Notes: generated by a model from the sequence alone, not told the origin. A DNA stretch of 64,000 nt from Terriglobia bacterium (GCA_963741105.1 CAVUGT010000014.1:7952-71951); one strand, 5' to 3'. Positions 1-64,000 are shown, counted from the stretch's first letter. Translations and numbers: made by a program.

Positions 1-11
1 CTTTGATTTTC

Positions 12-48
12 GAAAACGAGCGGCGGCAAACCGCTCGTTTCATTTTCG
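12..48 (+). terminator. Terminator-like hairpin at window edge
   Basis: 10-bp stem AAACGAGCGG (14-23) / CCGCTCGTTT (31-40) with a 7-nt loop, then CATTTTCG. It is T-rich on both sides, so it may serve an off-window gene on either strand. Confidence 0.45.
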
Positions 49-114
49 TCTGAAGTTCTTACGGGCCCCTGCTTGTTCGAAAGCCGCGCCCAGCGGCCGA
101 AGCGGAGGTTGTTC

Positions 115-1431
115 ATGCAATTACGAAAGTCCGCGAGCGTTGCGCTTGCGATCCTTCTGATACTACCCGTCCTGTCCGCGCAGCAGACGAATCCCCTGTC
201 CAACGCCGACGTCATAAAAATGGTGAAAGCCGGAACGCCCGACGCCACCATCGCGAATGCCATTGCCACGGCCAGCGATACTCAGTTCGATCTTTCGTCC
301 ACTGGGCTGCAGACACTCGGCCAGGCCGGAGTGAGCAGCAAAGTAATCCGGGCCATGCTGGCGGCAGAGTCGAAAAAGAAAGATGCTGCCGCAGCAGCGG
401 AGAATGCGGCGCCTGCGCAGGAGGCACCCGCTGCACAAGCCGCGGACACATCGTCAGGCATGGGCTCCCAGGGAATGGCGCCAGGAATGTCGGCGGACCA
501 GATGCAACAGATGCAGCAAATGATGAACAACATGCCGCCTGAAATGCGGGAGCGCATGCAAGCGTCTATGGCGGCGCGAAACGCAGCCAGGTCTGGACGG
601 GGAGGAGGATCGGGTCGCTCCGCCAACTCCATCCCATCTCACGCCGGAGTGCCGGTTCCGCTGGATAGCCCGCTGTATACCTCTTTCATGCGGCTGAAGA
701 CCCAGCCCGGGTATCGCATGGTCATGGCCATGCACAGCACCGATCCCAGAATGGAGCAGGCCGCTCAGAGCATATTCACTCCAGGGGAATTATTGGTTGT
801 GGGGGATACGCGGCAGTACACCATGCATTACAAGATGCAGGCCACAGACATACCTGGAAGGGTGGATGACTGGGAGATCCGTGCGGTGGTGCAAAACGGC
901 CGGGCAGCGCGGCTCATTACTTCGGCTGCCGTGCCTCGATTACTGAAGGAAAGCGAGGAAAAGGCAGCTCACGACCTGGCCGAGTTGGACCGCATGGCCG
1001 CGACCTCGATCGCTCGGGCCGCCGCCGAAGGACCCATGGGCGCGATCGGAGCAGGAATGACTGCCGCAGGAGTCGCAATGGCGCATGCGGAAGTTCCCAA
1101 AATGCTGAAGAAGGAGCGGGATATGTTTTCCTGGCAGTGCCGTGACGTCGCCCCGAGCGGGCCAGGCGCACAGTCCACGACACAGCTCACCGACCTGCAC
1201 CCCATCGGCGACCAGAACGCGGATGGCACGATGGCGGACGGATACGAGTTCCACTCTTACGATAACGAGAAGACCCAGGGTACGGTGCACCTTCTTGTTG
1301 CGAAAGACACCGGCTTGCCGTTGCGCCTGGAACTGCTCGATCCTCGCGGCGCCGGCGGGATCCAGATGAATTACATCCTGCTCGCGACTCCGCCAACTAT
1401 CGAAACTCCACCTTGTCTGGCAGGCAAGTAG
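115..1431 (+). CDS. Secreted hypothetical protein with Ala/Gln/Met-rich low-complexity linker
   Basis: ORF 73..1431. The internal ATG at 115 is preceded by GGAGG and gives the signal-peptide-like N-terminus MQLRKSASVALAILLILPVLSAQQ. No recognisable catalytic motif. Confidence 0.7.
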   Translation: MQLRKSASVALAILLILPVLSAQQTNPLSNADVIKMVKAGTPDATIANAIATASDTQFDLSSTGLQTLGQAGVSSKVIRAMLAAESKKKDAAAAAENAAPAQEAPAAQAADTSSGMGSQGMAPGMSADQMQQMQQMMNNMPPEMRERMQASMAARNAARSGRGGGSGRSANSIPSHAGVPVPLDSPLYTSFMRLKTQPGYRMVMAMHSTDPRMEQAAQSIFTPGELLVVGDTRQYTMHYKMQATDIPGRVDDWEIRAVVQNGRAARLITSAAVPRLLKESEEKAAHDLAELDRMAATSIARAAAEGPMGAIGAGMTAAGVAMAHAEVPKMLKKERDMFSWQCRDVAPSGPGAQSTTQLTDLHPIGDQNADGTMADGYEFHSYDNEKTQGTVHLLVAKDTGLPLRLELLDPRGAGGIQMNYILLATPPTIETPPCLAGK

Positions 1432-1506
1432 TAGTCCGCGCAATTACCTGCCGGTTTGGTGCCGCTCCGCCACGAACCACGTGGGGACGCTGCCCTCAGC
1501 CGTCCG

Positions 1507-1535
1507 GTCGAGCAAAGCTCGACATTTGTTTCTGT
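1507..1535 (+). terminator. Rho-independent terminator after the 115..1431 gene
   Basis: GTCGAGC-AAA-GCTCGAC stem-loop (1507-1523) followed by ATTTGTTTCTGT. Confidence 0.6.
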
Positions 1536-1760
1536 CAAACCAAAACTCGCGGAGCGTTGCTCCGCCGGACTGCCGAAGCCGCCTTCACCAACAATCCATC
1601 CCTAGTATTTTCCAATTATTGATCGATCGTTTTTCGGCTTTACCTTGACCAGCACACGTCGTGCGAACGATCGGTCGAGAGAAGCCAAAACCGACCTCCC
1701 AAACCTCTCCGAGATTCGCGGACGCATCCCTGGTGTGAACTGTTGTGGAGAGATGAGTCC

Positions 1761-4700
1761 ATGCAAAAGCAATTCGTGTTGCTAGTTCTGGGATTCGCGC
1801 TATCTGCTTTCGGTCAAAGCAACTACGCCGGCGTCGCAGGTACGGTTACGGATCCACAGCATCTCCCCGTCGCGGGAGCCGCGATCCAACTGACTGCCGC
1901 CAGCACCGGCGCCATCCGCCACGTCGTCACGGACCAGCGCGGCCTGTTCGAAGTCTTGGCGCTCTTGCCAGATGACTACGAACTCACCACCGATGCCGCC
2001 GGCTTTGCTCAAGGAAAGCAAACTTTTCGGCTTGAGGTGGGACAGAGACTTACCCTGCCAATCAATCTAACGGTGGGTGCAGTGAAGCAGGGAGTCGATG
2101 TCACGGCCGCGAATGAAGTATTGCACACCACCGATGCCAGCGTTGGCGAGGTCGTCGAGCCTAAGTCTATCCGCGAGTTGCCGCTTAACGGACGAATGCT
2201 GATCGACTTGGTCCTCACCGTACCCGGCGCCCACGTGGGATTTGGCGCGCAAACCGGCTCGACGAATCCGCTTTACTGGCGCCCTGGCCAGCGCTCCGCG
2301 GTTGTCATCGGTGGCAGTCGCCCGAATGCGAACTTTTTCCTGCTGGACGGAGCAACCAACACGGATCCCACCTTCAACACACAGAACCTCAGCCCCTCGC
2401 CCGCCGCGGTCAGGGAATTTCAGGTGGAAACCAGCAGCTACACGGCGGACATGGGTGGCGCAGGCGGCGGTCAGATCAACATCATCACGCACTCGGGTTC
2501 CAACCGATACCACGGGACGGTCTACGAATTTCTTCGCAACGGAGCGATGGATGCGAGCACTTTTGGCTCCATGGGAAATAATCATTTGGTGCAGAATAAC
2601 TTCGGAGCTTCCTTCGGAGGGCCGCTGGTCGGAAAGAACACTTTCTTTTTTCTCAACTACGAAGGTTTCCGTTTGTCACAAGCGGATGCACAGATTCTGA
2701 CGGTGCCCACCCAGGATGAGATCATGGGCGACTTCAGTATGAGCAGTGTCAAGATCTACGACCCTACAACCGCCGTTGCCAATCCGAGCTTTGATCCGAC
2801 GAAACCAACCGGACCTACAAATTTCCCCTATACCCGCTCTCAGTTTCCCAACAATATGATTCCGTCGGACAGAATCAATCCACTCCTGACAGATTTCCTG
2901 CTCAAATACGTGCCCCGCCCCAACATGATGATGATGGACGGTGCTCCGGATTCGAACAATTACCTCGACATACGCAACGAACTACACGTACAAGACCAGG
3001 GCACGGTTCGCGTAGACCACAATTTCTCAAACGATGACACTATTTTTGGCAGGTACAGTATCGGTACGGAGAATGGCTTCTCGCCGAGCAGTGGGGTGAC
3101 GGCCACGACGGAAGATCTTCCGGGATTCGGAGCAAACTTCGACAATCGTTCGCAGCAGGCAGTGATCTCCTGGAACCACGTCTTCGCCCCCAACAAGGTC
3201 AACACTGGTTCGTTTGCGGTCTCCCGCCTGTCGATGGATCGTACATCCCAAAACGATGGTGTGAATGACATCGTCACCGCGCTGGGCATCAAGGGCGTGG
3301 GATTCGGCGGGCCAAACGCTTGGGGCGCTCCCTGGTTCGCCGCCCAGGGCTACACCGGAATCGGAGATACTTTTGCCGCAACGCCCATGCATGCCTGGGA
3401 CACGATGTACGAATTCCGGGATGCTTTCGCATGGCAGCGTGGACGTCACGGTATCAAAATGGGCGGCGATTTCCATTGGTACACGTGGCCGATGTGGGGA
3501 TTTTTCCAGAACCGCGGCTTCTATCAATACACCAACGGGTACACAACCGAATTCGGATTTAACAACGGGACGGGCTCCGGGTTCGCAAGCATGCTTTTGA
3601 GTCTGCCTGCCGTCAAACAACGCCAGGCAGGCATCCCACAAATGGATTTGCGTAATTGGGGCAGTGATGCGTTCATCGAAGATAGTTGGCAGGTAACACC
3701 GACGACGACACTGAACCTGGGCGTGCGGTACGAATATTCAAACCCGCTCTACGACAAGGACAATACCAACACCAACCTGATCTTCAACAATGGTGTACCT
3801 TCGGTGTTCGTCGGTGGCCAGAACGGATACCCGCAAGGGCTGATGTATGCGAACAAACACAACTTTGCGCCCCGTATCGGAATCGCCAAGAGCATTCCAA
3901 ATCATGGCCTCGTGCTTCATGCATCGTATGGGATCTTTTTCACGCCCGTGGACCAGAACACCTGGTGCAACCAGCGGCACAACGTACCGTATGTATTTCC
4001 GGAAACACAGCAGGCGGACAACTTCACTCCTCCGGCTGCGCTCTTTGCGAATGGCTTGAATTTCGGAACTCCAGTTTTGGGTACGGGAGCACTACCGGCG
4101 ACGACAGTAAGCTTTACGGCATTCGATCCACACGCCCCTGCGCAGTACGTGCAGCAGTGGAATGGTTCCGTGCAAAAGAGCCTGGGGAAGGACACATCCC
4201 TCGAAATCGGATATCTCGGCTCACGCGGCTTTCATCTGCAACGCTCGCACTTGATCAACAACACGCTTCCTGGACCCGGTCCGTTGGGGCCACGACGTCC
4301 GTTCAAAACGCTGACGTTCGTTCCCGACACCAAGTTGCAGCAGGGTAGTGCTGATGCCGTTATCCAGAGCCAGACTTTTCCTGTCAGCACGATCAACCTT
4401 TTGGAAAACACGGCCCAAAGCTGGTACGACGCAGGCTACGTCAATGTGCGCCGCCGCTATTCGCACGGGTTGAGCTTTCTCGCCAACTACACCTATGCCA
4501 AGAATCTGACCAACGCTCCGGACTTCCGCTCGCCCATGGACGAATCGGCCATCCCGCAAAACAACCGCGACCTCGAGGCCGAAAAAGGGCCGGGCTGTGA
4601 CGTGCGCCATCGCTTCGCGCTCAGTAGCGTTTACGATATCCCTGCTTTTGGTCGAGCGGAATGGGCGAGAATGGTGACGCAGAATTGGCATTTCTCGACC

Positions 4701-5135
4701 ATCTACCAGGTTCAATCGGGAATGCCATTTACCATCTCCGTATTCGGCGACACGGCGAATTCCGGCACGGTGTTGGGAGAGAACCCCATTCGTGCAAATG
4801 TCACCGGACAGCCCGTCTTTGGCCCCGGTACGCACACATCTGACGAGTGGTTCAACCCTGCAGCTTTCGCTACACCCCCGGCCTTTACCTATGGCAATGC
4901 TGGACGGAATTCCGTTTATGGTCCGCGGCAGCAAAGCCTGGACCTCGCCCTGGCACGTTCGTTTAATCTCACGGAAAGAGCCACATTTCAGGTCCGTGCC
5001 GAGGCCTTCAATGCGCTCAACAAGGTCAACCTCGGCACACCCAATCGCTTCGTAAATACCCCGCAGTTCGGGACGATCACCATGGCGATGACGCCGGGCC
5101 GGGAACTTCAATTCAGTGCAAGGCTTTCGTTCTAA
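1761..5135 (+). CDS. TonB-dependent outer-membrane receptor with N-terminal carboxypeptidase-regulatory-like domain
   Basis: 1130-aa ORF. ATG at 1761 gives the signal peptide MQKQFVLLVLGFALSAFGQ. N-terminus GTVTDPQHLPVAGAAIQL is CarboxypepD_reg-like, followed by a plug-like region. C-terminus ends in the aromatic ...QFSARLSF typical of beta-barrel OMPs. Confidence 0.9.
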   Translation: MQKQFVLLVLGFALSAFGQSNYAGVAGTVTDPQHLPVAGAAIQLTAASTGAIRHVVTDQRGLFEVLALLPDDYELTTDAAGFAQGKQTFRLEVGQRLTLPINLTVGAVKQGVDVTAANEVLHTTDASVGEVVEPKSIRELPLNGRMLIDLVLTVPGAHVGFGAQTGSTNPLYWRPGQRSAVVIGGSRPNANFFLLDGATNTDPTFNTQNLSPSPAAVREFQVETSSYTADMGGAGGGQINIITHSGSNRYHGTVYEFLRNGAMDASTFGSMGNNHLVQNNFGASFGGPLVGKNTFFFLNYEGFRLSQADAQILTVPTQDEIMGDFSMSSVKIYDPTTAVANPSFDPTKPTGPTNFPYTRSQFPNNMIPSDRINPLLTDFLLKYVPRPNMMMMDGAPDSNNYLDIRNELHVQDQGTVRVDHNFSNDDTIFGRYSIGTENGFSPSSGVTATTEDLPGFGANFDNRSQQAVISWNHVFAPNKVNTGSFAVSRLSMDRTSQNDGVNDIVTALGIKGVGFGGPNAWGAPWFAAQGYTGIGDTFAATPMHAWDTMYEFRDAFAWQRGRHGIKMGGDFHWYTWPMWGFFQNRGFYQYTNGYTTEFGFNNGTGSGFASMLLSLPAVKQRQAGIPQMDLRNWGSDAFIEDSWQVTPTTTLNLGVRYEYSNPLYDKDNTNTNLIFNNGVPSVFVGGQNGYPQGLMYANKHNFAPRIGIAKSIPNHGLVLHASYGIFFTPVDQNTWCNQRHNVPYVFPETQQADNFTPPAALFANGLNFGTPVLGTGALPATTVSFTAFDPHAPAQYVQQWNGSVQKSLGKDTSLEIGYLGSRGFHLQRSHLINNTLPGPGPLGPRRPFKTLTFVPDTKLQQGSADAVIQSQTFPVSTINLLENTAQSWYDAGYVNVRRRYSHGLSFLANYTYAKNLTNAPDFRSPMDESAIPQNNRDLEAEKGPGCDVRHRFALSSVYDIPAFGRAEWARMVTQNWHFSTIYQVQSGMPFTISVFGDTANSGTVLGENPIRANVTGQPVFGPGTHTSDEWFNPAAFATPPAFTYGNAGRNSVYGPRQQSLDLALARSFNLTERATFQVRAEAFNALNKVNLGTPNRFVNTPQFGTITMAMTPGRELQFSARLSF

Positions 5136-5204
5136 GCGTTTGAAACAGTCTTTCGCATGAGCGGCGGCGGCAATATAATTAGTAGACGCTGAAGGAGGAC
5201 GGTT

Positions 5205-5807
5205 GTGGCAGTTTCGAGTTCCGCGGTTCCCAATATTCACGCCGCCCCTGATGCCGACGCCAGCTTTTACGAAAAGCTGAACAGCCGCTGGCACGAGCGC
5301 GCGCTTCAAGCCTTCATGTTTGTCGTGCTGGCTCACTGGGGCGAGCACCTGGTTCAGGCTTATCAGATTTATGTCATGGGATGGCCACGCCCGAAGGCCA
5401 ACGGCATTCTGGGTCTGTGGTACCCCTGGCTGATCCAGTCCGAAACTCTGCACTACGGCTACGCCGTGGTCATGCTGATTGGTCTCTGGACCCTGCGCAA
5501 AGGATTTACCGGACGGGCGCGAACCTGGTGGACAATCGCGTTAGTCATCCAGTTCTGGCACCACATCGAACATTTCCTGCTCATCTTCCAGGCTACAACC
5601 CACCACAATTTCTGGGGCAAGCCCGTGCCATGCAGCGTCTTGCAGTTATTTTTCCCCCGCGTGGAACTACACCTGTTCTACAACTCGATCGTGTTCATCC
5701 CTATGGTCATCGGGATGTACTATCACATGTTTCCGCCCGAGGGTGAGCCAAGGAACATCACCTGTACCTGCGAATGGGGCAGCCACGCCTCCGGAAAAGC
5801 TGCTTAG
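5205..5807 (+). CDS. Hypothetical integral membrane protein (His/Trp-rich)
   Basis: GTG start preceded by GGAGGA. Several hydrophobic segments. No family recognised. Confidence 0.6.
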   Translation: MAVSSSAVPNIHAAPDADASFYEKLNSRWHERALQAFMFVVLAHWGEHLVQAYQIYVMGWPRPKANGILGLWYPWLIQSETLHYGYAVVMLIGLWTLRKGFTGRARTWWTIALVIQFWHHIEHFLLIFQATTHHNFWGKPVPCSVLQLFFPRVELHLFYNSIVFIPMVIGMYYHMFPPEGEPRNITCTCEWGSHASGKAA

Positions 5808-5815
5808 TCGCATAC

Positions 5816-5842
5816 GTGGGGACAGCCGCCCTCGGCTGTCCC
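5816..5842. repeat. REP-like hairpin (GTGGGGAC family)
   Basis: GTG-GGGACAGCCG-CCCT-CGGCTGTCCC, a perfect 10-bp stem immediately after the stop of the 5205..5807 gene. Shares the GTGGGGAC lead-in with copies at 1481, 14626 and 23352. Confidence 0.45.
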
Positions 5843-5970
5843 AATTGGTCCCGCTCAGCGTCTCACGATTCGCATCCGCCATTCACCAAACTGGCATACA
5901 ATCGTCTCGCTCTTTTGCGGCCCTCCGCAAAGCCCGACCCAGTCAATCGATCCATCTAAATCAGGAGGCA

Positions 5971-6723
5971 ATGATGGCTACTGCCGCAGCAGGCAATCGC
6001 GTGCCCGTGGTCACCAGCGCCCCAGGCCGCCGTTACGACCATTTCTTTTTCTCTGGGATGGCTTTGCTTCTACTGGTCGCGGTTTTTGTTGGCTTTGCAC
6101 GCACTTACTATCTCGCCGGGATGTTTCACGCGACGCTCCCAAGCGTCATCATCCACCTGCATGGAGCGGCATTTTCTTGCTGGATTCTCGTGCTGATCGC
6201 ACAAACCTCGCTAGTGGCGGCCGGCCGCGTGGATATCCATCGCCGCCTCGGCGTATTCGGTTTTCTTTTAGCGTGCGCGATGGTCGTTCTCGGCGTCCTG
6301 GCAGGTACCAACTCCCTGGCCCGAGGCTTTGCCCCTCCGGGATTGGACGCAGCCACGTTTTACGTAGTGCCGATCACGGACATGCTGATCTTCTCCACTC
6401 TTGTCTTCTTTGCCTTCCGCAATCGCTCCAATCCTGCCGCCCACAAACGGTTCATCCTGATCGCCACGATTGGGCTGATGATCGCAGCCGTTGCGCGCTG
6501 GCCCTTCGCCCCGGTCTACCGAAATCCTATCGCGGCAGCGCTGGTGACTTACCTCTTCTTGCTCCTTCTTGTGGGGTACGACCTGTGGTCAATCCGCAAG
6601 GTTCATCGCGCTACGCTATGGGCCGGGGCATTTCTCATCGTCGTACAGCAGATCAGAGTACCGATCGGCATGACGGCCGCGTGGCATACCTTCGCAGCCT
6701 GGGCGGGATCGATGGTGGGCTGA
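5971..6723 (+). CDS. Hypothetical multi-pass membrane protein
   Basis: In ORF 5743..6723, the ATG at 5971 is preceded by AGGAGG. About 6 hydrophobic helices. The upstream part of the ORF overlaps the REP-like element. Confidence 0.6.
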   Translation: MMATAAAGNRVPVVTSAPGRRYDHFFFSGMALLLLVAVFVGFARTYYLAGMFHATLPSVIIHLHGAAFSCWILVLIAQTSLVAAGRVDIHRRLGVFGFLLACAMVVLGVLAGTNSLARGFAPPGLDAATFYVVPITDMLIFSTLVFFAFRNRSNPAAHKRFILIATIGLMIAAVARWPFAPVYRNPIAAALVTYLFLLLLVGYDLWSIRKVHRATLWAGAFLIVVQQIRVPIGMTAAWHTFAAWAGSMVG

Positions 6724-6786
6724 AACTCGCGGCAAGATTTCTTGACTCACCGATAAACGTCTCCGGGCCTCAAAGGAGAACTACGC

Positions 6787-7308
6787 GTGCAACTTTGGAG
6801 AGTGGGTTTCGTAATATTTTCTACAGCTGTCATTGCCGCGTCGGCAGATCTTCCAATTGGACCAGTGAATGTGCAGGATGTAAGCACCATTGAGGGGATC
6901 ATCACCGCCAGCTATGAAGCCTTGAGTGGGCCGCCGGGAAAGCGACGCGACTGGGCGAGGTACCGCAGTCTTTGCGATCCGGACGTCCGCCTCGTCTCAG
7001 CTTCAGGAGATTCAAAAACCGGTAAGACAAAAATCATTCGCTGGAACTTGCAGAAATACATCCATGATGTCGACGGCTACCTCGTGGGAACCGGCTTCGA
7101 GGACAAGAAACTGGCATGCGTGCCCAAGCTCTATGGCAATGTGGCCACAGTTCTTTGCGGCTTTGAAGGCAGAGAACAGTCCAAGTTGGTGGAACGCGGA
7201 GTCGCGATCTACCAAATCTACAATGACGGTAGCCGTTGGTGGATCACATCAGTGATCTGGGACCGGGAGCACCCAGGAAACCCGATCCCTTCAGAGTTGC
7301 AAAAGTGA
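6787..7308 (+). CDS. Secreted hypothetical protein, possibly NTF2/SnoaL-like fold
   Basis: GTG start after AAGGAG and a signal-like N-terminus. The fold assignment is a weak impression only. Confidence 0.5.
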   Translation: MQLWRVGFVIFSTAVIAASADLPIGPVNVQDVSTIEGIITASYEALSGPPGKRRDWARYRSLCDPDVRLVSASGDSKTGKTKIIRWNLQKYIHDVDGYLVGTGFEDKKLACVPKLYGNVATVLCGFEGREQSKLVERGVAIYQIYNDGSRWWITSVIWDREHPGNPIPSELQK

Positions 7309-7336
7309 CACCGGGGGCCAAACAAAACGGACCGAT

Positions 7337-7729
7337 CTAGTTCACCGTGAACGTCATCGCGCTTGAAGTCGAAGCCTTCGTTCCCCCCGTGCCATAAATA
7401 CCGCCTGAGCCCGGAGTGGCCGGATTCGTCACCGTAATCGGAACGGCGCCGGGAGTCGCGATGGCCGTAGCTGGGATCGTGGCGGTAAGTTGCCCAGCCG
7501 TCACTCGGGTCGTGGCCTGGCTCGCGCCGTTCCAGTTAATGACCGCGTTCGTGGAAAAGCTGCTGCCGTTCACGGTCAACATGAACTGCGGGTCGCCGGA
7601 ATTAGCGGTGTTAGGAACCAATGCCGCGATGGTGGGCTTGACTCCGGGCTGCGGAGCCGCCGCCTGAGGAGTGCTGTATCCACATCCCAGGCCAAACATT
7701 GTGAGCAATAAGATAGAGGCTATTTTCAT
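7337..7729 (-). CDS. Lipoprotein with IPT/TIG-like domain
   Basis: MKIASILLLTMFGLGCGYS lipobox-like signal. ...PTIAALVPNTANSGDPQFMLTVNGSSFS...AVPITVTNP resembles IPT/TIG repeats. Confidence 0.65.
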   Translation of the reverse strand: MKIASILLLTMFGLGCGYSTPQAAAPQPGVKPTIAALVPNTANSGDPQFMLTVNGSSFSTNAVINWNGASQATTRVTAGQLTATIPATAIATPGAVPITVTNPATPGSGGIYGTGGTKASTSSAMTFTVN

Positions 7730-7917
7730 GGTCCTTCTCCAGTCGGGGAATTCAGCTTGAAAGTTAGCAAGGCAGAAAGATCGGAGTGTCAGCAGGGTGT
7801 TACTTTCTTGTCAAGGAAATGTCTATCCGGATGTAGGCGCGAGTGCCCACATTAGCTTCTTTTCGCCCAAGGCCCCGAAATCTAGTAGGATGTCGTCGCC
7901 CAACGGAGAACAGCGCC

Positions 7918-9531
7918 ATGCTGAGCTACTCTCGCGGTCCCGATCAAGAGCTATGGGAGTTGACCATCGGGCAAGTCCTCGACCGCGGCGTTGAATGCTG
8001 GGGCGACAGCCTGGCCCTGGTTTCCTGTCATCAATCGAAGCGCTACACCTGGCGCGAACTGCGTGATGCGTCCGACGCCGTCGCGCGTGGGCTCGCGTCC
8101 CTCGGAATTCGGCGCGGAGATCGTGTAGGCCTGTGGTCCACGAACTGCGCCGAATGGGTGCTGGTCCACCTGGCATGTGCGCGAGCCGGAGCGATTCTGG
8201 TCAATGTGAACCCGGCCTATCGCACTCACGAGTTGGCCTTCACATTGCAGAAATCTCGCATGAAAGTCTTGTTTCTGTGGGAGCGCGACGCGAGAGCAGA
8301 GTATGCGCAGATTCTGGACGAAGCGCGGTCAGGAAAGCAGCTGAGTCTGGAGCACGCCATATTTTTCGGCAGCGAGCGCTGGCAAGAACTGCAAACTGCA
8401 TCGGCGGAAATCTGCGAGACGATTGAACCTGGAGATGTCGCCAACATCCAATACACCTCGGGCACGACCGGCCAGCCAAAGGGGGTGATGCTGACCCATC
8501 GCAATCAGGTGAACAACGGCAGGATGCTGGCAGCCGGCATGCGCTATACCGACCGTGATCGCATCTGCGTGCCGTTGCCCATGTATCACTGCTTCGGCTG
8601 CGTGATCGGAACTATGTCAGCTCTCGCCAGCGGTGCTGCCATCATCATGCCGAACTGGACCTTCGATGCTCGAGCCGCGTTGCAGGCCGTACAGACCGAG
8701 AAGGCGACCTCCCTTTACGGTGTCCCTGCAATGTTCATCGCTGAACTCTGCCTGCCGGACTTCAAATCCTACGATTTGTCCAGTTTGCGCACTGGAATGA
8801 TGGCAGGAGCACCCTGTCCGGTGGAAGTGATGAAGCGAGTTATGTGCGAGATGGGCTGCGCCGAGCTGACTATCGGCTACGGGCAAACGGAGAGTACGCC
8901 GGTAGTGACCATGTCGGCGCCCGATGATCCGGTTGAGCTGCGGGTTTCGACCGTCGGCAAGGCTCTGCCATGTACCGAGATGAAAGTTGTTTCGGTACTC
9001 GATGGACAGACCGTTCCAACTGGCGAGCAGGGCGAAGTCTGCGCCCGCGGCTACATGGTGATGAAGGGATACGACGGTGACCCGGAGTCGACCGCGCGGG
9101 CCGTCGATGCGGAAGGTTGGCTGCACACCGGAGATGTCGGAGTCATGCGGGAAGACGGCTACATTCATCTGACCGGACGCGCCAAAGACATGATCATTCG
9201 CGGCGGTGAGAACGTGTATCCCCGCGAGTTGGAGGAGTTCTTGTACACCCATCCCAAGGTCGCCGAGGTGCAGGTCGTGGGAATTCCCGACGAGCGCCTG
9301 GGCGAAGTCGTCGTGGCTTGGGTACGGCTGAAAGCAGATGAGAAAGCGACCGAGGAAGAGCTCCGCAAATTCTGCGAAGGCAAGATCGCGTACTTCAAGA
9401 TTCCCCAGTACGTGCGCTTCGTAGAGCAGTTTCCGATGACAGTAACCGGGAAGATTCAGAAGTTCCGCATCCGCGAGATCGAAACCAAAGAGCGCGGCCT
9501 GGAAAAAGTGGCCAAACTGGAGACGGCGTAG
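7918..9531 (+). CDS. AMP-dependent synthetase/ligase (acyl-CoA synthetase family)
   Basis: YTSGTTGQPKGVMLTH AMP-binding motif, GYGQTE, and the GDVG...DGY..L.GR.KD.I..GGENVYP C-terminal motifs. ATG at 7918 chosen over the upstream alternative start at 7843. Confidence 0.9.
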   Translation: MLSYSRGPDQELWELTIGQVLDRGVECWGDSLALVSCHQSKRYTWRELRDASDAVARGLASLGIRRGDRVGLWSTNCAEWVLVHLACARAGAILVNVNPAYRTHELAFTLQKSRMKVLFLWERDARAEYAQILDEARSGKQLSLEHAIFFGSERWQELQTASAEICETIEPGDVANIQYTSGTTGQPKGVMLTHRNQVNNGRMLAAGMRYTDRDRICVPLPMYHCFGCVIGTMSALASGAAIIMPNWTFDARAALQAVQTEKATSLYGVPAMFIAELCLPDFKSYDLSSLRTGMMAGAPCPVEVMKRVMCEMGCAELTIGYGQTESTPVVTMSAPDDPVELRVSTVGKALPCTEMKVVSVLDGQTVPTGEQGEVCARGYMVMKGYDGDPESTARAVDAEGWLHTGDVGVMREDGYIHLTGRAKDMIIRGGENVYPRELEEFLYTHPKVAEVQVVGIPDERLGEVVVAWVRLKADEKATEEELRKFCEGKIAYFKIPQYVRFVEQFPMTVTGKIQKFRIREIETKERGLEKVAKLETA

Positions 9532-9543
9532 CGGCCCTGGTTC

Positions 9544-10488
9544 CTAGAGAATCTTCTTTCCGAACGCCGACTGAGCCAATTCAACTGCCAGGTTCGCCGT
9601 GCGGTTGTGCTCGTCAATCACCGGATTGACTTCGACAATTTCAAAACTCAACATGCGTCCGTGGTCGGCGATGATCTCCATCGCTAGGTGAGCTTCGCGA
9701 TAGGTCGCGCCGCCACGAACGGGAGTACCTACACCGGGCGCGTCTTCGGGATCGATCCAGTCCATGTCGAGCGAAATGTGATAGCCGGCGGTGCCGCGTC
9801 CGGCCATGCGCAGCGCCTCTTCCATCACCGTGCGCATGCCACGCTCATCGATGTCGCGCATGGTGAAGACGCCGATGCCTGCCCGCCGCACGTTCTCCTT
9901 TTCGACGGCATCAATGTCGCGCACTCCCACCAGTACACAATTCTCCGGCCTCACCTTGGGTGAGAAATCAAAAATGTTCGCCAGTTCCGCCGGGCCTAGG
10001 CCCATCGTCGCGGCCAAAGGCATGCCATGGACATTCCCGCTGGGCGAGCTATCGGGCGTATTAATATCGGTGTGCGCATCCATCCAGATCAGTCCAATCT
10101 TCTGATTCTGACGCCGGTAGAACTCAGCTACGCCAGCCACCGTTCCGGCCGCCACCGAGTGGTCCCCGCCCAGTACCAGTGGAACCAGGCCGGCTTCCAG
10201 AGTTTTCACTACCAACTCCGCATGCTTGGTACAGGTCGCGGTAATTTCCTTCAGATACTTGGCCGATGGGTCGCCCACCGTCTTCTGTTCCGGAATCGCG
10301 ACCGCGACGTTGCCGGCGTCCTCCACAACATGACCCAGTTCTTCCAGCCGCGCCTCAAGTCCAGCTACCCGTACCGCCGAGGGACCCATGTCCACGCCCC
10401 GGCGCGATTGTCCCAAATCAAGCGGGACACCAATTACCCGAATCTTCTTCGGCACAATGTTGGATGAAGTTGTGGGTGATGGGTTCAT
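9544..10488 (-). CDS. rocF: Arginase
   Basis: Ureohydrolase motifs GGDHSVA, DAHTDINTP, SGNVHGMPLA and SLDMDWIDP. Length 314 aa. Confidence 0.88.
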   Translation of the reverse strand: MNPSPTTSSNIVPKKIRVIGVPLDLGQSRRGVDMGPSAVRVAGLEARLEELGHVVEDAGNVAVAIPEQKTVGDPSAKYLKEITATCTKHAELVVKTLEAGLVPLVLGGDHSVAAGTVAGVAEFYRRQNQKIGLIWMDAHTDINTPDSSPSGNVHGMPLAATMGLGPAELANIFDFSPKVRPENCVLVGVRDIDAVEKENVRRAGIGVFTMRDIDERGMRTVMEEALRMAGRGTAGYHISLDMDWIDPEDAPGVGTPVRGGATYREAHLAMEIIADHGRMLSFEIVEVNPVIDEHNRTANLAVELAQSAFGKKIL

Positions 10489-10496
10489 AGAGAAAT

Positions 10497-10531
10497 CTGA
10501 GAACTGAGAACCGTGAACTAACAGCTAAGAG
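10497..10531 (+). repeat. CTGAGAAC-type purine-rich intergenic motif, copy 1
   Basis: CTGAGAACTGAGAACCGTGAACTAACAGCTAAGAG, between the asnS stop and the arginase start. Confidence 0.6.
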
Positions 10532-10571
10532 TAAATCCCGACTACCACGGCACTTCTGGCGGATAAAAGTT

Positions 10572-11897
10572 TTACGGGTATAACCGGTTCAACATCCGCG
10601 GAAATGGAATCGTCTCCCGCACATGTTCCAAGCCGCAGATCCATGCCACCGCCCGTTCAATTCCCATGCCAAAGCCGCCATGCGGCACGCTGCCAAATTT
10701 GCGCAGGTCAAGGTACCACTTGAAAGCCTCTTCGGGAAGCCCGTGTTCGCGAATCCGTTGCACCAGCAACTCGTACGACGCCATACGCTGCGATCCGCCA
10801 ATGATCTCGCCATAGCCTTCCGGCGCCAGCACGTCCACGCACAAAGCGAGATCCGGCCGCTTCGGATCAGGCTCCATGTAGAACGCCTTTACCTTTGCAG
10901 GATAACGATGGACCATCAGCGGCTTGTCGAACTGTGACGAAATGTAAGTCTCGTCCGGCGATCCGAGATCACCACCCCACTCGAATTTGTTTTCGAGAGC
11001 CCCCTTGGCGTGCGCTTCCTCCAGCATCTTCGCTGCTTCGTCGTACGTGATCCGCGGAAACGGCGCTTCAATCTTTTCCAGCTTGGTAAGATCGCGGCCG
11101 ATGATTTGAAGATCGCTGCGCCGCCGCTCCAGACAACGCTTCACCAGGAAGCTGATCAAACCCTCGGCCAAATCCATGAGATCGTCGAGCTCGGCGTATG
11201 CAACTTCGGGCTCGACCATCCAGAATTCGGTGAGATGTCGTCGCGTCTTCGATTTCTCCGCGCGAAATGTTGGACCGAACGAATAGACCTTGCCCAGCGC
11301 CATCGCGGTCGCTTCGATATACAGCTGCCCGGACTGAGTGAGAAATGCCTGCTCGTCAAAATAATCGACCGGAAACAGAGTGGACGTGCCCTCGCAGGCC
11401 GCCGGAGTAATGATTGGCGGATCGGTCAGAGTGAAACCGCGTTCATCAAAAAAGTCGCGTGCCGCTTTGATAATCTCCGCGCGTACTCGCAGGATCGACG
11501 CTTGCCGCTGCGACCGCACCCAAAGATGGCGGTGCTCCATCAGGAACTCGACGCCATGTTCTTTGGGAGAAATCGGATACGGGTCATTCTCCGCCACGCG
11601 CTGCAGCACCTGAACCCCCGAAACATCGAGTTCATATCCGCCCGGCGCACGCTTGTCTGCGCGGACCTTGCCTTCGACAATGACGCTGGATTCCTGCGTC
11701 AGGCCCTTGATTGCGTCGAACACCTCAGGAGCCACGGCGTTCTTCGGCACCACACCTTGGATCACTCCAGAGCCATCGCGAAATTGGGGAAAGAGCAGCT
11801 TCCCGCTCTCGCGCAAGTTGTAGAGCCAACCCCGAATAGTGACAGTCTCGCCCTCGTGCTTGCCGATTTCTGAAATCGTGCTGACAGGTGACGACAT
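10572..11897 (-). CDS. asnS: Asparagine--tRNA ligase
   Basis: 441 aa. N-terminal OB fold ([25 protein letters not shown]), class II motifs, and the C-terminus [28 protein letters not shown] typical of AsnRS. Confidence 0.88.
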
Positions 11898-11908
11898 AAG
11901 ATTTTAGG

Positions 11909-11958
11909 TAGCGCCGGCGTCCTGCCGGCTGTCGCGAGGGCATCCCGCCCTCGCCGCA
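11909..11958. repeat. REP-like double hairpin (GTAGCGCCGGCGTCC family), copy 1
   Basis: TAGCGCCGGCGTCCTGCCGGCTGTCGCGAGGGCATCCCGCCCTCGCCGC. Two adjacent stem-loops, each with a TCC-type loop, in the asnS upstream gap. Confidence 0.6.
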
Positions 11959-11965
11959 ACGAATA

Positions 11966-12793
11966 CTATTCCGACTCCAGCTTCTCAAACACTTCCCGCA
12001 TCTTCTCCACGGGATTCACCTTTTCGTCGCCTTCAATCTCCAGCAGCAACGGCGGCGTATTCGGAGCTGAACGCAACAACTCCATCGCTTCCTTCCAGTC
12101 GATGTTTCCGGCTCCCGGCCAAAAGTGCGAATCGCGATCTCCGGCATTGTCGTGGACGTGCGTCGAGTGAATATGACCCTTCAAGATTTCAAACGCAGCT
12201 GCCACGTTGCCCATGATATGCGCATGGCCGACGTCGAAGCATATGCCCATGTCGTCGAAGTGCGTAATCTGGATAAAGTCCACCAACTTGTCCGGCGTGC
12301 TTAACTCGTTGGGAATATTTTCCAGCAGGATGCGCACACCAAGGGGCTTGGCAAACGCACGCAGGTGCTCGATCGAAGTCATGGCGGCTTCAAATTTGCG
12401 ATCGTCGAACGATTCGCCGCTGGTCCCCATGTGCTGTACCAGGAAGCGAAAGGGGATTTGCTCGGCCACTTCGATGGCGCGCTTGATCTCGTCCATGGCC
12501 TCGATGCGCTGCGCCCGATCGGTGGCGGCCACGTTCACCGGAGGTCCTCCGGTGCGTCCGCCTTCGTAATCCGCATACATCGGTGAATGCACGGAATGCA
12601 GAGCTACGCCGCTGTTCTGAAACCAATCCGCAATTTCGCGCACATGCTGTTTGCGATTTGCATAGTCAAGATGCTGTCGCGCCGCGAAAATTTCGATGGC
12701 CTGGGCTCCGCCGCGCACCAAGCCGTCGAGCAGCCCAGGATGCAGCCGCTCTTTCACATACACGTAAGTGGACATCGCTTTCAACATGATCAA
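11966..12793 (-). CDS. Sugar phosphate isomerase/epimerase (xylose isomerase-like TIM barrel)
   Basis: 275 aa with the pattern ...LENIP...FD.GHA...H.HDN... characteristic of the AP_endonuc_2/TIM-barrel family. Confidence 0.8.
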   Translation of the reverse strand: MIMLKAMSTYVYVKERLHPGLLDGLVRGGAQAIEIFAARQHLDYANRKQHVREIADWFQNSGVALHSVHSPMYADYEGGRTGGPPVNVAATDRAQRIEAMDEIKRAIEVAEQIPFRFLVQHMGTSGESFDDRKFEAAMTSIEHLRAFAKPLGVRILLENIPNELSTPDKLVDFIQITHFDDMGICFDVGHAHIMGNVAAAFEILKGHIHSTHVHDNAGDRDSHFWPGAGNIDWKEAMELLRSAPNTPPLLLEIEGDEKVNPVEKMREVFEKLESE

Positions 12794-12809
12794 TCCTGTT
12801 CGTCCAACC

Positions 12810-14538
12810 CTAAAACCCTACCGCTCTGCCATTATTACGCTTGTCGCTGGCGCCCAACCGATCTCCCCGTTTCGGATCGATCATGATGCACTCGCCATCG
12901 CTCCATGATTCTTCGGTCTCCACCTTGTGGCCCATTCCCGCCAACTGCTTGACCGCTTCCGAAGGAAATCCCTGTTCCGTGTAACTTACATCCGGCAACC
13001 ACTGGTGATGAAAGCGCGGAGCGTTTACCGCTTCCTGAATATTCATTCCGTAGTCGACCACTCCCATCAGGATGTTGGCGACGGTAGTGATAATCCGCGG
13101 GCCTCCCGGAGAGCCCAGCACCAGAAACAGCTTACCGTCTTTCAGGACGATCGTGGGCGCCATCGCCGAAAGCATCCGCTTGCCCGGGGCAATCGCGTTA
13201 GCCGGGCCCTGAATCAGCCCGAACATGTTGGGCACACCTTGCTTCGCGACAAAGTCGTCCATCTCATCGTTTAGCAGAAAACCCAGCCCCTCGGCCGTTA
13301 CCCGCGAGCCAAAGCTGTCATTCAGCGTGGTCGTAACCGCAACCGCATTGCCCTCGGGATCGACCACTGAATAGTGCGTCGTATGATTTGGTTCCGCTGC
13401 GCCGACGCCCGGAAAATGTGCTGCAGCCTCCTGCTCGAGCCCGCTGAAGCTGGCCGGACGTTTCAAATCCTTACTGACGCTGGCATGCTCGGGATCAATC
13501 GATTCCCGCCAGGCCGCACCATAGTGGTTGTCGATGAGTTGAGCTACGGGAATTTTCGAAAAATCCGGATCACCCAGAAACTCCGCCCGATCGAAGAACG
13601 CGCGGCGGAAGGCCTCCAGAGTCAGGTGCATCGCTTGCGGCGACCGCCCTCCAAGTTTCGCCAGATTGTAGCCCTCGAGAATATTCAGGATCTCGATCAG
13701 CGTGGTCCCGCCCGACGAGGGCGGCGGTGCGCTGATGATCTCGTATCCGCGGTACGATCCCCGCACCGCCTCGCGCTCTTTCACTTCATAAGCTGCCAGA
13801 TCGTCGGCCGTGATTAGGCCTCCGCCCTTCTGCATCGAGGCCGCCAGTTCTCGCGCCATCGCTCCGTGATAGAAGTCGTCCGGATTGGTGGCGATCCGTT
13901 TCAAGGTTCGCGCCAGATCCGGCTGCTTGAAAATCTCTCCGGCTTTGTAATAGTTTCCATCCCGCTGAAAAATACGCCGCGATTCAGGAAACTTCGCCAG
14001 ATCTTTATCTTCCTGAATTTCGGCGGCGTCCTGGGCAGCCAGCGCAAAGCCATCCTCCGCCAGCTTGATCGCGGGAGCCATCACCTGCGCCAGCGTCAGC
14101 TTGCCGTACTTCTTCTCCGCGTAAACCATCCCGGCCACAGACCCCGGCACTCCGATCGCCTTGTAGCCGATGGTGCTGGCGTCTTCGATGACATCACCCT
14201 TGGCATCCAGATACATGTTCGCGGTAGCTGCCGCCGGAGCTTTCTCGCGATAGTCAACGAAGTGCGTCTTGCCGTCCGCGAACCGCAGTCAGCATGAATC
14301 CGCCGCCACCCAAATTCCCCGCCTGCGGATGCACCACGGCCAAAGTGAAGCCAACGGCCACGGCCGCGTCGACAGCATTCCCGCCGGCTTTCATCATCTG
14401 TACCCCGGCCCGCGAGGCCAACAGGTGGACACTGACCACCATCCCGCGAGGCGCAACCACAGGCACGAGCCGCTCCCCGAAAGCCGACAAACTCGGCATC
14501 AAGGCCAGCAGAATGAGTAACTTGCAATGAGGTCGCAT
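12810..14538 (-). pseudogene. ggt: Gamma-glutamyltransferase interrupted by a frameshift
   Basis: ORF 14254..14538 encodes the signal peptide and N-terminus up to GGGGFML. The sequence continues in another frame as [31 protein letters not shown]..., which runs into ORF 12810..14216 containing the TTHYSVVD autoprocessing-site region. The frame change is near 14286-14292. Confidence 0.8.
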
Positions 14539-14625
14539 GGGCAGGGACTGCTAGAGGCTAGCCCAGTGGCAGAGCGAGAGTCAAATCAGCAGATCAAGCC
14601 ACATCTTGTGATCTCCACCGGACAT

Positions 14626-14670
14626 GTGGGGACGGGTCTCCGACCCGTCCAGGCCGAGCAAAAGCTCGGC
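14626..14670. repeat. REP-like hairpin pair (GTGGGGAC family)
   Basis: GTGGGGACGGGTCTCCGACCCGTCC, then GCCGAGC-AAAA-GCTCGGC. Lies in the gap between ggt and the yjbR-like gene. Confidence 0.55.
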
Positions 14671-14732
14671 AAGCCTTTTGTTACCGACCGTTCCGGCAGA
14701 TTTTTCGTGCCCATTGCGAAAAACGAGAAAGG

Positions 14733-15113
14733 CTAACGCTTCTTCCCGCGGACCCTGCTCGCCCTCCGAACTTTTTTCCCCGGGACTTTCCCAACTTTCG
14801 CCTTCGCCGCCACCATCCCATACGACTGCTCAATCAAATCCTTCACGTCGCTCCACGGCAGCACATCCAACCTCTCGAACGACACCCACTTGTAGCGCCC
14901 CAGATACGGCGCCGGGATAATGTCTTCCTGCTCCACCAACTCCGCAAACCTCTCCGGATCGCACTTGAACATCAATCGTGGCGGAACTGCATTGAGATTG
15001 AGCAAAGCAAAAATCTTCCCTCCCACCTTGAAGCAGAGGTCATCTCCCCATTGCAGGTTCTCAGTAGCATGAGGAAATGAGAGACAAAATTTGCGAACGG
15101 ATTCAACACTCAT
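14733..15113 (-). CDS. MmcQ/YjbR family DNA-binding protein
   Basis: N-terminus MSVESVRKFCLSFPHATENLQWGDDLCFKVGGKIFA is typical of the YjbR family. 126 aa. Confidence 0.8.
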   Translation of the reverse strand: MSVESVRKFCLSFPHATENLQWGDDLCFKVGGKIFALLNLNAVPPRLMFKCDPERFAELVEQEDIIPAPYLGRYKWVSFERLDVLPWSDVKDLIEQSYGMVAAKAKVGKVPGKKVRRASRVRGKKR

Positions 15114-15175
15114 ATTCTTGAGACTCGCGAATCTAATCTGCGGAACGTAGAATCAAAGCCCGTTAGGAGATTGAA

Positions 15176-16144
15176 ATGCAAACCAGACAACTTGGCAACT
15201 CCGACTTACACATCACGCGGGTAGGCTACGGAGCGTGGGCCATCGGCGGGTCCGGTTGGCAGTTCGCGTGGGGATCACAAGATGACAACGATTCCATCGC
15301 CGCCATCCATCGTTCTCTCGAACTGGGTGTGAACTGGATTGACACCGCTGCCGTTTACGGCCTGGGCCATTCCGAAGAAATCGTGGCCAAGGCCCTGAAG
15401 GCCTGGTCTGGACCTCGGCCTTATGTGTTCACCAAATGCGGCCGCCTCTGGGATGAAAAAGGCAACGTCCGCGGTGGCCTGAGCGCCGATTCCATCCGCC
15501 GCGAAATCGAGGACAGCCTGCGCCGCCTCGGCACCGACGTCATCGATCTCTACCAGATTCACTGGCCACCCAATCCTGACTCTCCGGAACTCGAAGAGGG
15601 ATGGTCGACCCTTGCCGACCTGAAACGTCAAGGCAAAGTGCGCTGGATCGGCGTCTCGAATTTCAATGCCGGACAACTGAAGCGGGCCCAGGCCATCGCT
15701 CCGGTCACTTCGCTACAGCCTCCTTATTCGCTGATTCACCGCGATGTGGAGGCCGAAACTCTGCCTTATTGTCTGCGCGAAAATATTGGTGTGATCGTCT
15801 ATTCGCCGATGGCGTCCGGCCTGTTGACCGGAGCCATGACGCGCGAACGTGCCGCCGACCTGCCCAAGGACGACTGGCGCCGCAACAATGCAAATTTCAA
15901 CGAGCCCAAACTGTCGAAGAACCTGGCCTTGGTAGAACGGCTGCGTGAAATTGGCAAACGCCACGGCCGCTCCCCGGGCGAAGTCGCGATTGCATGGACG
16001 CTCAAGAATCCAGCAGTGACCGCCGCCATCGTAGGCGCCCGCAACGCCAACCAGGCCGACGGCGTCATGCGCGCCGGCGAATTGTCTCTTACGGACGCAG
16101 AAGTATCTGAGATTGAAAACTCTTCAGCCGAGTCAGCAGCGTAA
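15176..16144 (+). CDS. Aldo/keto reductase
   Basis: GNSDLHITRVGYGAWAIGG, IDTAAVYGLGHSEE and IDLYQIHWP motifs. AGGAG before the ATG. Confidence 0.9.
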   Translation: MQTRQLGNSDLHITRVGYGAWAIGGSGWQFAWGSQDDNDSIAAIHRSLELGVNWIDTAAVYGLGHSEEIVAKALKAWSGPRPYVFTKCGRLWDEKGNVRGGLSADSIRREIEDSLRRLGTDVIDLYQIHWPPNPDSPELEEGWSTLADLKRQGKVRWIGVSNFNAGQLKRAQAIAPVTSLQPPYSLIHRDVEAETLPYCLRENIGVIVYSPMASGLLTGAMTRERAADLPKDDWRRNNANFNEPKLSKNLALVERLREIGKRHGRSPGEVAIAWTLKNPAVTAAIVGARNANQADGVMRAGELSLTDAEVSEIENSSAESAA

Positions 16145-16208
16145 GGAGTGCCAACTCAAGGATTTCCGTCTGGGTGGGGAGAACCGGTCAGCGACTGTAA
16201 TGGCGATG

Positions 16209-16697
16209 TTACGCCAATTGACCTTTCAGGGCTGCGTTTTTCCAGCCAAAATGTCGCGGAGGAATTGTTCCAAGTACGGCTCCTCCTTCGCCCCGGCGAC
16301 CCAACTCGTCCGCGAAGATAACAATAAAGGCAAGGTACAGAGTGATGCTAGAAGCCGTGATTAGAAATCCGCGCCAAGTAGTGGTCAGGAGCCCAGTCGC
16401 AGCGATAGCGAGGGACACGGCCCAGATCGCGAGACTCAAGTAGGAAGGACGAAATTTGCCGACAACTCTTGTTAGTTCAGCGTCGTCATGAAAACGCCCC
16501 ACCAATATTGGCGCGAGACTATTTTGCGAGTCGCGTTTCTTACGAATGCGGAAGCTGCCATTTTTGACATTACCCACAACTGACTTTTGATACGGCTCGG
16601 GGAGGATTGTGAAGCGGAGCCGGTCAATGTTGGATCGCAGCCGTTCGCTACATAGCTGGGCTGGTATGTCTGCCGTAAATTCTAGATGTTTCCACAC
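16209..16697 (-). CDS. Hypothetical membrane protein
   Basis: Only an ORF plus two hydrophobic segments. No family recognised. Confidence 0.4.
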   Translation of the reverse strand: MWKHLEFTADIPAQLCSERLRSNIDRLRFTILPEPYQKSVVGNVKNGSFRIRKKRDSQNSLAPILVGRFHDDAELTRVVGKFRPSYLSLAIWAVSLAIAATGLLTTTWRGFLITASSITLYLAFIVIFADELGRRGEGGAVLGTIPPRHFGWKNAALKGQLA

Positions 16698-16761
16698 GGG
16701 CTAGGGGATGATACCTAACGCAAACAGTAATTCGGCCTGCAATTTTCGCCGCATGTCGATG

Positions 16762-17283
16762 CTACTTTTCCAAGATTCTGGCAACTGCTGTGATCGTATT
16801 CCAGTTACGTGTCGTCGCCGGAACCCCGAAAACTTTATCCAGCTGGCCCAGGTAACGGATCGCTTTCATTTCGCGCCGGTACAGGCCGAGGACGAACCGG
16901 TCTTTTATGGCGAGGATTTTCAAAGACCATTCGTCCCCCGAAGGAAGACTAAAAGGGATGGAAGGCAAAGGCCGCCCACGTTTTGCCAATATGCTCACAA
17001 ACCAAACGATTTTCGGTCCCACGGGCTGACCCGCAAACGGATTCGCCGATTGCAGTTCGAGCACGTCCTTCCCTTTGCAAATTACCACTTCGGTCTCAAA
17101 CGGCAATCGCTTTGCCAGCTCCGCACGCAGTCTGGCCTGACTAATCCGTTTCCGCACCACGAAAGTTCCGGCGGCGCCAAAATTCACGAGGTCGAAGCCG
17201 CTCAGCTCTTTCGCGAGGATGCTCGGCCGAAAAGTCCTGTGGCCTCCGACGTTGACTCCTCTCAAGAAGACGACCAGCGCCAT
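16762..17283 (-). CDS. DUF1697 domain protein
   Basis: MALVVFLRGVNVGGHRTF N-terminus typical of DUF1697. 173 aa. Confidence 0.8.
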   Translation of the reverse strand: MALVVFLRGVNVGGHRTFRPSILAKELSGFDLVNFGAAGTFVVRKRISQARLRAELAKRLPFETEVVICKGKDVLELQSANPFAGQPVGPKIVWFVSILAKRGRPLPSIPFSLPSGDEWSLKILAIKDRFVLGLYRREMKAIRYLGQLDKVFGVPATTRNWNTITAVARILEK

Positions 17284-17297
17284 GACAATTCACTCGC

Positions 17298-18440
17298 TCA
17301 AACCTGTTCCCGTGCCTCACCCAGCGTTACGTTCACATCCATCTTCTTTTTCGCCCGATAGATTGTGAGCCGCACCGTGTCGCCCGCACGGTGACTGTTC
17401 ATCATCTGGCTGAGATCCTGCTGGTCCTGAACGTCCTGACCATCAATCGCCACAATCAGGTCGCCGCCCACCATGATCGGCATGTTGCCCAGATACGCGC
17501 GCTCAGTGCCGCCTTTCAAGCCGGCGCGATCCGCCGCTCCACCGGGCACCACCTGAACGATCAGCAATCCGCTGTCCGCGGCCAGTCCCAACTGGTCGGC
17601 TAGTTCCGGCGTAATCGGGATCGTACGCACGCCCAGTGCCGGACGCCGCACGCGGCCCAGCGTCATTAAGTCGTTCAGCACGGCTTTGGCGGTGTTCACC
17701 GGAATGGCAAAACCAATGCCCGCGCTCTGTCCGACGTTCGAAGCGATCATGGTGTTGATGCCAATCACTTCACCGTGGAGGTTCAGCAGCGGCCCGCCGG
17801 AATTTCCGGGGTTGATGGCCGCATCGGTCTGGATGGCTTCATCAATCTGCATTCCGTCCGGCTCCTGCACCGGGCGGATCGAACTGATGATGCCCCGAGT
17901 CATCGTCCCAGCGAGACCGAAGGGATTGCCGATCGCGTAGACTTTTTGCCCAACCTGCAAATTGTGCGAGTCACCGAGCACCATCGGGGTCAGTCCCGGG
18001 CCTTTGATTTGAATCACTGCCAGATCGTGCGAGCGGTCAGTCCCCACCACCGTGGCGCGGAATTTCTTCCGGTTGTGCAGTGTGACTTCCACCTGGCGGG
18101 CTTCGGCGATCACGTGATAGTTGGTCAGCACATGGCCTTCTTTATCGATGATGAAGCCCGAGCCCTGCCCTTCTTGTGGCACCAGTCCGTAAAAGAAATC
18201 AAACGTCACGGCCCGCGAAGTGATGTTCACCACGGAATCGATGTTCTTGCGATAGACGCTGATGTTGTTCTGCTCTTCGGCATCGAACGGCTCGACTGCG
18301 GAAGCTTCTGTGATTTCCACCTTCTCAATGGGCCGGCCGAACCAGCTGGTGGGATGCATGCGTCCCGAGCGGTAGGTCGTGAAGTAATAGAACGCGCCGG
18401 CAAAAATCAAAGCCAGCAAAACAGGTCGCAGCAGTTTCAT
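17298..18440 (-). CDS. HtrA/DegP-like S1C serine protease with PDZ domain
   Basis: TNYHV (His), DLAVI (Asp) and GNSGGPL (Ser) catalytic triad motifs. C-terminal PDZ-like region. N-terminal TM anchor. Confidence 0.9.
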   Translation of the reverse strand: MKLLRPVLLALIFAGAFYYFTTYRSGRMHPTSWFGRPIEKVEITEASAVEPFDAEEQNNISVYRKNIDSVVNITSRAVTFDFFYGLVPQEGQGSGFIIDKEGHVLTNYHVIAEARQVEVTLHNRKKFRATVVGTDRSHDLAVIQIKGPGLTPMVLGDSHNLQVGQKVYAIGNPFGLAGTMTRGIISSIRPVQEPDGMQIDEAIQTDAAINPGNSGGPLLNLHGEVIGINTMIASNVGQSAGIGFAIPVNTAKAVLNDLMTLGRVRRPALGVRTIPITPELADQLGLAADSGLLIVQVVPGGAADRAGLKGGTERAYLGNMPIMVGGDLIVAIDGQDVQDQQDLSQMMNSHRAGDTVRLTIYRAKKKMDVNVTLGEAREQV

Positions 18441-18468
18441 AGTTCAACAACCTTCCCGACGTGGTTCG

Positions 18469-19095
18469 TTATCCCGCTTCCTTCTCCAACTCAACGGAAA
18501 TTTTCTTCACCTGCCGCTCGGTTTCATCAAGCGAGCCCGAGTTGTCGATCACGTAGTCGGCGGCTTTGATCTTTTCTTCATCTGGAAGTTGCGCTGCCAT
18601 CCGCCGCGTAACTTCCCCGCGCGCCGTTTCCAAATCAACTTTCAACCGCCGCGCCCAGCGTTCGATACGCTGTTCGGGACGGCAGGTCACCACCACTAAT
18701 CGATCGAAGCCCTCCGCCATCCGGGCTTCAAGAATAAGCGCTGCCTCAACCATGGCAATGGTATGCGGATCGCGTCGGCCAACCTCGGCAATCCACTCTT
18801 CCTGCCGCCGGATCACAGCCGGATGGACAATCTGATTCAGTTCCTGAACCCGCGACGGTTTTCCAACGCCGCCGAAGGCGAGTTCTGCCAGACGCGCACG
18901 GTTCACCTTGCCGTCGGGATCCAGAATTTCAGAGCCGAAGTGCTCCACCACTTCTCGGTAAACGGCTTCGCCGGGCATCATAAGCTGGTGGGAAATGTCG
19001 TCAGCCTGAATCACCTGCGCGCCCAATGCGGCAAACATCTTTCCCACCACGGATTTGCCCGCGGCGATGCCTCCGGTCAATCCAACCTTAAGCAC
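18469..19095 (-). CDS. coaE: Dephospho-CoA kinase
   Basis: GLTGGIAAGKS P-loop at the N-terminus. 208 aa with family-typical layout. Confidence 0.88.
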   Translation of the reverse strand: MLKVGLTGGIAAGKSVVGKMFAALGAQVIQADDISHQLMMPGEAVYREVVEHFGSEILDPDGKVNRARLAELAFGGVGKPSRVQELNQIVHPAVIRRQEEWIAEVGRRDPHTIAMVEAALILEARMAEGFDRLVVVTCRPEQRIERWARRLKVDLETARGEVTRRMAAQLPDEEKIKAADYVIDNSGSLDETERQVKKISVELEKEAG

Positions 19096-20044
19096 TTCGC
19101 GCGTGCTCGGCCGCCCGGACTGGCAGGCGCGAGCCCCTCCGCATCTTGGCGGCCTTCACCGTGTTGGACATCAGCATGGCGATGGTCAGCGGGCCCACAC
19201 CACCCGGGACAGGCGTAATTGCGCCCGCCACTTCCGCCACATGGGGATCGACGTCGCCCACTAACGTCGACCCTTTCGTCCTGAAAGTTTCCTCACGCCT
19301 GGCGTCGCCGGCAAAAAGCCGATCAAATTCGGCGCGCTCGGTCACTTTGTTCATGCCGACATCAATTACGGTGGCACCCGGCTTCACGAAGTCCCGAGTA
19401 ATCATTCCCGATCGGCCGATCGCCGCCACCAGAATATCGGCGCGGCGGCAGACGCCGGGAAGGTCCCGTGTCTTCGAGTGGCACACGGTCACGGTCGCAT
19501 TCGCATTGATCAGCAGCATGGCCGCGGGCTTGCCCACAATATCGCTGCGCCCCACCACCACCGCGTCCTGACCGGCGATCGGAATCTTGCTGCGCTTCAA
19601 AATCTCCATGATTCCCGCCGGGGTACAGGGCACCAGCCCCGGCCGCTGGGTGGAGAGAAATCCTACGTTCATGGGATGGAACCCGTCCACGTCTTTGCCC
19701 GGGTCCACCGCCATCAGGATTTTCTTGGAGTCAACTTGCGCCGGCAACGGCAACTGCACCAGGATTCCATCGATCTCATCGCGCCGGTTCAATTCGAGCA
19801 CCAGTTCCAGCAACTCCTGGCTCGAAATCGTGTCCGGAGGCGTAATCTGCTCGCTGTAGATGCCCACCTCGCCACAACTCTTTACCTTCCCCCGAACGTA
19901 GATCTCGGAGGCCGGATTGTGCCCGACCAGAATGACCGCCAGACCGGGACGAACTCCGGCGGCCGTCATGTCTTTTACTTCCACAGCAACCTCCGCCCGT
20001 ATTTCAGCGGCGATCTTGTTGCCGTCCAGAATCGTGGCAGCCAT
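19088..20044 (-). CDS. folD: Bifunctional methylenetetrahydrofolate dehydrogenase/cyclohydrolase
   Basis: ILDGNKIAAEIR..., YVRGKVKSC, VVVGRSDIVGKP and PVPGGVGPLTIAML motifs. About 30 aa of C-terminal extension overlaps the coaE start by 8 nt. Confidence 0.9.
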   Translation of the reverse strand: MAATILDGNKIAAEIRAEVAVEVKDMTAAGVRPGLAVILVGHNPASEIYVRGKVKSCGEVGIYSEQITPPDTISSQELLELVLELNRRDEIDGILVQLPLPAQVDSKKILMAVDPGKDVDGFHPMNVGFLSTQRPGLVPCTPAGIMEILKRSKIPIAGQDAVVVGRSDIVGKPAAMLLINANATVTVCHSKTRDLPGVCRRADILVAAIGRSGMITRDFVKPGATVIDVGMNKVTERAEFDRLFAGDARREETFRTKGSTLVGDVDPHVAEVAGAITPVPGGVGPLTIAMLMSNTVKAAKMRRGSRLPVRAAEHARSA

Positions 20045-20103
20045 GAAGCCTCCGAGGAACGACTTTATCGTAAATCATCTCTCGTCGTTCGAGTTCGGCC
20101 CAA

Positions 20104-20137
20104 CTGAGAACCGGGAACTGACAACTAAAAACTGAGG
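20104..20137 (+). repeat. CTGAGAAC-type purine-rich intergenic motif, copy 2
   Basis: CTGAGAACCGGGAACTGACAACTAAAAACTGAGG, in the divergent folD / trm112-like gap. Confidence 0.6.
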
Positions 20138-20212
20138 TCCAGTCCAATCGCGAAACCACAGTCGAGACCCTCTAAGCCTTGTCCCTCCGGACAGAAAGCG
20201 TAAAATCCCTCC

Positions 20213-20383
20213 ATGATTCCTCAAGACCTGCTCGACATCCTGGTTTGTCCCGTCTGCAAAAAACCGCTCGCCTTGAAAGACCAAGGGCAGAGTCTGAAGT
20301 GCTCCGAGTGCAGCCGCGTCTACCCGGTGCGTGACGGAATCCCGATCATGCTGGTTGACGAAGCCGTCATTGATCCGTCTTAG
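20213..20383 (+). CDS. Trm112 family (UPF0434) small zinc-ribbon protein
   Basis: 56-aa ORF below the track cutoff: MIPQDLLDILVCPVCKKPLALKDQGQSLKCSECSRVYPVRDGIPIMLVDEAVIDPS. CPxC...CxxC and the RDGIP.ML signature are present. Confidence 0.75.
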   Translation: MIPQDLLDILVCPVCKKPLALKDQGQSLKCSECSRVYPVRDGIPIMLVDEAVIDPS

Positions 20384-20466
20384 CATGACCCGTCCTGAGA
20401 GCCATATTCTGTCATCGCATCTCGTCCCAGAACGACACAACGTGTCAAGATCGAGAATTCCCGTTA

Positions 20467-20482
20467 TGGCACGTTCGTGCCA
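20467..20482. promoter_or_regulatory. Perfect 16-bp palindrome, candidate operator
   Basis: TGGCACG-TT-CGTGCCA, about 200 nt upstream of the 20682 ORF. Confidence 0.3.
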
Positions 20483-20681
20483 CAAAAATCAGCCTCGCCG
20501 ACGCATCCAAAGATTCAGGTGTCTGCAACTTACCGCAACGCAAGGGGTTTAAGAAACCAAATCGGGGCTGCCAACGTATATAGAAAGGGAGCCCGATGTG
20601 GGCCCCAAAATTGCATGCAACGTTCATGGCAGGCAGTGAGTCTAATAGTTAAGGAAATGCAGGTCGGAGGTGATAACGACC

Positions 20682-20912
20682 ATGAAAGAACGATTCTCCA
20701 GTACCGAACTGTCGGCTCTGCGCAACGATCTTCTTCAGGGTGGTTTGATCGATTCGCGCGAGGCCGCTGAACTCCTGCAAGTCTTCCTCATGGGCCGTGG
20801 CTACGGGGTGTCGCCTCAGGCAGCCATGGATGCCGTGGGCCGGGTTGAGATGTCAGGCTGCTCCATGCCGGTACTGCAGAAAGAGCTGGAGGGTCTGGCT
20901 CTGGTGATGTAA
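20682..20912 (+). CDS. Small hypothetical protein
   Basis: ATG at 20682 preceded by GGAGGTG with a 9-nt spacer. 76 aa, followed by a clear terminator. No family recognised. Confidence 0.45.
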   Translation: MKERFSSTELSALRNDLLQGGLIDSREAAELLQVFLMGRGYGVSPQAAMDAVGRVEMSGCSMPVLQKELEGLALVM

Positions 20913-20992
20913 GCGGTGACCAAAAGTATGTAAGAAATCTACGGGGACCTCAGAACCAAGCCGTTTCCCCGCGAGGTGAATAACAAGAATCA

Positions 20993-21023
20993 GCCGGGCT
21001 AACCAGCCCGGCATTTTTGTTTT
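20993..21023 (+). terminator. Rho-independent terminator
   Basis: GCCGGGCT-AACC-AGCCCGGC followed by ATTTTTGTTTT. Confidence 0.65.
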
Positions 21024-21120
21024 AGAGTCAGCTTCTGGCTTCTGGCTACTAGCTTCTGGCCAAGGCAAACGTGAAATGCTCGGAGAGGGGCGATTAGCCA
21101 GTAGCTAGAAGCGCCCTTGT

Positions 21121-22368
21121 TCACTCGTACCGCAAACTTTCCACCGGATCCAGCTTCGCCGCCCTTGTCGCCGGCACCGTCCCAAAGATCACCCCCACGA
21201 ACGACGAAACTAGAATTGCGACAATCGCAGACAGTCCTGAAATGGGAATCCGGTATTCCGTCAGGAAGCGGACCGAATAGGGAATCGCCAGTCCGATCAC
21301 CACACCAATCAGCCCTCCGACCAGGGATATGGTCATGGCCTCGGCAAGGAACTGGAAGCGTATCTCCCGGTTCGTGGCGCCCAAGGCCTTGCGGATACCA
21401 ATCTCGCGGATGCGGGAACTCACTGTGGCCAGCATGATATTCATGATCCCGATCCCGCTGACCAGCAGGACGACCGCCGCTACCAGCAGCAGCACCAGGG
21501 TCAGAGCGTTGGCCGTCTTCTCCGCCAGCACGACCAATTGAGTGAGATTCATGACGTTGTAAACCGATTCGGCCCGGTGGCGGCTTTGGATCACTTTCCG
21601 GATCTGGTCGGTCGCCGGTGCCACCATGGCGGGGTCCGACGCCGAGAAGTAAATCTGTTTCACCGTCGGAGTGTCGGTAAAGTAGCGGCTCACCGTGTAC
21701 GGGATCAGCATGGTGTAATCGACCACTTCGGTTTGCCCGAAGGTATCTACACGCTCCCGGAAGGTGCCAACGATGGTGAAGGGCAGGCCGCTGAGTTTGA
21801 TGATCTTCCCGATCGCTTCTTCCTGCGATCCGTAAAGCTCTTCCGCCATCTTCTGGGTGATCACGCCCACCTTGTTATGTTCCTGCTCATCTTTACCGTC
21901 GAAAAATCTGCCGGTGATCACCACCAGGTTGCGCACGATCTTGTAATCGGGAAAAACCCCGAGCACCGAGATGTCGCGTTCCTTGCCCCCGCCCACCGGA
22001 ATACGCTCGCCCAGTGAGACCACCGGCGAAGCCGCCACAATGCCAGGGACCTGCTGCAAAGCGGCCTTCAGGTCATCGATGGTGAGCGGGTCGGGAGTGA
22101 CGCTGGCAACGCGCTGGGCGCCGCTCTGGTACTCCGCCTCGATCTGGTTGGTGCCGATCGACTGGATTTGGTTCAGCACATACTGCTTGCCGGTCATGCC
22201 GATCGTCACAACAAGGATCAACGAAGCCGTACCGATCACCATCCCCAACGCAGTCAGCGCGAACCGCACCTTGTTACTGCGAAAGGTCTCATAGGCAAAA
22301 CTGAGGATCTCGCTGTAGACCATCTGGGGCGGCCGTCGTTCTGGTGCGGAAGTAGTGGCAGTCGCCAT
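21121..22368 (-). CDS. ABC transporter permease, MacB/FtsX-like
   Basis: 415 aa. N-terminal TM, large periplasmic domain, then three C-terminal TMs with an FtsX-type motif (...GIGIMNIMLATVSSRIREIGIRKALGA...). Confidence 0.85.
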   Translation of the reverse strand: MATATTSAPERRPPQMVYSEILSFAYETFRSNKVRFALTALGMVIGTASLILVVTIGMTGKQYVLNQIQSIGTNQIEAEYQSGAQRVASVTPDPLTIDDLKAALQQVPGIVAASPVVSLGERIPVGGGKERDISVLGVFPDYKIVRNLVVITGRFFDGKDEQEHNKVGVITQKMAEELYGSQEEAIGKIIKLSGLPFTIVGTFRERVDTFGQTEVVDYTMLIPYTVSRYFTDTPTVKQIYFSASDPAMVAPATDQIRKVIQSRHRAESVYNVMNLTQLVVLAEKTANALTLVLLLVAAVVLLVSGIGIMNIMLATVSSRIREIGIRKALGATNREIRFQFLAEAMTISLVGGLIGVVIGLAIPYSVRFLTEYRIPISGLSAIVAILVSSFVGVIFGTVPATRAAKLDPVESLRYE

Positions 22369-22450
22369 TCGTTTCTAATTAGATGCTAGCCGCAACCGCC
22401 GGGAGGCGCAATTACGGAGGAGAGGCCCACGCGACGGTCGAAAGGGGTTG

Positions 22451-22470
22451 GTAGCGCCGGCGTCCCGCCC
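22451..22470. repeat. REP-like element (GTAGCGCCGGCGTCC family), partial copy 2
   Basis: GTAGCGCCGGCGTCCCGCCC. Only the first half is conserved. Confidence 0.4.
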
Positions 22471-22493
22471 ACCCCGCAGTCGAATCCGCACTT

Positions 22494-23297
22494 CTAACCC
22501 GGCGGTGCCGCCGCCCCGCGGGCGTAGTAGTCAGCAGCCCCGGGCTCCAGCTTCCGCCCCTTGGCATCGAAGATCCGAAAGTGCGCCAACCCCGCCCGTT
22601 GCAGGGCAAACTGCAAGGTCGTCCGGATCACTCCAAACCCATAAGTCACGCTGCGCCGAAAGTTGATCGACGAAGCCTCCTCGAAATATTTCGTCGGACA
22701 CGACACTTCGCCAATCCGAAAACCAAAGTTGACGCATTGCGCCAGTACCTGGTTGTCGAAAACAAAATCATCCGAATTCTCGAGCAGAGGAAGCCCGGTC
22801 AGCACCTCACGGCTGAAGGCGCGATAACCGGTGTGATACTCCGACAGCTTGATCCCGAGAAACAGGTTCTCGAACGCGGTCAGAAAGCGGTTGGCCACGT
22901 ACTTGTAGAACGGCATGCCGCCATGCAGAGCCTGCCCGCCGATAATGCGCGATCCCAGCACCACGTCATAGACACCATAAGCAACCATGCTGGCCATGGC
23001 CGTCACCAGGAGCGGCGTGTACTGGTAATCAGGATGCACCATGATGACCACGTCCGCACCCGCCGCCAGGGCCTCGCGATAGCAGGTCTGCTGGTTGCGG
23101 CCATAGCCGTAATTCTGGTCGTGCACATAGAACTGCAACCCCAACTGCTTCGCAATTTCGACGGTGCGGTCGGAACTGTGGTCGTCCACCAGAATGCGGA
23201 TGTCGACCAGTTCCGGCAATTCCGCCACGGTCGCCGTCAACGTCTTCTCCGCGTTATAGGCGGGGAGCACCACGGCGATATTCTTTCCGTTGATCAT
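22494..23297 (-). CDS. Glycosyltransferase family 2
   Basis: [13 protein letters not shown]-terminus, DDHSSD and a DxD-like region typical of GT2 (Dpm1-like). Confidence 0.85.
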
Positions 23298-23351
23298 GGA
23301 ATGCTCATCATAATCTCACAAGCCCGGATTTTGATTGAGGCACTGTCTTGT

Positions 23352-23465
23352 GTGGGACCGGGTCTCTGACCCGGTCGGGCGGCCCAAATGGGCCACAGTT
23401 CTGAAGTTCCCCAACATACAGCGGCGCTGCGTACCGCTCGACCGGGTCGAAGACCCGGTCCCATG
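23352..23465. repeat. Inverted pair of GTGGGACCGGGTC hairpins (MITE/REP-like unit)
   Basis: Left arm 23352-23379: GTGGGACCGGGTCTCTGACCCGGTCGGG. Right arm 23437-23465 is its near reverse complement (CTCGACCGGGTCGAAGACCCGGTCCCAT). Each arm is itself a 9-bp hairpin. Confidence 0.6.
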
Positions 23466-23532
23466 CGGATCATCCTGAGCACCATTTTCCCCTTTGTTGA
23501 TAAAATATCTATTCGGTCAAGCCCGAGACTCA

Positions 23533-24945
23533 ATGTCCGAGAAACGCACCCTATTCGAGAAAGTCTGGAACGAGCACGTCGTCTCCTCCCCACCGGACCG
23601 CCTGCCTCTTCTTTATATAGACCTGCATCTGGTCCACGAGGTGACGTCGCCGCAGGCTTTCGATGGCCTGCGCGCGGCAAAGCGCCGTGTGCGCCAGCCC
23701 AACCGGACAGTGGCCACGGTCGATCACAACATCCCGACCGACCCCCGCGGCACGCCCATTACCGATCCGATTGCTGCACTTCAGATCAAGGCCCTGCAGA
23801 AGAATTGCAAGGAATTCGGCGTCCCCCTGTTCGACATGGACTCGCCCGACCAGGGCATCGTCCATGTCATCGGCCCCGAACTCGGACTTACCCAGCCGGG
23901 CATGACCATCGTATGCGGCGACAGCCACACCAGCACCCACGGCGCGTTTGGCGCGCTGGCCTTCGGCATTGGCACATCCGAAGTCGAGCATGTGCTGGCC
24001 ACACAATGTCTGCCGCAGCGCAAACCGAAAACCATGCTGATCGACGTTCGGGGCAAGCTGCCTGAAGGCGTGACCGCCAAAGATCTGGCTCTGGGGATCA
24101 TCGGACAGATCGGCACCGACGGCGCCACCGGACACGTCATCGAATACGCCGGAGAAGCCGTCCGCGGACTCTCGGTCGAAGGCCGCATGACGTTGTGCAA
24201 CATGAGCATCGAGGCCGGAGCTCGCGCCGGCATGGTCGCGCCGGACGAGACCACCTTCGCCTATCTCAAGAACCGCCGCTTCGCTCCACAAAACGGCGGC
24301 TGGGAAAAGACGGTCGCACACTGGCGCACTCTGCCGTCCGATCCCGGCGCGCGTTACGACAAGATCGTGGAAATTGATGCCTCGAAGCTGGCCCCGTTCG
24401 TGACCTGGGGGACAAACCCCGGCATGGTGGTGTCTGTCAGCGGCCGTGTCCCGGATCTCACTGATCTCAAGACGGACGCAGATCGCCACGCCGCCGAACG
24501 CATGCTGGAATACATGGGGCTGAAAGCCGGCACCCGCGTGGAAGAAATTCCAGTCGATCGCGTCTTCATCGGTTCCTGCACCAACTCGCGCCTCGAGGAT
24601 TTGCGCGCGGCCGCTCGCGTGGCCAAGGGACACCACGTGAGTCCGAAAGTCCGGGCCATGGTCGTTCCCGGCTCGCAAGCGGTGAAACATGCAGCCGAGC
24701 AGGAAGGCCTCGACCGAATTTTCCAGGAGGCAGGTTTCGAATGGCGGGAGTCCGGCTGCTCGATGTGCCTGGGTATGAACCCGGACATCCTGCAACCGGG
24801 CGAGCGCTGTGCTTCGACCAGCAATCGCAACTTCGAAGGCCGTCAGGGCCGTGGTGGACGCACCCACCTGGTCAGCCCCATGATGGCCGCAGCAGCCGCC
24901 ATCGAAGGCCACTTCACCGACATTAGAAACTGGAAGTTTGAGTAG
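23533..24945 (+). CDS. leuC: 3-isopropylmalate dehydratase large subunit
   Basis: TLFEKVW...[18 protein letters not shown] start and aconitase-family Cys motifs ([15 protein letters not shown]). ATG at 23533. Confidence 0.92.
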
Positions 24946-24950
24946 TTAAA

Positions 24951-24996
24951 GTAGCGCCGGCGTCCCGCCGGCTGTCCGGAGGGCGTCCCGCCCTCC
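24951..24996. repeat. REP-like double hairpin (GTAGCGCCGGCGTCC family), copy 3
   Basis: GTAGCGCCGGCGTCCCGCCGGCTGTCCGGAGGGCGTCCCGCCCTCC, between leuC and leuD. Stems CCGGCG/CGCCGG and GAGGGCG/CGCCCTC, both with a TCC loop. Confidence 0.65.
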
Positions 24997-25013
24997 GAAA
25001 GTCTGGAGAGCAA

Positions 25014-25619
25014 ATGCAACCTTTCCGCACTCACAAAGGCAAAGTCGTCCCGCTGGATCGTGCCAACATAGACACCGACCAGATCATCCCCAAGCAGTTC
25101 CTGAAGCGAATCGAGCGCACCGGCTTTGGCGAATTCCTGTTCTTCGACTGGCGTCGCAACAAAGATGGTTCGCAGGACCCCACTTTCTCCCTGAACCAGC
25201 CGCGCTACAAGGGAGCCAGCATTCTCGTCACCGCCAAAAACTTCGGCTGCGGATCGTCCCGCGAACACGCCGTCTGGGCCCTGGAAGATTTCGGCTTCCG
25301 CGCAGTCATCGCCCCATCTTTCGCCGACATCTTCGCCAACAACTGCGTGAAGAATGGCGTGCTCACAGTGGTTTTGACAGAAAACGAAGTCGAAGGGATT
25401 ATCAAACGCGCGGGGGAGCAGCCCAACTACCAACTAGCCATCGACCTCGAAAAATGCCAGGTCAGTGATGACGCTGGATTCAAAGCCACTTTCCAGATCG
25501 ATGAATTCACCCGCCACTGCCTGCTAGAAGGCCTCGACGACATCGGTCTGACGCTAAAACACGAACCCGAAATCACAGCCTACGAATCCCGCCACCCAGT
25601 CGCGACGAAGATCATGTAG
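25014..25619 (+). CDS. leuD: 3-isopropylmalate dehydratase small subunit
   Basis: 201 aa. DTDQIIPKQFL and GCGSSREHAVWAL motifs. Confidence 0.92.
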   Translation: MQPFRTHKGKVVPLDRANIDTDQIIPKQFLKRIERTGFGEFLFFDWRRNKDGSQDPTFSLNQPRYKGASILVTAKNFGCGSSREHAVWALEDFGFRAVIAPSFADIFANNCVKNGVLTVVLTENEVEGIIKRAGEQPNYQLAIDLEKCQVSDDAGFKATFQIDEFTRHCLLEGLDDIGLTLKHEPEITAYESRHPVATKIM

Positions 25620-25641
25620 GGCGGGCGCCCGCGCTCGTGCA

Positions 25642-25667
25642 GCGGGGCAAAGCCCCGCAAGATTTTT
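25642..25667 (+). terminator. Rho-independent terminator after leuD
   Basis: GCGGGGC-AAA-GCCCCGC followed by AAGATTTTT. Lies between convergent genes. Confidence 0.6.
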
Positions 25668-25675
25668 GGGACATT

Positions 25676-28186
25676 CTAGACCGGTGGCCCCGCCGGTGCC
25701 CCAGACGGTTTCACCTTAGGCGTATTCTGCTCCGGATCCTGCAGGAACAAAATAATTTCGTGATCAATCTGCTCCAGTATCGGCCCACGCGTTGCATTCT
25801 TCTTCACTGCCCCCTGCACTTCCCGCACTCCAGCCAAAGCCGCAGCCCGTACCTCGGCGGTTGCGTCAGAATTCGCCGCCAGAATCATCAGGCGGTCCGC
25901 CACTTCGGTTTGCACCACGCCTGCGAGATCCCGTTCAGCGGGTGTCTTCGCCGTGTCAGAAAACGCGGTGCTCACCAGTGCCGAAACCACGCTCTCCGCC
26001 GAGGGCGCTTTTGACTCCTGACGCGAGATCACCACCAGCCTTTGCATGCGCTGAGGGTTTAGTAATCCGCCTACTACGATCTCAGCCACAGCCCGCGCCC
26101 CGTCCTGAGGACTGAAAAGATATCCCGCCGACGAGGCAAACTGCTCCGGATCGGAATCGCGATTCTCCAGCGGCGCTAACGCCTTCCATACCTCCGCCGG
26201 AACATTCAGCCGCGCAGGATTCAAAGCACCCAGCGCCAGTTGCAGCGCCTCCTTCTGACTCTCCGCCGGCCAGATGATAACGGGTTTCTGCCCATCCCCT
26301 GCCAGCGAGAGCGGAATCTCGGCGCTACCTATTACGTTGATTGCGGCTCCCAGCGCGTAACGATGAAACAGATAAACCAACGGCAACCGCGAAGTGAACA
26401 TCGAGTTGGGCTCGCCCGGCCGCAACATAAGCGGGCTGTACTGGGCCAGGAGCGAATTTCGCACCGGCAGAACCGTTTTAAGCCAGTTCACCGGATCGGG
26501 GCCGTCATCATAAGAATTCCATCGAGGATCGGCCGTGTTTCCCCAGACAATTCCTTTCGCCAGCGCTCCCTTGACGATCGCATCCAGCCGCGCCTGGTTC
26601 TCCCGCACCGAACTGCCCGGTTTGCCCTGGCTGTATCCCCATTCGATGGCGAGGCGGTCGTAACTCCCGGTCTCTTGCATGTAGGCATCGGAGAGATCGG
26701 CCGTCCCATCTGCACGAATCTGAAAGCGCGGCGCGAAGTAATCCATCACCGAGCCGCGTCCGTAGGTGCTGGCCACGAAGTTATGTTCCAGGCCCAGTAC
26801 GTGTCCCATTTCATGACAGGTCAGCAGTGCCAGCCGTTTCAGCATGGTTTGTTCTTCGCTGGTTTTCGGATCGAGACTGTCGAGCGCGGCGAAGCTATCC
26901 AGAGCGGGTTCGGAGTTGTCCCGAGCCGACGGCATCACCGACTCCCAATAATTGTTCACCGTGCGCATGCGATGCGAATCCAATTGCACCACGGCGTGAA
27001 TGATTTCGCCCGTCCGCGGATCGACGTGGCTCTGCCCCACCGACCATCCTCGTCCCGACCGGTTCGTCCACTGGATCGTCGGATAGCGAATGTCCATCGG
27101 ATCCACGCCTTCGGGCAAATCTTCGACCCGCAGAGCGTTTTTGAATCCAGCTTGCTCAAACGCCGCATTCCACCACAACGCTCCCATACGCGCCGCCGAA
27201 CGGATCGGCTCCGGAATCGCGCGGTCGAGATAAAACACAATCGGCTTCACCGGCTCGCTCATCGCCGCATTCGCATCTTTCTTCTGCAGACGCCAGCGGT
27301 TTACCAGGTAACGCGTCAGCGACCGGTCGTAAGCCTGCGAGAAATCCTGAAAGCTGGTACTGATAAATCCCACCCGTGGGTCTTGATCCAGCACCTCGTA
27401 TCCCGCAGCCGGCATGGCCACAAACGAATGATGCTCGCGCAGGCTCAACGAGTGTGGATCAGGCTGGTTCAGATCGCTCTCCGAATCCGTGGAGAAAGTC
27501 AGCAGCGCTTCCACTTCCGTATTGAGAGGGAAACTTCCGGTGTGCTCCAGATCGATCACGCTGCGATCTTTGTCCAGCCGCCAGTCCGCCGCCTTCGACG
27601 ATTGTTCCCGGATGACCACGCCACCCACGGCACGCGAAGGACGGCGCAATTGCGAGAGCAGATCAAACGCGTCCCGCATCAGCAGGCTGTCGCCGTCGAC
27701 CAGCACAGTGCCATCGCGCTCTCCCTCGACCGGAAGCGAGGCCAGCACCGAAGTCGGGAAACTGTATTCCACCGAATGCTGCAACTCCGCCGCTCCGTTC
27801 GGAGCGCGGAAGCTTGTGTTCTCCTGAATCACCAGCACGCGCATTCCAGCCCGCCGGAACCGGCACACTGCGCCACCGCCGAATGAACTCCGGTCCGCAA
27901 ATGCCTCGATCGAACCGACGCCGCTGCCCAGTCCGGTGAAGTATAGAAACTCTCCCTGCAGCGCTGCTGGGGACAGCTCAAACAAGATGTCACCTTTTTT
28001 TTCGTCCCAGTAGTACGGGAAGAAGCCATCGTGCCGTTGCAACCCAGCCGTACGAGTCGTAAGTCCGTCCGCCGGCTTGGCAGATGTCTGAGCAACCACG
28101 CAGCCTGTCAGAACCAGCAGGGCAAACAAAAGCCGCAATCTTGTCATAGGCTTTGTCTTATACATCACCAGCCCGCGCCCGCTCAA
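25676..28186 (-). CDS. Secreted zinc-dependent metalloprotease (DUF4953/DUF5117-like)
   Basis: HEMGHVLGLEHNF zincin motif. The signal peptide MTRLRLLFALLVLTGCVVA suggests the real start is at 28147 or 28165 rather than the TTG at 28186. Confidence 0.85.
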   Translation of the reverse strand: MSGRGLVMYKTKPMTRLRLLFALLVLTGCVVAQTSAKPADGLTTRTAGLQRHDGFFPYYWDEKKGDILFELSPAALQGEFLYFTGLGSGVGSIEAFADRSSFGGGAVCRFRRAGMRVLVIQENTSFRAPNGAAELQHSVEYSFPTSVLASLPVEGERDGTVLVDGDSLLMRDAFDLLSQLRRPSRAVGGVVIREQSSKAADWRLDKDRSVIDLEHTGSFPLNTEVEALLTFSTDSESDLNQPDPHSLSLREHHSFVAMPAAGYEVLDQDPRVGFISTSFQDFSQAYDRSLTRYLVNRWRLQKKDANAAMSEPVKPIVFYLDRAIPEPIRSAARMGALWWNAAFEQAGFKNALRVEDLPEGVDPMDIRYPTIQWTNRSGRGWSVGQSHVDPRTGEIIHAVVQLDSHRMRTVNNYWESVMPSARDNSEPALDSFAALDSLDPKTSEEQTMLKRLALLTCHEMGHVLGLEHNFVASTYGRGSVMDYFAPRFQIRADGTADLSDAYMQETGSYDRLAIEWGYSQGKPGSSVRENQARLDAIVKGALAKGIVWGNTADPRWNSYDDGPDPVNWLKTVLPVRNSLLAQYSPLMLRPGEPNSMFTSRLPLVYLFHRYALGAAINVIGSAEIPLSLAGDGQKPVIIWPAESQKEALQLALGALNPARLNVPAEVWKALAPLENRDSDPEQFASSAGYLFSPQDGARAVAEIVVGGLLNPQRMQRLVVISRQESKAPSAESVVSALVSTAFSDTAKTPAERDLAGVVQTEVADRLMILAANSDATAEVRAAALAGVREVQGAVKKNATRGPILEQIDHEIILFLQDPEQNTPKVKPSGAPAGPPV

Positions 28187-28191
28187 TCCAT

Positions 28192-28236
28192 CTGAGAACT
28201 GAGAACGAGGAACTGAAAACTAAGAATCAAGACCAG
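28192..28236 (+). repeat. CTGAGAAC-type purine-rich intergenic motif, copy 3
   Basis: CTGAGAACTGAGAACGAGGAACTGAAAACTAAGAATCAAGACCAG, directly upstream of the metalloprotease start. Confidence 0.6.
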
Positions 28237-28307
28237 AAAATCGTCGTTGGCCGTCGGTCGTTGGCCTTTGGCACTTAGTCCTTGGCCAATGACCAACGGC
28301 GCGTCCA

Positions 28308-28354
28308 TCAAAGGAAAAAGCCCCGGCCCTTCAAACTACGAAGGACAGGGGCTT
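28308..28354 (-). terminator. Terminator-like hairpin after the histidine kinase
   Basis: On the minus strand, AAGCCCCTGTCCTTCG...GAAGGGCCGGGGCTT (two mismatches) followed by TTTTCCTTTG. Confidence 0.5.
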
Positions 28355-28387
28355 GCTTTCGGGGGTGTGAAAGGCGCCGAGAAGAGA

Positions 28388-29158
28388 TTACGCAGCGTGG
28401 GCAGCCGCAGATAGAGAAAGCAGAGGCACAGTGGCTCGTAGCCTGGTCCCGGGATCGGCAGGTTCAATCTCCAATTCGCCCTCCAGCTCATTCAAACGTT
28501 CGCGCATTCCAGCCAGTCCCACGCCGGAGTCTAGAGCCGCCATTCGCGAGGTGCTCGGGAATTTCTTGGAAATTCCGCATCCGTAGTCTCGCACTTCGAG
28601 AATGACCACCGGGCCCTCGCGGCGCAAGCGGACGTCTACCTCGAAACTGCCGGAGTGCCGGTGCACGTTGGTAAGACTTTCCTGTAGCACGCGGAAGAGT
28701 GCGTTCTCGATCTGCTTGGGTAGACGCTGAATCTCGGGGGCAAAGTCCACTCGTACCTTGATCCCGCTGCGCTGGGCGAAACCCGCCAGGTACCACTGCG
28801 CAGCCGAAGTTAATCCTGATTCGTCCAGCAGGGGCGGATGCAATAGATAAGAGGTCGTGCGGATTTCCTGTAACGCCTCATCCACCAGACCCGCGATCCC
28901 GGCAAGCTCATCGCGGGTTGCTTTGTCATGGTGCAATTTCTGTTGCAGCAGGGTCACTGATATTTTCAACGCAGTAAGTGTCTGGCCGGTGCTGTCGTGT
29001 AAGTCCCGGGCCACTTTTCGCCGTTCCTCGTCTTGCACCCGGAGCAGCCGCTGGGAAAGATTCTGCAATGCTACCGTGCGCTCAAGAACTAGCATCTCAA
29101 GTTCCGAACACGATTGCCTGAGGGTTTGCTTGCTTTGATGTCCTGAAAGAATCCACAT
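28388..29158 (-). CDS. Soluble sensor histidine kinase, HisKA_3 (NarX/DesK-type) + HATPase_c
   Basis: RKVARDLHDSTGQTL H-box, ESLTNVHRHS N-box and DYGCGI G-box. AAGAGGTG before the ATG and in-frame stops just upstream. No TM or sensor domain, and no response regulator adjacent. Confidence 0.85.
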   Translation of the reverse strand: MWILSGHQSKQTLRQSCSELEMLVLERTVALQNLSQRLLRVQDEERRKVARDLHDSTGQTLTALKISVTLLQQKLHHDKATRDELAGIAGLVDEALQEIRTTSYLLHPPLLDESGLTSAAQWYLAGFAQRSGIKVRVDFAPEIQRLPKQIENALFRVLQESLTNVHRHSGSFEVDVRLRREGPVVILEVRDYGCGISKKFPSTSRMAALDSGVGLAGMRERLNELEGELEIEPADPGTRLRATVPLLSLSAAAHAA

Positions 29159-29285
29159 GGCCCACCTCTTTGTGTGAGAACTATCTCATTAAGAGGATTT
29201 AACTTCTGAGCAATTCCGTACATTCCAAATTTCTGTCTTTTGGACGCGATCTTCAGGGAAATGAGTGGGTTGCTGCTGAATGTTC

Positions 29286-30044
29286 TTACGAAGAGACTGG
29301 CTTTTTCACACAAAGGAAGCCGGCAAAGTTGAACCACTGGAAAAACGTTTCGACGATTTCAAAACCGTTGCGCCGGAACAGGTCAAGATTCTCCTGCAGT
29401 TGGTACGGGACCAGGACGTTCTCCAGTGCCTCTCGCTTGCGCGCGATCTCAGTATCCGAATACCCCTGCTTGCGCTTGAAGTCATAATAGAAATCGATGA
29501 AAAAGCGGTTCACGTGACCGTTGTTGGTGAGGATTTTCTCGGTCACGATCAGCGCACCTTCACTGGCCAGCGAATCGTAGATGTGCCGGATCAGGGCATC
29601 TCTGCCCAGAGGCCGGATGAACTGCAGCGTCCAGCACATGGTGACGATGCTGGCATTCTCCAGAGGCAGTTCTGAGAGCGCTCCGTTGAGCTCGCCCGGG
29701 CGGACCTCGATTCTCTGCTCGAAATGGTTCTCGGCAATCTTCTTCCGTGCCCGCTCCAGCATGGGAAGGGAATTGTCGTAGCCGGCGAAGCGTGCCGCCG
29801 CGGGAAGTTTCCGGCACATATCCACCAGCATGGTCGCGGTTGAGCAGCCCAGGTCGTACACCATCGTTCCCGGAATATAGAAGCGCTTGCCGATGTCGGT
29901 GACCATGTTCAGCTGTTCCGAGTAGAACGGGACACTGCGTTCCAGCATGTCGTCGAACACCTCGGCGACTTCCTTGTTGAACTCAAAATCCCGCGCCGGC
30001 TTGTTCCCGGCGAGAAAGACTTTGTCCTTTTTCTTTTTCTTCAT
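29286..30044 (-). CDS. CmoA-like class I SAM-dependent methyltransferase (carboxy-SAM synthase family)
   Basis: From the ATG at 30044: FEFNKEVAEVFDDMLERSVPFYSEQ..., closely mirroring the E. coli CmoA N-terminal signature (F.ERVAEVFPDMIQRSVPGY). DLGCSTA SAM motif. 252 aa. Confidence 0.75.
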   Translation of the reverse strand: MKKKKKDKVFLAGNKPARDFEFNKEVAEVFDDMLERSVPFYSEQLNMVTDIGKRFYIPGTMVYDLGCSTATMLVDMCRKLPAAARFAGYDNSLPMLERARKKIAENHFEQRIEVRPGELNGALSELPLENASIVTMCWTLQFIRPLGRDALIRHIYDSLASEGALIVTEKILTNNGHVNRFFIDFYYDFKRKQGYSDTEIARKREALENVLVPYQLQENLDLFRRNGFEIVETFFQWFNFAGFLCVKKPVSS

Positions 30045-30064
30045 GTGCTTCACCCCCACAGCAA

Positions 30065-30946
30065 CTAGGCCGTCCGCCGCCGAAACAAAAATCCGCGTCC
30101 TTCCTGCTTCTCCGGTGCGCCACGTACCGCCCACCGTTCCAGGTACACAAACTCCCTGACCAACTCTAGTCCCGCTTCTTCGGCACAGGTCACGACCTCC
30201 TGACGATTCAGGAACCAGCTCAGGCACTGTGTGTAGTAGCCCGGCCGGTAAGGTCTTTGCTCCACCACAAACGAGGGTGAACGGCTCACCACTTGTAACC
30301 GGGCAAGATACAGAAACTCACCGGTAGCAGCCGCCAGCTGGCAAAGCACAGCCCGCCAGTCTTCGAAGTAGTGCAGCGCGCTGCTGCTGATCACCAGGTC
30401 AAATCGTTTTCCGGCCAACTCCGTTGCGTCATCGTGGAAGTGCACCTCAGGTTGCAGCTTTCTTCCCGCTTCGCATAACGATGGCACGTCATAGCAGTGG
30501 TATTCAATCTCAACTTCAGGCAGCAGGGTCTTGCTGTAGAGGTAGTAGTGGCCTGCTCCGCTGCCCCAGTCCAGCACGGAGAGGTTGTCTTTCTTCCTGG
30601 CCGCGAGTGCTAACACGTACCCGTAGGACATCATTGCGTTGTGATAACCCACTTCGTCACGGGTCACACTCCACGGGAAATGGGAGACACCCAACGGACC
30701 GGGTCCTTCAAGGTTACGCACCAGCGTGGGCCAATGCCGTGCAACCGCATCGGCAACATCGGGATCAGTCCAGCCCTTCATCTTCGGGTGCTGTGCTCGC
30801 CAGCCTTCGGGCACATAGACCCACTCCGAGAGCAGGTAATTGATTTTTGTCACCAGCAACGCAGGAAGGTAAGGCGCGGCGCGGATGAAGAATTTTCCTG
30901 CCGTTCGAGCTGCAAAGCTCGCACGCCAGCTACCGGGATTTCTCAT
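30065..30946 (-). CDS. Class I SAM-dependent methyltransferase (resembles the LIC12133-type family seen in glycan loci)
   Basis: VLDWGSGAGHYY SAM-binding motif and DLVISSSALHYFEDW. ATG at 30946 overlaps the stop of the upstream gene (ATGA). The family name is from memory. Confidence 0.7.
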   Translation of the reverse strand: MRNPGSWRASFAARTAGKFFIRAAPYLPALLVTKINYLLSEWVYVPEGWRAQHPKMKGWTDPDVADAVARHWPTLVRNLEGPGPLGVSHFPWSVTRDEVGYHNAMMSYGYVLALAARKKDNLSVLDWGSGAGHYYLYSKTLLPEVEIEYHCYDVPSLCEAGRKLQPEVHFHDDATELAGKRFDLVISSSALHYFEDWRAVLCQLAAATGEFLYLARLQVVSRSPSFVVEQRPYRPGYYTQCLSWFLNRQEVVTCAEEAGLELVREFVYLERWAVRGAPEKQEGRGFLFRRRTA

Positions 30947-32208
30947 GAGGGGTTCGGCACGGGATTCGGAAGGCGGAATTGCACCACACTGTTGGGTCGG
31001 ACCGTAACCAGCCATTCGTTGCCGTCCCTGCGATAGTACTGTCCATCCCAGCGCGCTGTGGGTCCCGCCGGACTTTCAGAAAGCTCGTCGCCGTTGACCG
31101 TTACCTGCATCTTCGCACTGCTGCCGAATCTGAGAGTGATGCTTCCATTGTAGACTTGGCGATCTAGCCGGTTGAACACTACAAAGCGCGCCCCGGTGCC
31201 TGCCGTCTTCAGCGCCTCAACCTGCGTCTGCCCGGACAAAGTGCGGTATGCATACAGCGGTCCCATTGGTACATACCAGATGTTCTCCCGGCCGCCGATG
31301 TGGGCCAGATGGCGTTCATAGAAACTTTCCGGGCCGTAGTCGAGCATCTGGGGATGTGAAAGGAAGCTGTAGATCCCGCCGCTGGCAAATACTTCGTCGA
31401 ACTTGGCATTCAACAAGGCGACGTCCGTACGCCCGGAAATCGTGACCTCGCCCTTTCCCGGAACCGTTTTCGAATAACCCTTCTGCACCACCTGGGTATA
31501 GCGTGCGGCGTAAGGATTCGAGTCGTAAGTCTGCAGGTCGGGAACGGCGTGATGGTCCAGCAATTCATTGGGATAGCCTCGCGCCGCTAAATATCCAGCC
31601 CGCGCGATCTTTTGCTGAATAAAGTCCCGGCCGGCACAGTTCCCACACGGGTAGGCCCAACTCCAGACGTAGGGCTGACTGGTGTTCTTCAGAATGTCAT
31701 CTCGCGAGCCCGCGATCTCGTCCCAGGTAAGTGCGCGGAAGCAGTAGAAAGGCGTTTCCGGGATACGGCAGGGATGTCGTCGGGAGTGCGATCCAATTTC
31801 ATGCCCGTTGGCGATTGCCTCGCGTAGACGAGGCCACAGCTTAGGCATGATCGACCGGTATCCGGTGGTGACAAAAGCTGTAGCTTTGATTCCGTGGCGG
31901 TCCATCACATCCAGACAGGGCGGCATTAACTCGTGGGAATCATCCACGGTATGGCTCACTACCGCCTTCGCGCCATTCAGATACTGGGTCTTGCCCAGAA
32001 ACTCAACCGAACCCGCTGGGCCGCCGAATTCCTTGGCACTGACTCCAAGCCGGCCCAGGGGGTCACCGGCCACGTCACCGATGGGCGAAGGTTCTGCCTG
32101 TAGCCCGGTGAAGTCCTTCCAGGAAAGGTGGCTGTTGCGGGCGGAGTGTGCAAGCGCGACCAGTTTCAATACGTTGCCAGACCGGTAGGAGTCGGCCTCT
32201 CCAAGCAC
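30943..32208 (-). CDS. Polysaccharide deacetylase (CE4 / NodB homology) with C-terminal extra domain
   Basis: NodB motif 1 SHTVDD and motif 2 HEIGSHSRRH. Start uncertain. Confidence 0.7.
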   Translation of the reverse strand: MLGEADSYRSGNVLKLVALAHSARNSHLSWKDFTGLQAEPSPIGDVAGDPLGRLGVSAKEFGGPAGSVEFLGKTQYLNGAKAVVSHTVDDSHELMPPCLDVMDRHGIKATAFVTTGYRSIMPKLWPRLREAIANGHEIGSHSRRHPCRIPETPFYCFRALTWDEIAGSRDDILKNTSQPYVWSWAYPCGNCAGRDFIQQKIARAGYLAARGYPNELLDHHAVPDLQTYDSNPYAARYTQVVQKGYSKTVPGKGEVTISGRTDVALLNAKFDEVFASGGIYSFLSHPQMLDYGPESFYERHLAHIGGRENIWYVPMGPLYAYRTLSGQTQVEALKTAGTGARFVVFNRLDRQVYNGSITLRFGSSAKMQVTVNGDELSESPAGPTARWDGQYYRRDGNEWLVTVRPNSVVQFRLPNPVPNPS

Positions 32209-32297
32209 GGAGGATTCTAGCAGACTCGCTCAAGACCGCCTTGGACGCGGGATTTAGTCTGTACCTTTGGTCCCGGCGCGCATATATTAGGCTTGCC

Positions 32298-33470
32298 ATG
32301 CGTATCACAGATGCTTCCGGCGGCTGCTGGCCGACTCCTCTTCAGGAACTGCTGCTTAAGGCAGCCCTGCTGAAGACGGATGACGCTCTGCTGGCCTGGA
32401 AGGAATGGTACGGCCAGGACGGCCTGGAGCGCATGGACAACGGTTCCTACCGCCTGCTTCCCCTGGCTTATCGCAATCTGGAGCGCCTCGGCTATCGGGA
32501 CCCGGTCCTGATGAAGCTCAAGGGAGTAAACCGCCGCGCCTGGTGCGAAAACCACTTGGTGTTCCGGCGTATGGCCCCGGTGCTGGCCGAGTTCCACAAG
32601 GCTGGTATCCCGACCATGCTGCTCAAGGGGGCAGCCCTGACCCTGCTGCACTACCGCGATTTCGGTTTGCGGCCCATGCAGGACCTCGATGTACTGGTTC
32701 CGGATGAGCAAGCGCTGGACGCGGTCGCTCTGCTCCAGGCCCAAGGCTGGACACGCAACACCTTGCCGGCGGTTGCCCTGGGGAAGTTCTTCCTTTCGTT
32801 CCGCCACTCCGCCGACTTTACCCGCCAGCCGCAGGAGCGTATCGACCTGCACTGGCACGTCCTTCTTCAGGCCTGCTACAGCGGTGCCGACCGGACTTTC
32901 TGGGACGCTTCCGTCCCGGTGGAGTTTGAAGGGCAGCCGACTCGCGCCCTCTGCCCCACCGATCAGTTGCTGCATGCTTGCGTTCACGGCGTGGTCTGGA
33001 ATTGGGTTCCGCCCTTGCGCTGGGTAGCGGACGCCTTCTGCATTCTCGAATCCTCAACGATTGACTGGCTCCGCCTGCTCGATATCGCCGTCCAGTTCAG
33101 GGTTGTTCCCGCGTTGCGCGATGCCTTGACCTATATGGTCAAGTCAGTCGACGCGCCGATTCCCGTGGAAGTGCTGCAGAAATTGCAATCCCTGCCGGTC
33201 ACCCCGGCGGAGCAGCACGAGTATCAGTACTACATGAAGCAACTGGACTCGCCCGGAGTCAGCCAGACCGTGCGTGCGCTATATCCCCAATATCAGCGCA
33301 CCGTGAAAGGGAAGAGTCTGGTCAGTCGAGTGGCGGCCATCCCGCTCTTCCTCCAGCACTATTGGAACCTCGAAGGACGGCGCGGGACGATCTCAAGAGC
33401 GTTCAATTATGGAGTCAAACGGATGCGACTGCTCTGGTCAGGGCGACGCCTGCAGGCTCGAATGCTCTAG
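32298..33470 (+). CDS. Nucleotidyltransferase family protein (Pfam NTP_transf_5-type)
   Basis: MLLKGAALTLLHYRDFGLRPMQDLDVLV...IDLHWHVL matches the remembered signature of the uncharacterised nucleotidyltransferase family. ATG at 32298 inside ORF 32148..33470. Confidence 0.8.
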   Translation: MRITDASGGCWPTPLQELLLKAALLKTDDALLAWKEWYGQDGLERMDNGSYRLLPLAYRNLERLGYRDPVLMKLKGVNRRAWCENHLVFRRMAPVLAEFHKAGIPTMLLKGAALTLLHYRDFGLRPMQDLDVLVPDEQALDAVALLQAQGWTRNTLPAVALGKFFLSFRHSADFTRQPQERIDLHWHVLLQACYSGADRTFWDASVPVEFEGQPTRALCPTDQLLHACVHGVVWNWVPPLRWVADAFCILESSTIDWLRLLDIAVQFRVVPALRDALTYMVKSVDAPIPVEVLQKLQSLPVTPAEQHEYQYYMKQLDSPGVSQTVRALYPQYQRTVKGKSLVSRVAAIPLFLQHYWNLEGRRGTISRAFNYGVKRMRLLWSGRRLQARML

Positions 33471-34153
33471 GTTTCTGTTTGGTTCTTGGCTTTGCGACGC
33501 CGTTCCATGGCCATCCTCATGATCCGGGGGTATTCGCTCCGCGCGTCGCGTTGGCGTATCCCCATGTTGGTCTCGTGGATTCGCCGCCTGGCCACCACAT
33601 CCGGAAGCATGACTGTCTTCAAGGGGAGTTCGGTTGCCCGAATATACCAATCAATAAAATCGCCGGTCTTCCACTGCGGGTCGAAGAGTCCAACCCGAAA
33701 CAGCGCGCTTCGCCTGACCAGCACTGTAATCTTCAGATAACCCTCGAAGATTCCCAGCGACACAGGGGCAGTATTCGGACCCGTCTCCCGAAACTGCTCG
33801 ACGTTTCCCATCACCATGTCCAACTCCGGATTACGGGTGAAGGCGTCAAGTTCCAGCTTGAGTTTTCCTTCTGTCCACAAGTCGTCGGAATCGAGGAATG
33901 CGATGAATTCACCCTTGGCCTTCGAGAGTCCATGGTTAAGGGCCGTGGCCACTCCGGCGTTTTCCTGGAAGTAATATTCCACCTGCGGAAAACTGCGGGC
34001 CACAGTCGCACTGCCGTCGGTGGACCCGTCATCCACCACGATGATCTGCATCGGCTCGTAGTTCTGCGCCAGGATGCTCTCGATGGCAGCGCCCAGATAT
34101 TTTTCGCAATTGAACAACGGAATGACCGTGCTGATCAGTGGAGCTTCCGTCAT
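33467..34153 (-). CDS. Glycosyltransferase family 2
   Basis: VIPLFNCEKYL, VVDDGSTDGS and FLDSDD motifs. 228 aa. Confidence 0.85.
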   Translation of the reverse strand: MTEAPLISTVIPLFNCEKYLGAAIESILAQNYEPMQIIVVDDGSTDGSATVARSFPQVEYYFQENAGVATALNHGLSKAKGEFIAFLDSDDLWTEGKLKLELDAFTRNPELDMVMGNVEQFRETGPNTAPVSLGIFEGYLKITVLVRRSALFRVGLFDPQWKTGDFIDWYIRATELPLKTVMLPDVVARRRIHETNMGIRQRDARSEYPRIMRMAMERRRKAKNQTET

Positions 34154-34180
34154 AAGTTGGCCTGCTTTAGATCGACAGCA

Positions 34181-35476
34181 TCATGAACGCAATAACCGAA
34201 GGCATTCCAGCAAGGAATGAACTTCGTGTGATGGCTCCTTCCACGGCGTGGCTTTTGCCGACCTCCATCGCCGCGGCCGCGAATCTTTTCCCACCCACAG
34301 CCATCCGCCCCGCCTCGCGTCAATCATGTGTTCCTTGATGTAAGACCACAACTGGTGGAAGCTTTGCCGGTAGTTTCGTTCGTCGTCCGGATACAGCAGC
34401 GCCATCCTCAGCAGTGCTCTCATACCTTCGGCCTGGGGCCACCAGAACTTCGTGTCGATAAAAACAACAATGTCTTCCAGGTGGGTGGGGCCGAAAGTGG
34501 AACCACCGTAGAAAAACCCTCCTCGCGAGTTGTCCCAACCATATTGCAAAACCGTGTCCACCACGGATTTGACGACATCGCGTGTCTTCGTATCCGACTC
34601 CAGGCACGGCAACCGGGACGCCTTGGCCAGAATATTGGAAGTATTGATTCCGTATGAATATCGGGCAATATCGGGCACGGGGGTCCAGTTGGGCAGAAAA
34701 TACATGTGCACCGCCCCGGGCGGCACAACCATGATGTCCCGCACTATGTGGAGCATCTCTAACAATCTCACCTTTAGCTGCTCGTCCGGTGAAACCCGGT
34801 ACAAATCGACCATCGTCTCCAGCATGTCGCCATTTGTGTTCGCGTCTTTGAACCCCAATGGGGTTCCGATGCAATCACGCACCAGGTTCGGGATGGGGCA
34901 CTGCTCGCGAGAAAGAATCGGCATCCCCTCTCGGGTGTAGAGAGCGTAGTAACCGCCATACTCGTAGTCGTGGCCCGCTTTTTCCAACCATCGAAGGGCT
35001 TCTTGCGCCAGCGTGAGGGCTTGCGGATCCGAGGTAAGTTCGTAATACGCGATATACCCCGCTATGCCGTAACTGGCGCCGTGTCCATGTTTGGTGCCTG
35101 CTTCAAGAGGACTGCCCGAACGGTCCAGCAAGCGATACCAGCCCCCGAACTCACGGTCCCACATGACATCGCGGAGGTACTGAAAACCGTGGGTGGCGTA
35201 TTGACGATAACTCTCGAAGCGAGGATGAGCCGCCGCCCGCGAGATCAGCCGCAACATGCGGGTCTGATACTCCAGCATCTTGAGCTGAGGTCCGCGCGGC
35301 CTCCAGCGATAGTCGAAGTCGGAAAGAAAGCCGCCATGTTCCTGATCTACACAGCGGGGAAACCAGGTTTCAAGGATCTTGGCCAGCGCGTCCTCAAGCT
35401 CGCCGGCCAGGATATCTTTGGCAGCCATATCCAGAGACTGCCCGTTCCACGCCGGTTTTGCCTCATCTTTATTCAT
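34181..35476 (-). CDS. AGE-family epimerase/isomerase (N-acylglucosamine 2-epimerase-like)
   Basis: 431 aa, alpha/alpha-barrel-like repeats with D.EHGGF, Y.Q.R..., W.QAE and GGW motifs typical of the AGE family. Confidence 0.8.
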   Translation of the reverse strand: MNKDEAKPAWNGQSLDMAAKDILAGELEDALAKILETWFPRCVDQEHGGFLSDFDYRWRPRGPQLKMLEYQTRMLRLISRAAAHPRFESYRQYATHGFQYLRDVMWDREFGGWYRLLDRSGSPLEAGTKHGHGASYGIAGYIAYYELTSDPQALTLAQEALRWLEKAGHDYEYGGYYALYTREGMPILSREQCPIPNLVRDCIGTPLGFKDANTNGDMLETMVDLYRVSPDEQLKVRLLEMLHIVRDIMVVPPGAVHMYFLPNWTPVPDIARYSYGINTSNILAKASRLPCLESDTKTRDVVKSVVDTVLQYGWDNSRGGFFYGGSTFGPTHLEDIVVFIDTKFWWPQAEGMRALLRMALLYPDDERNYRQSFHQLWSYIKEHMIDARRGGWLWVGKDSRPRRWRSAKATPWKEPSHEVHSLLECLRLLRS

Positions 35477-35612
35477 TCAACCACCCCGCAGAGTATAGGA
35501 CGACATGCTGGATCAGCGTAATATTTCTCGTTCGACACGTAGGCCCGACCAGTTGCGTCATTAAGATCTTCGCGGAGAGCCTGGCCTACAGCTGAGAGAA
35601 GCCACAAGAGTC

Positions 35613-37526
35613 ATGGAAGTTCAGCAGCGCACTTACGAACAGTGGATCAGCCTCTCAGCGACGGTTGTGCTGCTCGCAACCACGATCATCTCGTTGATTT
35701 GGTATGGCCGCATTACTAGCGCAAAGCTGGCCTTCTCCCACTCGTTCACGATTGTTGTCGCCGCGGAACTTGCGGTTTCCATCGTTCTTCTGCGTCATCG
35801 CGCACTCAACGTTTTGAGGGCTTTCTTCACTTCTGTAACTCATCCCTTGAACCTTGCCCTGTTCCGGGTCGTTGTTTTCTGGGGGATATTCAGCGAAGTG
35901 CGTCTCGCAACCAGAACGATAGTCTCGTTCACCAGGATTCCAACTGGACTGCAAGTCGCCCCCTGGGGGATGGGAACATTCCTGCACTATCTGCCGATCA
36001 ACCAACGATGGGCCACAACGGCCGCGATGCTGGTGCTGATATTCAGCGCAACGGGATTGATCGGATTACTTTCCAGAACGTCAGCGCTGTTGTGCTTTGT
36101 CTTTGGTCTCTATGCTCTCGGCATCCCTCAGTTTTACGGCAAGGTCAATCATTACAACCACCTGATGTGGTTCGCTGCGATCCTGGCCGTCAGCCCCTGT
36201 GGAGACTTTCTCGCCCTTGACGCAATATTCGCAGCGCGAAGACGGGCGAACCGCGGGATTACCGCACCTCCTGAACCGTCCCGGGAATATGCGTTGCCGC
36301 TTCGATTCGTGATGCTGCTGGTCGGAATCATCTACTTTTTTCCCGGTTGTTGGAAACTGTGGGATGGCGGCCTTGAATGGGTCTTCAGTGACAATTTACA
36401 GAAGCAGCTCTATCTGTTTTGGACCTGGTCTTTCAATAGTACGTGGCTGCCTTCGTTCAGGATCGACCAATATCCCCTCTTGTGCAGGCTGGGGGCAGCG
36501 GGCGCGCTTCTTTTTGAATTGCTTTTCATCTTCGGAATATTTTCCCGCCGGTTCCGTCAGCTTGCAGCCGTCGCTGGGATCGCCTTCCACAGGATGACAC
36601 TGGCGTTCATGCGCATCGGCTTTTTCAGCCTGCAATGGTCATACGTTGCGCTCTTCGACTGGAGTGCGGTTTTCCGTAGGATCGGACGCTGGCTCTACCG
36701 CGATGACATGTTCTTCCTTTACGACGGCGATTGCGCGAAATGCCGCCGGACCGTCGCATCGCTGAGAGTTTGCGACATTTTCGAGCGCGTCACCTATCTC
36801 AATATTCGCGACCGGGTCGCGGTCCGCGATGCCGGCGCGAACTGTGTGAACGCTGACCTGATGAAAGCACACGTTTACGCAGCGGTCCAAAAAACTGGCT
36901 GGGCCGGATTTCAGGCATATGGAGCGTTGGCTCGACGCATACCGCTTGTTTGGCCTTTCATTCCTATTCTGTATCCCATCCTGTATTCCTTGCCCTCAGG
37001 TATTGGACACGGCATTCATCGACAGACATCGGACACACGGGCTCACGGAGTGGCTGGCAGGGGGGCGGTCCTGACGAAGTCGGAAGGTATACACGCCCGA
37101 TTATCCGGCATCGTCGCGGTGGGCACCGCCTTAGTACTAATCTGCTCGTTTTGCGGCGCTCGCAAGATTGTTTCCGGCTGGCCTTTCGCCTGCTACCCAA
37201 CTTTTTCGTTGCCCGCCGCGGACAAACTGGAAACGCTGGGGATGGTCGCGACCACCTCTTCGGGAGAAACTTTCCCGGTGGAGATCAAAGCCATAAGCTA
37301 TGAGCGTTTGTATTGGTTGTTGTCAGGCATTCTCGCGACCAGAGATCCATTGCTCCAGCAGAATCGTCTTCGAGAACTTTGGACTTTCGCTGTCCGGAGC
37401 GATCCGACGTTCCAAAAAGCCATCTCCGTCAAGTTTTTGAGGCAGACCCTGTGGACGAATCCTGATTTATGGAAGAGTAACCCTGTCGACCAGAATCTGT
37501 TGTTCGAGCTCGATTCCGCGCCCTAG
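35613..37526 (+). CDS. Fusion protein: HTTM (vitamin-K-carboxylase/SdpB-like) membrane domain + DCC-family thiol-disulfide oxidoreductase domain + C-terminal domain
   Basis: N-terminal multi-pass region with HPLNLALFRVVVFWGIF (HTTM-type start). Central FFLYDGDCAKCRRTVASLRVCD...YLNIRD (DCC/DUF393 CxxC). Then one more TM and a ~130-aa tail. Confidence 0.8.
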   Translation: MEVQQRTYEQWISLSATVVLLATTIISLIWYGRITSAKLAFSHSFTIVVAAELAVSIVLLRHRALNVLRAFFTSVTHPLNLALFRVVVFWGIFSEVRLATRTIVSFTRIPTGLQVAPWGMGTFLHYLPINQRWATTAAMLVLIFSATGLIGLLSRTSALLCFVFGLYALGIPQFYGKVNHYNHLMWFAAILAVSPCGDFLALDAIFAARRRANRGITAPPEPSREYALPLRFVMLLVGIIYFFPGCWKLWDGGLEWVFSDNLQKQLYLFWTWSFNSTWLPSFRIDQYPLLCRLGAAGALLFELLFIFGIFSRRFRQLAAVAGIAFHRMTLAFMRIGFFSLQWSYVALFDWSAVFRRIGRWLYRDDMFFLYDGDCAKCRRTVASLRVCDIFERVTYLNIRDRVAVRDAGANCVNADLMKAHVYAAVQKTGWAGFQAYGALARRIPLVWPFIPILYPILYSLPSGIGHGIHRQTSDTRAHGVAGRGAVLTKSEGIHARLSGIVAVGTALVLICSFCGARKIVSGWPFACYPTFSLPAADKLETLGMVATTSSGETFPVEIKAISYERLYWLLSGILATRDPLLQQNRLRELWTFAVRSDPTFQKAISVKFLRQTLWTNPDLWKSNPVDQNLLFELDSAP

Positions 37527-37630
37527 TTGGGTATGCAGGGTTGCAATCCCTTGCACACCTTCCGGTCGTGCCAAAACCCTTGTGCAGCGCGCCTTGCGCG
37601 GCCTTATTCCCGGTGATAAACTCCGTCGTC

Positions 37631-38071
37631 ATGGCCCTTTATCAGGTAAATCGGCCCGATGTCGTAATGGAATCTTTCGGCGGGGAGACCGTCCTCGTCC
37701 AGATGAAGAGCGGCAATTACTACAGCCTGCGGGGGTCCGCTCCGCTGATCTGGGACTTGATTGACCAGGGCTCCTCGGTCGAAGATGCCGGCGACTTTTT
37801 GCTCGCCAGCCACGTCGGGAACGAAGAAGAAGTCAGGAGCTCGGTGCGAACCCTGGTGGACGAATTGGTAGCCGAGAGCTTGATCGTGCCGGTGGCGAGC
37901 GCTCCCTCCGCGGCCTCCAGCAAGTCACCATCTCCCATGGAACCAGGCGCGCCCTTCGAGCTTCCAGTGCTCGAGCGCTACACGGACATGCAGGAGTTGT
38001 TGTTTCTCGATCCCATCCATGATGTGGACGAATCGGGCTGGCCCCACCGCAAGGTTGAGGGTGAAAACTAG
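37631..38071 (+). CDS. PqqD-family peptide-binding (RRE-type) protein
   Basis: From the ATG at 37631: ...VVMESFGGETVLVQMKSGNYYSLRGSAPLIWDLIDQGSSVEDAGDFL...VRTLVDELVAESLIV is the PqqD winged-helix pattern. A ~50-aa C-terminal tail follows. Confidence 0.8.
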   Translation: MALYQVNRPDVVMESFGGETVLVQMKSGNYYSLRGSAPLIWDLIDQGSSVEDAGDFLLASHVGNEEEVRSSVRTLVDELVAESLIVPVASAPSAASSKSPSPMEPGAPFELPVLERYTDMQELLFLDPIHDVDESGWPHRKVEGEN

Positions 38072-38073
38072 GA

Positions 38074-39156
38074 ATGGACTTTACAGTGTCGGAGGAACGG
38101 CAGCCTGATTCTGCCGGCGGTTCTCCCCCCGACCCGGCTGGATTTTTCGATGCCGTCCTTAATGTCTTTCAGCAAGCCTCCGCCGGACGACTCATCGAGC
38201 ATCACTACCGGATCGGTGGAAAAGCCGTGCTCATGCGCTTTGCCGGCGCCGCCATGGCCGACCGCTTCTCTCCCGCCATCGGACATCTTTCCGAGACATT
38301 TCACGTCGAGCCTGACCTGACCGTACATTTCTTTGATGACCGCTCAACTGGCGCGCGCATGCCCCCCGCACCATGGCCGCCCGAGGCGCCTGGACCGCGC
38401 GGCGTCGTTCAGGGCTACAACGATGATCGCTTTTTTACGATCTTCGAATCCGACATCCTGCAGATGTTCGATGCCAGGCAGAACGCGGGCATTTACTGGA
38501 TACGAGACTACGAGTGGCTCCCCTACTGGGAAAATAGCTTTCCCATGCGATCCATCCTGCACTGGCGCTTCCGCCATGAACCGCTGCAAGCCATTCATGC
38601 CGGAGCGGTTGGGAATGCTTCCGGCGGCGTTCTGATTGCCGGCAAGAGTGGTTCGGGGAAATCCACGACTACGCTGGCGTGTCTGTCCTCAGGCCTGCTG
38701 TATGCGGGGGACGATTACGTACTCGCGGATATCGCCGGCGAACCCTACGTTCACAGTCTGTATTCAACCGCCAAACTTGTTCCCGACAATTGCGACCGCT
38801 TCCCCCAACTCAGACCCCTGGTTTCGAATCCCGACAAACTGGACGAGGAGAAAGCTCTCATTTATCTGCGAGAGCACTTTCCCGCCAGCATTGTCCGCGG
38901 CCTGCCTCTCCGCGCCATTCTGTTGCCCCGGGTGACCGGACTGCCCGACACGAAACTGGTCAAGGCAGGCGCCATGGATGCCTTTCGCGCCATCGCTCCG
39001 ACAACTCTTCTGCATCTGGCCCGTGCCACCGACGAAGCCTCCCGCAAGATCAGCGCTCTTTGCCGTTCCCTGCCGGTCTACTGGATCGATGCCGGTACGG
39101 ACCTGCCCCAGATTCCCCGAGTCATCACTGAGTTCCTGGAACGCGGTGCGCGATGA
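38074..39156 (+). CDS. HprK-related serine kinase-like P-loop protein
   Basis: HAGAVGNASGGVLIAGKSGSGKSTTTLACLSSGLLYAGDDYVL matches the HPr kinase C-terminal-domain signature. Starts 2 nt after the PqqD stop. Confidence 0.8.
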   Translation: MDFTVSEERQPDSAGGSPPDPAGFFDAVLNVFQQASAGRLIEHHYRIGGKAVLMRFAGAAMADRFSPAIGHLSETFHVEPDLTVHFFDDRSTGARMPPAPWPPEAPGPRGVVQGYNDDRFFTIFESDILQMFDARQNAGIYWIRDYEWLPYWENSFPMRSILHWRFRHEPLQAIHAGAVGNASGGVLIAGKSGSGKSTTTLACLSSGLLYAGDDYVLADIAGEPYVHSLYSTAKLVPDNCDRFPQLRPLVSNPDKLDEEKALIYLREHFPASIVRGLPLRAILLPRVTGLPDTKLVKAGAMDAFRAIAPTTLLHLARATDEASRKISALCRSLPVYWIDAGTDLPQIPRVITEFLERGAR

Positions 39157-39941
39157 CGGGCGTCGAAAATCTGGTAAGCGTAATTGTCCCTGCCTACAAC
39201 GCGGCATCGTTCCTTCCAAAGGCAATAGCGAGTATCGATCGTCAGGGCTATCATCCTCTTGAGATCATCGTGGTGGACGACGGTTCGACCGACAATACAG
39301 CCGAGGTCGTGCGCAGTCTGCCCAGCGTGACCCACTATTTTCATCAGGAAAATAAGGGACCGGCGGCGGCGCGCAATCTCGCTCTGAAGCAGGCCGGGGG
39401 CGAGTTCATCGCGTTCCTGGACTCCGACGATGAGTGGCCCGCCGGCAAACTCGAACTGCAACTCGGACGCTTCCAGACCGAACCTCGCCTCGAAGTGGTG
39501 CTGGGCCGGATTCAGTACATTTCGTTGCCTGGAGCTCTGGAGTTGGATCTCCCGTTTGAGACTGAGGACCGCATTCTTACCCACGTCCATCTCGGCAGTG
39601 GTGTCTATCGTAAGTCGGTTTTTGACCGCGTCGGTCTTTTTGAAGAGAGCCTGCGCTTCAGTGAAGACGTAGACTGGTTCATGCGTGCGCGCGAAGAAGA
39701 CATCTCTATGGTCATCCTGCGAAATGTCACGCTGCTCTACCAGCTTCACGCCGGCAATATGACCCGCGAGATGACCTCTAAGAGCTGGAACATGGGAATT
39801 GTGATCAAACGTTCCCTGGAGCGTCGCCGCAGCCGCGGCACCGGCCGCCCGATCCAGTTGAAGCCTTGGTCTTTTTACGATGAAACCGGACGGACCCGGG
39901 CTTCTTTCCCAGACAATGCCCCGGGCAAGCCTGCGATATGA
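39153..39941 (+). CDS. Glycosyltransferase family 2
   Basis: VIVPAYNAASFL, VVDDGSTDNT and FLDSDDEW motifs. ATGA overlaps with both neighbours. Confidence 0.85.
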   Translation: MTGVENLVSVIVPAYNAASFLPKAIASIDRQGYHPLEIIVVDDGSTDNTAEVVRSLPSVTHYFHQENKGPAAARNLALKQAGGEFIAFLDSDDEWPAGKLELQLGRFQTEPRLEVVLGRIQYISLPGALELDLPFETEDRILTHVHLGSGVYRKSVFDRVGLFEESLRFSEDVDWFMRAREEDISMVILRNVTLLYQLHAGNMTREMTSKSWNMGIVIKRSLERRRSRGTGRPIQLKPWSFYDETGRTRASFPDNAPGKPAI

Positions 39942-41629
39942 GGACCCAGGACAACGCGAAATCGCAGAAACGCGCTGCCTGGCTCTACTACGCCGGTTGC
40001 TACCAGGGGCAGAAGGACTCGCTGTTCGTCACGGTCCTGTTGTGCGCCATGCAGTTTGTTTTCGTGCTACCCACAATCTATCTGGTACGGCACGTCTTCG
40101 ATGTCGTCATTCCGCGCGGCGATTTGCGTGGCGTCTTTTGGGACGGCATCATGATCGCGGCTAGCCAGACGATGTATACCGTTTTCATCCTGTGGGTCCG
40201 CAAAATAACTCTCCGGACCACCAAGGTTGCCGTCGCCCGAATCCGCTTCGATCTGCTCTCCCGCCTGTATGTGCTCTCCCGCACTTTCTACAGCGATGGC
40301 GATCGCGGCGGCCTGCACACCGTCATTGTGCAGGACACTGAACGCGTCGATGTGATGAGCAACGCCATCGTCTCGCGCGTGCTGCCGTCACTCCTGGCCT
40401 CAATTGGGTTCTCTTGTGTGCTGATCTGGCTGAACTGGAAAATGTTCCTGGTGACCATGCTCGTCGCGCCCTTGCTGTTTGGGGTCAACCGCATACTGGG
40501 GAAAAAGTTGAAGGCAGCGTCGCGGACATTCCGCCGCACCTTTGAGACCTTCAGCAAGGGAGTGCTCTTCGTCACCGAGTCGATCGATCTCACCCGCAGC
40601 CAGACCGCGGAAAAGTTCGAACTCGAACGCCAGTGGAAACAGATCGAAGATCTTCGCCAGAACAGCGGACGCTTTGCCTGGCTCGATACCGCTTACAGCC
40701 AGGTACAGGGCAACCTTGCAATGGCTGCGGGAGTGCTGGTGCTCATGGCGGGTGGCGTGGCCGTTGCCCACGGTTCCATGACGACTGGCGCTCTCCTCTC
40801 GTTCTTCGTGACCTTGCGAATCCTGAGCCAGTACGGAGCGCAGGTCATCGAAATCGCCCCGACCGTTGTACTCGGAAACCAGTCCCTCCTGGCTCTCCAC
40901 CAGTTATTGACTTCGGAAGCAGTCGAGCCCTATCACGGAACCGCCGGAATTGATTTTCAGGGAGAGATCAAACTCGAGGATGTTTCCTTCCGCTACGGCA
41001 AACCGGCTGTGTTGAACGGCGTCAACCTGATCATTCAGCCTCGGCGCACGGTCGCTCTCATCGGTCCCAACGGTTGTGGCAAGAGCACCATTCTGCATCT
41101 GATTCTCGGCTTTTACCGGCCGAACGCCGGCGCCCTGTACTGCGATGGACGGCCCTACGACGAGGTCGATCTCTCCTCCGTGCGCAGATCGATTGGATTC
41201 GTCGCCCAGAATCCAACCCTATTCAGCGGATCCATTCGCGAGAATATTTCCTATGGAATGCCGGAAGCCACGCTGGAACAGATTCGACAAGCCTCCAGCC
41301 TCGCTCTCGCGGACGATTTCATCATCAAGCTTCCCGATGGCTACGACACCACCATCGGCGATGACGGGGTCCGCCTGTCCGGCGGTCAACGCCAGCGCAT
41401 TGCCATCGCACGCGCTCTATTGCGGCAGCCGAAACTCCTGGTGCTCGACGAGCCGACCAACCACCTGGACATCAAAGCCGTGACTCGCCTGATGGAGAAC
41501 CTGCGCCAACTGGAGAACCAATTAGCCTTGTTGCTGGTCAGCCACGACCGGGAAGTAGTTCGTCACGCCGACGATGTCTTCGAGATCGACAACGGCATCG
41601 CCCTGCGCATGACTACCATGACCGTATAA
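39938..41629 (+). CDS. ABC exporter, fused permease/ATPase (type I exporter)
   Basis: Six-TM N-terminal half. GPNGCGKST Walker A, LSGGQRQRIAIARAL signature and LLVLDEPTNHLD Walker B. Confidence 0.9.
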   Translation: MRTQDNAKSQKRAAWLYYAGCYQGQKDSLFVTVLLCAMQFVFVLPTIYLVRHVFDVVIPRGDLRGVFWDGIMIAASQTMYTVFILWVRKITLRTTKVAVARIRFDLLSRLYVLSRTFYSDGDRGGLHTVIVQDTERVDVMSNAIVSRVLPSLLASIGFSCVLIWLNWKMFLVTMLVAPLLFGVNRILGKKLKAASRTFRRTFETFSKGVLFVTESIDLTRSQTAEKFELERQWKQIEDLRQNSGRFAWLDTAYSQVQGNLAMAAGVLVLMAGGVAVAHGSMTTGALLSFFVTLRILSQYGAQVIEIAPTVVLGNQSLLALHQLLTSEAVEPYHGTAGIDFQGEIKLEDVSFRYGKPAVLNGVNLIIQPRRTVALIGPNGCGKSTILHLILGFYRPNAGALYCDGRPYDEVDLSSVRRSIGFVAQNPTLFSGSIRENISYGMPEATLEQIRQASSLALADDFIIKLPDGYDTTIGDDGVRLSGGQRQRIAIARALLRQPKLLVLDEPTNHLDIKAVTRLMENLRQLENQLALLLVSHDREVVRHADDVFEIDNGIALRMTTMTV

Positions 41630-41727
41630 CTGAGAACCGAGAACCAGGAACTAAAAACTAGAAATCAAAAACAAGAAATTCGTAATCAGCAATCAAGAAG
41701 AAGAACCAGAAAGTAAGAAGCAGAACG
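41630..41727 (+). repeat. CTGAGAAC-type purine-rich intergenic motif, extended copy 4
   Basis: CTGAGAACCGAGAACCAGGAACTAAAAACTAGAAATCAAAAACAAGAAATTCGTAATCAGCAATCAAGAAGAAGAACCAGAAAGTAAGAAGCAGAAC, starting immediately after the ABC exporter stop. Confidence 0.6.
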
Positions 41728-41747
41728 TATATCTTACAAACCAGGCG

Positions 41748-43292
41748 GTGCACCAGTTGAATCGGGCTCCCAGCCAAACCATCCTTTCGCCTCTTCGCAT
41801 AGCGCTGATCCTGGGAGTCACAACCATCGTGGCCGCGGTTCTGCGCCTGCATCAGCTCTCCGTCAAAAGCTTTTGGATTGATGAAGGGGCAAGCGTCAGC
41901 TTCGCCACCATGCCCTGGCGTCCGTTCCTCAAGACGCTCTGGAACTACCAGGGCAATATGGCGCTCTACTATTTTCTCCTGAGGGCTTGGATCCATCTGG
42001 GAGACAGCGAATTCGTGGTGCGCAGCCTCTCCGTGCTCTTCGCGGTCCTGACCATTCCGGCGATATATTTCCTGGGCAACCGTCTGTTCGATCGCTCCAC
42101 CGGACTGATTGCCGCGGCGTTGTTGGCCGTACACAGCTTTCACATCCACTGGTCGCAGGAGGCCCGCGGGTACAGCTTGCTGATCCTGCTCCTGGTGCTG
42201 GCTGCGTATTTTCTGGTTTGTGCGCTGGAATCGAAGGCCAGCCGCTCTTTGTGGATCGCATTCGCCGTCACTGCTGCGCTGAGCTTCTACTCTCACATTT
42301 TTGCTGTCTTCGTGCTGGCTGCCTTCGCATTCTCCATTGCGTATCCCAAGCCCTACCGCATCGAAAAGCAAACCATCGTCTGGGTCGCGATTCTTTTCGA
42401 ACACCTGATCGCTCCCATGGCTCTGTTCGTCGTAGTCCATCACTCCGGCAGCCAGATCGGCTGGCTCCCGTGACCGTCGCTGCCCGCGGTCAACGAATTC
42501 TTCCTGCTTCTCACCAGCCAGGGTGGCATTGTGCTGGCGGTGATTTATCTGTCCCTGTGTGGATTGGCATTCATGCTGGCATCCGAAGCCAGCCAGCCGG
42601 AGAAGATCCAAGCAGAGCAAGAAAAGTGGGCTCTCCGCCTTCTCTTCCTGTGGCTGGTGCTGCCGCCCGTGCTGACTCTGGCCGTGACACCCGTCAAGCT
42701 GCTTTTCTACGGTCGCTACATGGTCATGTGTGTGCCCGCTCTGGTCCTGCTCGCGGCGCGCGGGCTCACTCTTCTCTACCACGCGCCGATGGCAAGACGA
42801 GGGGCCGCGGTTGTGGCCTTCGTGCTGGTGATGGCACTGTCCGGTTGGGGCACGCACAAGTACTTCACGAGATTTCCCGAGGAGAGCACAGATTGGCGCG
42901 CTGCCGTGAACTACATCCACGAACATCAGCAACCCGGCGATGGCGTGTTCATCTACACCTCGCACGCTCTTAGTTACGACTACTACGCGCATCACCCCGC
43001 AGCCGGACAAAGAGACGCGACCGCGCCCGATGTCTTATACCCGCCCGATCCCCGGCGTCCCGTGAGCCACGACGAAATCAACGGCGATATCGCAGGACGT
43101 GGACGAGTATGGCTCCTGCTGCACGACGAAAGAGGAAGACCAACCGAACTGGCGGAGATTCAATCCACAATAGGCGAACAATTCCAGGCGGGAGAGGAGC
43201 ACGTCTTCCCGGGAGAGATACCCATTACGGTCGTGCTCTACAGCCATCCCAGGCCATGCGGTAACCGCTGGAATTCGTATGACTCGGCCTGA
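41748..43292 (+). pseudogene. Glycosyltransferase family 39 (ArnT/PMT-like) interrupted by one in-frame TGA
   Basis: ORFs 41748..42473 and 42531..43292 are in the same frame (783 nt apart). The only stop is the TGA at 42471-42473 in ...SQIGWLP*PSLPAVNEFF.... The N-terminal part has the SFWIDEGASV motif and multiple TMs. Confidence 0.75.
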
Positions 43293-43418
43293 AGCGCCCG
43301 CCCCCGACAAGCCGTCACGCTCAGCTTGCGAAGCATCAGGCACGGAGTGCACAGCTGTAGGTCTTCGATCTCACAGGCTGAGAAAATCGGCGCCCTGTAG
43401 TAAAACAGTACTAGGTGC

Positions 43419-43508
43419 GGAGAGTTGGCCGAGTGGTTGATGGCACCGGTCTTGAAAACCGGCATACCCGGAAGGGTATCGGGGGTTCGAATCCCTCACT
43501 CTCCGCCA
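43419..43508 (+). tRNA. tRNA-Ser (anticodon UGA)
   Basis: GGAGAGT acceptor stem pairing with ACTCTCC. Anticodon stem CCGGT/ACCGG with loop CTTGAAA. Long variable arm, GGTTCGAATCC T-loop and encoded CCA. Confidence 0.93.
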
Positions 43509-43568
43509 GTTTTCTTTGCTGGGGTTCCTGACCGACTGCCATTCTGCCAACACATCCAGCTCACGCCA

Positions 43569-44657
43569 TCAGGGTTTCGCCCGTGGCACGGCCTCTCGAT
43601 AGACCTCCCAATGCTGCACCAGTTCGCGTACCACCGGATTCCCGACCCGATATGCATTCTCAATCGCCTCGCCATAAGCCGCGTAGTTTCCGGTCGCCTC
43701 ACTCTTGAGAAAATCCGCGGACGACGTGCCCTTAGGCGGCATCGAGAAGTCGCTGCCGGTTCTGAGATCGAGCGCGCGCGCACGATCGGCCCGGCCGGCA
43801 TGGGCGAGGAAGGTGAGCGCCTGCAGAAAGGCTGCGTCCTCCTCGGCCGAGGTCGTGAAGTGGCCTTTGTCTCTGGTCCAGTGGGGAACCCATTTTTCTG
43901 CCCAGTCGTTCATCCTGGCGCCGATCCAGAAGCGGTCCGCGGTCAATGTGTCGCCACGTAGCACGAAGGGCGGCCGCTGTGCGTTGGGCAGGTCGGGATA
44001 TCCGGCGCGAGCCGCCTTGAGCTTGTCATCGTCCGGTAGGACAAGGCCGCGCGTCAGTTCATACGCCCAGCTCACAAGCCCGTCGTTCAGTTCATACGCC
44101 AGAATTCCATTGTCGGAAATGGCCGGCGGCGCCGGCTGTTCAAAAGGCCTCGCCCGGTCATATGCCACGATGCCGGTCGGCCAGTCGGACGGAATTTCTC
44201 GTGCGTCAATTTCATAGGCCAGATCGCCGTCGACAATGTAACTCGCCCACACTGCCGAGCCCACCGACCCCCGGTTGGGATCGATCCCGGCAATGCCAGC
44301 CAGGATCCAGTAAGCCTTGCTGAGGTCGAAGCGCGGATCCAGCCCAAGCGCCATGATCGAAGCCGCTGCCGAAGACTTGCCGGCCCCAGTCACGATGCCC
44401 AGCACATGGTCCTTCGCGTTGTAGCGCAGCGCGCGGAAACCTTGTGGAAACGGCAGCACCTCGGGCAGCGGATAATGCTCAACCCAGTTCTGGAACTCGC
44501 CCGGTACGTCGCCGGTATCGTTGCCAACCTCGAAAGCGGTCACAACCACGACGCGGATTTGCAGCGGCCCTGATGCGTCGGCGGCCCCGCCAGGCGAAGC
44601 GAGGCCCATGAGGAACATCGCTGACACTCCAATCCACGGCACAAATCTCCAGTTCAT
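43569..44657 (-). CDS. Purine nucleoside permease (NUP family)
   Basis: Signal peptide, then ...IRVVVVTAFEVGNDTGDVPGEFQNWVE...VLGIVTGAGKSSAAASIMALGLDPRFDLSKAYWILAGIAGIDP, typical of the family. Confidence 0.8.
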   Translation of the reverse strand: MNWRFVPWIGVSAMFLMGLASPGGAADASGPLQIRVVVVTAFEVGNDTGDVPGEFQNWVEHYPLPEVLPFPQGFRALRYNAKDHVLGIVTGAGKSSAAASIMALGLDPRFDLSKAYWILAGIAGIDPNRGSVGSAVWASYIVDGDLAYEIDAREIPSDWPTGIVAYDRARPFEQPAPPAISDNGILAYELNDGLVSWAYELTRGLVLPDDDKLKAARAGYPDLPNAQRPPFVLRGDTLTADRFWIGARMNDWAEKWVPHWTRDKGHFTTSAEEDAAFLQALTFLAHAGRADRARALDLRTGSDFSMPPKGTSSADFLKSEATGNYAAYGEAIENAYRVGNPVVRELVQHWEVYREAVPRAKP

Positions 44658-44812
44658 CTCCGTCCCCTGCTCCTAGGCTTCTTGCTGGTAGGTATTATCT
44701 CCGAGGCATCTGCTTGTGCCATGCCCGCGTAGGGGCGGACGCGCCGTCCGCCTAGCGGAGCGAAGCTCCACTATTTTAGAGGCGAAAAAAACTGTCGACA
44801 TGCGACGCCCAC

Positions 44813-47404
44813 TCAACGCAGTTCGGGACGCAGCTCCGCGGTGTTTGCCTGGATTTCAATGGTTCCGTCGCTCAGACCGGAAGCCGCAGCCGTCAGATGA
44901 ATCGAGCCGCTCTGTCTTCGACGTGCGCACCACGATCAAAGCCCGTCCCTGGAAAAGCTTGCGCCGGTCACCGTGATACGTAGCAGCGTCCTGGCCATCT
45001 CCGTTTCCCACCGCTGCAATCACGCCGGGCCCGCCGATCGCGAAGTGCACTTCCTGGTCCGCATCCGGTTGAAATCGGCCCTCCGCATCCACCGCCTCTA
45101 CGCTGATGAACGACAAGTCCTGGCCGTCCGCCTGAAGCGTCGTGCGATCCGCGGTCAGCCGCAATCGCGCCGGCTTGCCCGTCGTCGTGAGAACGCTCTC
45201 CGCAACCACGCGATCGCCTCGTACTCCCACCGCCTTCAAGGTGCCCGGCGCGTAGGGAACGCTAAACAATGCCTTGAATTCCTGCTCACGGCCGGTCGGC
45301 TTCTCGCCAATCAGTTTGTCATTGAGAAACAGCCGAACCTTTTCGGCGCCGGAGTAGACTTCCACTTGCATCTCCTTGCCTTCCTGTCCCGCCCAGTTCC
45401 AACTCGCAATCGTCGGATAAGTCGCCCAGCCCACGGCGATGATCTTCTTTCCTTCCGGTTCGGGCAGACGGACAGTGGCGTACACGCGATCGCCACCATT
45501 CCACAAGATGTCCCGATAGTACGACTGCGGCTTCCGAAATCCGGTTAAATCAAGATCTCCGCACGCCGCTGCGTGCCACGGATACCCGTGAAACAAGACC
45601 GCCATCGCGACTTTCATGGCTGGATCGGCTTGGCCCTGGCCCATCGCAGCCATCATGTCCACTCCATTCGCCATCCCGAGGAACATCTTGTCCACCAGTC
45701 GCCGTGCTCATCATCGCGCCCATGATCTGCGCTCCCAATCTGCGCCTCTTCCGGAGTGCCATAAGACCACGCGCCGATACCGGACTCACCCAGATAGTCC
45801 ATGGCAGTCCATGCAAAATCGCCGATCACATACGGATTGTCCTGTGAGATTTGCCACAAGGGAAACACCTTCGCCGGAAACGACTCGGTCGTCAGCATGA
45901 TTCGCGTTGGCAATTGGCGATGGTCCTCCGCATAAGTCGGCAGAATGTTGTAGTTGTAACCAGTGATGTCGAGCTGCGAGAACACAGCTTCCGCGTTCGG
46001 TGTGGTGGTGGTTCCAGGAAACGCCAGCGTCAGCGGGCGCGTGCTGTCGAGCGATCGCACCTGATCGGCCATTTGCTTACCCATCGCACCGCCTCGTTCA
46101 ACCTCCAACTCGGGGATCTCGTTGCCGATTCCCCAGATCACGATCGAGGGATGATTGCGATCGCGCAGCACCATGGACGAGACATCCCGCTGCCACCATT
46201 CATCGAAGTCGCTGCCGTAATCGAACTTGACCTTGTTCGCCTTCCACGTGTCGAACGGCTCATCGAGGACCAGCAAGCCGAGCCGGTCGCACGCGTCGAG
46301 AAATGCGGATGACGGTGGATTGTGCGCGGTTCGAACCGCATTGTGCCCAGCACGCTTTCAGCAGTTCTACCTTGCGCTCTTCCGCGCGGTCGAACGCCGC
46401 CGCTCCCAGCGGTCCGTTGTCGTGGTGAACGCTGCCGCCGGTGAGCTTGATGCTCTTGCCGTTCAGCACCAGTCCCTTTTCCGCAGACCACGAAAGCGAC
46501 CGGATGCCGAAGGGTGTCACCACTTCGTCCACGACTTTGCCGTTCTTCAGCACTTGCGTAGTTGCCCGGTACAAAGCAGGCGACTCCGGCGACCACAGCG
46601 CAGGTTTGGCGACAGCAATCTCCTGGCTTGCTTCAATGTCTTTTCCCGGCGCGATCGTTACGTTGGACTCCGCGCTCCCGGCCGACTTGCCCGCCCGGTC
46701 GGCGAGCATGGTCTTCACGGTTACTTTCGCCGGCTCGGATGACTCATTCACCACTCGAGTGCGCAGCGAAACCTTCGCCGCTCTGTCAGAGACTTCGGGC
46801 GTGGTGACGAAGACTCCCCAGTGAGCCACGTGCGTTGGATCGGTCACCACCACTCGCACATGCCGGTAGATGCCGGACCCGCTGTACCACCGGCTGTTCG
46901 GTTGCGCCGAGTTGTCCACTCGCACCGCCAGAACGTTCGGGCCGGAGAAATCCAGGTCGGGCGTAAGGTCAAAACTGAAACTGGTATATCCGTACGGATG
47001 GGTCCCCAGCTTGCTTCCGTTCAGATAGACAGTGGCGTCGCTTGTACACACCGTCAAACTCAACGCTCACTCGCTTTCCCTTCCACTCTTTGGGCGCGCT
47101 GAACGTCTTGCGATACCAGCCTGTCCCTCCAGGGTAGAAGCCACCACCGGCAGCACGTCGGATTGTCCTTCTCGGGCACTCCTTCGATGCTCCAATCGTG
47201 CGGAAGATTGACCGTGCGCCAGGATCCGTCGGCGAATCGACGCGCCTCCGCGCCGCTCGGATCACCGAGCATGAATCGCCAGCCAGAGTCCGCATCCAAC
47301 ACTTGCCTGGATGTCTGTGATGGTGTTGCGTTCGTCGGAGTGGTCCCTAGCGAAGCCAGGGCAGCGCAGATCGCAACTACTCGGAAGAAAAGGGTCGGTT
47401 TCAT
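44813..47404 (-). pseudogene. Glycoside hydrolase family 2 (beta-galactosidase-like), multiply frameshifted
   Basis: Homology runs through ORFs 47060..47404, 46969..47295, 46260..47063, 45653..46276 and 44856..45695, with a further frame to 44813. Segments seen: signal peptide, GWRF, NLPHDWSIEG, GWYRKTF, YLNGSKLGTHPYGYTSF, AGHNAVRTAHNPP, NHPSIVIWGIGNE, ...GSIHLTAAASGL. Frame changes are near 47155, 47045, 46355, 45700-45745 and 44915. Confidence 0.8.
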
Positions 47405-48120
47405 GGAAAGGCTCCTTGGGTGTTCTGTAAGGCTGGGGCCGTAGATATCAGTGCGACAGAATTCTCAGCTCGCGCGCAAGCCAACAGTAGCAAACGGATG
47501 GTTTCGCGGAACAGGCTGTCGATCGGTTGTCCGTACTCCAGCTCGACCCGGCCGCCCAGCGACGCCAGCCGGCGTTGCGCCCCCACGACTGCATTCATCA
47601 CGGCATGCAGCGTAAGCTCAGGGTCCAGATCGGCGCGCAGTGATCCGTCGGCGATTCCTTCCCGGATCAGCCTGCTGAAGTGCTCGAACCCTTCAGGATT
47701 GATCTGCGCTTCCAGTGTGAGCAGGCGCTCGGCCGGCCAATCCTGGGCGTACATAGCGTCGAATTGCGCCAGGAACCTCACCTTTGCCTGCTTCCTGGTG
47801 AGATCGTCGGCCATGAGTTCCAGCAGCGCCGTAATTTTTGCCAGCGCAGTTTGCTCACGGTCGATCGCTGCCTTCGCGCGCGCAGAAAAGTCGGCCAGCA
47901 GGACCTCGAGGATCGCCCACACGATGTCGTCCTTGCTGGAGAAATACTGATAGATGGTCGACGTCCGAAGCTCCGTCGCGGAAATGATCTCCGTCATTGT
48001 GACGCGATCGATGCCGTGCTCGTCGAAGAGCTTCTCCGCCGCTTCCAGGATGCGGCGGCGCTGCCGCTCGCGATGAATGTGATACGTCCGCGGCGATGAA
48101 GTTGGGTTCTCTGTTTGCAT
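47401..48120 (-). CDS. TetR/AcrR family transcriptional regulator
   Basis: N-terminal HTH ILEAAEKLFDEHGIDRVTMTEIISATELRTSTIYQYFSSKDDI. Its stop overlaps the GH2 start by 4 nt. Confidence 0.9.
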   Translation of the reverse strand: MQTENPTSSPRTYHIHRERQRRRILEAAEKLFDEHGIDRVTMTEIISATELRTSTIYQYFSSKDDIVWAILEVLLADFSARAKAAIDREQTALAKITALLELMADDLTRKQAKVRFLAQFDAMYAQDWPAERLLTLEAQINPEGFEHFSRLIREGIADGSLRADLDPELTLHAVMNAVVGAQRRLASLGGRVELEYGQPIDSLFRETIRLLLLACARAENSVALISTAPALQNTQGAFP

Positions 48121-48358
48121 TTCAAGGCGTCATTAATACGAACATATACTACGAATTCGTAGTATTAGTACGAAACAATACTCGCCACACCGCCGCCTGT
48201 CAACTATGAACAGGCGTGAGATAGAAGACGCCGACTCCCAGTCTCCCCGGAGCCCGATCTTACGAATTACTTCTTTAGCTTTCGTGTTGTTTCGATTCTG
48301 ATGTACTATCTCCGCTATCGCGCGCTGTTTGCCAAACTTCCCCTTGCCGGAGAACCAA

Positions 48359-49933
48359 ATGGATCGCCGCAGCTTCCTGAAATCCGCCACCGCAACAGGA
48401 CTCGCAGTCGGCCTGCTCAAGACCAGCGCCAACGCCGCCATCCCCGAACACAACTGGGACAAATACGATTGGGGGCCAGGGCCCGCGGTTCCCGACCGGC
48501 TGTACCAAGGCCCATTCCCTCAGTACGGCCCCGGCGCGGTGGTTCCTGACAGCGATGTTTCGATGATTACTTCTCCGTCCCGCGAAATCGTCGCCAACTA
48601 CGGTATGGGCCTCGTCGCTTATCTTTCCGACGACACCGGTCCGCTCGTTATCCCTGGTGAGAGCCAGGAAAAAACTCTGGAGGATCTGGTCAGACTGCCC
48701 TTCGTGCAGAAGGTGTACCTGCGTCCCAACTGGCGAGAGGTTCAGAAGCAGCCCGGCCGGCTCGACTTCCCCGAGTGGTGGAAGATTGCGTTCGATCTGT
48801 CTCGCCGCTACAACAAGCCCATCGGTTTCCGCGTCCAGTTGGAGAATCCCGACGTTCCCGAGCCTGGGATGCCGGACTTTCTCCTCAACAAGGTCCCTCT
48901 CGTAAAGCTAAAAGGCGAGTGGGAAGGCAATCCCGCGGAGACGCGCTATAAGAAGGATAACCGTGTGCCGCGCTACGATCACCCGGCGTACCAGGCTGCT
49001 TTCCGCGAATTGAATGAGCTGCTGGCCGCCGAACTCAACGGTCATCCGCAGATTGAGTTCATGGATACGATGATGTACGGCTTCTGGGGCGAAGGCCATA
49101 CCTGGCCCTACGAGGGCAATCCTTTCCCCAGCCAACTGGTCGCTGAACAGACCTGGATGTCCATGTTCGAGACCCAACTCCAGCACTGGACCAAAGTCCC
49201 GCTGGCCACGAACACACAGCCCGACTTCAGCAACGTAGGCAACGCCGACATGCTCGATCGCACCATGCGCACCGGCAACTGGCTGCGCACCGACACCATC
49301 TTCATCGAGAACACTCAAATCGAGGCCTTGAGCTACCGTCCACCTTGGGCTGCGGCGATCTGTGAAGTTGGTTTCACCACCGGCGACGAGAACCAACTCC
49401 AGATCGACGAAGACGGGCTTACCTACAACGAGCAGATCATTTCTCACGCCGCCGATGTCGGCGTCAACTATCTATCGGTTTGGAGCTGGCACAACCAATC
49501 GGCCCGCAGCATTACGAGCTACTACGAAAAGTTTCCGGGACCCATCGACGAGATGGCCCGCAAGATCGGCTATCGCATCCGCCCATCGTTTATCTGGACT
49601 TTCACCCGCGATGGAGCGAACGGCCTCGTGCTCGGATTGGCAAATGATGGCATCACGCCCGTCCCAGGAGTGCTGCGTCTCACCGTTTTCAGCGAAGACA
49701 ACAAGATCAACGTATCAGGCTGTGTCGATCCTGGATATCCGAAGCCGACCGGCGTACATCAAGTCATGCTGATCCTGCCGGCTGGCGCCCAATGGGAAGG
49801 GCTGCGACTGAAAGCCGAGTTAGAAGTGGAGGGTGTTCGTCATCCGATTCGCTGGGCATGCCGCCAGAAGGTGAATGAAGATGGCTCGTTGACGCTGCGC
49901 CACAATTACAACCCAAAGCACCCATTGGTGTAG
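48359..49933 (+). CDS. Tat-signal secreted protein of unknown function (possibly glycoside-hydrolase-like TIM barrel)
   Basis: MDRRSFLKSATATGLAVGLLKTSANA twin-arginine signal from the ATG at 48359. No catalytic motif confidently recognised. Confidence 0.65.
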   Translation: MDRRSFLKSATATGLAVGLLKTSANAAIPEHNWDKYDWGPGPAVPDRLYQGPFPQYGPGAVVPDSDVSMITSPSREIVANYGMGLVAYLSDDTGPLVIPGESQEKTLEDLVRLPFVQKVYLRPNWREVQKQPGRLDFPEWWKIAFDLSRRYNKPIGFRVQLENPDVPEPGMPDFLLNKVPLVKLKGEWEGNPAETRYKKDNRVPRYDHPAYQAAFRELNELLAAELNGHPQIEFMDTMMYGFWGEGHTWPYEGNPFPSQLVAEQTWMSMFETQLQHWTKVPLATNTQPDFSNVGNADMLDRTMRTGNWLRTDTIFIENTQIEALSYRPPWAAAICEVGFTTGDENQLQIDEDGLTYNEQIISHAADVGVNYLSVWSWHNQSARSITSYYEKFPGPIDEMARKIGYRIRPSFIWTFTRDGANGLVLGLANDGITPVPGVLRLTVFSEDNKINVSGCVDPGYPKPTGVHQVMLILPAGAQWEGLRLKAELEVEGVRHPIRWACRQKVNEDGSLTLRHNYNPKHPLV

Positions 49934-49950
49934 AAGTGACACATCTCCAA

Positions 49951-49981
49951 CTGAGAACAGAGAACTAAAAACTAAGAACTG
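49951..49981 (+). repeat. CTGAGAAC-type purine-rich intergenic motif, copy 5
   Basis: CTGAGAACAGAGAACTAAAAACTAAGAACTG, 18 nt after the stop of the 48359..49933 gene. Confidence 0.6.
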
Positions 49982-50047
49982 ATTTTTATCAAGAACTGGT
50001 TCGGCAACAGCGAAACAGTGCGTAACAGTTTGTAGGAATTTTCTTGG

Positions 50048-51565
50048 ATGAACAGCATGAAACTTTCAACGGTCTTTTTCTTATTTGCTTGTGTCGCCGC
50101 AGCGTTCGGCCAGCCAAACACTTCCTTTTACGTGGCGCCCACCGGGAAAGATTCGAATCCCGGTACGCAAGCGGCGCCGTGGCGCACCGTTCAACATGCC
50201 GCTGACACCGCACGTGCAGGCAGTACCGTCAATGTGCGGGGCGGAGTCTACGAAGAACTGGTAAGTATCAACGCATCCGGCAACGCATCGGATGGCTTCA
50301 TCACGATTAGAAGCTATCCCGGCGAGACGGCGGTCCTGGACGCGACGCACTTCACGCCTACAGGAAGACAGGCAGTGCTTACGATTCACAATCAGAGTTA
50401 CGTCAGAATCGAGGGCTTTGAAATTCGTAACTTTCGCACCGCCGTGCATCGCCTCAGTCCATTGGGTATCAGCGTCATGGGATCGGGCTCCCACATCGAA
50501 CTGTTGAAGAACAATGTCCATCACATTGAACAGACTTTTGACGGCCGCGATGCTCCCGGACACGGCGACAATGGATTTGGCATTGCCGTTTACGGCACCG
50601 ACTCGAAGATACCCATCACTGATTTGATCATCGACGGCAACGAGGTGCATCACCTCAAAACCGGTTCAAGCGAGTCGCTGGTGGTGAACGGGAACGTCAC
50701 GAACTTCCGCATCACACACAACGTTGTCCACGACAACAACAATATCGGGATCGACGTCATCGGCTTCGAACGAACGGCGCCCGATCCCGCTGTCGACCAG
50801 GCGCGCGACGGAGTGGTAAGCGGCAATCTGGTCTACAACATCACTTCGCGCGGCAATCCGGCATATCAGAACGAGGAAAACTCCGATGGCATTTACGTGG
50901 ACGGCGGCACCCGAATTCTCATCGAACAAAACGTCATTCATGATGTGGACTTTGGAATCGAGCTAGCCAGTGAGCACAAAGACCGCGCCACCAGCTACAT
51001 CACTGCGCGAAACAATCTTATCTATCACTGCCATACTGCAGGCGTTTCCATCGGAGGCTATGCGCCTGAGCGGGGACACACCGATCACAGCACGGTGGTC
51101 AACAATACCCTCTACGACAACGATACGTCGGGAACCGGCTCCGGCGAGTTCCAGATGCAGTGGAACATGGCCGGCAATATTTTTGCGAACAACATCGTCT
51201 ATGCGGGACCACGCTGCCTTATCTCGCTAAACAAATCACAGGTCGACAAGAACCAGTCGTCCGTCACGATCGATCACAATCTTTATTACTGCGCCTCCGG
51301 GGCTAATGCGAGCACCTGGACAGGAGCTTCCGCGACCGTGACTGGATTCGACAAATATGTCGAGTCCACGGGGAATGACCGTCATTCCCATTTTCTCGAT
51401 CCGCATTTTGTTGACGCTTTCGCGCACAATTTTCATCTGCAATCAGATTCTCCCGCGCTCGATGCCGGTACAACTGACGGAGTGCCGGTGGGAGAGCTGG
51501 ACCTTGATGGTGCACCGCGAGTGAGATCCGGGAAAGTGGACATCGGCTGCTACCAAAGACAATAG
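50048..51565 (+). CDS. Secreted right-handed parallel beta-helix repeat protein (pectate-lyase-fold)
   Basis: Signal peptide, FYVAPTGKDSNPGTQAAPWRTVQHA opening, and repeated ...N.V..N...GI... coils. Confidence 0.8.
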   Translation: MNSMKLSTVFFLFACVAAAFGQPNTSFYVAPTGKDSNPGTQAAPWRTVQHAADTARAGSTVNVRGGVYEELVSINASGNASDGFITIRSYPGETAVLDATHFTPTGRQAVLTIHNQSYVRIEGFEIRNFRTAVHRLSPLGISVMGSGSHIELLKNNVHHIEQTFDGRDAPGHGDNGFGIAVYGTDSKIPITDLIIDGNEVHHLKTGSSESLVVNGNVTNFRITHNVVHDNNNIGIDVIGFERTAPDPAVDQARDGVVSGNLVYNITSRGNPAYQNEENSDGIYVDGGTRILIEQNVIHDVDFGIELASEHKDRATSYITARNNLIYHCHTAGVSIGGYAPERGHTDHSTVVNNTLYDNDTSGTGSGEFQMQWNMAGNIFANNIVYAGPRCLISLNKSQVDKNQSSVTIDHNLYYCASGANASTWTGASATVTGFDKYVESTGNDRHSHFLDPHFVDAFAHNFHLQSDSPALDAGTTDGVPVGELDLDGAPRVRSGKVDIGCYQRQ

Positions 51566-51574
51566 GAGAAATCC

Positions 51575-53062
51575 ATGTTGAACTCGGACGTGAATCGCCG
51601 CGAATTCCTGAAGATCACTGCCGGAGCCAGCGCCGCCCTGGCCATGCCAACCTTAGGACATGCTGCCGTCGCTTCCAACAAAATGATCGGCATCCAGGTC
51701 GGAGCGATTTCGTTCGTGGACGAAGGCACCGAGAAAGTCCTCGACATCCTTCAGGAACGTGGCGGCGTTAATACGCTGTTTCTTGCGGTATTCACCTACG
51801 GTCGGGGCATTGCCGGAAGACAGATTCCAGGTCAGCCGTTGCCCGATCATGGCAAGCAGGAATACGATCTCAATTTTCACGGTGGCAATTTCGCCACTCC
51901 TCATCCGCAGTACTACAAGAACACGGTGATCAAGGACACGCGCGCGCCCGACCACGGCAACCTGGACATCCTTGCCGAAGTTCTTCCGGCCGCGAAGAAG
52001 CGCGGCATGAAAGTCATCTGCTGGCTCGAGGACGTCTTTCGCACCGACTTGCCGAACATTCAGAAAGTTCAGGAGCGCGACCTCTACGGACGAAATGCTG
52101 AAACCCTATGCGTCAACAATCCCGACTACCGTAATTTCTTTACCGGCCTGGTCGAGGACTACACCCGCTCTTATGAGGTTGACGGAATCATGTGGGGATC
52201 CGAGCGCCAGGGCGCACTTTCAGATAGTCTCGGCGCCACGCACGACACTCCGCCGATCGATCCCGGCAACGTGACCTGCTTCTGCGAGTTTTGTCAGGCA
52301 AAGGCCAAAGAACGCGGCATCAATGCAGATCGCGCCCGCCAGGGATTTCTCGAGTTGGAAAAATTCGTTCGCTCCGCCCGCAGCGGCAAGCGCCCAGTTG
52401 ACGGCTACTACGTTCAATTCTGGCGGATCCTGTTGCGCTATCCCGAAGTGGCGGCATGGGAAATGCTCTTCACCGACGGCCTTCGCGAAACCTACGCCGC
52501 AATCTACAAAACCGTAAAAACCGCGAAGCCGGCGGTGCCGGTGGGCTGGCACATCTGGCACAACAATTCCTTCAATCCGATCTATCGCGCGGAACAGGAC
52601 CTGCACGAGCTATCGAACTATTCCGATTTCATAAAAGTCGTGATGTACAACAACTGCGGTGGTGAGCGCATGGCGCTCTACGCCGACAACATCACCTCGA
52701 CCCTCTATGGAGATCTCTCAAAGCAAGCCCTTCTCGATATGAACTATGCGCTGATGGGATTCAAGGAAGGCAGCTACGATCAGATTCCCCACACCGGACT
52801 TTCATCCGACTACGTCTACCGCGAGACCAAACGCGCGCTGGAGGGCGTCGCCGGCACAAACACTCGTATCTTGCCCGGCATCGACATCGATATTCCTACC
52901 GAGCCGAACAACAGTAAGTCCACGCCGGAAAGCGTAAAGCAGGCGGTTCTGGCAGCGCTTCGCGCCGGCGCGCCCGGCGTCCTTCTATCCCGAAAATATT
53001 CCGAGATGCGTCTAGCCAACCTCAGCGGCGCCGGCGACGCCATTCGCGAGTTGAAATCATGA
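51575..53062 (+). CDS. Tat-signal secreted protein of unknown function
   Basis: NRREFLKITAGASAALAMPTLGHA twin-arginine signal. AGGAGA before the ATG. No family recognised. Confidence 0.65.
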   Translation: MLNSDVNRREFLKITAGASAALAMPTLGHAAVASNKMIGIQVGAISFVDEGTEKVLDILQERGGVNTLFLAVFTYGRGIAGRQIPGQPLPDHGKQEYDLNFHGGNFATPHPQYYKNTVIKDTRAPDHGNLDILAEVLPAAKKRGMKVICWLEDVFRTDLPNIQKVQERDLYGRNAETLCVNNPDYRNFFTGLVEDYTRSYEVDGIMWGSERQGALSDSLGATHDTPPIDPGNVTCFCEFCQAKAKERGINADRARQGFLELEKFVRSARSGKRPVDGYYVQFWRILLRYPEVAAWEMLFTDGLRETYAAIYKTVKTAKPAVPVGWHIWHNNSFNPIYRAEQDLHELSNYSDFIKVVMYNNCGGERMALYADNITSTLYGDLSKQALLDMNYALMGFKEGSYDQIPHTGLSSDYVYRETKRALEGVAGTNTRILPGIDIDIPTEPNNSKSTPESVKQAVLAALRAGAPGVLLSRKYSEMRLANLSGAGDAIRELKS

Positions 53063-53154
53063 GCCAGTCGAAGCCAACTTGCCGTGACTAGCAACGAGAC
53101 GTAGACGTATCGGAAGCTATGCCTCGCCCGGCGGAGAACTCTTGCCCCACGAAA

Positions 53155-53187
53155 CAGAAGGCCGCTGCAGCCGGCAGCGGCCTTCTG
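53155..53187. terminator. Bidirectional terminator-like hairpin
   Basis: CAGAAGGCCGCTGC-AGCCG-GCAGCGGCCTTCTG, a perfect 14-bp stem between convergent genes. The flanking T-tracts are weak. Confidence 0.5.
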
Positions 53188-53194
53188 TTGCAAC

Positions 53195-53401
53195 CTAATC
53201 CGCCTCTTTGCGACTCTTCTTTCGAGCACGCTTTCGAGCTAAGGCTTCCTTGACACGCTTCTTCTCGCCCGGCTTCAGGTAGAAGGAGTGACGCTTAACC
53301 TCCTTGATGATGTCTTCCTGTTGCACTTTGCGCTTGAAGCGACGCAATGCATTTTCGAGAGACTCGCCCTCTTGCAGTCGAACTTCTGCCAATCTCATCA
53401 C
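53195..53401 (-). CDS. rpsU: 30S ribosomal protein S21
   Basis: ...VRLQEGESLENALRRFKRKVQQEDIIKEVKRHSFYLKPGEKKR... is the canonical S21 sequence pattern. Confidence 0.9.
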   Translation of the reverse strand: MMRLAEVRLQEGESLENALRRFKRKVQQEDIIKEVKRHSFYLKPGEKKRVKEALARKRARKKSRKEAD

Positions 53402-53572
53402 CTCCCAACCAGTACCCGATCTTACGCTCCCAAATTTTACCTGATCTGCACTTCACTCCCTCGCCGAACCGAATGCCAAATTGTCTCCCTGGATCAAGGT
53501 ACGCTCATCGGGAGATCGAATGGCGATCACCGGCATGCTTCAACGGCGTATACTAAAGGCAGCAAACCACTT

Positions 53573-53782
53573 ATGAAAAACACAAAATTTGTCGTTAAAG
53601 TGAATCGCGGAAGTGCCCTCAAGCCTGAATATGTGCAGCGGATTGATCGAACCCCTATTCAGATGACATCCGACCGTAAGCTCGCGCTGTTGATGGGAAG
53701 ACTAACGGCGGAGGATGCCGTCAAATCTATCGAAAATAGCCGGTGTAGCCCGGAGTTAATATCCGTTCAGGTCAGTGTCTAG
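53573..53782 (+). CDS. Small hypothetical protein
   Basis: 69-aa ORF from the ATG at 53573 (MKNTKFVVKVNRG...). The upstream part of track ORF 53288..53782 is antisense to rpsU. No family recognised. Confidence 0.4.
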   Translation: MKNTKFVVKVNRGSALKPEYVQRIDRTPIQMTSDRKLALLMGRLTAEDAVKSIENSRCSPELISVQVSV

Positions 53783-53803
53783 TTGACCATCGGCCAGGGA
53801 AAA

Positions 53804-53838
53804 GAAATGCCCGAAATCCTTTCGGATAGCGGGCATTC
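53804..53838. terminator. Bidirectional terminator-like hairpin
   Basis: GAAATGCCCG..ATCC-TTTC-GGAT..CGGGCATTC, between the convergent 53573 ORF and the csp gene. Confidence 0.5.
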
Positions 53839-53849
53839 ATGGTTCCTGA

Positions 53850-54050
53850 TTAGACAGCCTGAACGTTCTCTGCCTGCCAGCCCTTCGGGCCTTTAGTCAC
53901 ATCGAACTGCACGGCTTGTCCTTCTTGCAGGCTGCGGAAGCCGCCAGCCTGAATGGCAGAGAAATGTACGAATACATCCTCTCCACTTTGACGGCTAATG
54001 AAGCCATAACCTTTCGCGTCGTTGAACCACTTTACTGTTCCTTGTTCCAT
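53850..54050 (-). CDS. cspA: Cold-shock protein (CspA family)
   Basis: [33 protein letters not shown] carries the RNP1/RNP2 motifs. 66 aa from the ATG at 54050. Confidence 0.92.
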
Positions 54051-54519
54051 TGATATTCCTACTTTTGTTTTTTGAATTTCGGCTGAGAAGAGTCGCTGCG
54101 GATGAGTGGGATGACGCTGGTTGGCGGTACCGACTGCAACTGCGGATGAATCAAACTTAGCTGATACTGTTTGGATGCAGGCCGCCGCGGAAATGATTCG
54201 AAATACCGACCCCGCAACCGAAAAGGACTGGAGCACCGGGGGCATTCACTCCGAGTAGCCTTCGTCGTCCTCGTCATCATCATCGTCATCGTCCTCCCTC
54301 TCACCTTTGTCTTCCCCATCGTCTTCTTCTTCGTCCGGCTCTTCGCGGAGGAGGACATCAGCAGCTACCGCCTGATCGGAAGGGGCGGGCTCAGTCCGTT
54401 GTGTACCTATTCTGTTCATTGCTCAATAGTACGCCACCGCTCGAAAAGCCTCGCGCATAGAGCCGATGGTCGCGCTCCGTAATAACTGAGCTACAAATTC
54501 GCCCCGTACTCATTTCTGG

Positions 54520-54775
54520 GTGCCCCATTTCTCGCCGGTTTTGCGAGAAGTGGGGCTTGTCCCACTCCTCAGATCCGCTCGTTTGAATGGTTCAGGGCTC
54601 ACTCGAACGCGGTCGACGGAACGGGACAAGTGGCCCACTCAAGCCGAGTGCCCCATTTCTCGCCGGGTTTGCGAGAAGTAGGGCTTGTCCCACTCCTCAG
54701 ATTCGCGCGTGTGAATGGCACGGGGTTTACTCGAACGCGGTCGACGGAACAGGACAAGTAGCCCACTCAATCCCG
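54520..54775 (+). repeat. Tandem duplication, 2 x ~128 bp
   Basis: Unit 1 begins at 54520 and unit 2 at 54648, both with GTGCCCCATTTCTCGCCGG(G)TTTGCGAGAAGT(G/A)GGGCTTGTCCCACTCCTCAGAT.... Each unit starts with a hairpin and ends with a GT(G/A)GCCCACTCAA half of the MITE terminal repeat. Confidence 0.8.
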
Positions 54776-54880
54776 ATTTTGAGTGGGGATGTCGAATTCC
54801 CTAACTCTGTTATCCCGACCGCGGCAAATCATCGGGAAGGCGATGATCTGCGAAGTGGAGGGACCTGCCGTGGTGATAGA
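54758..54880 (+). mobile_element. MITE-like element, left-end partial copy
   Basis: GTAGCCCACTCAATCCCGATTTTGAGTGGGGATG...TCCCGACCG...hairpin...GTGGAGGGACCT aligns with the left half of the 63191..63454 copy. Abuts the stop of the 54883 gene. Confidence 0.6.
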
Positions 54881-54882
54881 GA

Positions 54883-56781
54883 CTAATGAGCGAGGCCGAC
54901 CCGCCGCTCTAAGCTCTGAAATCGCGGATCGTTCCGTAGCGGGTCCCATCCCGGTTCTACCTTGAGCGTGTTCAGAATATTCGAATGCCGGGCATAGGCT
55001 TTATCGAGCCAGGCGAGAGTCTCGTCTTTTTTGCCCATGCCCATGTATGCCCATGCAAATGCCCCTGGATCCACGGGATGGCGACGGTCTAACTGTCTCA
55101 ATTCCTCCATCGCATGCTGAGCCTCCGTCGGATGGCCCCAGCGGCCGAGAACGTACACCCGCTCCCACGGCGTATTGTCAGGGTTGTATTTTTCGAGATC
55201 GGCGAGTGCTTTCGCGAACTGTCCCGTTTGTACATACACGCTTCTCACCATATGAGCCCGCGAGAAGGTCGGTTCCATTTCGAGCACCGCATCTAACCCT
55301 TTTTCGGCGCGGTCGTACTGACGCGAGTAGTAGAAGATCATTGCGTTGTCGGCTGCAATAATCAGCGACAAGGGATCAAGCTGTCGGGCGCGTTCACTCT
55401 CCCGCAATGCTTCATCAAAGCGGCCGTTCCAGGTCAGATATTCTGCATACCAGTGGTGCGCGGTAGCGTAGTTAGGGTTCAGGTCGATGGCGCGGCGATA
55501 TTCTTTTTCGGCGGTCTGCCAATCCCAATCGTAATTCTCGGTGATCAACGCTAGAGAAGTGTGTGCTTCCGCGAGCCCTTCATCCAGTTGCAAAGCCTTG
55601 AGCGCCGCAATGCGCGCTTTCGGCATGACCTGAGTAGACGGAATCGACATGGTGTAGCCGGGCAGAAGCGCATAGCAATCGGCCAAGCCTGCATATGCGC
55701 GAGCATAGTCAGGATCTTTCGCGATGGCCTGCTGGAAATATTTGATCGCCTCTTCAAAACCTTCCGGAGTTCTCTTGTTCCAGAAATAGCGGCCTTTCAG
55801 GTAAAGATCGTAGGCCTCGTACGACTTGGGTATCTGTGCCTTGCTGATGGCAGGGGCGCTCTTGTCTTCGCCCAATGTGACTTGAATCTCATCGCCGATC
55901 TCCTGAGCGATTTCGCCCTGCAGTCCCAGCAGATTGCTCAGATCTCGATCGTATTGCCGGGCCCAAAGATGTGTCTGATCACTCAATTGAATGAGCTGGG
56001 CAGAGACCCGCACTTTCCCCGCATCACGCCGCACGCTTCCCTCAAGCACGTACTGCACGCCCAGTTCGCTCCCAATCTGACCCAACTGTGGTTGATTGTT
56101 CTTGTAGTGCATAACTGATGTGCGGGCGATTACGCCAAGGCCCTTAGGATCGAGGACCCCAAGATGAGAAATCATTTCTTCAGTCAGGCCATCGCTGAAA
56201 TATTCCTGAGCTGGATCGCCAGTCAGGTTCTCGAAGGGCAGAACGGCCAGCATCACGCGGCTCCCCTCCTTCTGCGCCTGGATATGGGAAGTTGACCAGC
56301 GAAAATAAGCCGTGAATGCAGCCGCCAGAATAAGCAATACCGCACCCGTGACCAGCCACCTCTTATTGCCCCAGCGGTGGTCTATTGGTCCCGGTTGGGG
56401 AACCTCTATTTGGGGAGGAGGGGTCCAAGGGTCTGGCGCCAGGGCCACACTACCGGATATCTCCTTCACCTCAGGCGCAAAGCGATAACCTCTGCCCTGG
56501 ACGGTCAAAATGTAACGCTGCTCCGCGGTTTCACCCAGCGCCTTGCGCAGCATAAAGACGGTCTGGGTGAGGTTGGATTCTTCCACAAAGCTGTCAGGCC
56601 AGATCGTGCGCATCAGCTCGTCTTTGCTGACCACCTGGCCGCTGTGCTCAATCAGCAACAGCAGAACCTCAAGAGCTTTTGGGGTCAGGGCAATCGGCTT
56701 CTCGCCCTTCCTCAGGACCCGGTTTTTGGCGTCCAGACGGAAGTCGCCAAAAGCGTATAAGTAACTGATCAGGCTAGGCAT
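54883..56781 (-). CDS. CadC/OmpR-family winged-helix transcriptional regulator with TM segment and TPR repeats
   Basis: N-terminal YAFGDFRLDAKNRVLRKGEKPIALTPKALEVLLLLIEHSGQVVSKDELMRTIWPD (trans_reg_C). One TM, a TolB-like region and C-terminal TPR-like repeats. Confidence 0.85.
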   Translation of the reverse strand: MPSLISYLYAFGDFRLDAKNRVLRKGEKPIALTPKALEVLLLLIEHSGQVVSKDELMRTIWPDSFVEESNLTQTVFMLRKALGETAEQRYILTVQGRGYRFAPEVKEISGSVALAPDPWTPPPQIEVPQPGPIDHRWGNKRWLVTGAVLLILAAAFTAYFRWSTSHIQAQKEGSRVMLAVLPFENLTGDPAQEYFSDGLTEEMISHLGVLDPKGLGVIARTSVMHYKNNQPQLGQIGSELGVQYVLEGSVRRDAGKVRVSAQLIQLSDQTHLWARQYDRDLSNLLGLQGEIAQEIGDEIQVTLGEDKSAPAISKAQIPKSYEAYDLYLKGRYFWNKRTPEGFEEAIKYFQQAIAKDPDYARAYAGLADCYALLPGYTMSIPSTQVMPKARIAALKALQLDEGLAEAHTSLALITENYDWDWQTAEKEYRRAIDLNPNYATAHHWYAEYLTWNGRFDEALRESERARQLDPLSLIIAADNAMIFYYSRQYDRAEKGLDAVLEMEPTFSRAHMVRSVYVQTGQFAKALADLEKYNPDNTPWERVYVLGRWGHPTEAQHAMEELRQLDRRHPVDPGAFAWAYMGMGKKDETLAWLDKAYARHSNILNTLKVEPGWDPLRNDPRFQSLERRVGLAH

Positions 56782-56789
56782 AACTCAAT

Positions 56790-56820
56790 TTTGAGAAACT
56801 TTGAGAAAACTTGAGAACCG
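56790..56820 (+). repeat. TTGAGAA(A)C direct repeats x3
   Basis: TTGAGAAAC-T-TTGAGAAAAC-TTGAGAACCG, 9 nt upstream of the regulator start codon on the other strand. Related to the CTGAGAAC motif. Confidence 0.55.
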
Positions 56821-56969
56821 CTTTTAGGACATGGGCCGCACATTAGAGATAGCTTTTGTTCCGCGCGGAAGCCGGGAACCCTGAATTGGCGGCCATTCTA
56901 CCACCGTCTGACTCAGCCAGACTCCCCGACTTTCCCGCAATCGGGCCATTCAACCGTAGGAGCAGTGCC

Positions 56970-58472
56970 ATGACCTTCACTCGATCCCTCCTCAGCGGCT
57001 ATCTCGACAAAGAGTTGTTTAGCACCTGGCAAACGAAGTGCACAAGTTACTGCAGGTTGACCAGTAGGCCGGTTCGGGAGGTCCAACTGGTAAAACTCGC
57101 GTCGATCCTGCTGATGGCGGTGGTCACGATTACAACGGCCGCTGGTCAATCTTTGCCTAATCTGTTCCCCCTTCCAAACCACAGCGGATTTGTGGAAACG
57201 TACAACGTCCACAATGCTCCCATTAGCTTGAAAGGGGCATTTTTTCAATCGCTCGGGACCAATGGGAGGTCCTGCTCCTCCTGCCATTTGCCAACCGAGG
57301 GATGGAGCATCTCTGCGGAAGAAGTGCAGTTGCGATTTTTTCTGACCCAGGGTCGGGACCCGATCTTCCGTACCAACGATGGCTCTAACTGCGACCAAAA
57401 TATCGATACGTCAACTTTACAGGGCCGGCGTAAGGCGTACAGCCTGTTGCTGAGTAGAGGCTTGATTCGAATTCCTTTACCGCTGCCCGACGGCGCCGAG
57501 TTCAGCGTGCAAAGCGTGAACAACCCTTATGGGTGCAGTGATACATCCATGCTCTCGATGTACCGGCGTCCGCTTCCCACGACAAACCTGGGTTTCCTCA
57601 GCACACTCATGTGGGACGGGCGCGAATCCACGCCGCCGAGCACGCAGAAGATCACCTACCCCAATACCGGCCAGCTGCTGGCAGACTTGGCTCACCAGGC
57701 TATCGATGCCACGACCGGGCATGCGCAGGGTGCAGTTCCCACGCCGGCGCAAGTACAAGACATTGTGAACTTCGAGACTGCACTGCGGACCGCACAGGCG
57801 TTCGACTTCAAGGCAGGCCTCTTGAACGATGTCCAGGCAACCGGCGGACCAGTCGCTCTGGCCGCGCAACCTTTCTTTATCGGCATCAACGATTCATTCC
57901 CCGCGAGCTTTGGTTTCAATCCCACGGGAGCAGCGTTCGACCCCAATATTTTCAACTTGTTCAATGCCTGGACAAACTCGCGCTACGCCTCGCGGACCAG
58001 TATTGCCCGCGGTCAGGCGCTCTTCAATTCGAAACCGATTATGATCGCCGGCGTCGCCGGGATAAACGATGTAGTCGGGCTTCCTTCGACATTTATTGGC
58101 ACTTGCGGAACTTGCCACGACTCTCCCAATGCAGGGAATCATTCCGTCTCTGCCCCACTGAACATCGGCGTTGCCGACGTGACCAGTTCTCTCGATGTCA
58201 GCTACCTGCCAGTCTTCACTCTGGTAAACAACACCACGCATCAAACCGTTCAGACCACCGATCCCGGCCGCGCACTGATTACTGGAAAGTGGGCGGATAT
58301 TGGAAAAGTAAAAGGCCCGGTTCTCCGAGGCCTTGCCAGCCGCGCACCTTACTTCCACAACGGTTCAGCCTCGTCGCTGACAGATGTCCTCGACTTTTAC
58401 AACGTGCGCTTCAATATTGGTTTTACAGCCCAGGAGAAAGCCGATCTGATTGCGTTCCTAAACTCGCTCTGA
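56970..58472 (+). CDS. Di-haem cytochrome c peroxidase-like protein
   Basis: Two CxxCH haem motifs (CSSCH, CGTCH). The C-terminal ...RAPYFHNGSASSLTDVLDFYN is typical of the CCP/MauG family. Start uncertain: the signal-like segment KLASILLMAVVTITTAAG lies downstream of the ATG at 56970. Confidence 0.8.
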   Translation: MTFTRSLLSGYLDKELFSTWQTKCTSYCRLTSRPVREVQLVKLASILLMAVVTITTAAGQSLPNLFPLPNHSGFVETYNVHNAPISLKGAFFQSLGTNGRSCSSCHLPTEGWSISAEEVQLRFFLTQGRDPIFRTNDGSNCDQNIDTSTLQGRRKAYSLLLSRGLIRIPLPLPDGAEFSVQSVNNPYGCSDTSMLSMYRRPLPTTNLGFLSTLMWDGRESTPPSTQKITYPNTGQLLADLAHQAIDATTGHAQGAVPTPAQVQDIVNFETALRTAQAFDFKAGLLNDVQATGGPVALAAQPFFIGINDSFPASFGFNPTGAAFDPNIFNLFNAWTNSRYASRTSIARGQALFNSKPIMIAGVAGINDVVGLPSTFIGTCGTCHDSPNAGNHSVSAPLNIGVADVTSSLDVSYLPVFTLVNNTTHQTVQTTDPGRALITGKWADIGKVKGPVLRGLASRAPYFHNGSASSLTDVLDFYNVRFNIGFTAQEKADLIAFLNSL

Positions 58473-58505
58473 GTCCGACGCGCACCTTTTCTTCACACAT
58501 AGCAG

Positions 58506-58688
58506 GAGTGGCCCATTCTAAATTTCGCGTTCTTTGCGAAATTTAGAGTGGGGATGTTAGAGGTCGGGCCGCAATCCAACAGGCCGTTAGGGACAAGACC
58601 GATAAACACGAAAACACAAACGCCCGGCAGAAGGTCTGGCCAGCCTGAACTGCCCCACTCAAGCCAAAACCGGGCTTGAGTGGGCCCC
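58506..58688 (-). mobile_element. MITE-like element, short variant
   Basis: One end is the canonical hairpin repeat CCCCACTCAAGCC-AAAACCG-GGCTTGAGTGGG. The other end is a variant hairpin, GGCCCATTCTAAATTTCGC-GTTCTT-TGCGAAATTTAGAGTGGGG. The interior shares CGTTTGTGTTTTCGTG with the long copies. Confidence 0.65.
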
Positions 58689-58733
58689 CCATCCAGCAAC
58701 AGCACTATGTTGAGCTTTTCCTTCCTCTAACAC

Positions 58734-61025
<2,292 letters not shown>

Positions 61026-61454
61026 TTATTTTTTGGCGCTGCAGCGGCGGCAGAGGCCAAAGACCTCGACCAGCGGCTGTGTCAGATCAAAGCCATCCGG
61101 CAAATGCCGGTTTAGCCGTTTGAAATCGATGAATTCTCCTTCGATGTCCTGCACCGATTTGCAGCGGGAGCAAACCAGGTGGTGATGAGGTTTGAGATTG
61201 CCGTCCACGCGCAAGGTCGCCGCATGCGGAGTGACTTCTCGCAGCAACCCGCACTCGATAAACAGCCGCAGATTGTTGTAGACCGTGGCCAGAGAAACGG
61301 ATGGAATGCGGCGCCGGACCGCGGCGTAAATGTCTTCCGGAGAATAGTGTCCGTGGGAAGCGATGACGGCTTCATACACCACCTGACGCTGGTGCGTAAC
61401 CGCCAGACCGTGCTTCTCGGCCAACTCACGGAACTGTTCATGGGTAAGACGCAT
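61026..61454 (-). CDS. Fur-family transcriptional regulator (FurA/PerR-like)
   Basis: THQRQVVYEAV, ATVYNNLRLF, HHHLVC..C and a C-terminal CRRC zinc motif. Immediately upstream of katG on the same strand. Confidence 0.9.
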   Translation of the reverse strand: MRLTHEQFRELAEKHGLAVTHQRQVVYEAVIASHGHYSPEDIYAAVRRRIPSVSLATVYNNLRLFIECGLLREVTPHAATLRVDGNLKPHHHLVCSRCKSVQDIEGEFIDFKRLNRHLPDGFDLTQPLVEVFGLCRRCSAKK

Positions 61455-61525
61455 GATTATTGGATAAGAACAATTATAAAACGATAGGGAGTAGTGTCAA
61501 CCGAAGCGTTGTGGAAAACTGTCGG

Positions 61526-61710
61526 GACGGGTGGCCCACGCAAGCCCGATTTTGGCTTGAGTGGGTTGTCCAGATTCCCTCAATTCTGTCATCCCGACCG
61601 GAGCAGTCCACCGCAAGAGCGGTGATCTGCGAAGTGGAGGGACCTTGTGTTGTGACGTCAACCCGCCATGACGGACGGAATCCAGTCCGAACAGACCAAG
61701 CGAAAACACG
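61526..61710 (+). mobile_element. MITE-like element, left-end partial copy
   Basis: GACGGGTGGCCCACGCAAGCCCGATTTTGGCTTGAGTGGG..., the internal hairpin, ...GTGGAGGGACC...GCGAAAACACG. The right terminal repeat is absent. Confidence 0.7.
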
Positions 61711-61798
61711 CGGTATAATCTGTGGCCATGCTAAACGACGGATTCAAGTTTGTGGTTTGCAGCCTGTTGAGCCGCCGGGCTTCGTTGGAGACTATCCG

Positions 61799-62200
61799 AT
61801 GACGATATCTCAGGCCCAGCTTTGGAAAGGCACTCCGTTCAGCATCGAACGGAAAGACGGCAAAGCTTCAGGCACGGTAATCTTCCGTCTCTGCGGACCC
61901 TTCACCGCGCGCGACATGTACGGGTCTCTCACGCCCGTCGGCCTGCGAAATATGCTCGACTTCCAATCGATGCCGGACGAGCAACCGCCGTTGGTGAACA
62001 TCCTCGACTTGACCGACGTTCCCTACATGGATTCTGCCGGCTTGGGCCTCGTTGTGGGACATTACGTAAGCTGCCAGCGCAAGGGCATCCGGCTGATTGC
62101 CGCCGGAGTGAGTCCACGCGTCCGGGAACTGTTCAAGATGACCAGAGTGGATACCACCATTCCCATGACCACCACGGTTGACGAAGCGGATATCCACTAA
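61799..62200 (+). CDS. STAS-domain protein (anti-sigma-factor antagonist-like)
   Basis: The ATG at 61799 (GGAG upstream) gives 133 aa with ...LDLTDVPYMDSAGLGLVV...L.AAGVSPRVRELFKMTRV, typical of SpoIIAA/STAS. The upstream part of the track ORF is MITE sequence. Confidence 0.8.
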   Translation: MTISQAQLWKGTPFSIERKDGKASGTVIFRLCGPFTARDMYGSLTPVGLRNMLDFQSMPDEQPPLVNILDLTDVPYMDSAGLGLVVGHYVSCQRKGIRLIAAGVSPRVRELFKMTRVDTTIPMTTTVDEADIH

Positions 62201-62244
62201 AGCGTTCTAGAGGCCGGGCGTCCTTCGATAAAAACAAAAACGAA

Positions 62245-62479
62245 GACGGGTGGCCCACTCAAGCCCGGTTTTGGCTTGAGTGGGAATGTCCAATTCTGCC
62301 ACTCTGTCATCCCGACCGGAGTGGAGGGACCCTGTGTTGCAACGTCAACCAGTTGTCATCGACGGTGGGAATCGAGTCGGAATGAGCGAAACGAAAACAC
62401 GAACGAGCGGCAGGAAGATGCTGTCCAGCTCTGAACTGCCCCACTCAAGCCAAACCCGGGCTTGAGTGGGCCACCCGTC
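62245..62479 (+). mobile_element. MITE-like element, complete copy lacking the 31-bp internal hairpin module
   Basis: Left end GACGGGTGGCCCACTCAAGCCCGGTTTTGGCTTGAGTGGG and right end CCCCACTCAAGCCAAACCCGGGCTTGAGTGGGCCACCCGTC are reverse complements of each other. Confidence 0.8.
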
Positions 62480-62562
62480 CTGACAGAGAGAGTGCCAACA
62501 AGATCGCAGCCGATTCACGTGGATGTGTGGGTTTTGCACACCGCCGATTGCGATGATTGTTC

Positions 62563-63131
62563 CTAGAGAGACTCCTTGGCTGCCACTCGGTCGAAGGGAA
62601 CCTGAAGGAACTTGCGCACGAAGCTCCTTCCGCCGTCGGCGGCTACCAGGTACTGACAACGAACACGCTCTTCAGCGGCCTGGTGCCGCAAAGTCGTGCA
62701 AACGGCGCTCTCATCCTGCTCGAGGGCGGCCAACTCCGTCGCCAGTTCGACCCGCCCGCCGCTTCTTTCGAGGAGTCCTCGCAAAGCCTCTTCGACGCGC
62801 CACTGTGGCGTGATCAGCGGACTCGCATACGGTGTACCGGCGTGGAATTGCGGCCTTCGTGCATATCCTTTTCGCCGAGTACCTTTGGGCCTTCGTAGCC
62901 GCGAAAGGGAATATGAAATCGACCGCTATTCAGGACTTGCTCGACGATCCCGAAGTCATCCATCACTTCGAGACTGCGCGGTTGAAGACCTTTGCCCTTC
63001 GAACCGATGAAGTACTCCGGCGTCTTGTCAACAATTCGGAATCTCACGCCGCGTCGGGCGAGATCACACACCAGCGTCAGCCCGGTTGGGCCCGCTCCCA
63101 CTATCAAAACCTGAACCTCTTCAACTGCCAT
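62563..63131 (-). pseudogene. FAD-dependent monooxygenase remnant (frameshifted and 3'-truncated)
   Basis: N-terminal VLIVGAGPTGLTLVCDLARRGVRFRIVDK (GxGxxG). The frame changes near 62845 into ...TPYASPLITPQWRVEEALR...YLVAADGGRSFVRK. Only about 190 of the several hundred aa expected for this family, ending ~85 bp from a MITE end. Confidence 0.7.
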
Positions 63132-63190
63132 TTTCTCCTCAGTATGAAATGTGAATTGTAAATGCCGATATACCGGATATGAGAGTCATC

Positions 63191-63454
63191 GCTGGTGGCC
63201 CACTCAAGCCCGATTTTGGCTTGAGTGGGGATGCACAATTCCCCCAACTCTGTCATCCCGACCGGAGCAGATCACCGCAAGAGCGGTGATCTGTGGAGTG
63301 GAGGGACCTTGTGTTGCGACCCCAACCAGAAACGATGGACGGTGAAGCTCCAGTCGGAATAGACGAAACGAAAACACGAACGAGCCGCGGAAGACTCTGT
63401 CCAATTCCGAACTGCCCCACTCAAGCCAAAAGCGGGCTTGAGTGGGCCACCCGC
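63191..63454 (+). mobile_element. MITE-like element, complete long copy
   Basis: About 36-bp terminal inverted repeats, GGTGGCCCACTCAAGCCCGATTTTGGCTTGAGTGGG and CCCACTCAAGCCAAAAGCGGGCTTGAGTGGGCCACC. Internal perfect hairpin CAGATCACCGC-AAGA-GCGGTGATCTG at 63268-63293. Confidence 0.8.
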
Positions 63455-63553
63455 CCCCTTCGCCCTCGGCGAATAGTCACCTTTGGTCGAGCTAAAGGAC
63501 TAGACTCTAAATTGGAGTGGTCTTGACGAAGAGTTCTTTCCCAGGAGGCCCCA

Positions 63554-63850
63554 TTGGTTGGCGTACTAAGCAGGTTCGTCATTGCCAACGACATGGCTCC
63601 GGCGGTCAAGCAGGCTTTTCTTCTTCGTCCTCACCTGGTGGATAGTGCGCCGGGCTTTGTGAGACTCAATGTCCTCAGCCCAGAGGACATGCCCAACGAA
63701 ATCTGGCTTATGACTTACTGGGATGATCTTCCCAGCTACAAGACATGGCACAAGAGCCATGCCTACCACGATTCCCACGCGGGAATACCCAAGGGATTGA
63801 AGCTTGTGCCGGGGAGCGCCAGGCTCCGCGTATTCGATCTGATCATCTAG
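63554..63850 (+). CDS. Antibiotic-biosynthesis-monooxygenase (ABM/IsdG-like) domain protein
   Basis: 98 aa, TTG start after AGGAGG. RFVIANDMAPAVKQAF...GFVRLNVL...WLMTYWDDLPSYKTWHKSHAYHDSH resembles the ABM ferredoxin-like fold. Confidence 0.65.
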   Translation: MVGVLSRFVIANDMAPAVKQAFLLRPHLVDSAPGFVRLNVLSPEDMPNEIWLMTYWDDLPSYKTWHKSHAYHDSHAGIPKGLKLVPGSARLRVFDLII

Positions 63851-63883
63851 GAAAATGAGATGTACTGATTTTTCAATTCCGAT

Positions 63884-64000
63884 TCAGCTTCCGCTCCAAA
63901 GAGGCTCCCTTGAATTCCACGCATAGTAGGAATTTGACTCAAACTCCTCCGGCACCAGATCCAATTTCACAAACATCAAGCCCCCGACTCCATTGCCGTT
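63884..64000 (-). CDS. Possible 3' end of a gene continuing beyond the window
   Basis: Open frame from the window edge: ...NGNGVGGLMFVKLDLVPEEFESNSYYAWNSREPLWSGS, then a stop at 63884-63886. Only 38 codons are visible. Confidence 0.25.
   Translation of the reverse strand, partial: NGNGVGGLMFVKLDLVPEEFESNSYYAWNSREPLWSGS

Follow-up and report, generated by a model that had tools for sequence, protein, structure and literature searches.

A conserved RRE, kinase and glycosyltransferase cassette with a self-tethered leader-like tail in a Terriglobia bacterium

In the window (the whole 64,000-nucleotide stretch of Terriglobia DNA analysed here), we found a cassette whose RRE protein carries, on the same chain, a leader-like motif and a conserved peptide; this self-tethered arrangement is the new element of the cassette. 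Comparison of related loci indicates that the conserved unit comprises six of the 12 genes in a 14-kb block, namely PqqD, a kinase, two family-2 glycosyltransferases (GT2b and GT2a), NTP_transf_5 and, less often, an ABC exporter. We tentatively read it, with somewhat less than even confidence, as an offshoot of the lasso/LPP phosphorylation-glycosylation tailoring module that has neither cyclase nor leader peptidase, and in which the tethered tail would be modified in cis.

Locus layout and the conserved cassette

The cluster (29286-43292) was confirmed where the initial annotation had placed it, between a histidine kinase and tRNA-Ser (Table 1). It contains 12 genes rather than the thirteen counted there, PMT_2 being split into two ORFs by an in-frame TGA. 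Judged against curated Pfam and NCBIfam cut-offs, the domain calls stood for PqqD, NTP_transf_5, both GT2 genes, AGE, CE4, the methyltransferases, the ABC exporter and PMT_2; that of HTTM was marginal, and the HprK-like call held at superfamily level, below all cut-offs.

Table 1 Features of the cluster and its flanks, in window coordinates
Feature	Position	Strand	Details
Histidine kinase	28388-29158	-	256 aa; HisKA_3/HATPase_c; flanks cluster
CE4 deacetylase, TIGR04325 methyltransferase and CmoA unit	29286..32208	-	Pfam/NCBIfam: CE4 Polysacc_deac_1 52.6 bits; second methyltransferase TIGR04325 81.6 vs cut-off 80; CmoA TIGR00740 238.8 bits vs cut-off 193.3
NTP_transf_5, nucleotidyltransferase fold	32298..33470	+	PF14907 146.8 bits; start codon chosen by homology
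GT2a, second conserved family-2 glycosyltransferase	33467..34153	-	Glycos_transf_2 114 bits
AGE/cellobiose-2-epimerase family	34181..35476	-	GlcNAc_2-epim 91.8 bits
HTTM-DCC1 membrane fusion	35613..37526	+	HTTM 26.5 vs cut-off 27.7 (marginal); DCC1-like 29.3 vs 27.8
RRE-tail (PqqD) protein	37631..38071	+	146 aa; Pfam PqqD 44.8 bits vs cut-off 23.4
Leader-like motif PFELPVLERYT	37952..37984	+	Start of tail; consensus P-[FY]-x-x-P-x-L-x-[RK]-[YF]-[T]
DMQELLFLDPIHDVDESGWP, 20-aa near-invariant peptide	37985..38044	+	Candidate tethered core or functional motif
P-loop kinase, PEPCK/HprK superfamily	38074..39156	+	360 aa; start 2 bp past PqqD stop
GT2b, soluble family-2 glycosyltransferase	39153..39941	+	Glycos_transf_2 121 bits; 4-bp overlap with kinase
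MsbA-like ABC exporter	39938..41629	+	ABC_membrane and ABC_tran; 4-bp overlap with GT2b
PMT_2 (GT-C) glycosyltransferase	41748..43292	+	57.7 bits; in-frame TGA 42471-42473
tRNA-Ser(tga)	43419-43508		Flanks cluster

Using the kinase as bait (1085 homologues found), co-occurrence was counted in the 43 loci whose flanks were complete, which span at least 14 phyla, and gene order and motifs were compared in a wider set of 80 loci, again from at least 14 phyla. PqqD was present in 41 of the 43 full-flank loci and NTP_transf_5 in 36, while every one had at least one GT2 gene and 36 had two or more. In the kinase-baited loci, adjacency of PqqD, kinase and NTP_transf_5 was far above chance expectation, and the canonical order in the 80 loci was PqqD, kinase, GT2b, GT2a, (GT2a), (ABC), NTP_transf_5; within the window, PqqD, kinase, GT2b and exporter are tightly coupled (gap and overlaps in Table 1). 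The trio proposed earlier as a unit free of lasso machinery is thus real, as is its tie to glycosyltransferases, with the GT2 genes as obligatory members; the six genes are conserved together by more than random adjacency, the remainder being lineage-specific. GT2b lies directly 3' of the kinase in this order, its orthologue (36-55% identity) starting ~1.0 kb downstream of the kinase start in most loci, and the NTP_transf_5 sequence contains a DLD motif. The exporter, which has fused TM and ATPase domains and no peptidase domain, matched the NCBIfam models MsbA_rel, TAP and HepA-like, each under its cut-off. Its in-cassette orthologues (38-46% identity) occur in a minority of loci, and with a cassette-type ABC gene in 7/43 loci, export does not hold as the general feature it had been taken for.

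The kinase carries a Walker A motif (GKSGSGKST) and a GDDY motif, neither of which varies in alignment A2, and scored under every curated cut-off (Hpr_kinase_C 20.5 vs 33.3; TIGR00679 23.4 vs 240; HprK_rel_B 27.9 vs 200; HprK_rel_A, TIGR04352, 17.4 vs 200). The kinase-family profile reached HprK/P structures at E ~1e-3, around the P-loop, and Foldseek, run on an AF2 model of P0453 (a fusion homologue) and not on the window kinase, gave E = 4e-9 for PEPCK and E = 1e-4 for HprK/P. Profiles and model together suggest that it is HprK-like at superfamily level only. Membership of the HPr kinase/phosphorylase family was rejected on the first two of these scores, the likeness lying at fold level. A further affiliation had been suggested with the HPr-rel-A system, which we take to pair a PqqD-family protein with HprK-related kinase A (TIGR04352), and the pairing seen here is alike in general idea. 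However, besides the kinase score of 17.4, the PqqD protein gave no match to that system's PqqD model at E ≤ 1; the cassette is a different family, and the suggested membership falls.

The RRE protein and its tethered tail

In the RRE-tail protein, aa 1-88 form the RRE, aa 89-107 a low-complexity linker and aa 108-138 the conserved C-terminal tail; homologues are ~140-160 aa long. Its best NCBIfam matches, lasso_PqqD_Bac and lasso_PqqD_Strm, were both under cut-off (35.7 vs 80) and, with ScmD, were the sole NCBIfam matches at E ≤ 1. In an AF2 model of the window protein, the RRE domain had a pLDDT of 85-93 and its top Foldseek matches were TbiB1 (5v1v, TMt 0.90) and the B1 protein 6jx3, so that Pfam PqqD and the modelled fold both point to the RRE feature of lasso B1 proteins and, as modelled, the domain is of lasso-B1 type. 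These best structural matches are B1 complexes (TbiB1 5v1v/5v1u; 6jx3; target-normalised TM 0.88-0.90) whose bound leaders carry YxxPxL; there the leader is a separate peptide, whereas the cassette carries the motif on the RRE chain itself, behind a ~20-residue linker.

The tail that follows the variable linker is almost invariant, with the consensus P[FY]xxPxLx[RK]Y[T]DMQ[ED]LLLLDPIH[ED]VDExGWP. It was found in essentially all PqqD partners across the 80 loci and in 2076 representative proteins at E ≤ 1e-3, and RRE and tail are fused to the kinase in at least 120 natural proteins. Column counts for its leader-like motif in 82 homologues were F67/Y9, P80, L67, R72/K8, Y70/F12 and T66, and the motif fits the [Y/W]xxPx[L/V] bound by lasso and LPP RREs (PMC6784204, PMC13381572). 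A beta-strand was predicted at aa 113-117 (pLDDT ~82), and a strand directly after PxL recurred in two independent AF2 models, of the window protein and of a natural kinase fusion (pLDDT ~71-82). Within the 20-mer, D127, P128 and H130 were invariant among 82 sequences and I129, G136, W137 and P138 reached at least 97%; its pLDDT stayed below ~52 both in the RRE-tail protein alone and in the natural fusion.

No hydroxyl residue of the tail was invariant among 206 proteins. Position 118 was T or S in 91% of them and N, D, E or A in the remainder, the A4 consensus and two of the kinase-fused sequences having N there; 31/206 linkers had no Ser, and 108/206 C-termini had neither Ser nor Thr. A separate precursor ORF was found neither in the window's intergenic gaps nor in common among related loci. 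The only copy of the YxxPxL-type motif in the window lies within the PqqD gene itself, and the lasso feature of a Thr at position -2 in a separate YxxPxL-leader precursor gene had no counterpart gene in the window. One locus, L094, has a stand-alone peptide with a YxxPxLxKYT motif upstream of a tail-less RRE, against a motif background of 9 matches in 1.57 Mb.

Related systems and possible roles of the tail

The nearest described system is the lasso-less linear polyphosphorylated peptide (LPP) pathway, made up of RRE, kinase, NTP-transferase and exporter and published in May 2026 (Popov et al., Nat Commun, PMC13381572). The family is reported to be confined to Bacillota, and its clusters are embedded in capsule loci. 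In the window, too, a discrete RRE, a kinase that is HprK-like, an NTP-transferase and an exporter resembling MsbA are encoded together, matching LppB, LppK, LppN and LppD by type, and both systems share an RRE-binding YxxPx[L/V]-type motif and surrounding glycan genes. They nevertheless differ in several respects. LPP has a SpI-like (SipW-type) leader peptidase, LppS, whereas we found neither a signal-peptidase domain among the 12 genes (Pfam) nor a conserved peptidase in the 80 loci. LPP has 1-3 separate precursor genes (YxxPxVLxHQxIxFETxxS, phosphorylated at Ser3); the cassette has none, its leader-like motif and conserved peptide sitting on the RRE chain, which in many cases also includes the kinase, and sharing with the LPP precursor motif only [FY]xxPxL, with no invariant Ser. 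Finally, GT2 genes are non-core in LPP but number two to three obligatory members here, and the cassette spans at least 14 phyla. With LPP published, the initial remark that no described pathway was recognised here holds only by half.

Published work supports the proposed analogy with lasso tailoring: peptides brought in by an RRE are phosphorylated by HprK-like kinases (PMC6993621, PMC9266682, PMC13381572), and an NTP-transferase is needed to add hexose onto the phosphate (PMC6993621); this enzyme, PsmN, is called only an 'uncharacterized NTP transferase' there, and is likened to NTP_transf_5 by description. By gene type, the cassette resembles the paeninodin and pseudomycoidin systems (PadeK/PsmK, PsmN), which pair RRE-dependent peptide phosphorylation by an HprK-like kinase with an ABC exporter (PMC6993621, PMC9266682), but it lacks their macrolactam cyclase, B2 peptidase, separate precursor and C-terminal Ser acceptor. 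Neither the 12 cluster genes nor the window's other large ORFs encode a lasso cyclase (C) or, by Pfam, any Asn-synthase-like or transglutaminase-like protein; no B2 leader peptidase was matched by Pfam among the cluster genes; and across the 80 related loci no cyclase, peptidase or other further family was conserved, which bears out the absence of lasso machinery noted at the outset. A lasso cluster that decayed by losing its cyclase and peptidase would leave a lasso-B1-type RRE beside a kinase and an NTP-transferase known as lasso tailoring enzymes. Yet the same cyclase-less build, its catalytic motifs intact, recurs in over 2000 representative proteins and in no fewer than 14 phyla, and such retention implies selection, not decay, making this origin hardly credible.

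In the in-cis reading that we tentatively favour, the leader-like motif would dock in cis on the RRE sheet and present the conserved peptide to the enzymes; the kinase would phosphorylate this peptide or the linker close by; NTP_transf_5 and two to three GT2s would build a short phospho-linked glycan on the tail, by analogy with PsmK/PsmN; and the product would be exported in lineages that have the ABC gene, with CE4, the methyltransferases, AGE and PMT_2 as optional, lineage-specific glycan-tailoring genes. Consistent with it are the conserved gene order, the tight coupling, the match of the RRE model to lasso B1-leader complexes, the tail motif, the kinase fusions, the stand-alone motif peptide of L094, the missing precursor ORF in the window, the sugar-modifying neighbours and the experimental precedent. 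Against it stand the lack of an invariant tail hydroxyl, the strict Ser specificity of LppK, the inactivity of LppN in the sole LPP reconstitution (both PMC13381572), the failure of AF2 to position the 20-mer on the kinase even when the two are naturally fused (20-mer pLDDT < 50), and the conservation of the candidate 'core', which greatly exceeds that usual for RiPP cores. Since the tail is internal in the fusions and no peptidase is conserved, a free peptide is unlikely to be released.

More specifically, the RRE-tail protein could be a self-contained precursor or primer whose DMQELLLLDPIHEVDExGWP peptide is the covalent acceptor for a phospho-glycan built by the kinase, NTP_transf_5 and the GT2s, although we regard this as rather doubtful. 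If true, the product would be a protein-primed glycoconjugate or a cofactor-like conserved RiPP whose precursor shares a chain with the RRE and at times with the kinase; no RRE system described so far works by this logic, which would extend to at least 14 phyla. The self-tethered tail makes the peptide-primed glycoconjugate, offered initially as an alternative, more attractive.

Conversely, the tail might be a built-in pseudo-leader or adaptor rather than a substrate, filling the RRE groove while DPIH...GWP docks onto or regulates the kinase, GT2 or NTP_transf_5 and another molecule is modified, whether a peptide or protein that is unlinked or an acceptor other than a peptide (sugar-phosphate, lipid-linked glycan). 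The extreme cross-phylum conservation of the 20-mer, typical of protein-protein interfaces, its lack of an invariant Ser, Thr or Tyr, the internal position of the tail in kinase fusions, the absence of a peptidase, the greater closeness of the P0453 kinase model to the small-molecule kinase PEPCK than to HprK/P and the lack of an ABC exporter in most loci all suit such a role. We nonetheless consider it somewhat unlikely: AF2 gave no confident docking of the 20-mer (pLDDT < 50) even though it is covalently joined to the kinase, a permanently filled RRE groove acting as a pure scaffold has no known precedent, and neither another precursor nor a priming enzyme (for example a phosphoglycosyltransferase) is conserved in the vicinity.

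Lineage-specific neighbours

The remaining genes lie outside the conserved cassette. HTTM-DCC, whose DCC1-like domain passed its cut-off only when the C-terminal half was scanned alone and which contains a DGDCAKC motif, was found in 0/43 full-flank loci and 0/4 of the closest Terriglobales loci (L086, L087, L089, L090), and comparison marks it as a window-specific neighbour. This bears on the initial proposal that the whole 14-kb block is one pathway, with HTTM-DCC and PMT_2 integral, for a linear peptide that is exported, phosphorylated and/or glycosylated and possibly disulfide-bonded. In its favour, 104 bp without a predicted terminator separate HTTM-DCC from PqqD, which follows it on the same strand, a 37%-identical homologue stands beside the RRE, candidate precursor and NTP_transf_5 in L094 (the single independent co-occurrence), the window has an exporter, and L089 has an intact PMT_2 after its exporter. 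These points are outweighed, however, by the absence of HTTM-DCC from close and distant relatives alike, by a candidate peptide without cysteine (the window RRE-tail protein has none, and cysteine occurs in 1/206 tails), by the premature stop in the window PMT_2, which aligns with an Arg of the intact 505-aa L089 orthologue (69% identity over the full length), and by the failure of CmoA, the second methyltransferase and CE4 to be kept with the cassette. We thus find a single pathway very unlikely, and both the HTTM-DCC wiring and the disulfide-bonded product lose their footing.

CmoA, the second methyltransferase, CE4, AGE and PMT_2 are likewise lineage-specific neighbours and not core. The CE4/TIGR04325/CmoA unit is kept only in L086, L089 having a methyltransferase, YdjC and a glycosyltransferase instead, and neither CE4, the two methyltransferases nor CmoA occurred in any of the 43 distant full-flank loci; the unit probably serves sugar tailoring or is unrelated to the cassette. 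AGE is recurrent but optional (L086, L087, L092 and 4/43 distant loci). So many glycan enzymes in one block (GT2, CE4, AGE, PMT_2, methyltransferases), together with the location of LPP clusters within capsule loci (PMC13381572), could suggest an ordinary exopolysaccharide or capsule operon, with the PqqD-like gene there only by coincidence. Such an operon is highly improbable, since no initiating phosphoglycosyltransferase, Wzx/Wzy, Wzm/Wzt, Wza/Wzc or processive synthase appeared among the Pfam matches of the 12 genes, and PqqD is paired with the kinase in 41/43 loci whatever the surrounding glycan genes. ABC-2 or GT4 genes are only sporadic in other loci. The sporadic neighbours seen there are sugar-modifying enzymes, comprising sulfotransferases, GT4, SDR, O-methyltransferase, AGE and YdjC.

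The gene block and the conserved unit within it

The gene block between the histidine kinase and tRNA-Ser(tga) was largely described correctly in the initial annotation, except that it holds 12 genes rather than 13, the PMT_2 gene being split by an in-frame TGA. HMM searches bore out nearly all of the domain calls: CmoA (TIGR00740, 238.8 bits against a cut-off of 193.3), a second methyltransferase (TIGR04325, 81.6 against 80), NTP_transf_5 (146.8 bits), PqqD (44.8 against 23.4), a CE4 deacetylase, two soluble GT2 enzymes, an AGE-family epimerase, a PMT_2 (GT-C) glycosyltransferase and an ABC exporter of the fused TMD-NBD, MsbA-like type. Two calls stood only in part. The DCC1-like half of the HTTM-DCC protein passes (29.3 against 27.8, with the C-terminal half alone) while HTTM falls just below its threshold (26.5 against 27.7), and the kinase resembles HprK only distantly (Hpr_kinase_C, 20.5 against 33.3).

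The genes are laid out by strand in four units (see table), and those for the PqqD protein, the kinase, GT2b and the ABC exporter are tightly coupled by one 2-bp gap and two 4-bp overlaps. Judging from their sequences, NTP_transf_5 and the GT2 enzymes have intact catalytic motifs (DLD and DSDD, respectively). NTP_transf_5 gave just one weak and probably spurious thioesterase match against PDB sequences, and GT2b gave only generic GT2 matches in PDB and NCBIfam (chondroitin synthase, TuaG, EpsD, MftF), all under cut-off. Literature searches on NTP_transf_5, 'HprK-related kinase' and PF27840, a newer Pfam family carried by some kinase homologues, turned up nothing, and the core proteins had no match in the PADLOC defence-system libraries. 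The GC content at 29–43 kb (0.555–0.60) equals that of the flanks and gives no signal of horizontal transfer. Scans for promoters and terminators returned sites no more numerous than in shuffled controls, and operons were not delimited thereby.

Features of the window and of the compared loci
Feature	Position	Strand	Unit	Remarks
Histidine kinase, left border	28388-29158	-		256 aa; HisKA_3/HATPase_c
Gene block	29286-43292
CE4, TIGR04325 methyltransferase, CmoA	29286-32208	-	1	in reading order; linked by ATGA overlaps
NTP_transf_5	32298-33470	+	2
GT2a	33467-34153	-	3	read after AGE
AGE	34181-35476	-	3	read first
HTTM-DCC	35613-37526	+	4
PqqD (RRE-tail protein)	37631-38071	+	4	146 aa
RRE domain	aa 1-88			of RRE-tail protein
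Linker	aa 89-107			of RRE-tail protein; variable; rich in Ala, Pro, Ser, Gly
Kinase	38074-39156	+	4	360 aa
GT2b	39153-39941	+	4
ABC exporter	39938-41629	+	4
PMT_2	41748-43292	+	4	in-frame TGA at 42471-42473
tRNA-Ser(tga), right border	43419-43508
ORF	48329-49933	+		534 aa
ORF	56856-58472	+		538 aa
L061, fusion	8636-11023
L069, fusion	8912-11014
L092, fusion P0453	9001-10872
L086, PqqD-tail gene	9539-9998			two ORFs, 71 and 95 aa
L096 (Crinalium), cassette	5896-17248
L094, RiPP-like cluster	560-6708			metagenome contig Ga0182024_10048367
L094, tail-less RRE	560-838	-		92 aa
L094, small ORF	856-1065	-		upstream of tail-less RRE; end ...YKKPELRKYTQIDYVTAYGVD

Homologues of the kinase number more than 1000, the most specific existing name among them being 'serine kinase', and the gene cassettes in which they occur form a very large, phylogenetically broad family without assigned function. 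A kinase-profile scan of one genome per species yielded 80 loci from Acidobacteriota, Chloroflexota, Cyanobacteriota, Planctomycetota, Chlamydiota, Nitrospirota, Bacteroidota, Bacillota, Gemmatimonadota, Desulfobacterota, Actinomycetota, Patescibacteria, Verrucomicrobiota, and Alpha-, Beta- and Gammaproteobacteria. In Chloroflexota, Alphaproteobacteria and Acidimicrobiia, PqqD and the kinase have two GT2 genes and frequently NTP_transf_5 as neighbours. The window proteins were compared by tblastn with the 80 loci; among the 43 of these that have full flanks, PqqD was found in 41, at least one GT2 in all 43, at least two GT2s in 36 and NTP_transf_5 in 36. The cassette-type ABC exporter occurred in 7/43, AGE in 4/43 and PMT_2 in 1/43, and HTTM-DCC, CE4, both methyltransferases and CmoA in none. 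In the canonical arrangement PqqD is followed by kinase, GT2b, GT2a, (GT2a), (ABC) and NTP_transf_5.

The closest Terriglobales loci (L086, L087, L089 and L090; kinase identity 69–86%) share a layout of NTP_transf_5 (+) and GT2a (-) followed by PqqD, kinase, GT2b and ABC (+). Around it, AGE is present in L086 and L087 and missing from L089 and L090; CmoA, methyltransferase and CE4 occur in L086, where L089 instead has a methyltransferase, YdjC and a glycosyltransferase; PMT_2 is intact only in L089; and HTTM-DCC is found in none of the four. Clustering of all neighbouring ORFs recovered no further widely common family. Sporadic neighbours were sulfotransferases, GT4, SDR, O-methyltransferase, AGE, ABC-2, a gluconolactonase-like protein and Amj, with no peptidase or cyclase among them. 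From the co-occurrence counts, the Terriglobales comparison and the neighbour clustering, we conclude that the real unit has six genes and that the 14-kb 'cluster' is this unit plus lineage-specific neighbours, which corrects the cluster boundaries as RiPP-mining tools would set them. The 13-gene pathway and the wiring to HTTM-DCC initially proposed are thus not upheld, and the trio of PqqD, kinase and NTP_transf_5 is, as had been suggested, a lasso-less unit tied to glycosyltransferases, whose adjacency across genomes is not random.

The cassette was also found on the mobilizable 44-kb plasmid pCRI9333.04 of the cultured cyanobacterium Crinalium epipsammum PCC 9333, where its genes bear only generic names in RefSeq. 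Its companions there are an FkbM methyltransferase, a gluconolactonase-like protein, a TPR protein, a second nucleotidyltransferase and an ABC exporter, and a group II intron lies upstream. In L086, a Terriglobales relative with 78% identity, gene calling splits the PqqD-tail gene into two ORFs, apparently owing to a frameshift in that assembly.

The RRE-tail protein and its fusions to the kinase

Homologues of the PqqD protein of the cassette, hereafter the RRE-tail protein, are ~140–160 aa long, as against ~90 aa for a bare RRE. Its RRE was modelled by AF2 with pLDDT 85–93, and the model matched two lasso B1 proteins, TbiB1 and 6jx3, with target-normalised TM-scores of 0.88–0.90; the structure of each had been determined together with its leader peptide. 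Beyond the linker lies a tail with the consensus P-[FY]-x-x-P-x-L-x-[RK]-[YF]-[T]-D-M-Q-[ED]-L-L-L-L-D-P-I-H-[ED]-V-D-E-x-G-W-P, which is the best-conserved part of the protein: in 82 sequences D127, P128 and H130 are invariant, and W137, G136, P138 and I129 are conserved in ≥97%. The motif is present in practically every PqqD partner of the 80 loci, and the 43-residue tail, used as sole query, retrieved 2076 representative proteins, in almost all of which it forms the C-terminus of a ~150-aa protein. A few short matches, considered as stand-alone tails, look like gene-calling fragments, and one is a frameshift on a contig at 2.4× coverage.

Lasso B1 RREs bind YxxPxL (PMC6784204), and the RRE of the Bacillota 'linear polyphosphorylated peptide' (LPP) family, described in 2026, binds [Y/W]xxPx[V/L] (PMC13381572). 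The tail begins with precisely this RRE-bound leader motif. Directly after PxL, AF2 places a beta-strand (pLDDT ~82 in the window protein and 71–76 in a fusion homologue), as would be seen for a leader adding a strand to the RRE sheet, and from this predicted secondary structure and its pLDDT we infer docking in cis. In the AF2 model of a natural Synechococcus fusion, overall pLDDT was 88 and the conserved 20-mer was disordered (pLDDT < 50).

Such fusions, at least 120 proteins of 580–870 aa, join RRE, tail, a second degenerate RRE and kinase in one chain. One is encoded by Synechococcus sp. CBW1004, whose genome is complete, at a locus that also encodes AGE, two NTP_transf_5, GT2 and GT4, and that of L061 has three RRE repeats. 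Single polypeptides with one to three RREs, tail and kinase are located in the table for L061, L069 and L092. The kinase part of the L092 fusion model (P0453) had ATP-dependent PEPCK as its best solved-structure match (E = 4e-9 over ~400 columns) and matched HprK/P at E = 1e-4, and the kinase family profile reached HprK/P structures at E ~ 1e-3. On these models the kinase is a member of the PEPCK/HprK P-loop superfamily; its catalytic motifs (Walker A, GDDY) are intact.

A scan of all ORFs ≥15 aa in the intergenic gaps of the window revealed no precursor ORF, and clustering of all ORFs ≥30 aa from 82 loci revealed no common small ORF near the cassette. A free peptide was found in L094, a distinct RiPP-like cluster, where a small ORF ending in ...LIYKKPELRKYTQIDYVTAYGVD carries the YxxPxLxKYT motif of the tail next to a tail-less RRE. 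A relaxed form of the motif gave only 9 non-tail matches in 1.57 Mb of six-frame translation. This free peptide and the rarity of the motif support the view that the tail descends from a leader. The divergent genes of L094 encode an NAD-epimerase, NTP_transf_5, two PhyH dioxygenases and an HTTM-DCC homologue (37% identity), making it the sole other place seen with HTTM-DCC beside an RRE and NTP_transf_5, a single, independent co-occurrence that also includes a candidate precursor.

Proposed mechanism and relation to known systems

In pseudomycoidin, PsmK polyphosphorylates the C-terminal Ser, and PsmN, an 'uncharacterized NTP transferase', is needed to put one or two hexoses on that phosphate (PMC6993621, PMC9266682). 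In the LPP pathway, LppK polyphosphorylates Ser3 of the core, and LppS, an SpI-like peptidase, is presented with the leader by the RRE LppB (PMC13381572). By analogy with these precedents, the leader-like motif may dock in cis on the RRE, the kinase would phosphorylate the tethered peptide or nearby linker, NTP_transf_5 and the GT2s would add a short glycan to it, and the ABC protein, where present, would export the product.

Several features fit this scheme poorly: conservation of the 'core' is unusually high, a peptidase is missing and the tail is internal in fusions. Moreover, no hydroxyl residue of the tail is invariant. Thr118, a candidate phospho-acceptor, was downgraded since ~9% of proteins have N, D, E or A at position 118 instead of the T or S seen in 91%; the kinase-fused sequences inspected, like their consensus, have N there. 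Given the conserved 'core', the missing peptidase, the lack of an invariant hydroxyl and the internal tail, a released, diffusible RiPP seems unlikely, and the possibly disulfide-bonded product once envisaged is not supported, the tails essentially never containing cysteine. The product may be a modified protein or a protein-primed glycoconjugate, or the tail might serve purely as an adaptor.

The cassette is not a lasso cluster, as cyclase, B2 peptidase and separate precursor are all missing; neither an Asn-synthase-like cyclase nor a transglutaminase-like peptidase was detected in the block or among the window's other large ORFs. Nor is the block a conventional polysaccharide operon, HMM searches having found in it no priming transferase, flippase/polymerase or synthase. 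Membership in the NCBIfam HPr-rel-A system, also suggested at first, is not supported, the kinase scoring 17.4 against a cut-off of 200 and the system's PqqD model being unmatched. In its working the cassette comes closest to LPPs and to the tailoring module of paeninodin and pseudomycoidin. Compared with LPPs, however, the cassette lacks two defining features, an SpI-like peptidase and LppA as a separate precursor, has obligatory GT2s and a fused tail in addition, and occurs outside Bacillota, to which LPPs are reportedly confined.

RRE-dependent peptide phosphorylation and glycosylation have been known to date from Bacillota lasso peptides and, since 2026, from Bacillota LPPs; with the cassette, such chemistry would reach at least 14 phyla and over 2000 representative proteins. 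In its unusual design the recognition domain has a leader-like peptide built in and frequently forms one chain with the kinase, which provides a concrete and testable hypothesis on the substrate of operons that are very common and so far called 'hypothetical'. Carriers now named include Crinalium epipsammum PCC 9333, Synechococcus sp. CBW1004, Anabaena sp. UHCC 0187 and Aestuariivirga litoralis KCTC 52945, and culturable ones could serve for product identification.

Other features of the window

The two long ORFs to the right of the block (see table) matched no Pfam family at E ≤ 1e-5. CmoA scores above its equivalog cut-off, no CmoB is visible nearby, and the trio with the methyltransferase and CE4 is kept in L086; carboxy-SAM might here be used outside tRNA modification. 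When PMT_2 is aligned with its L089 orthologue, which is intact at 505 aa, the in-frame TGA falls opposite an Arg (WLPRPS) and the 69% identity between the two carries on past the stop. The sequence thus suggests either that CGA recently mutated to the nonsense codon TGA or that there is a sequencing error.
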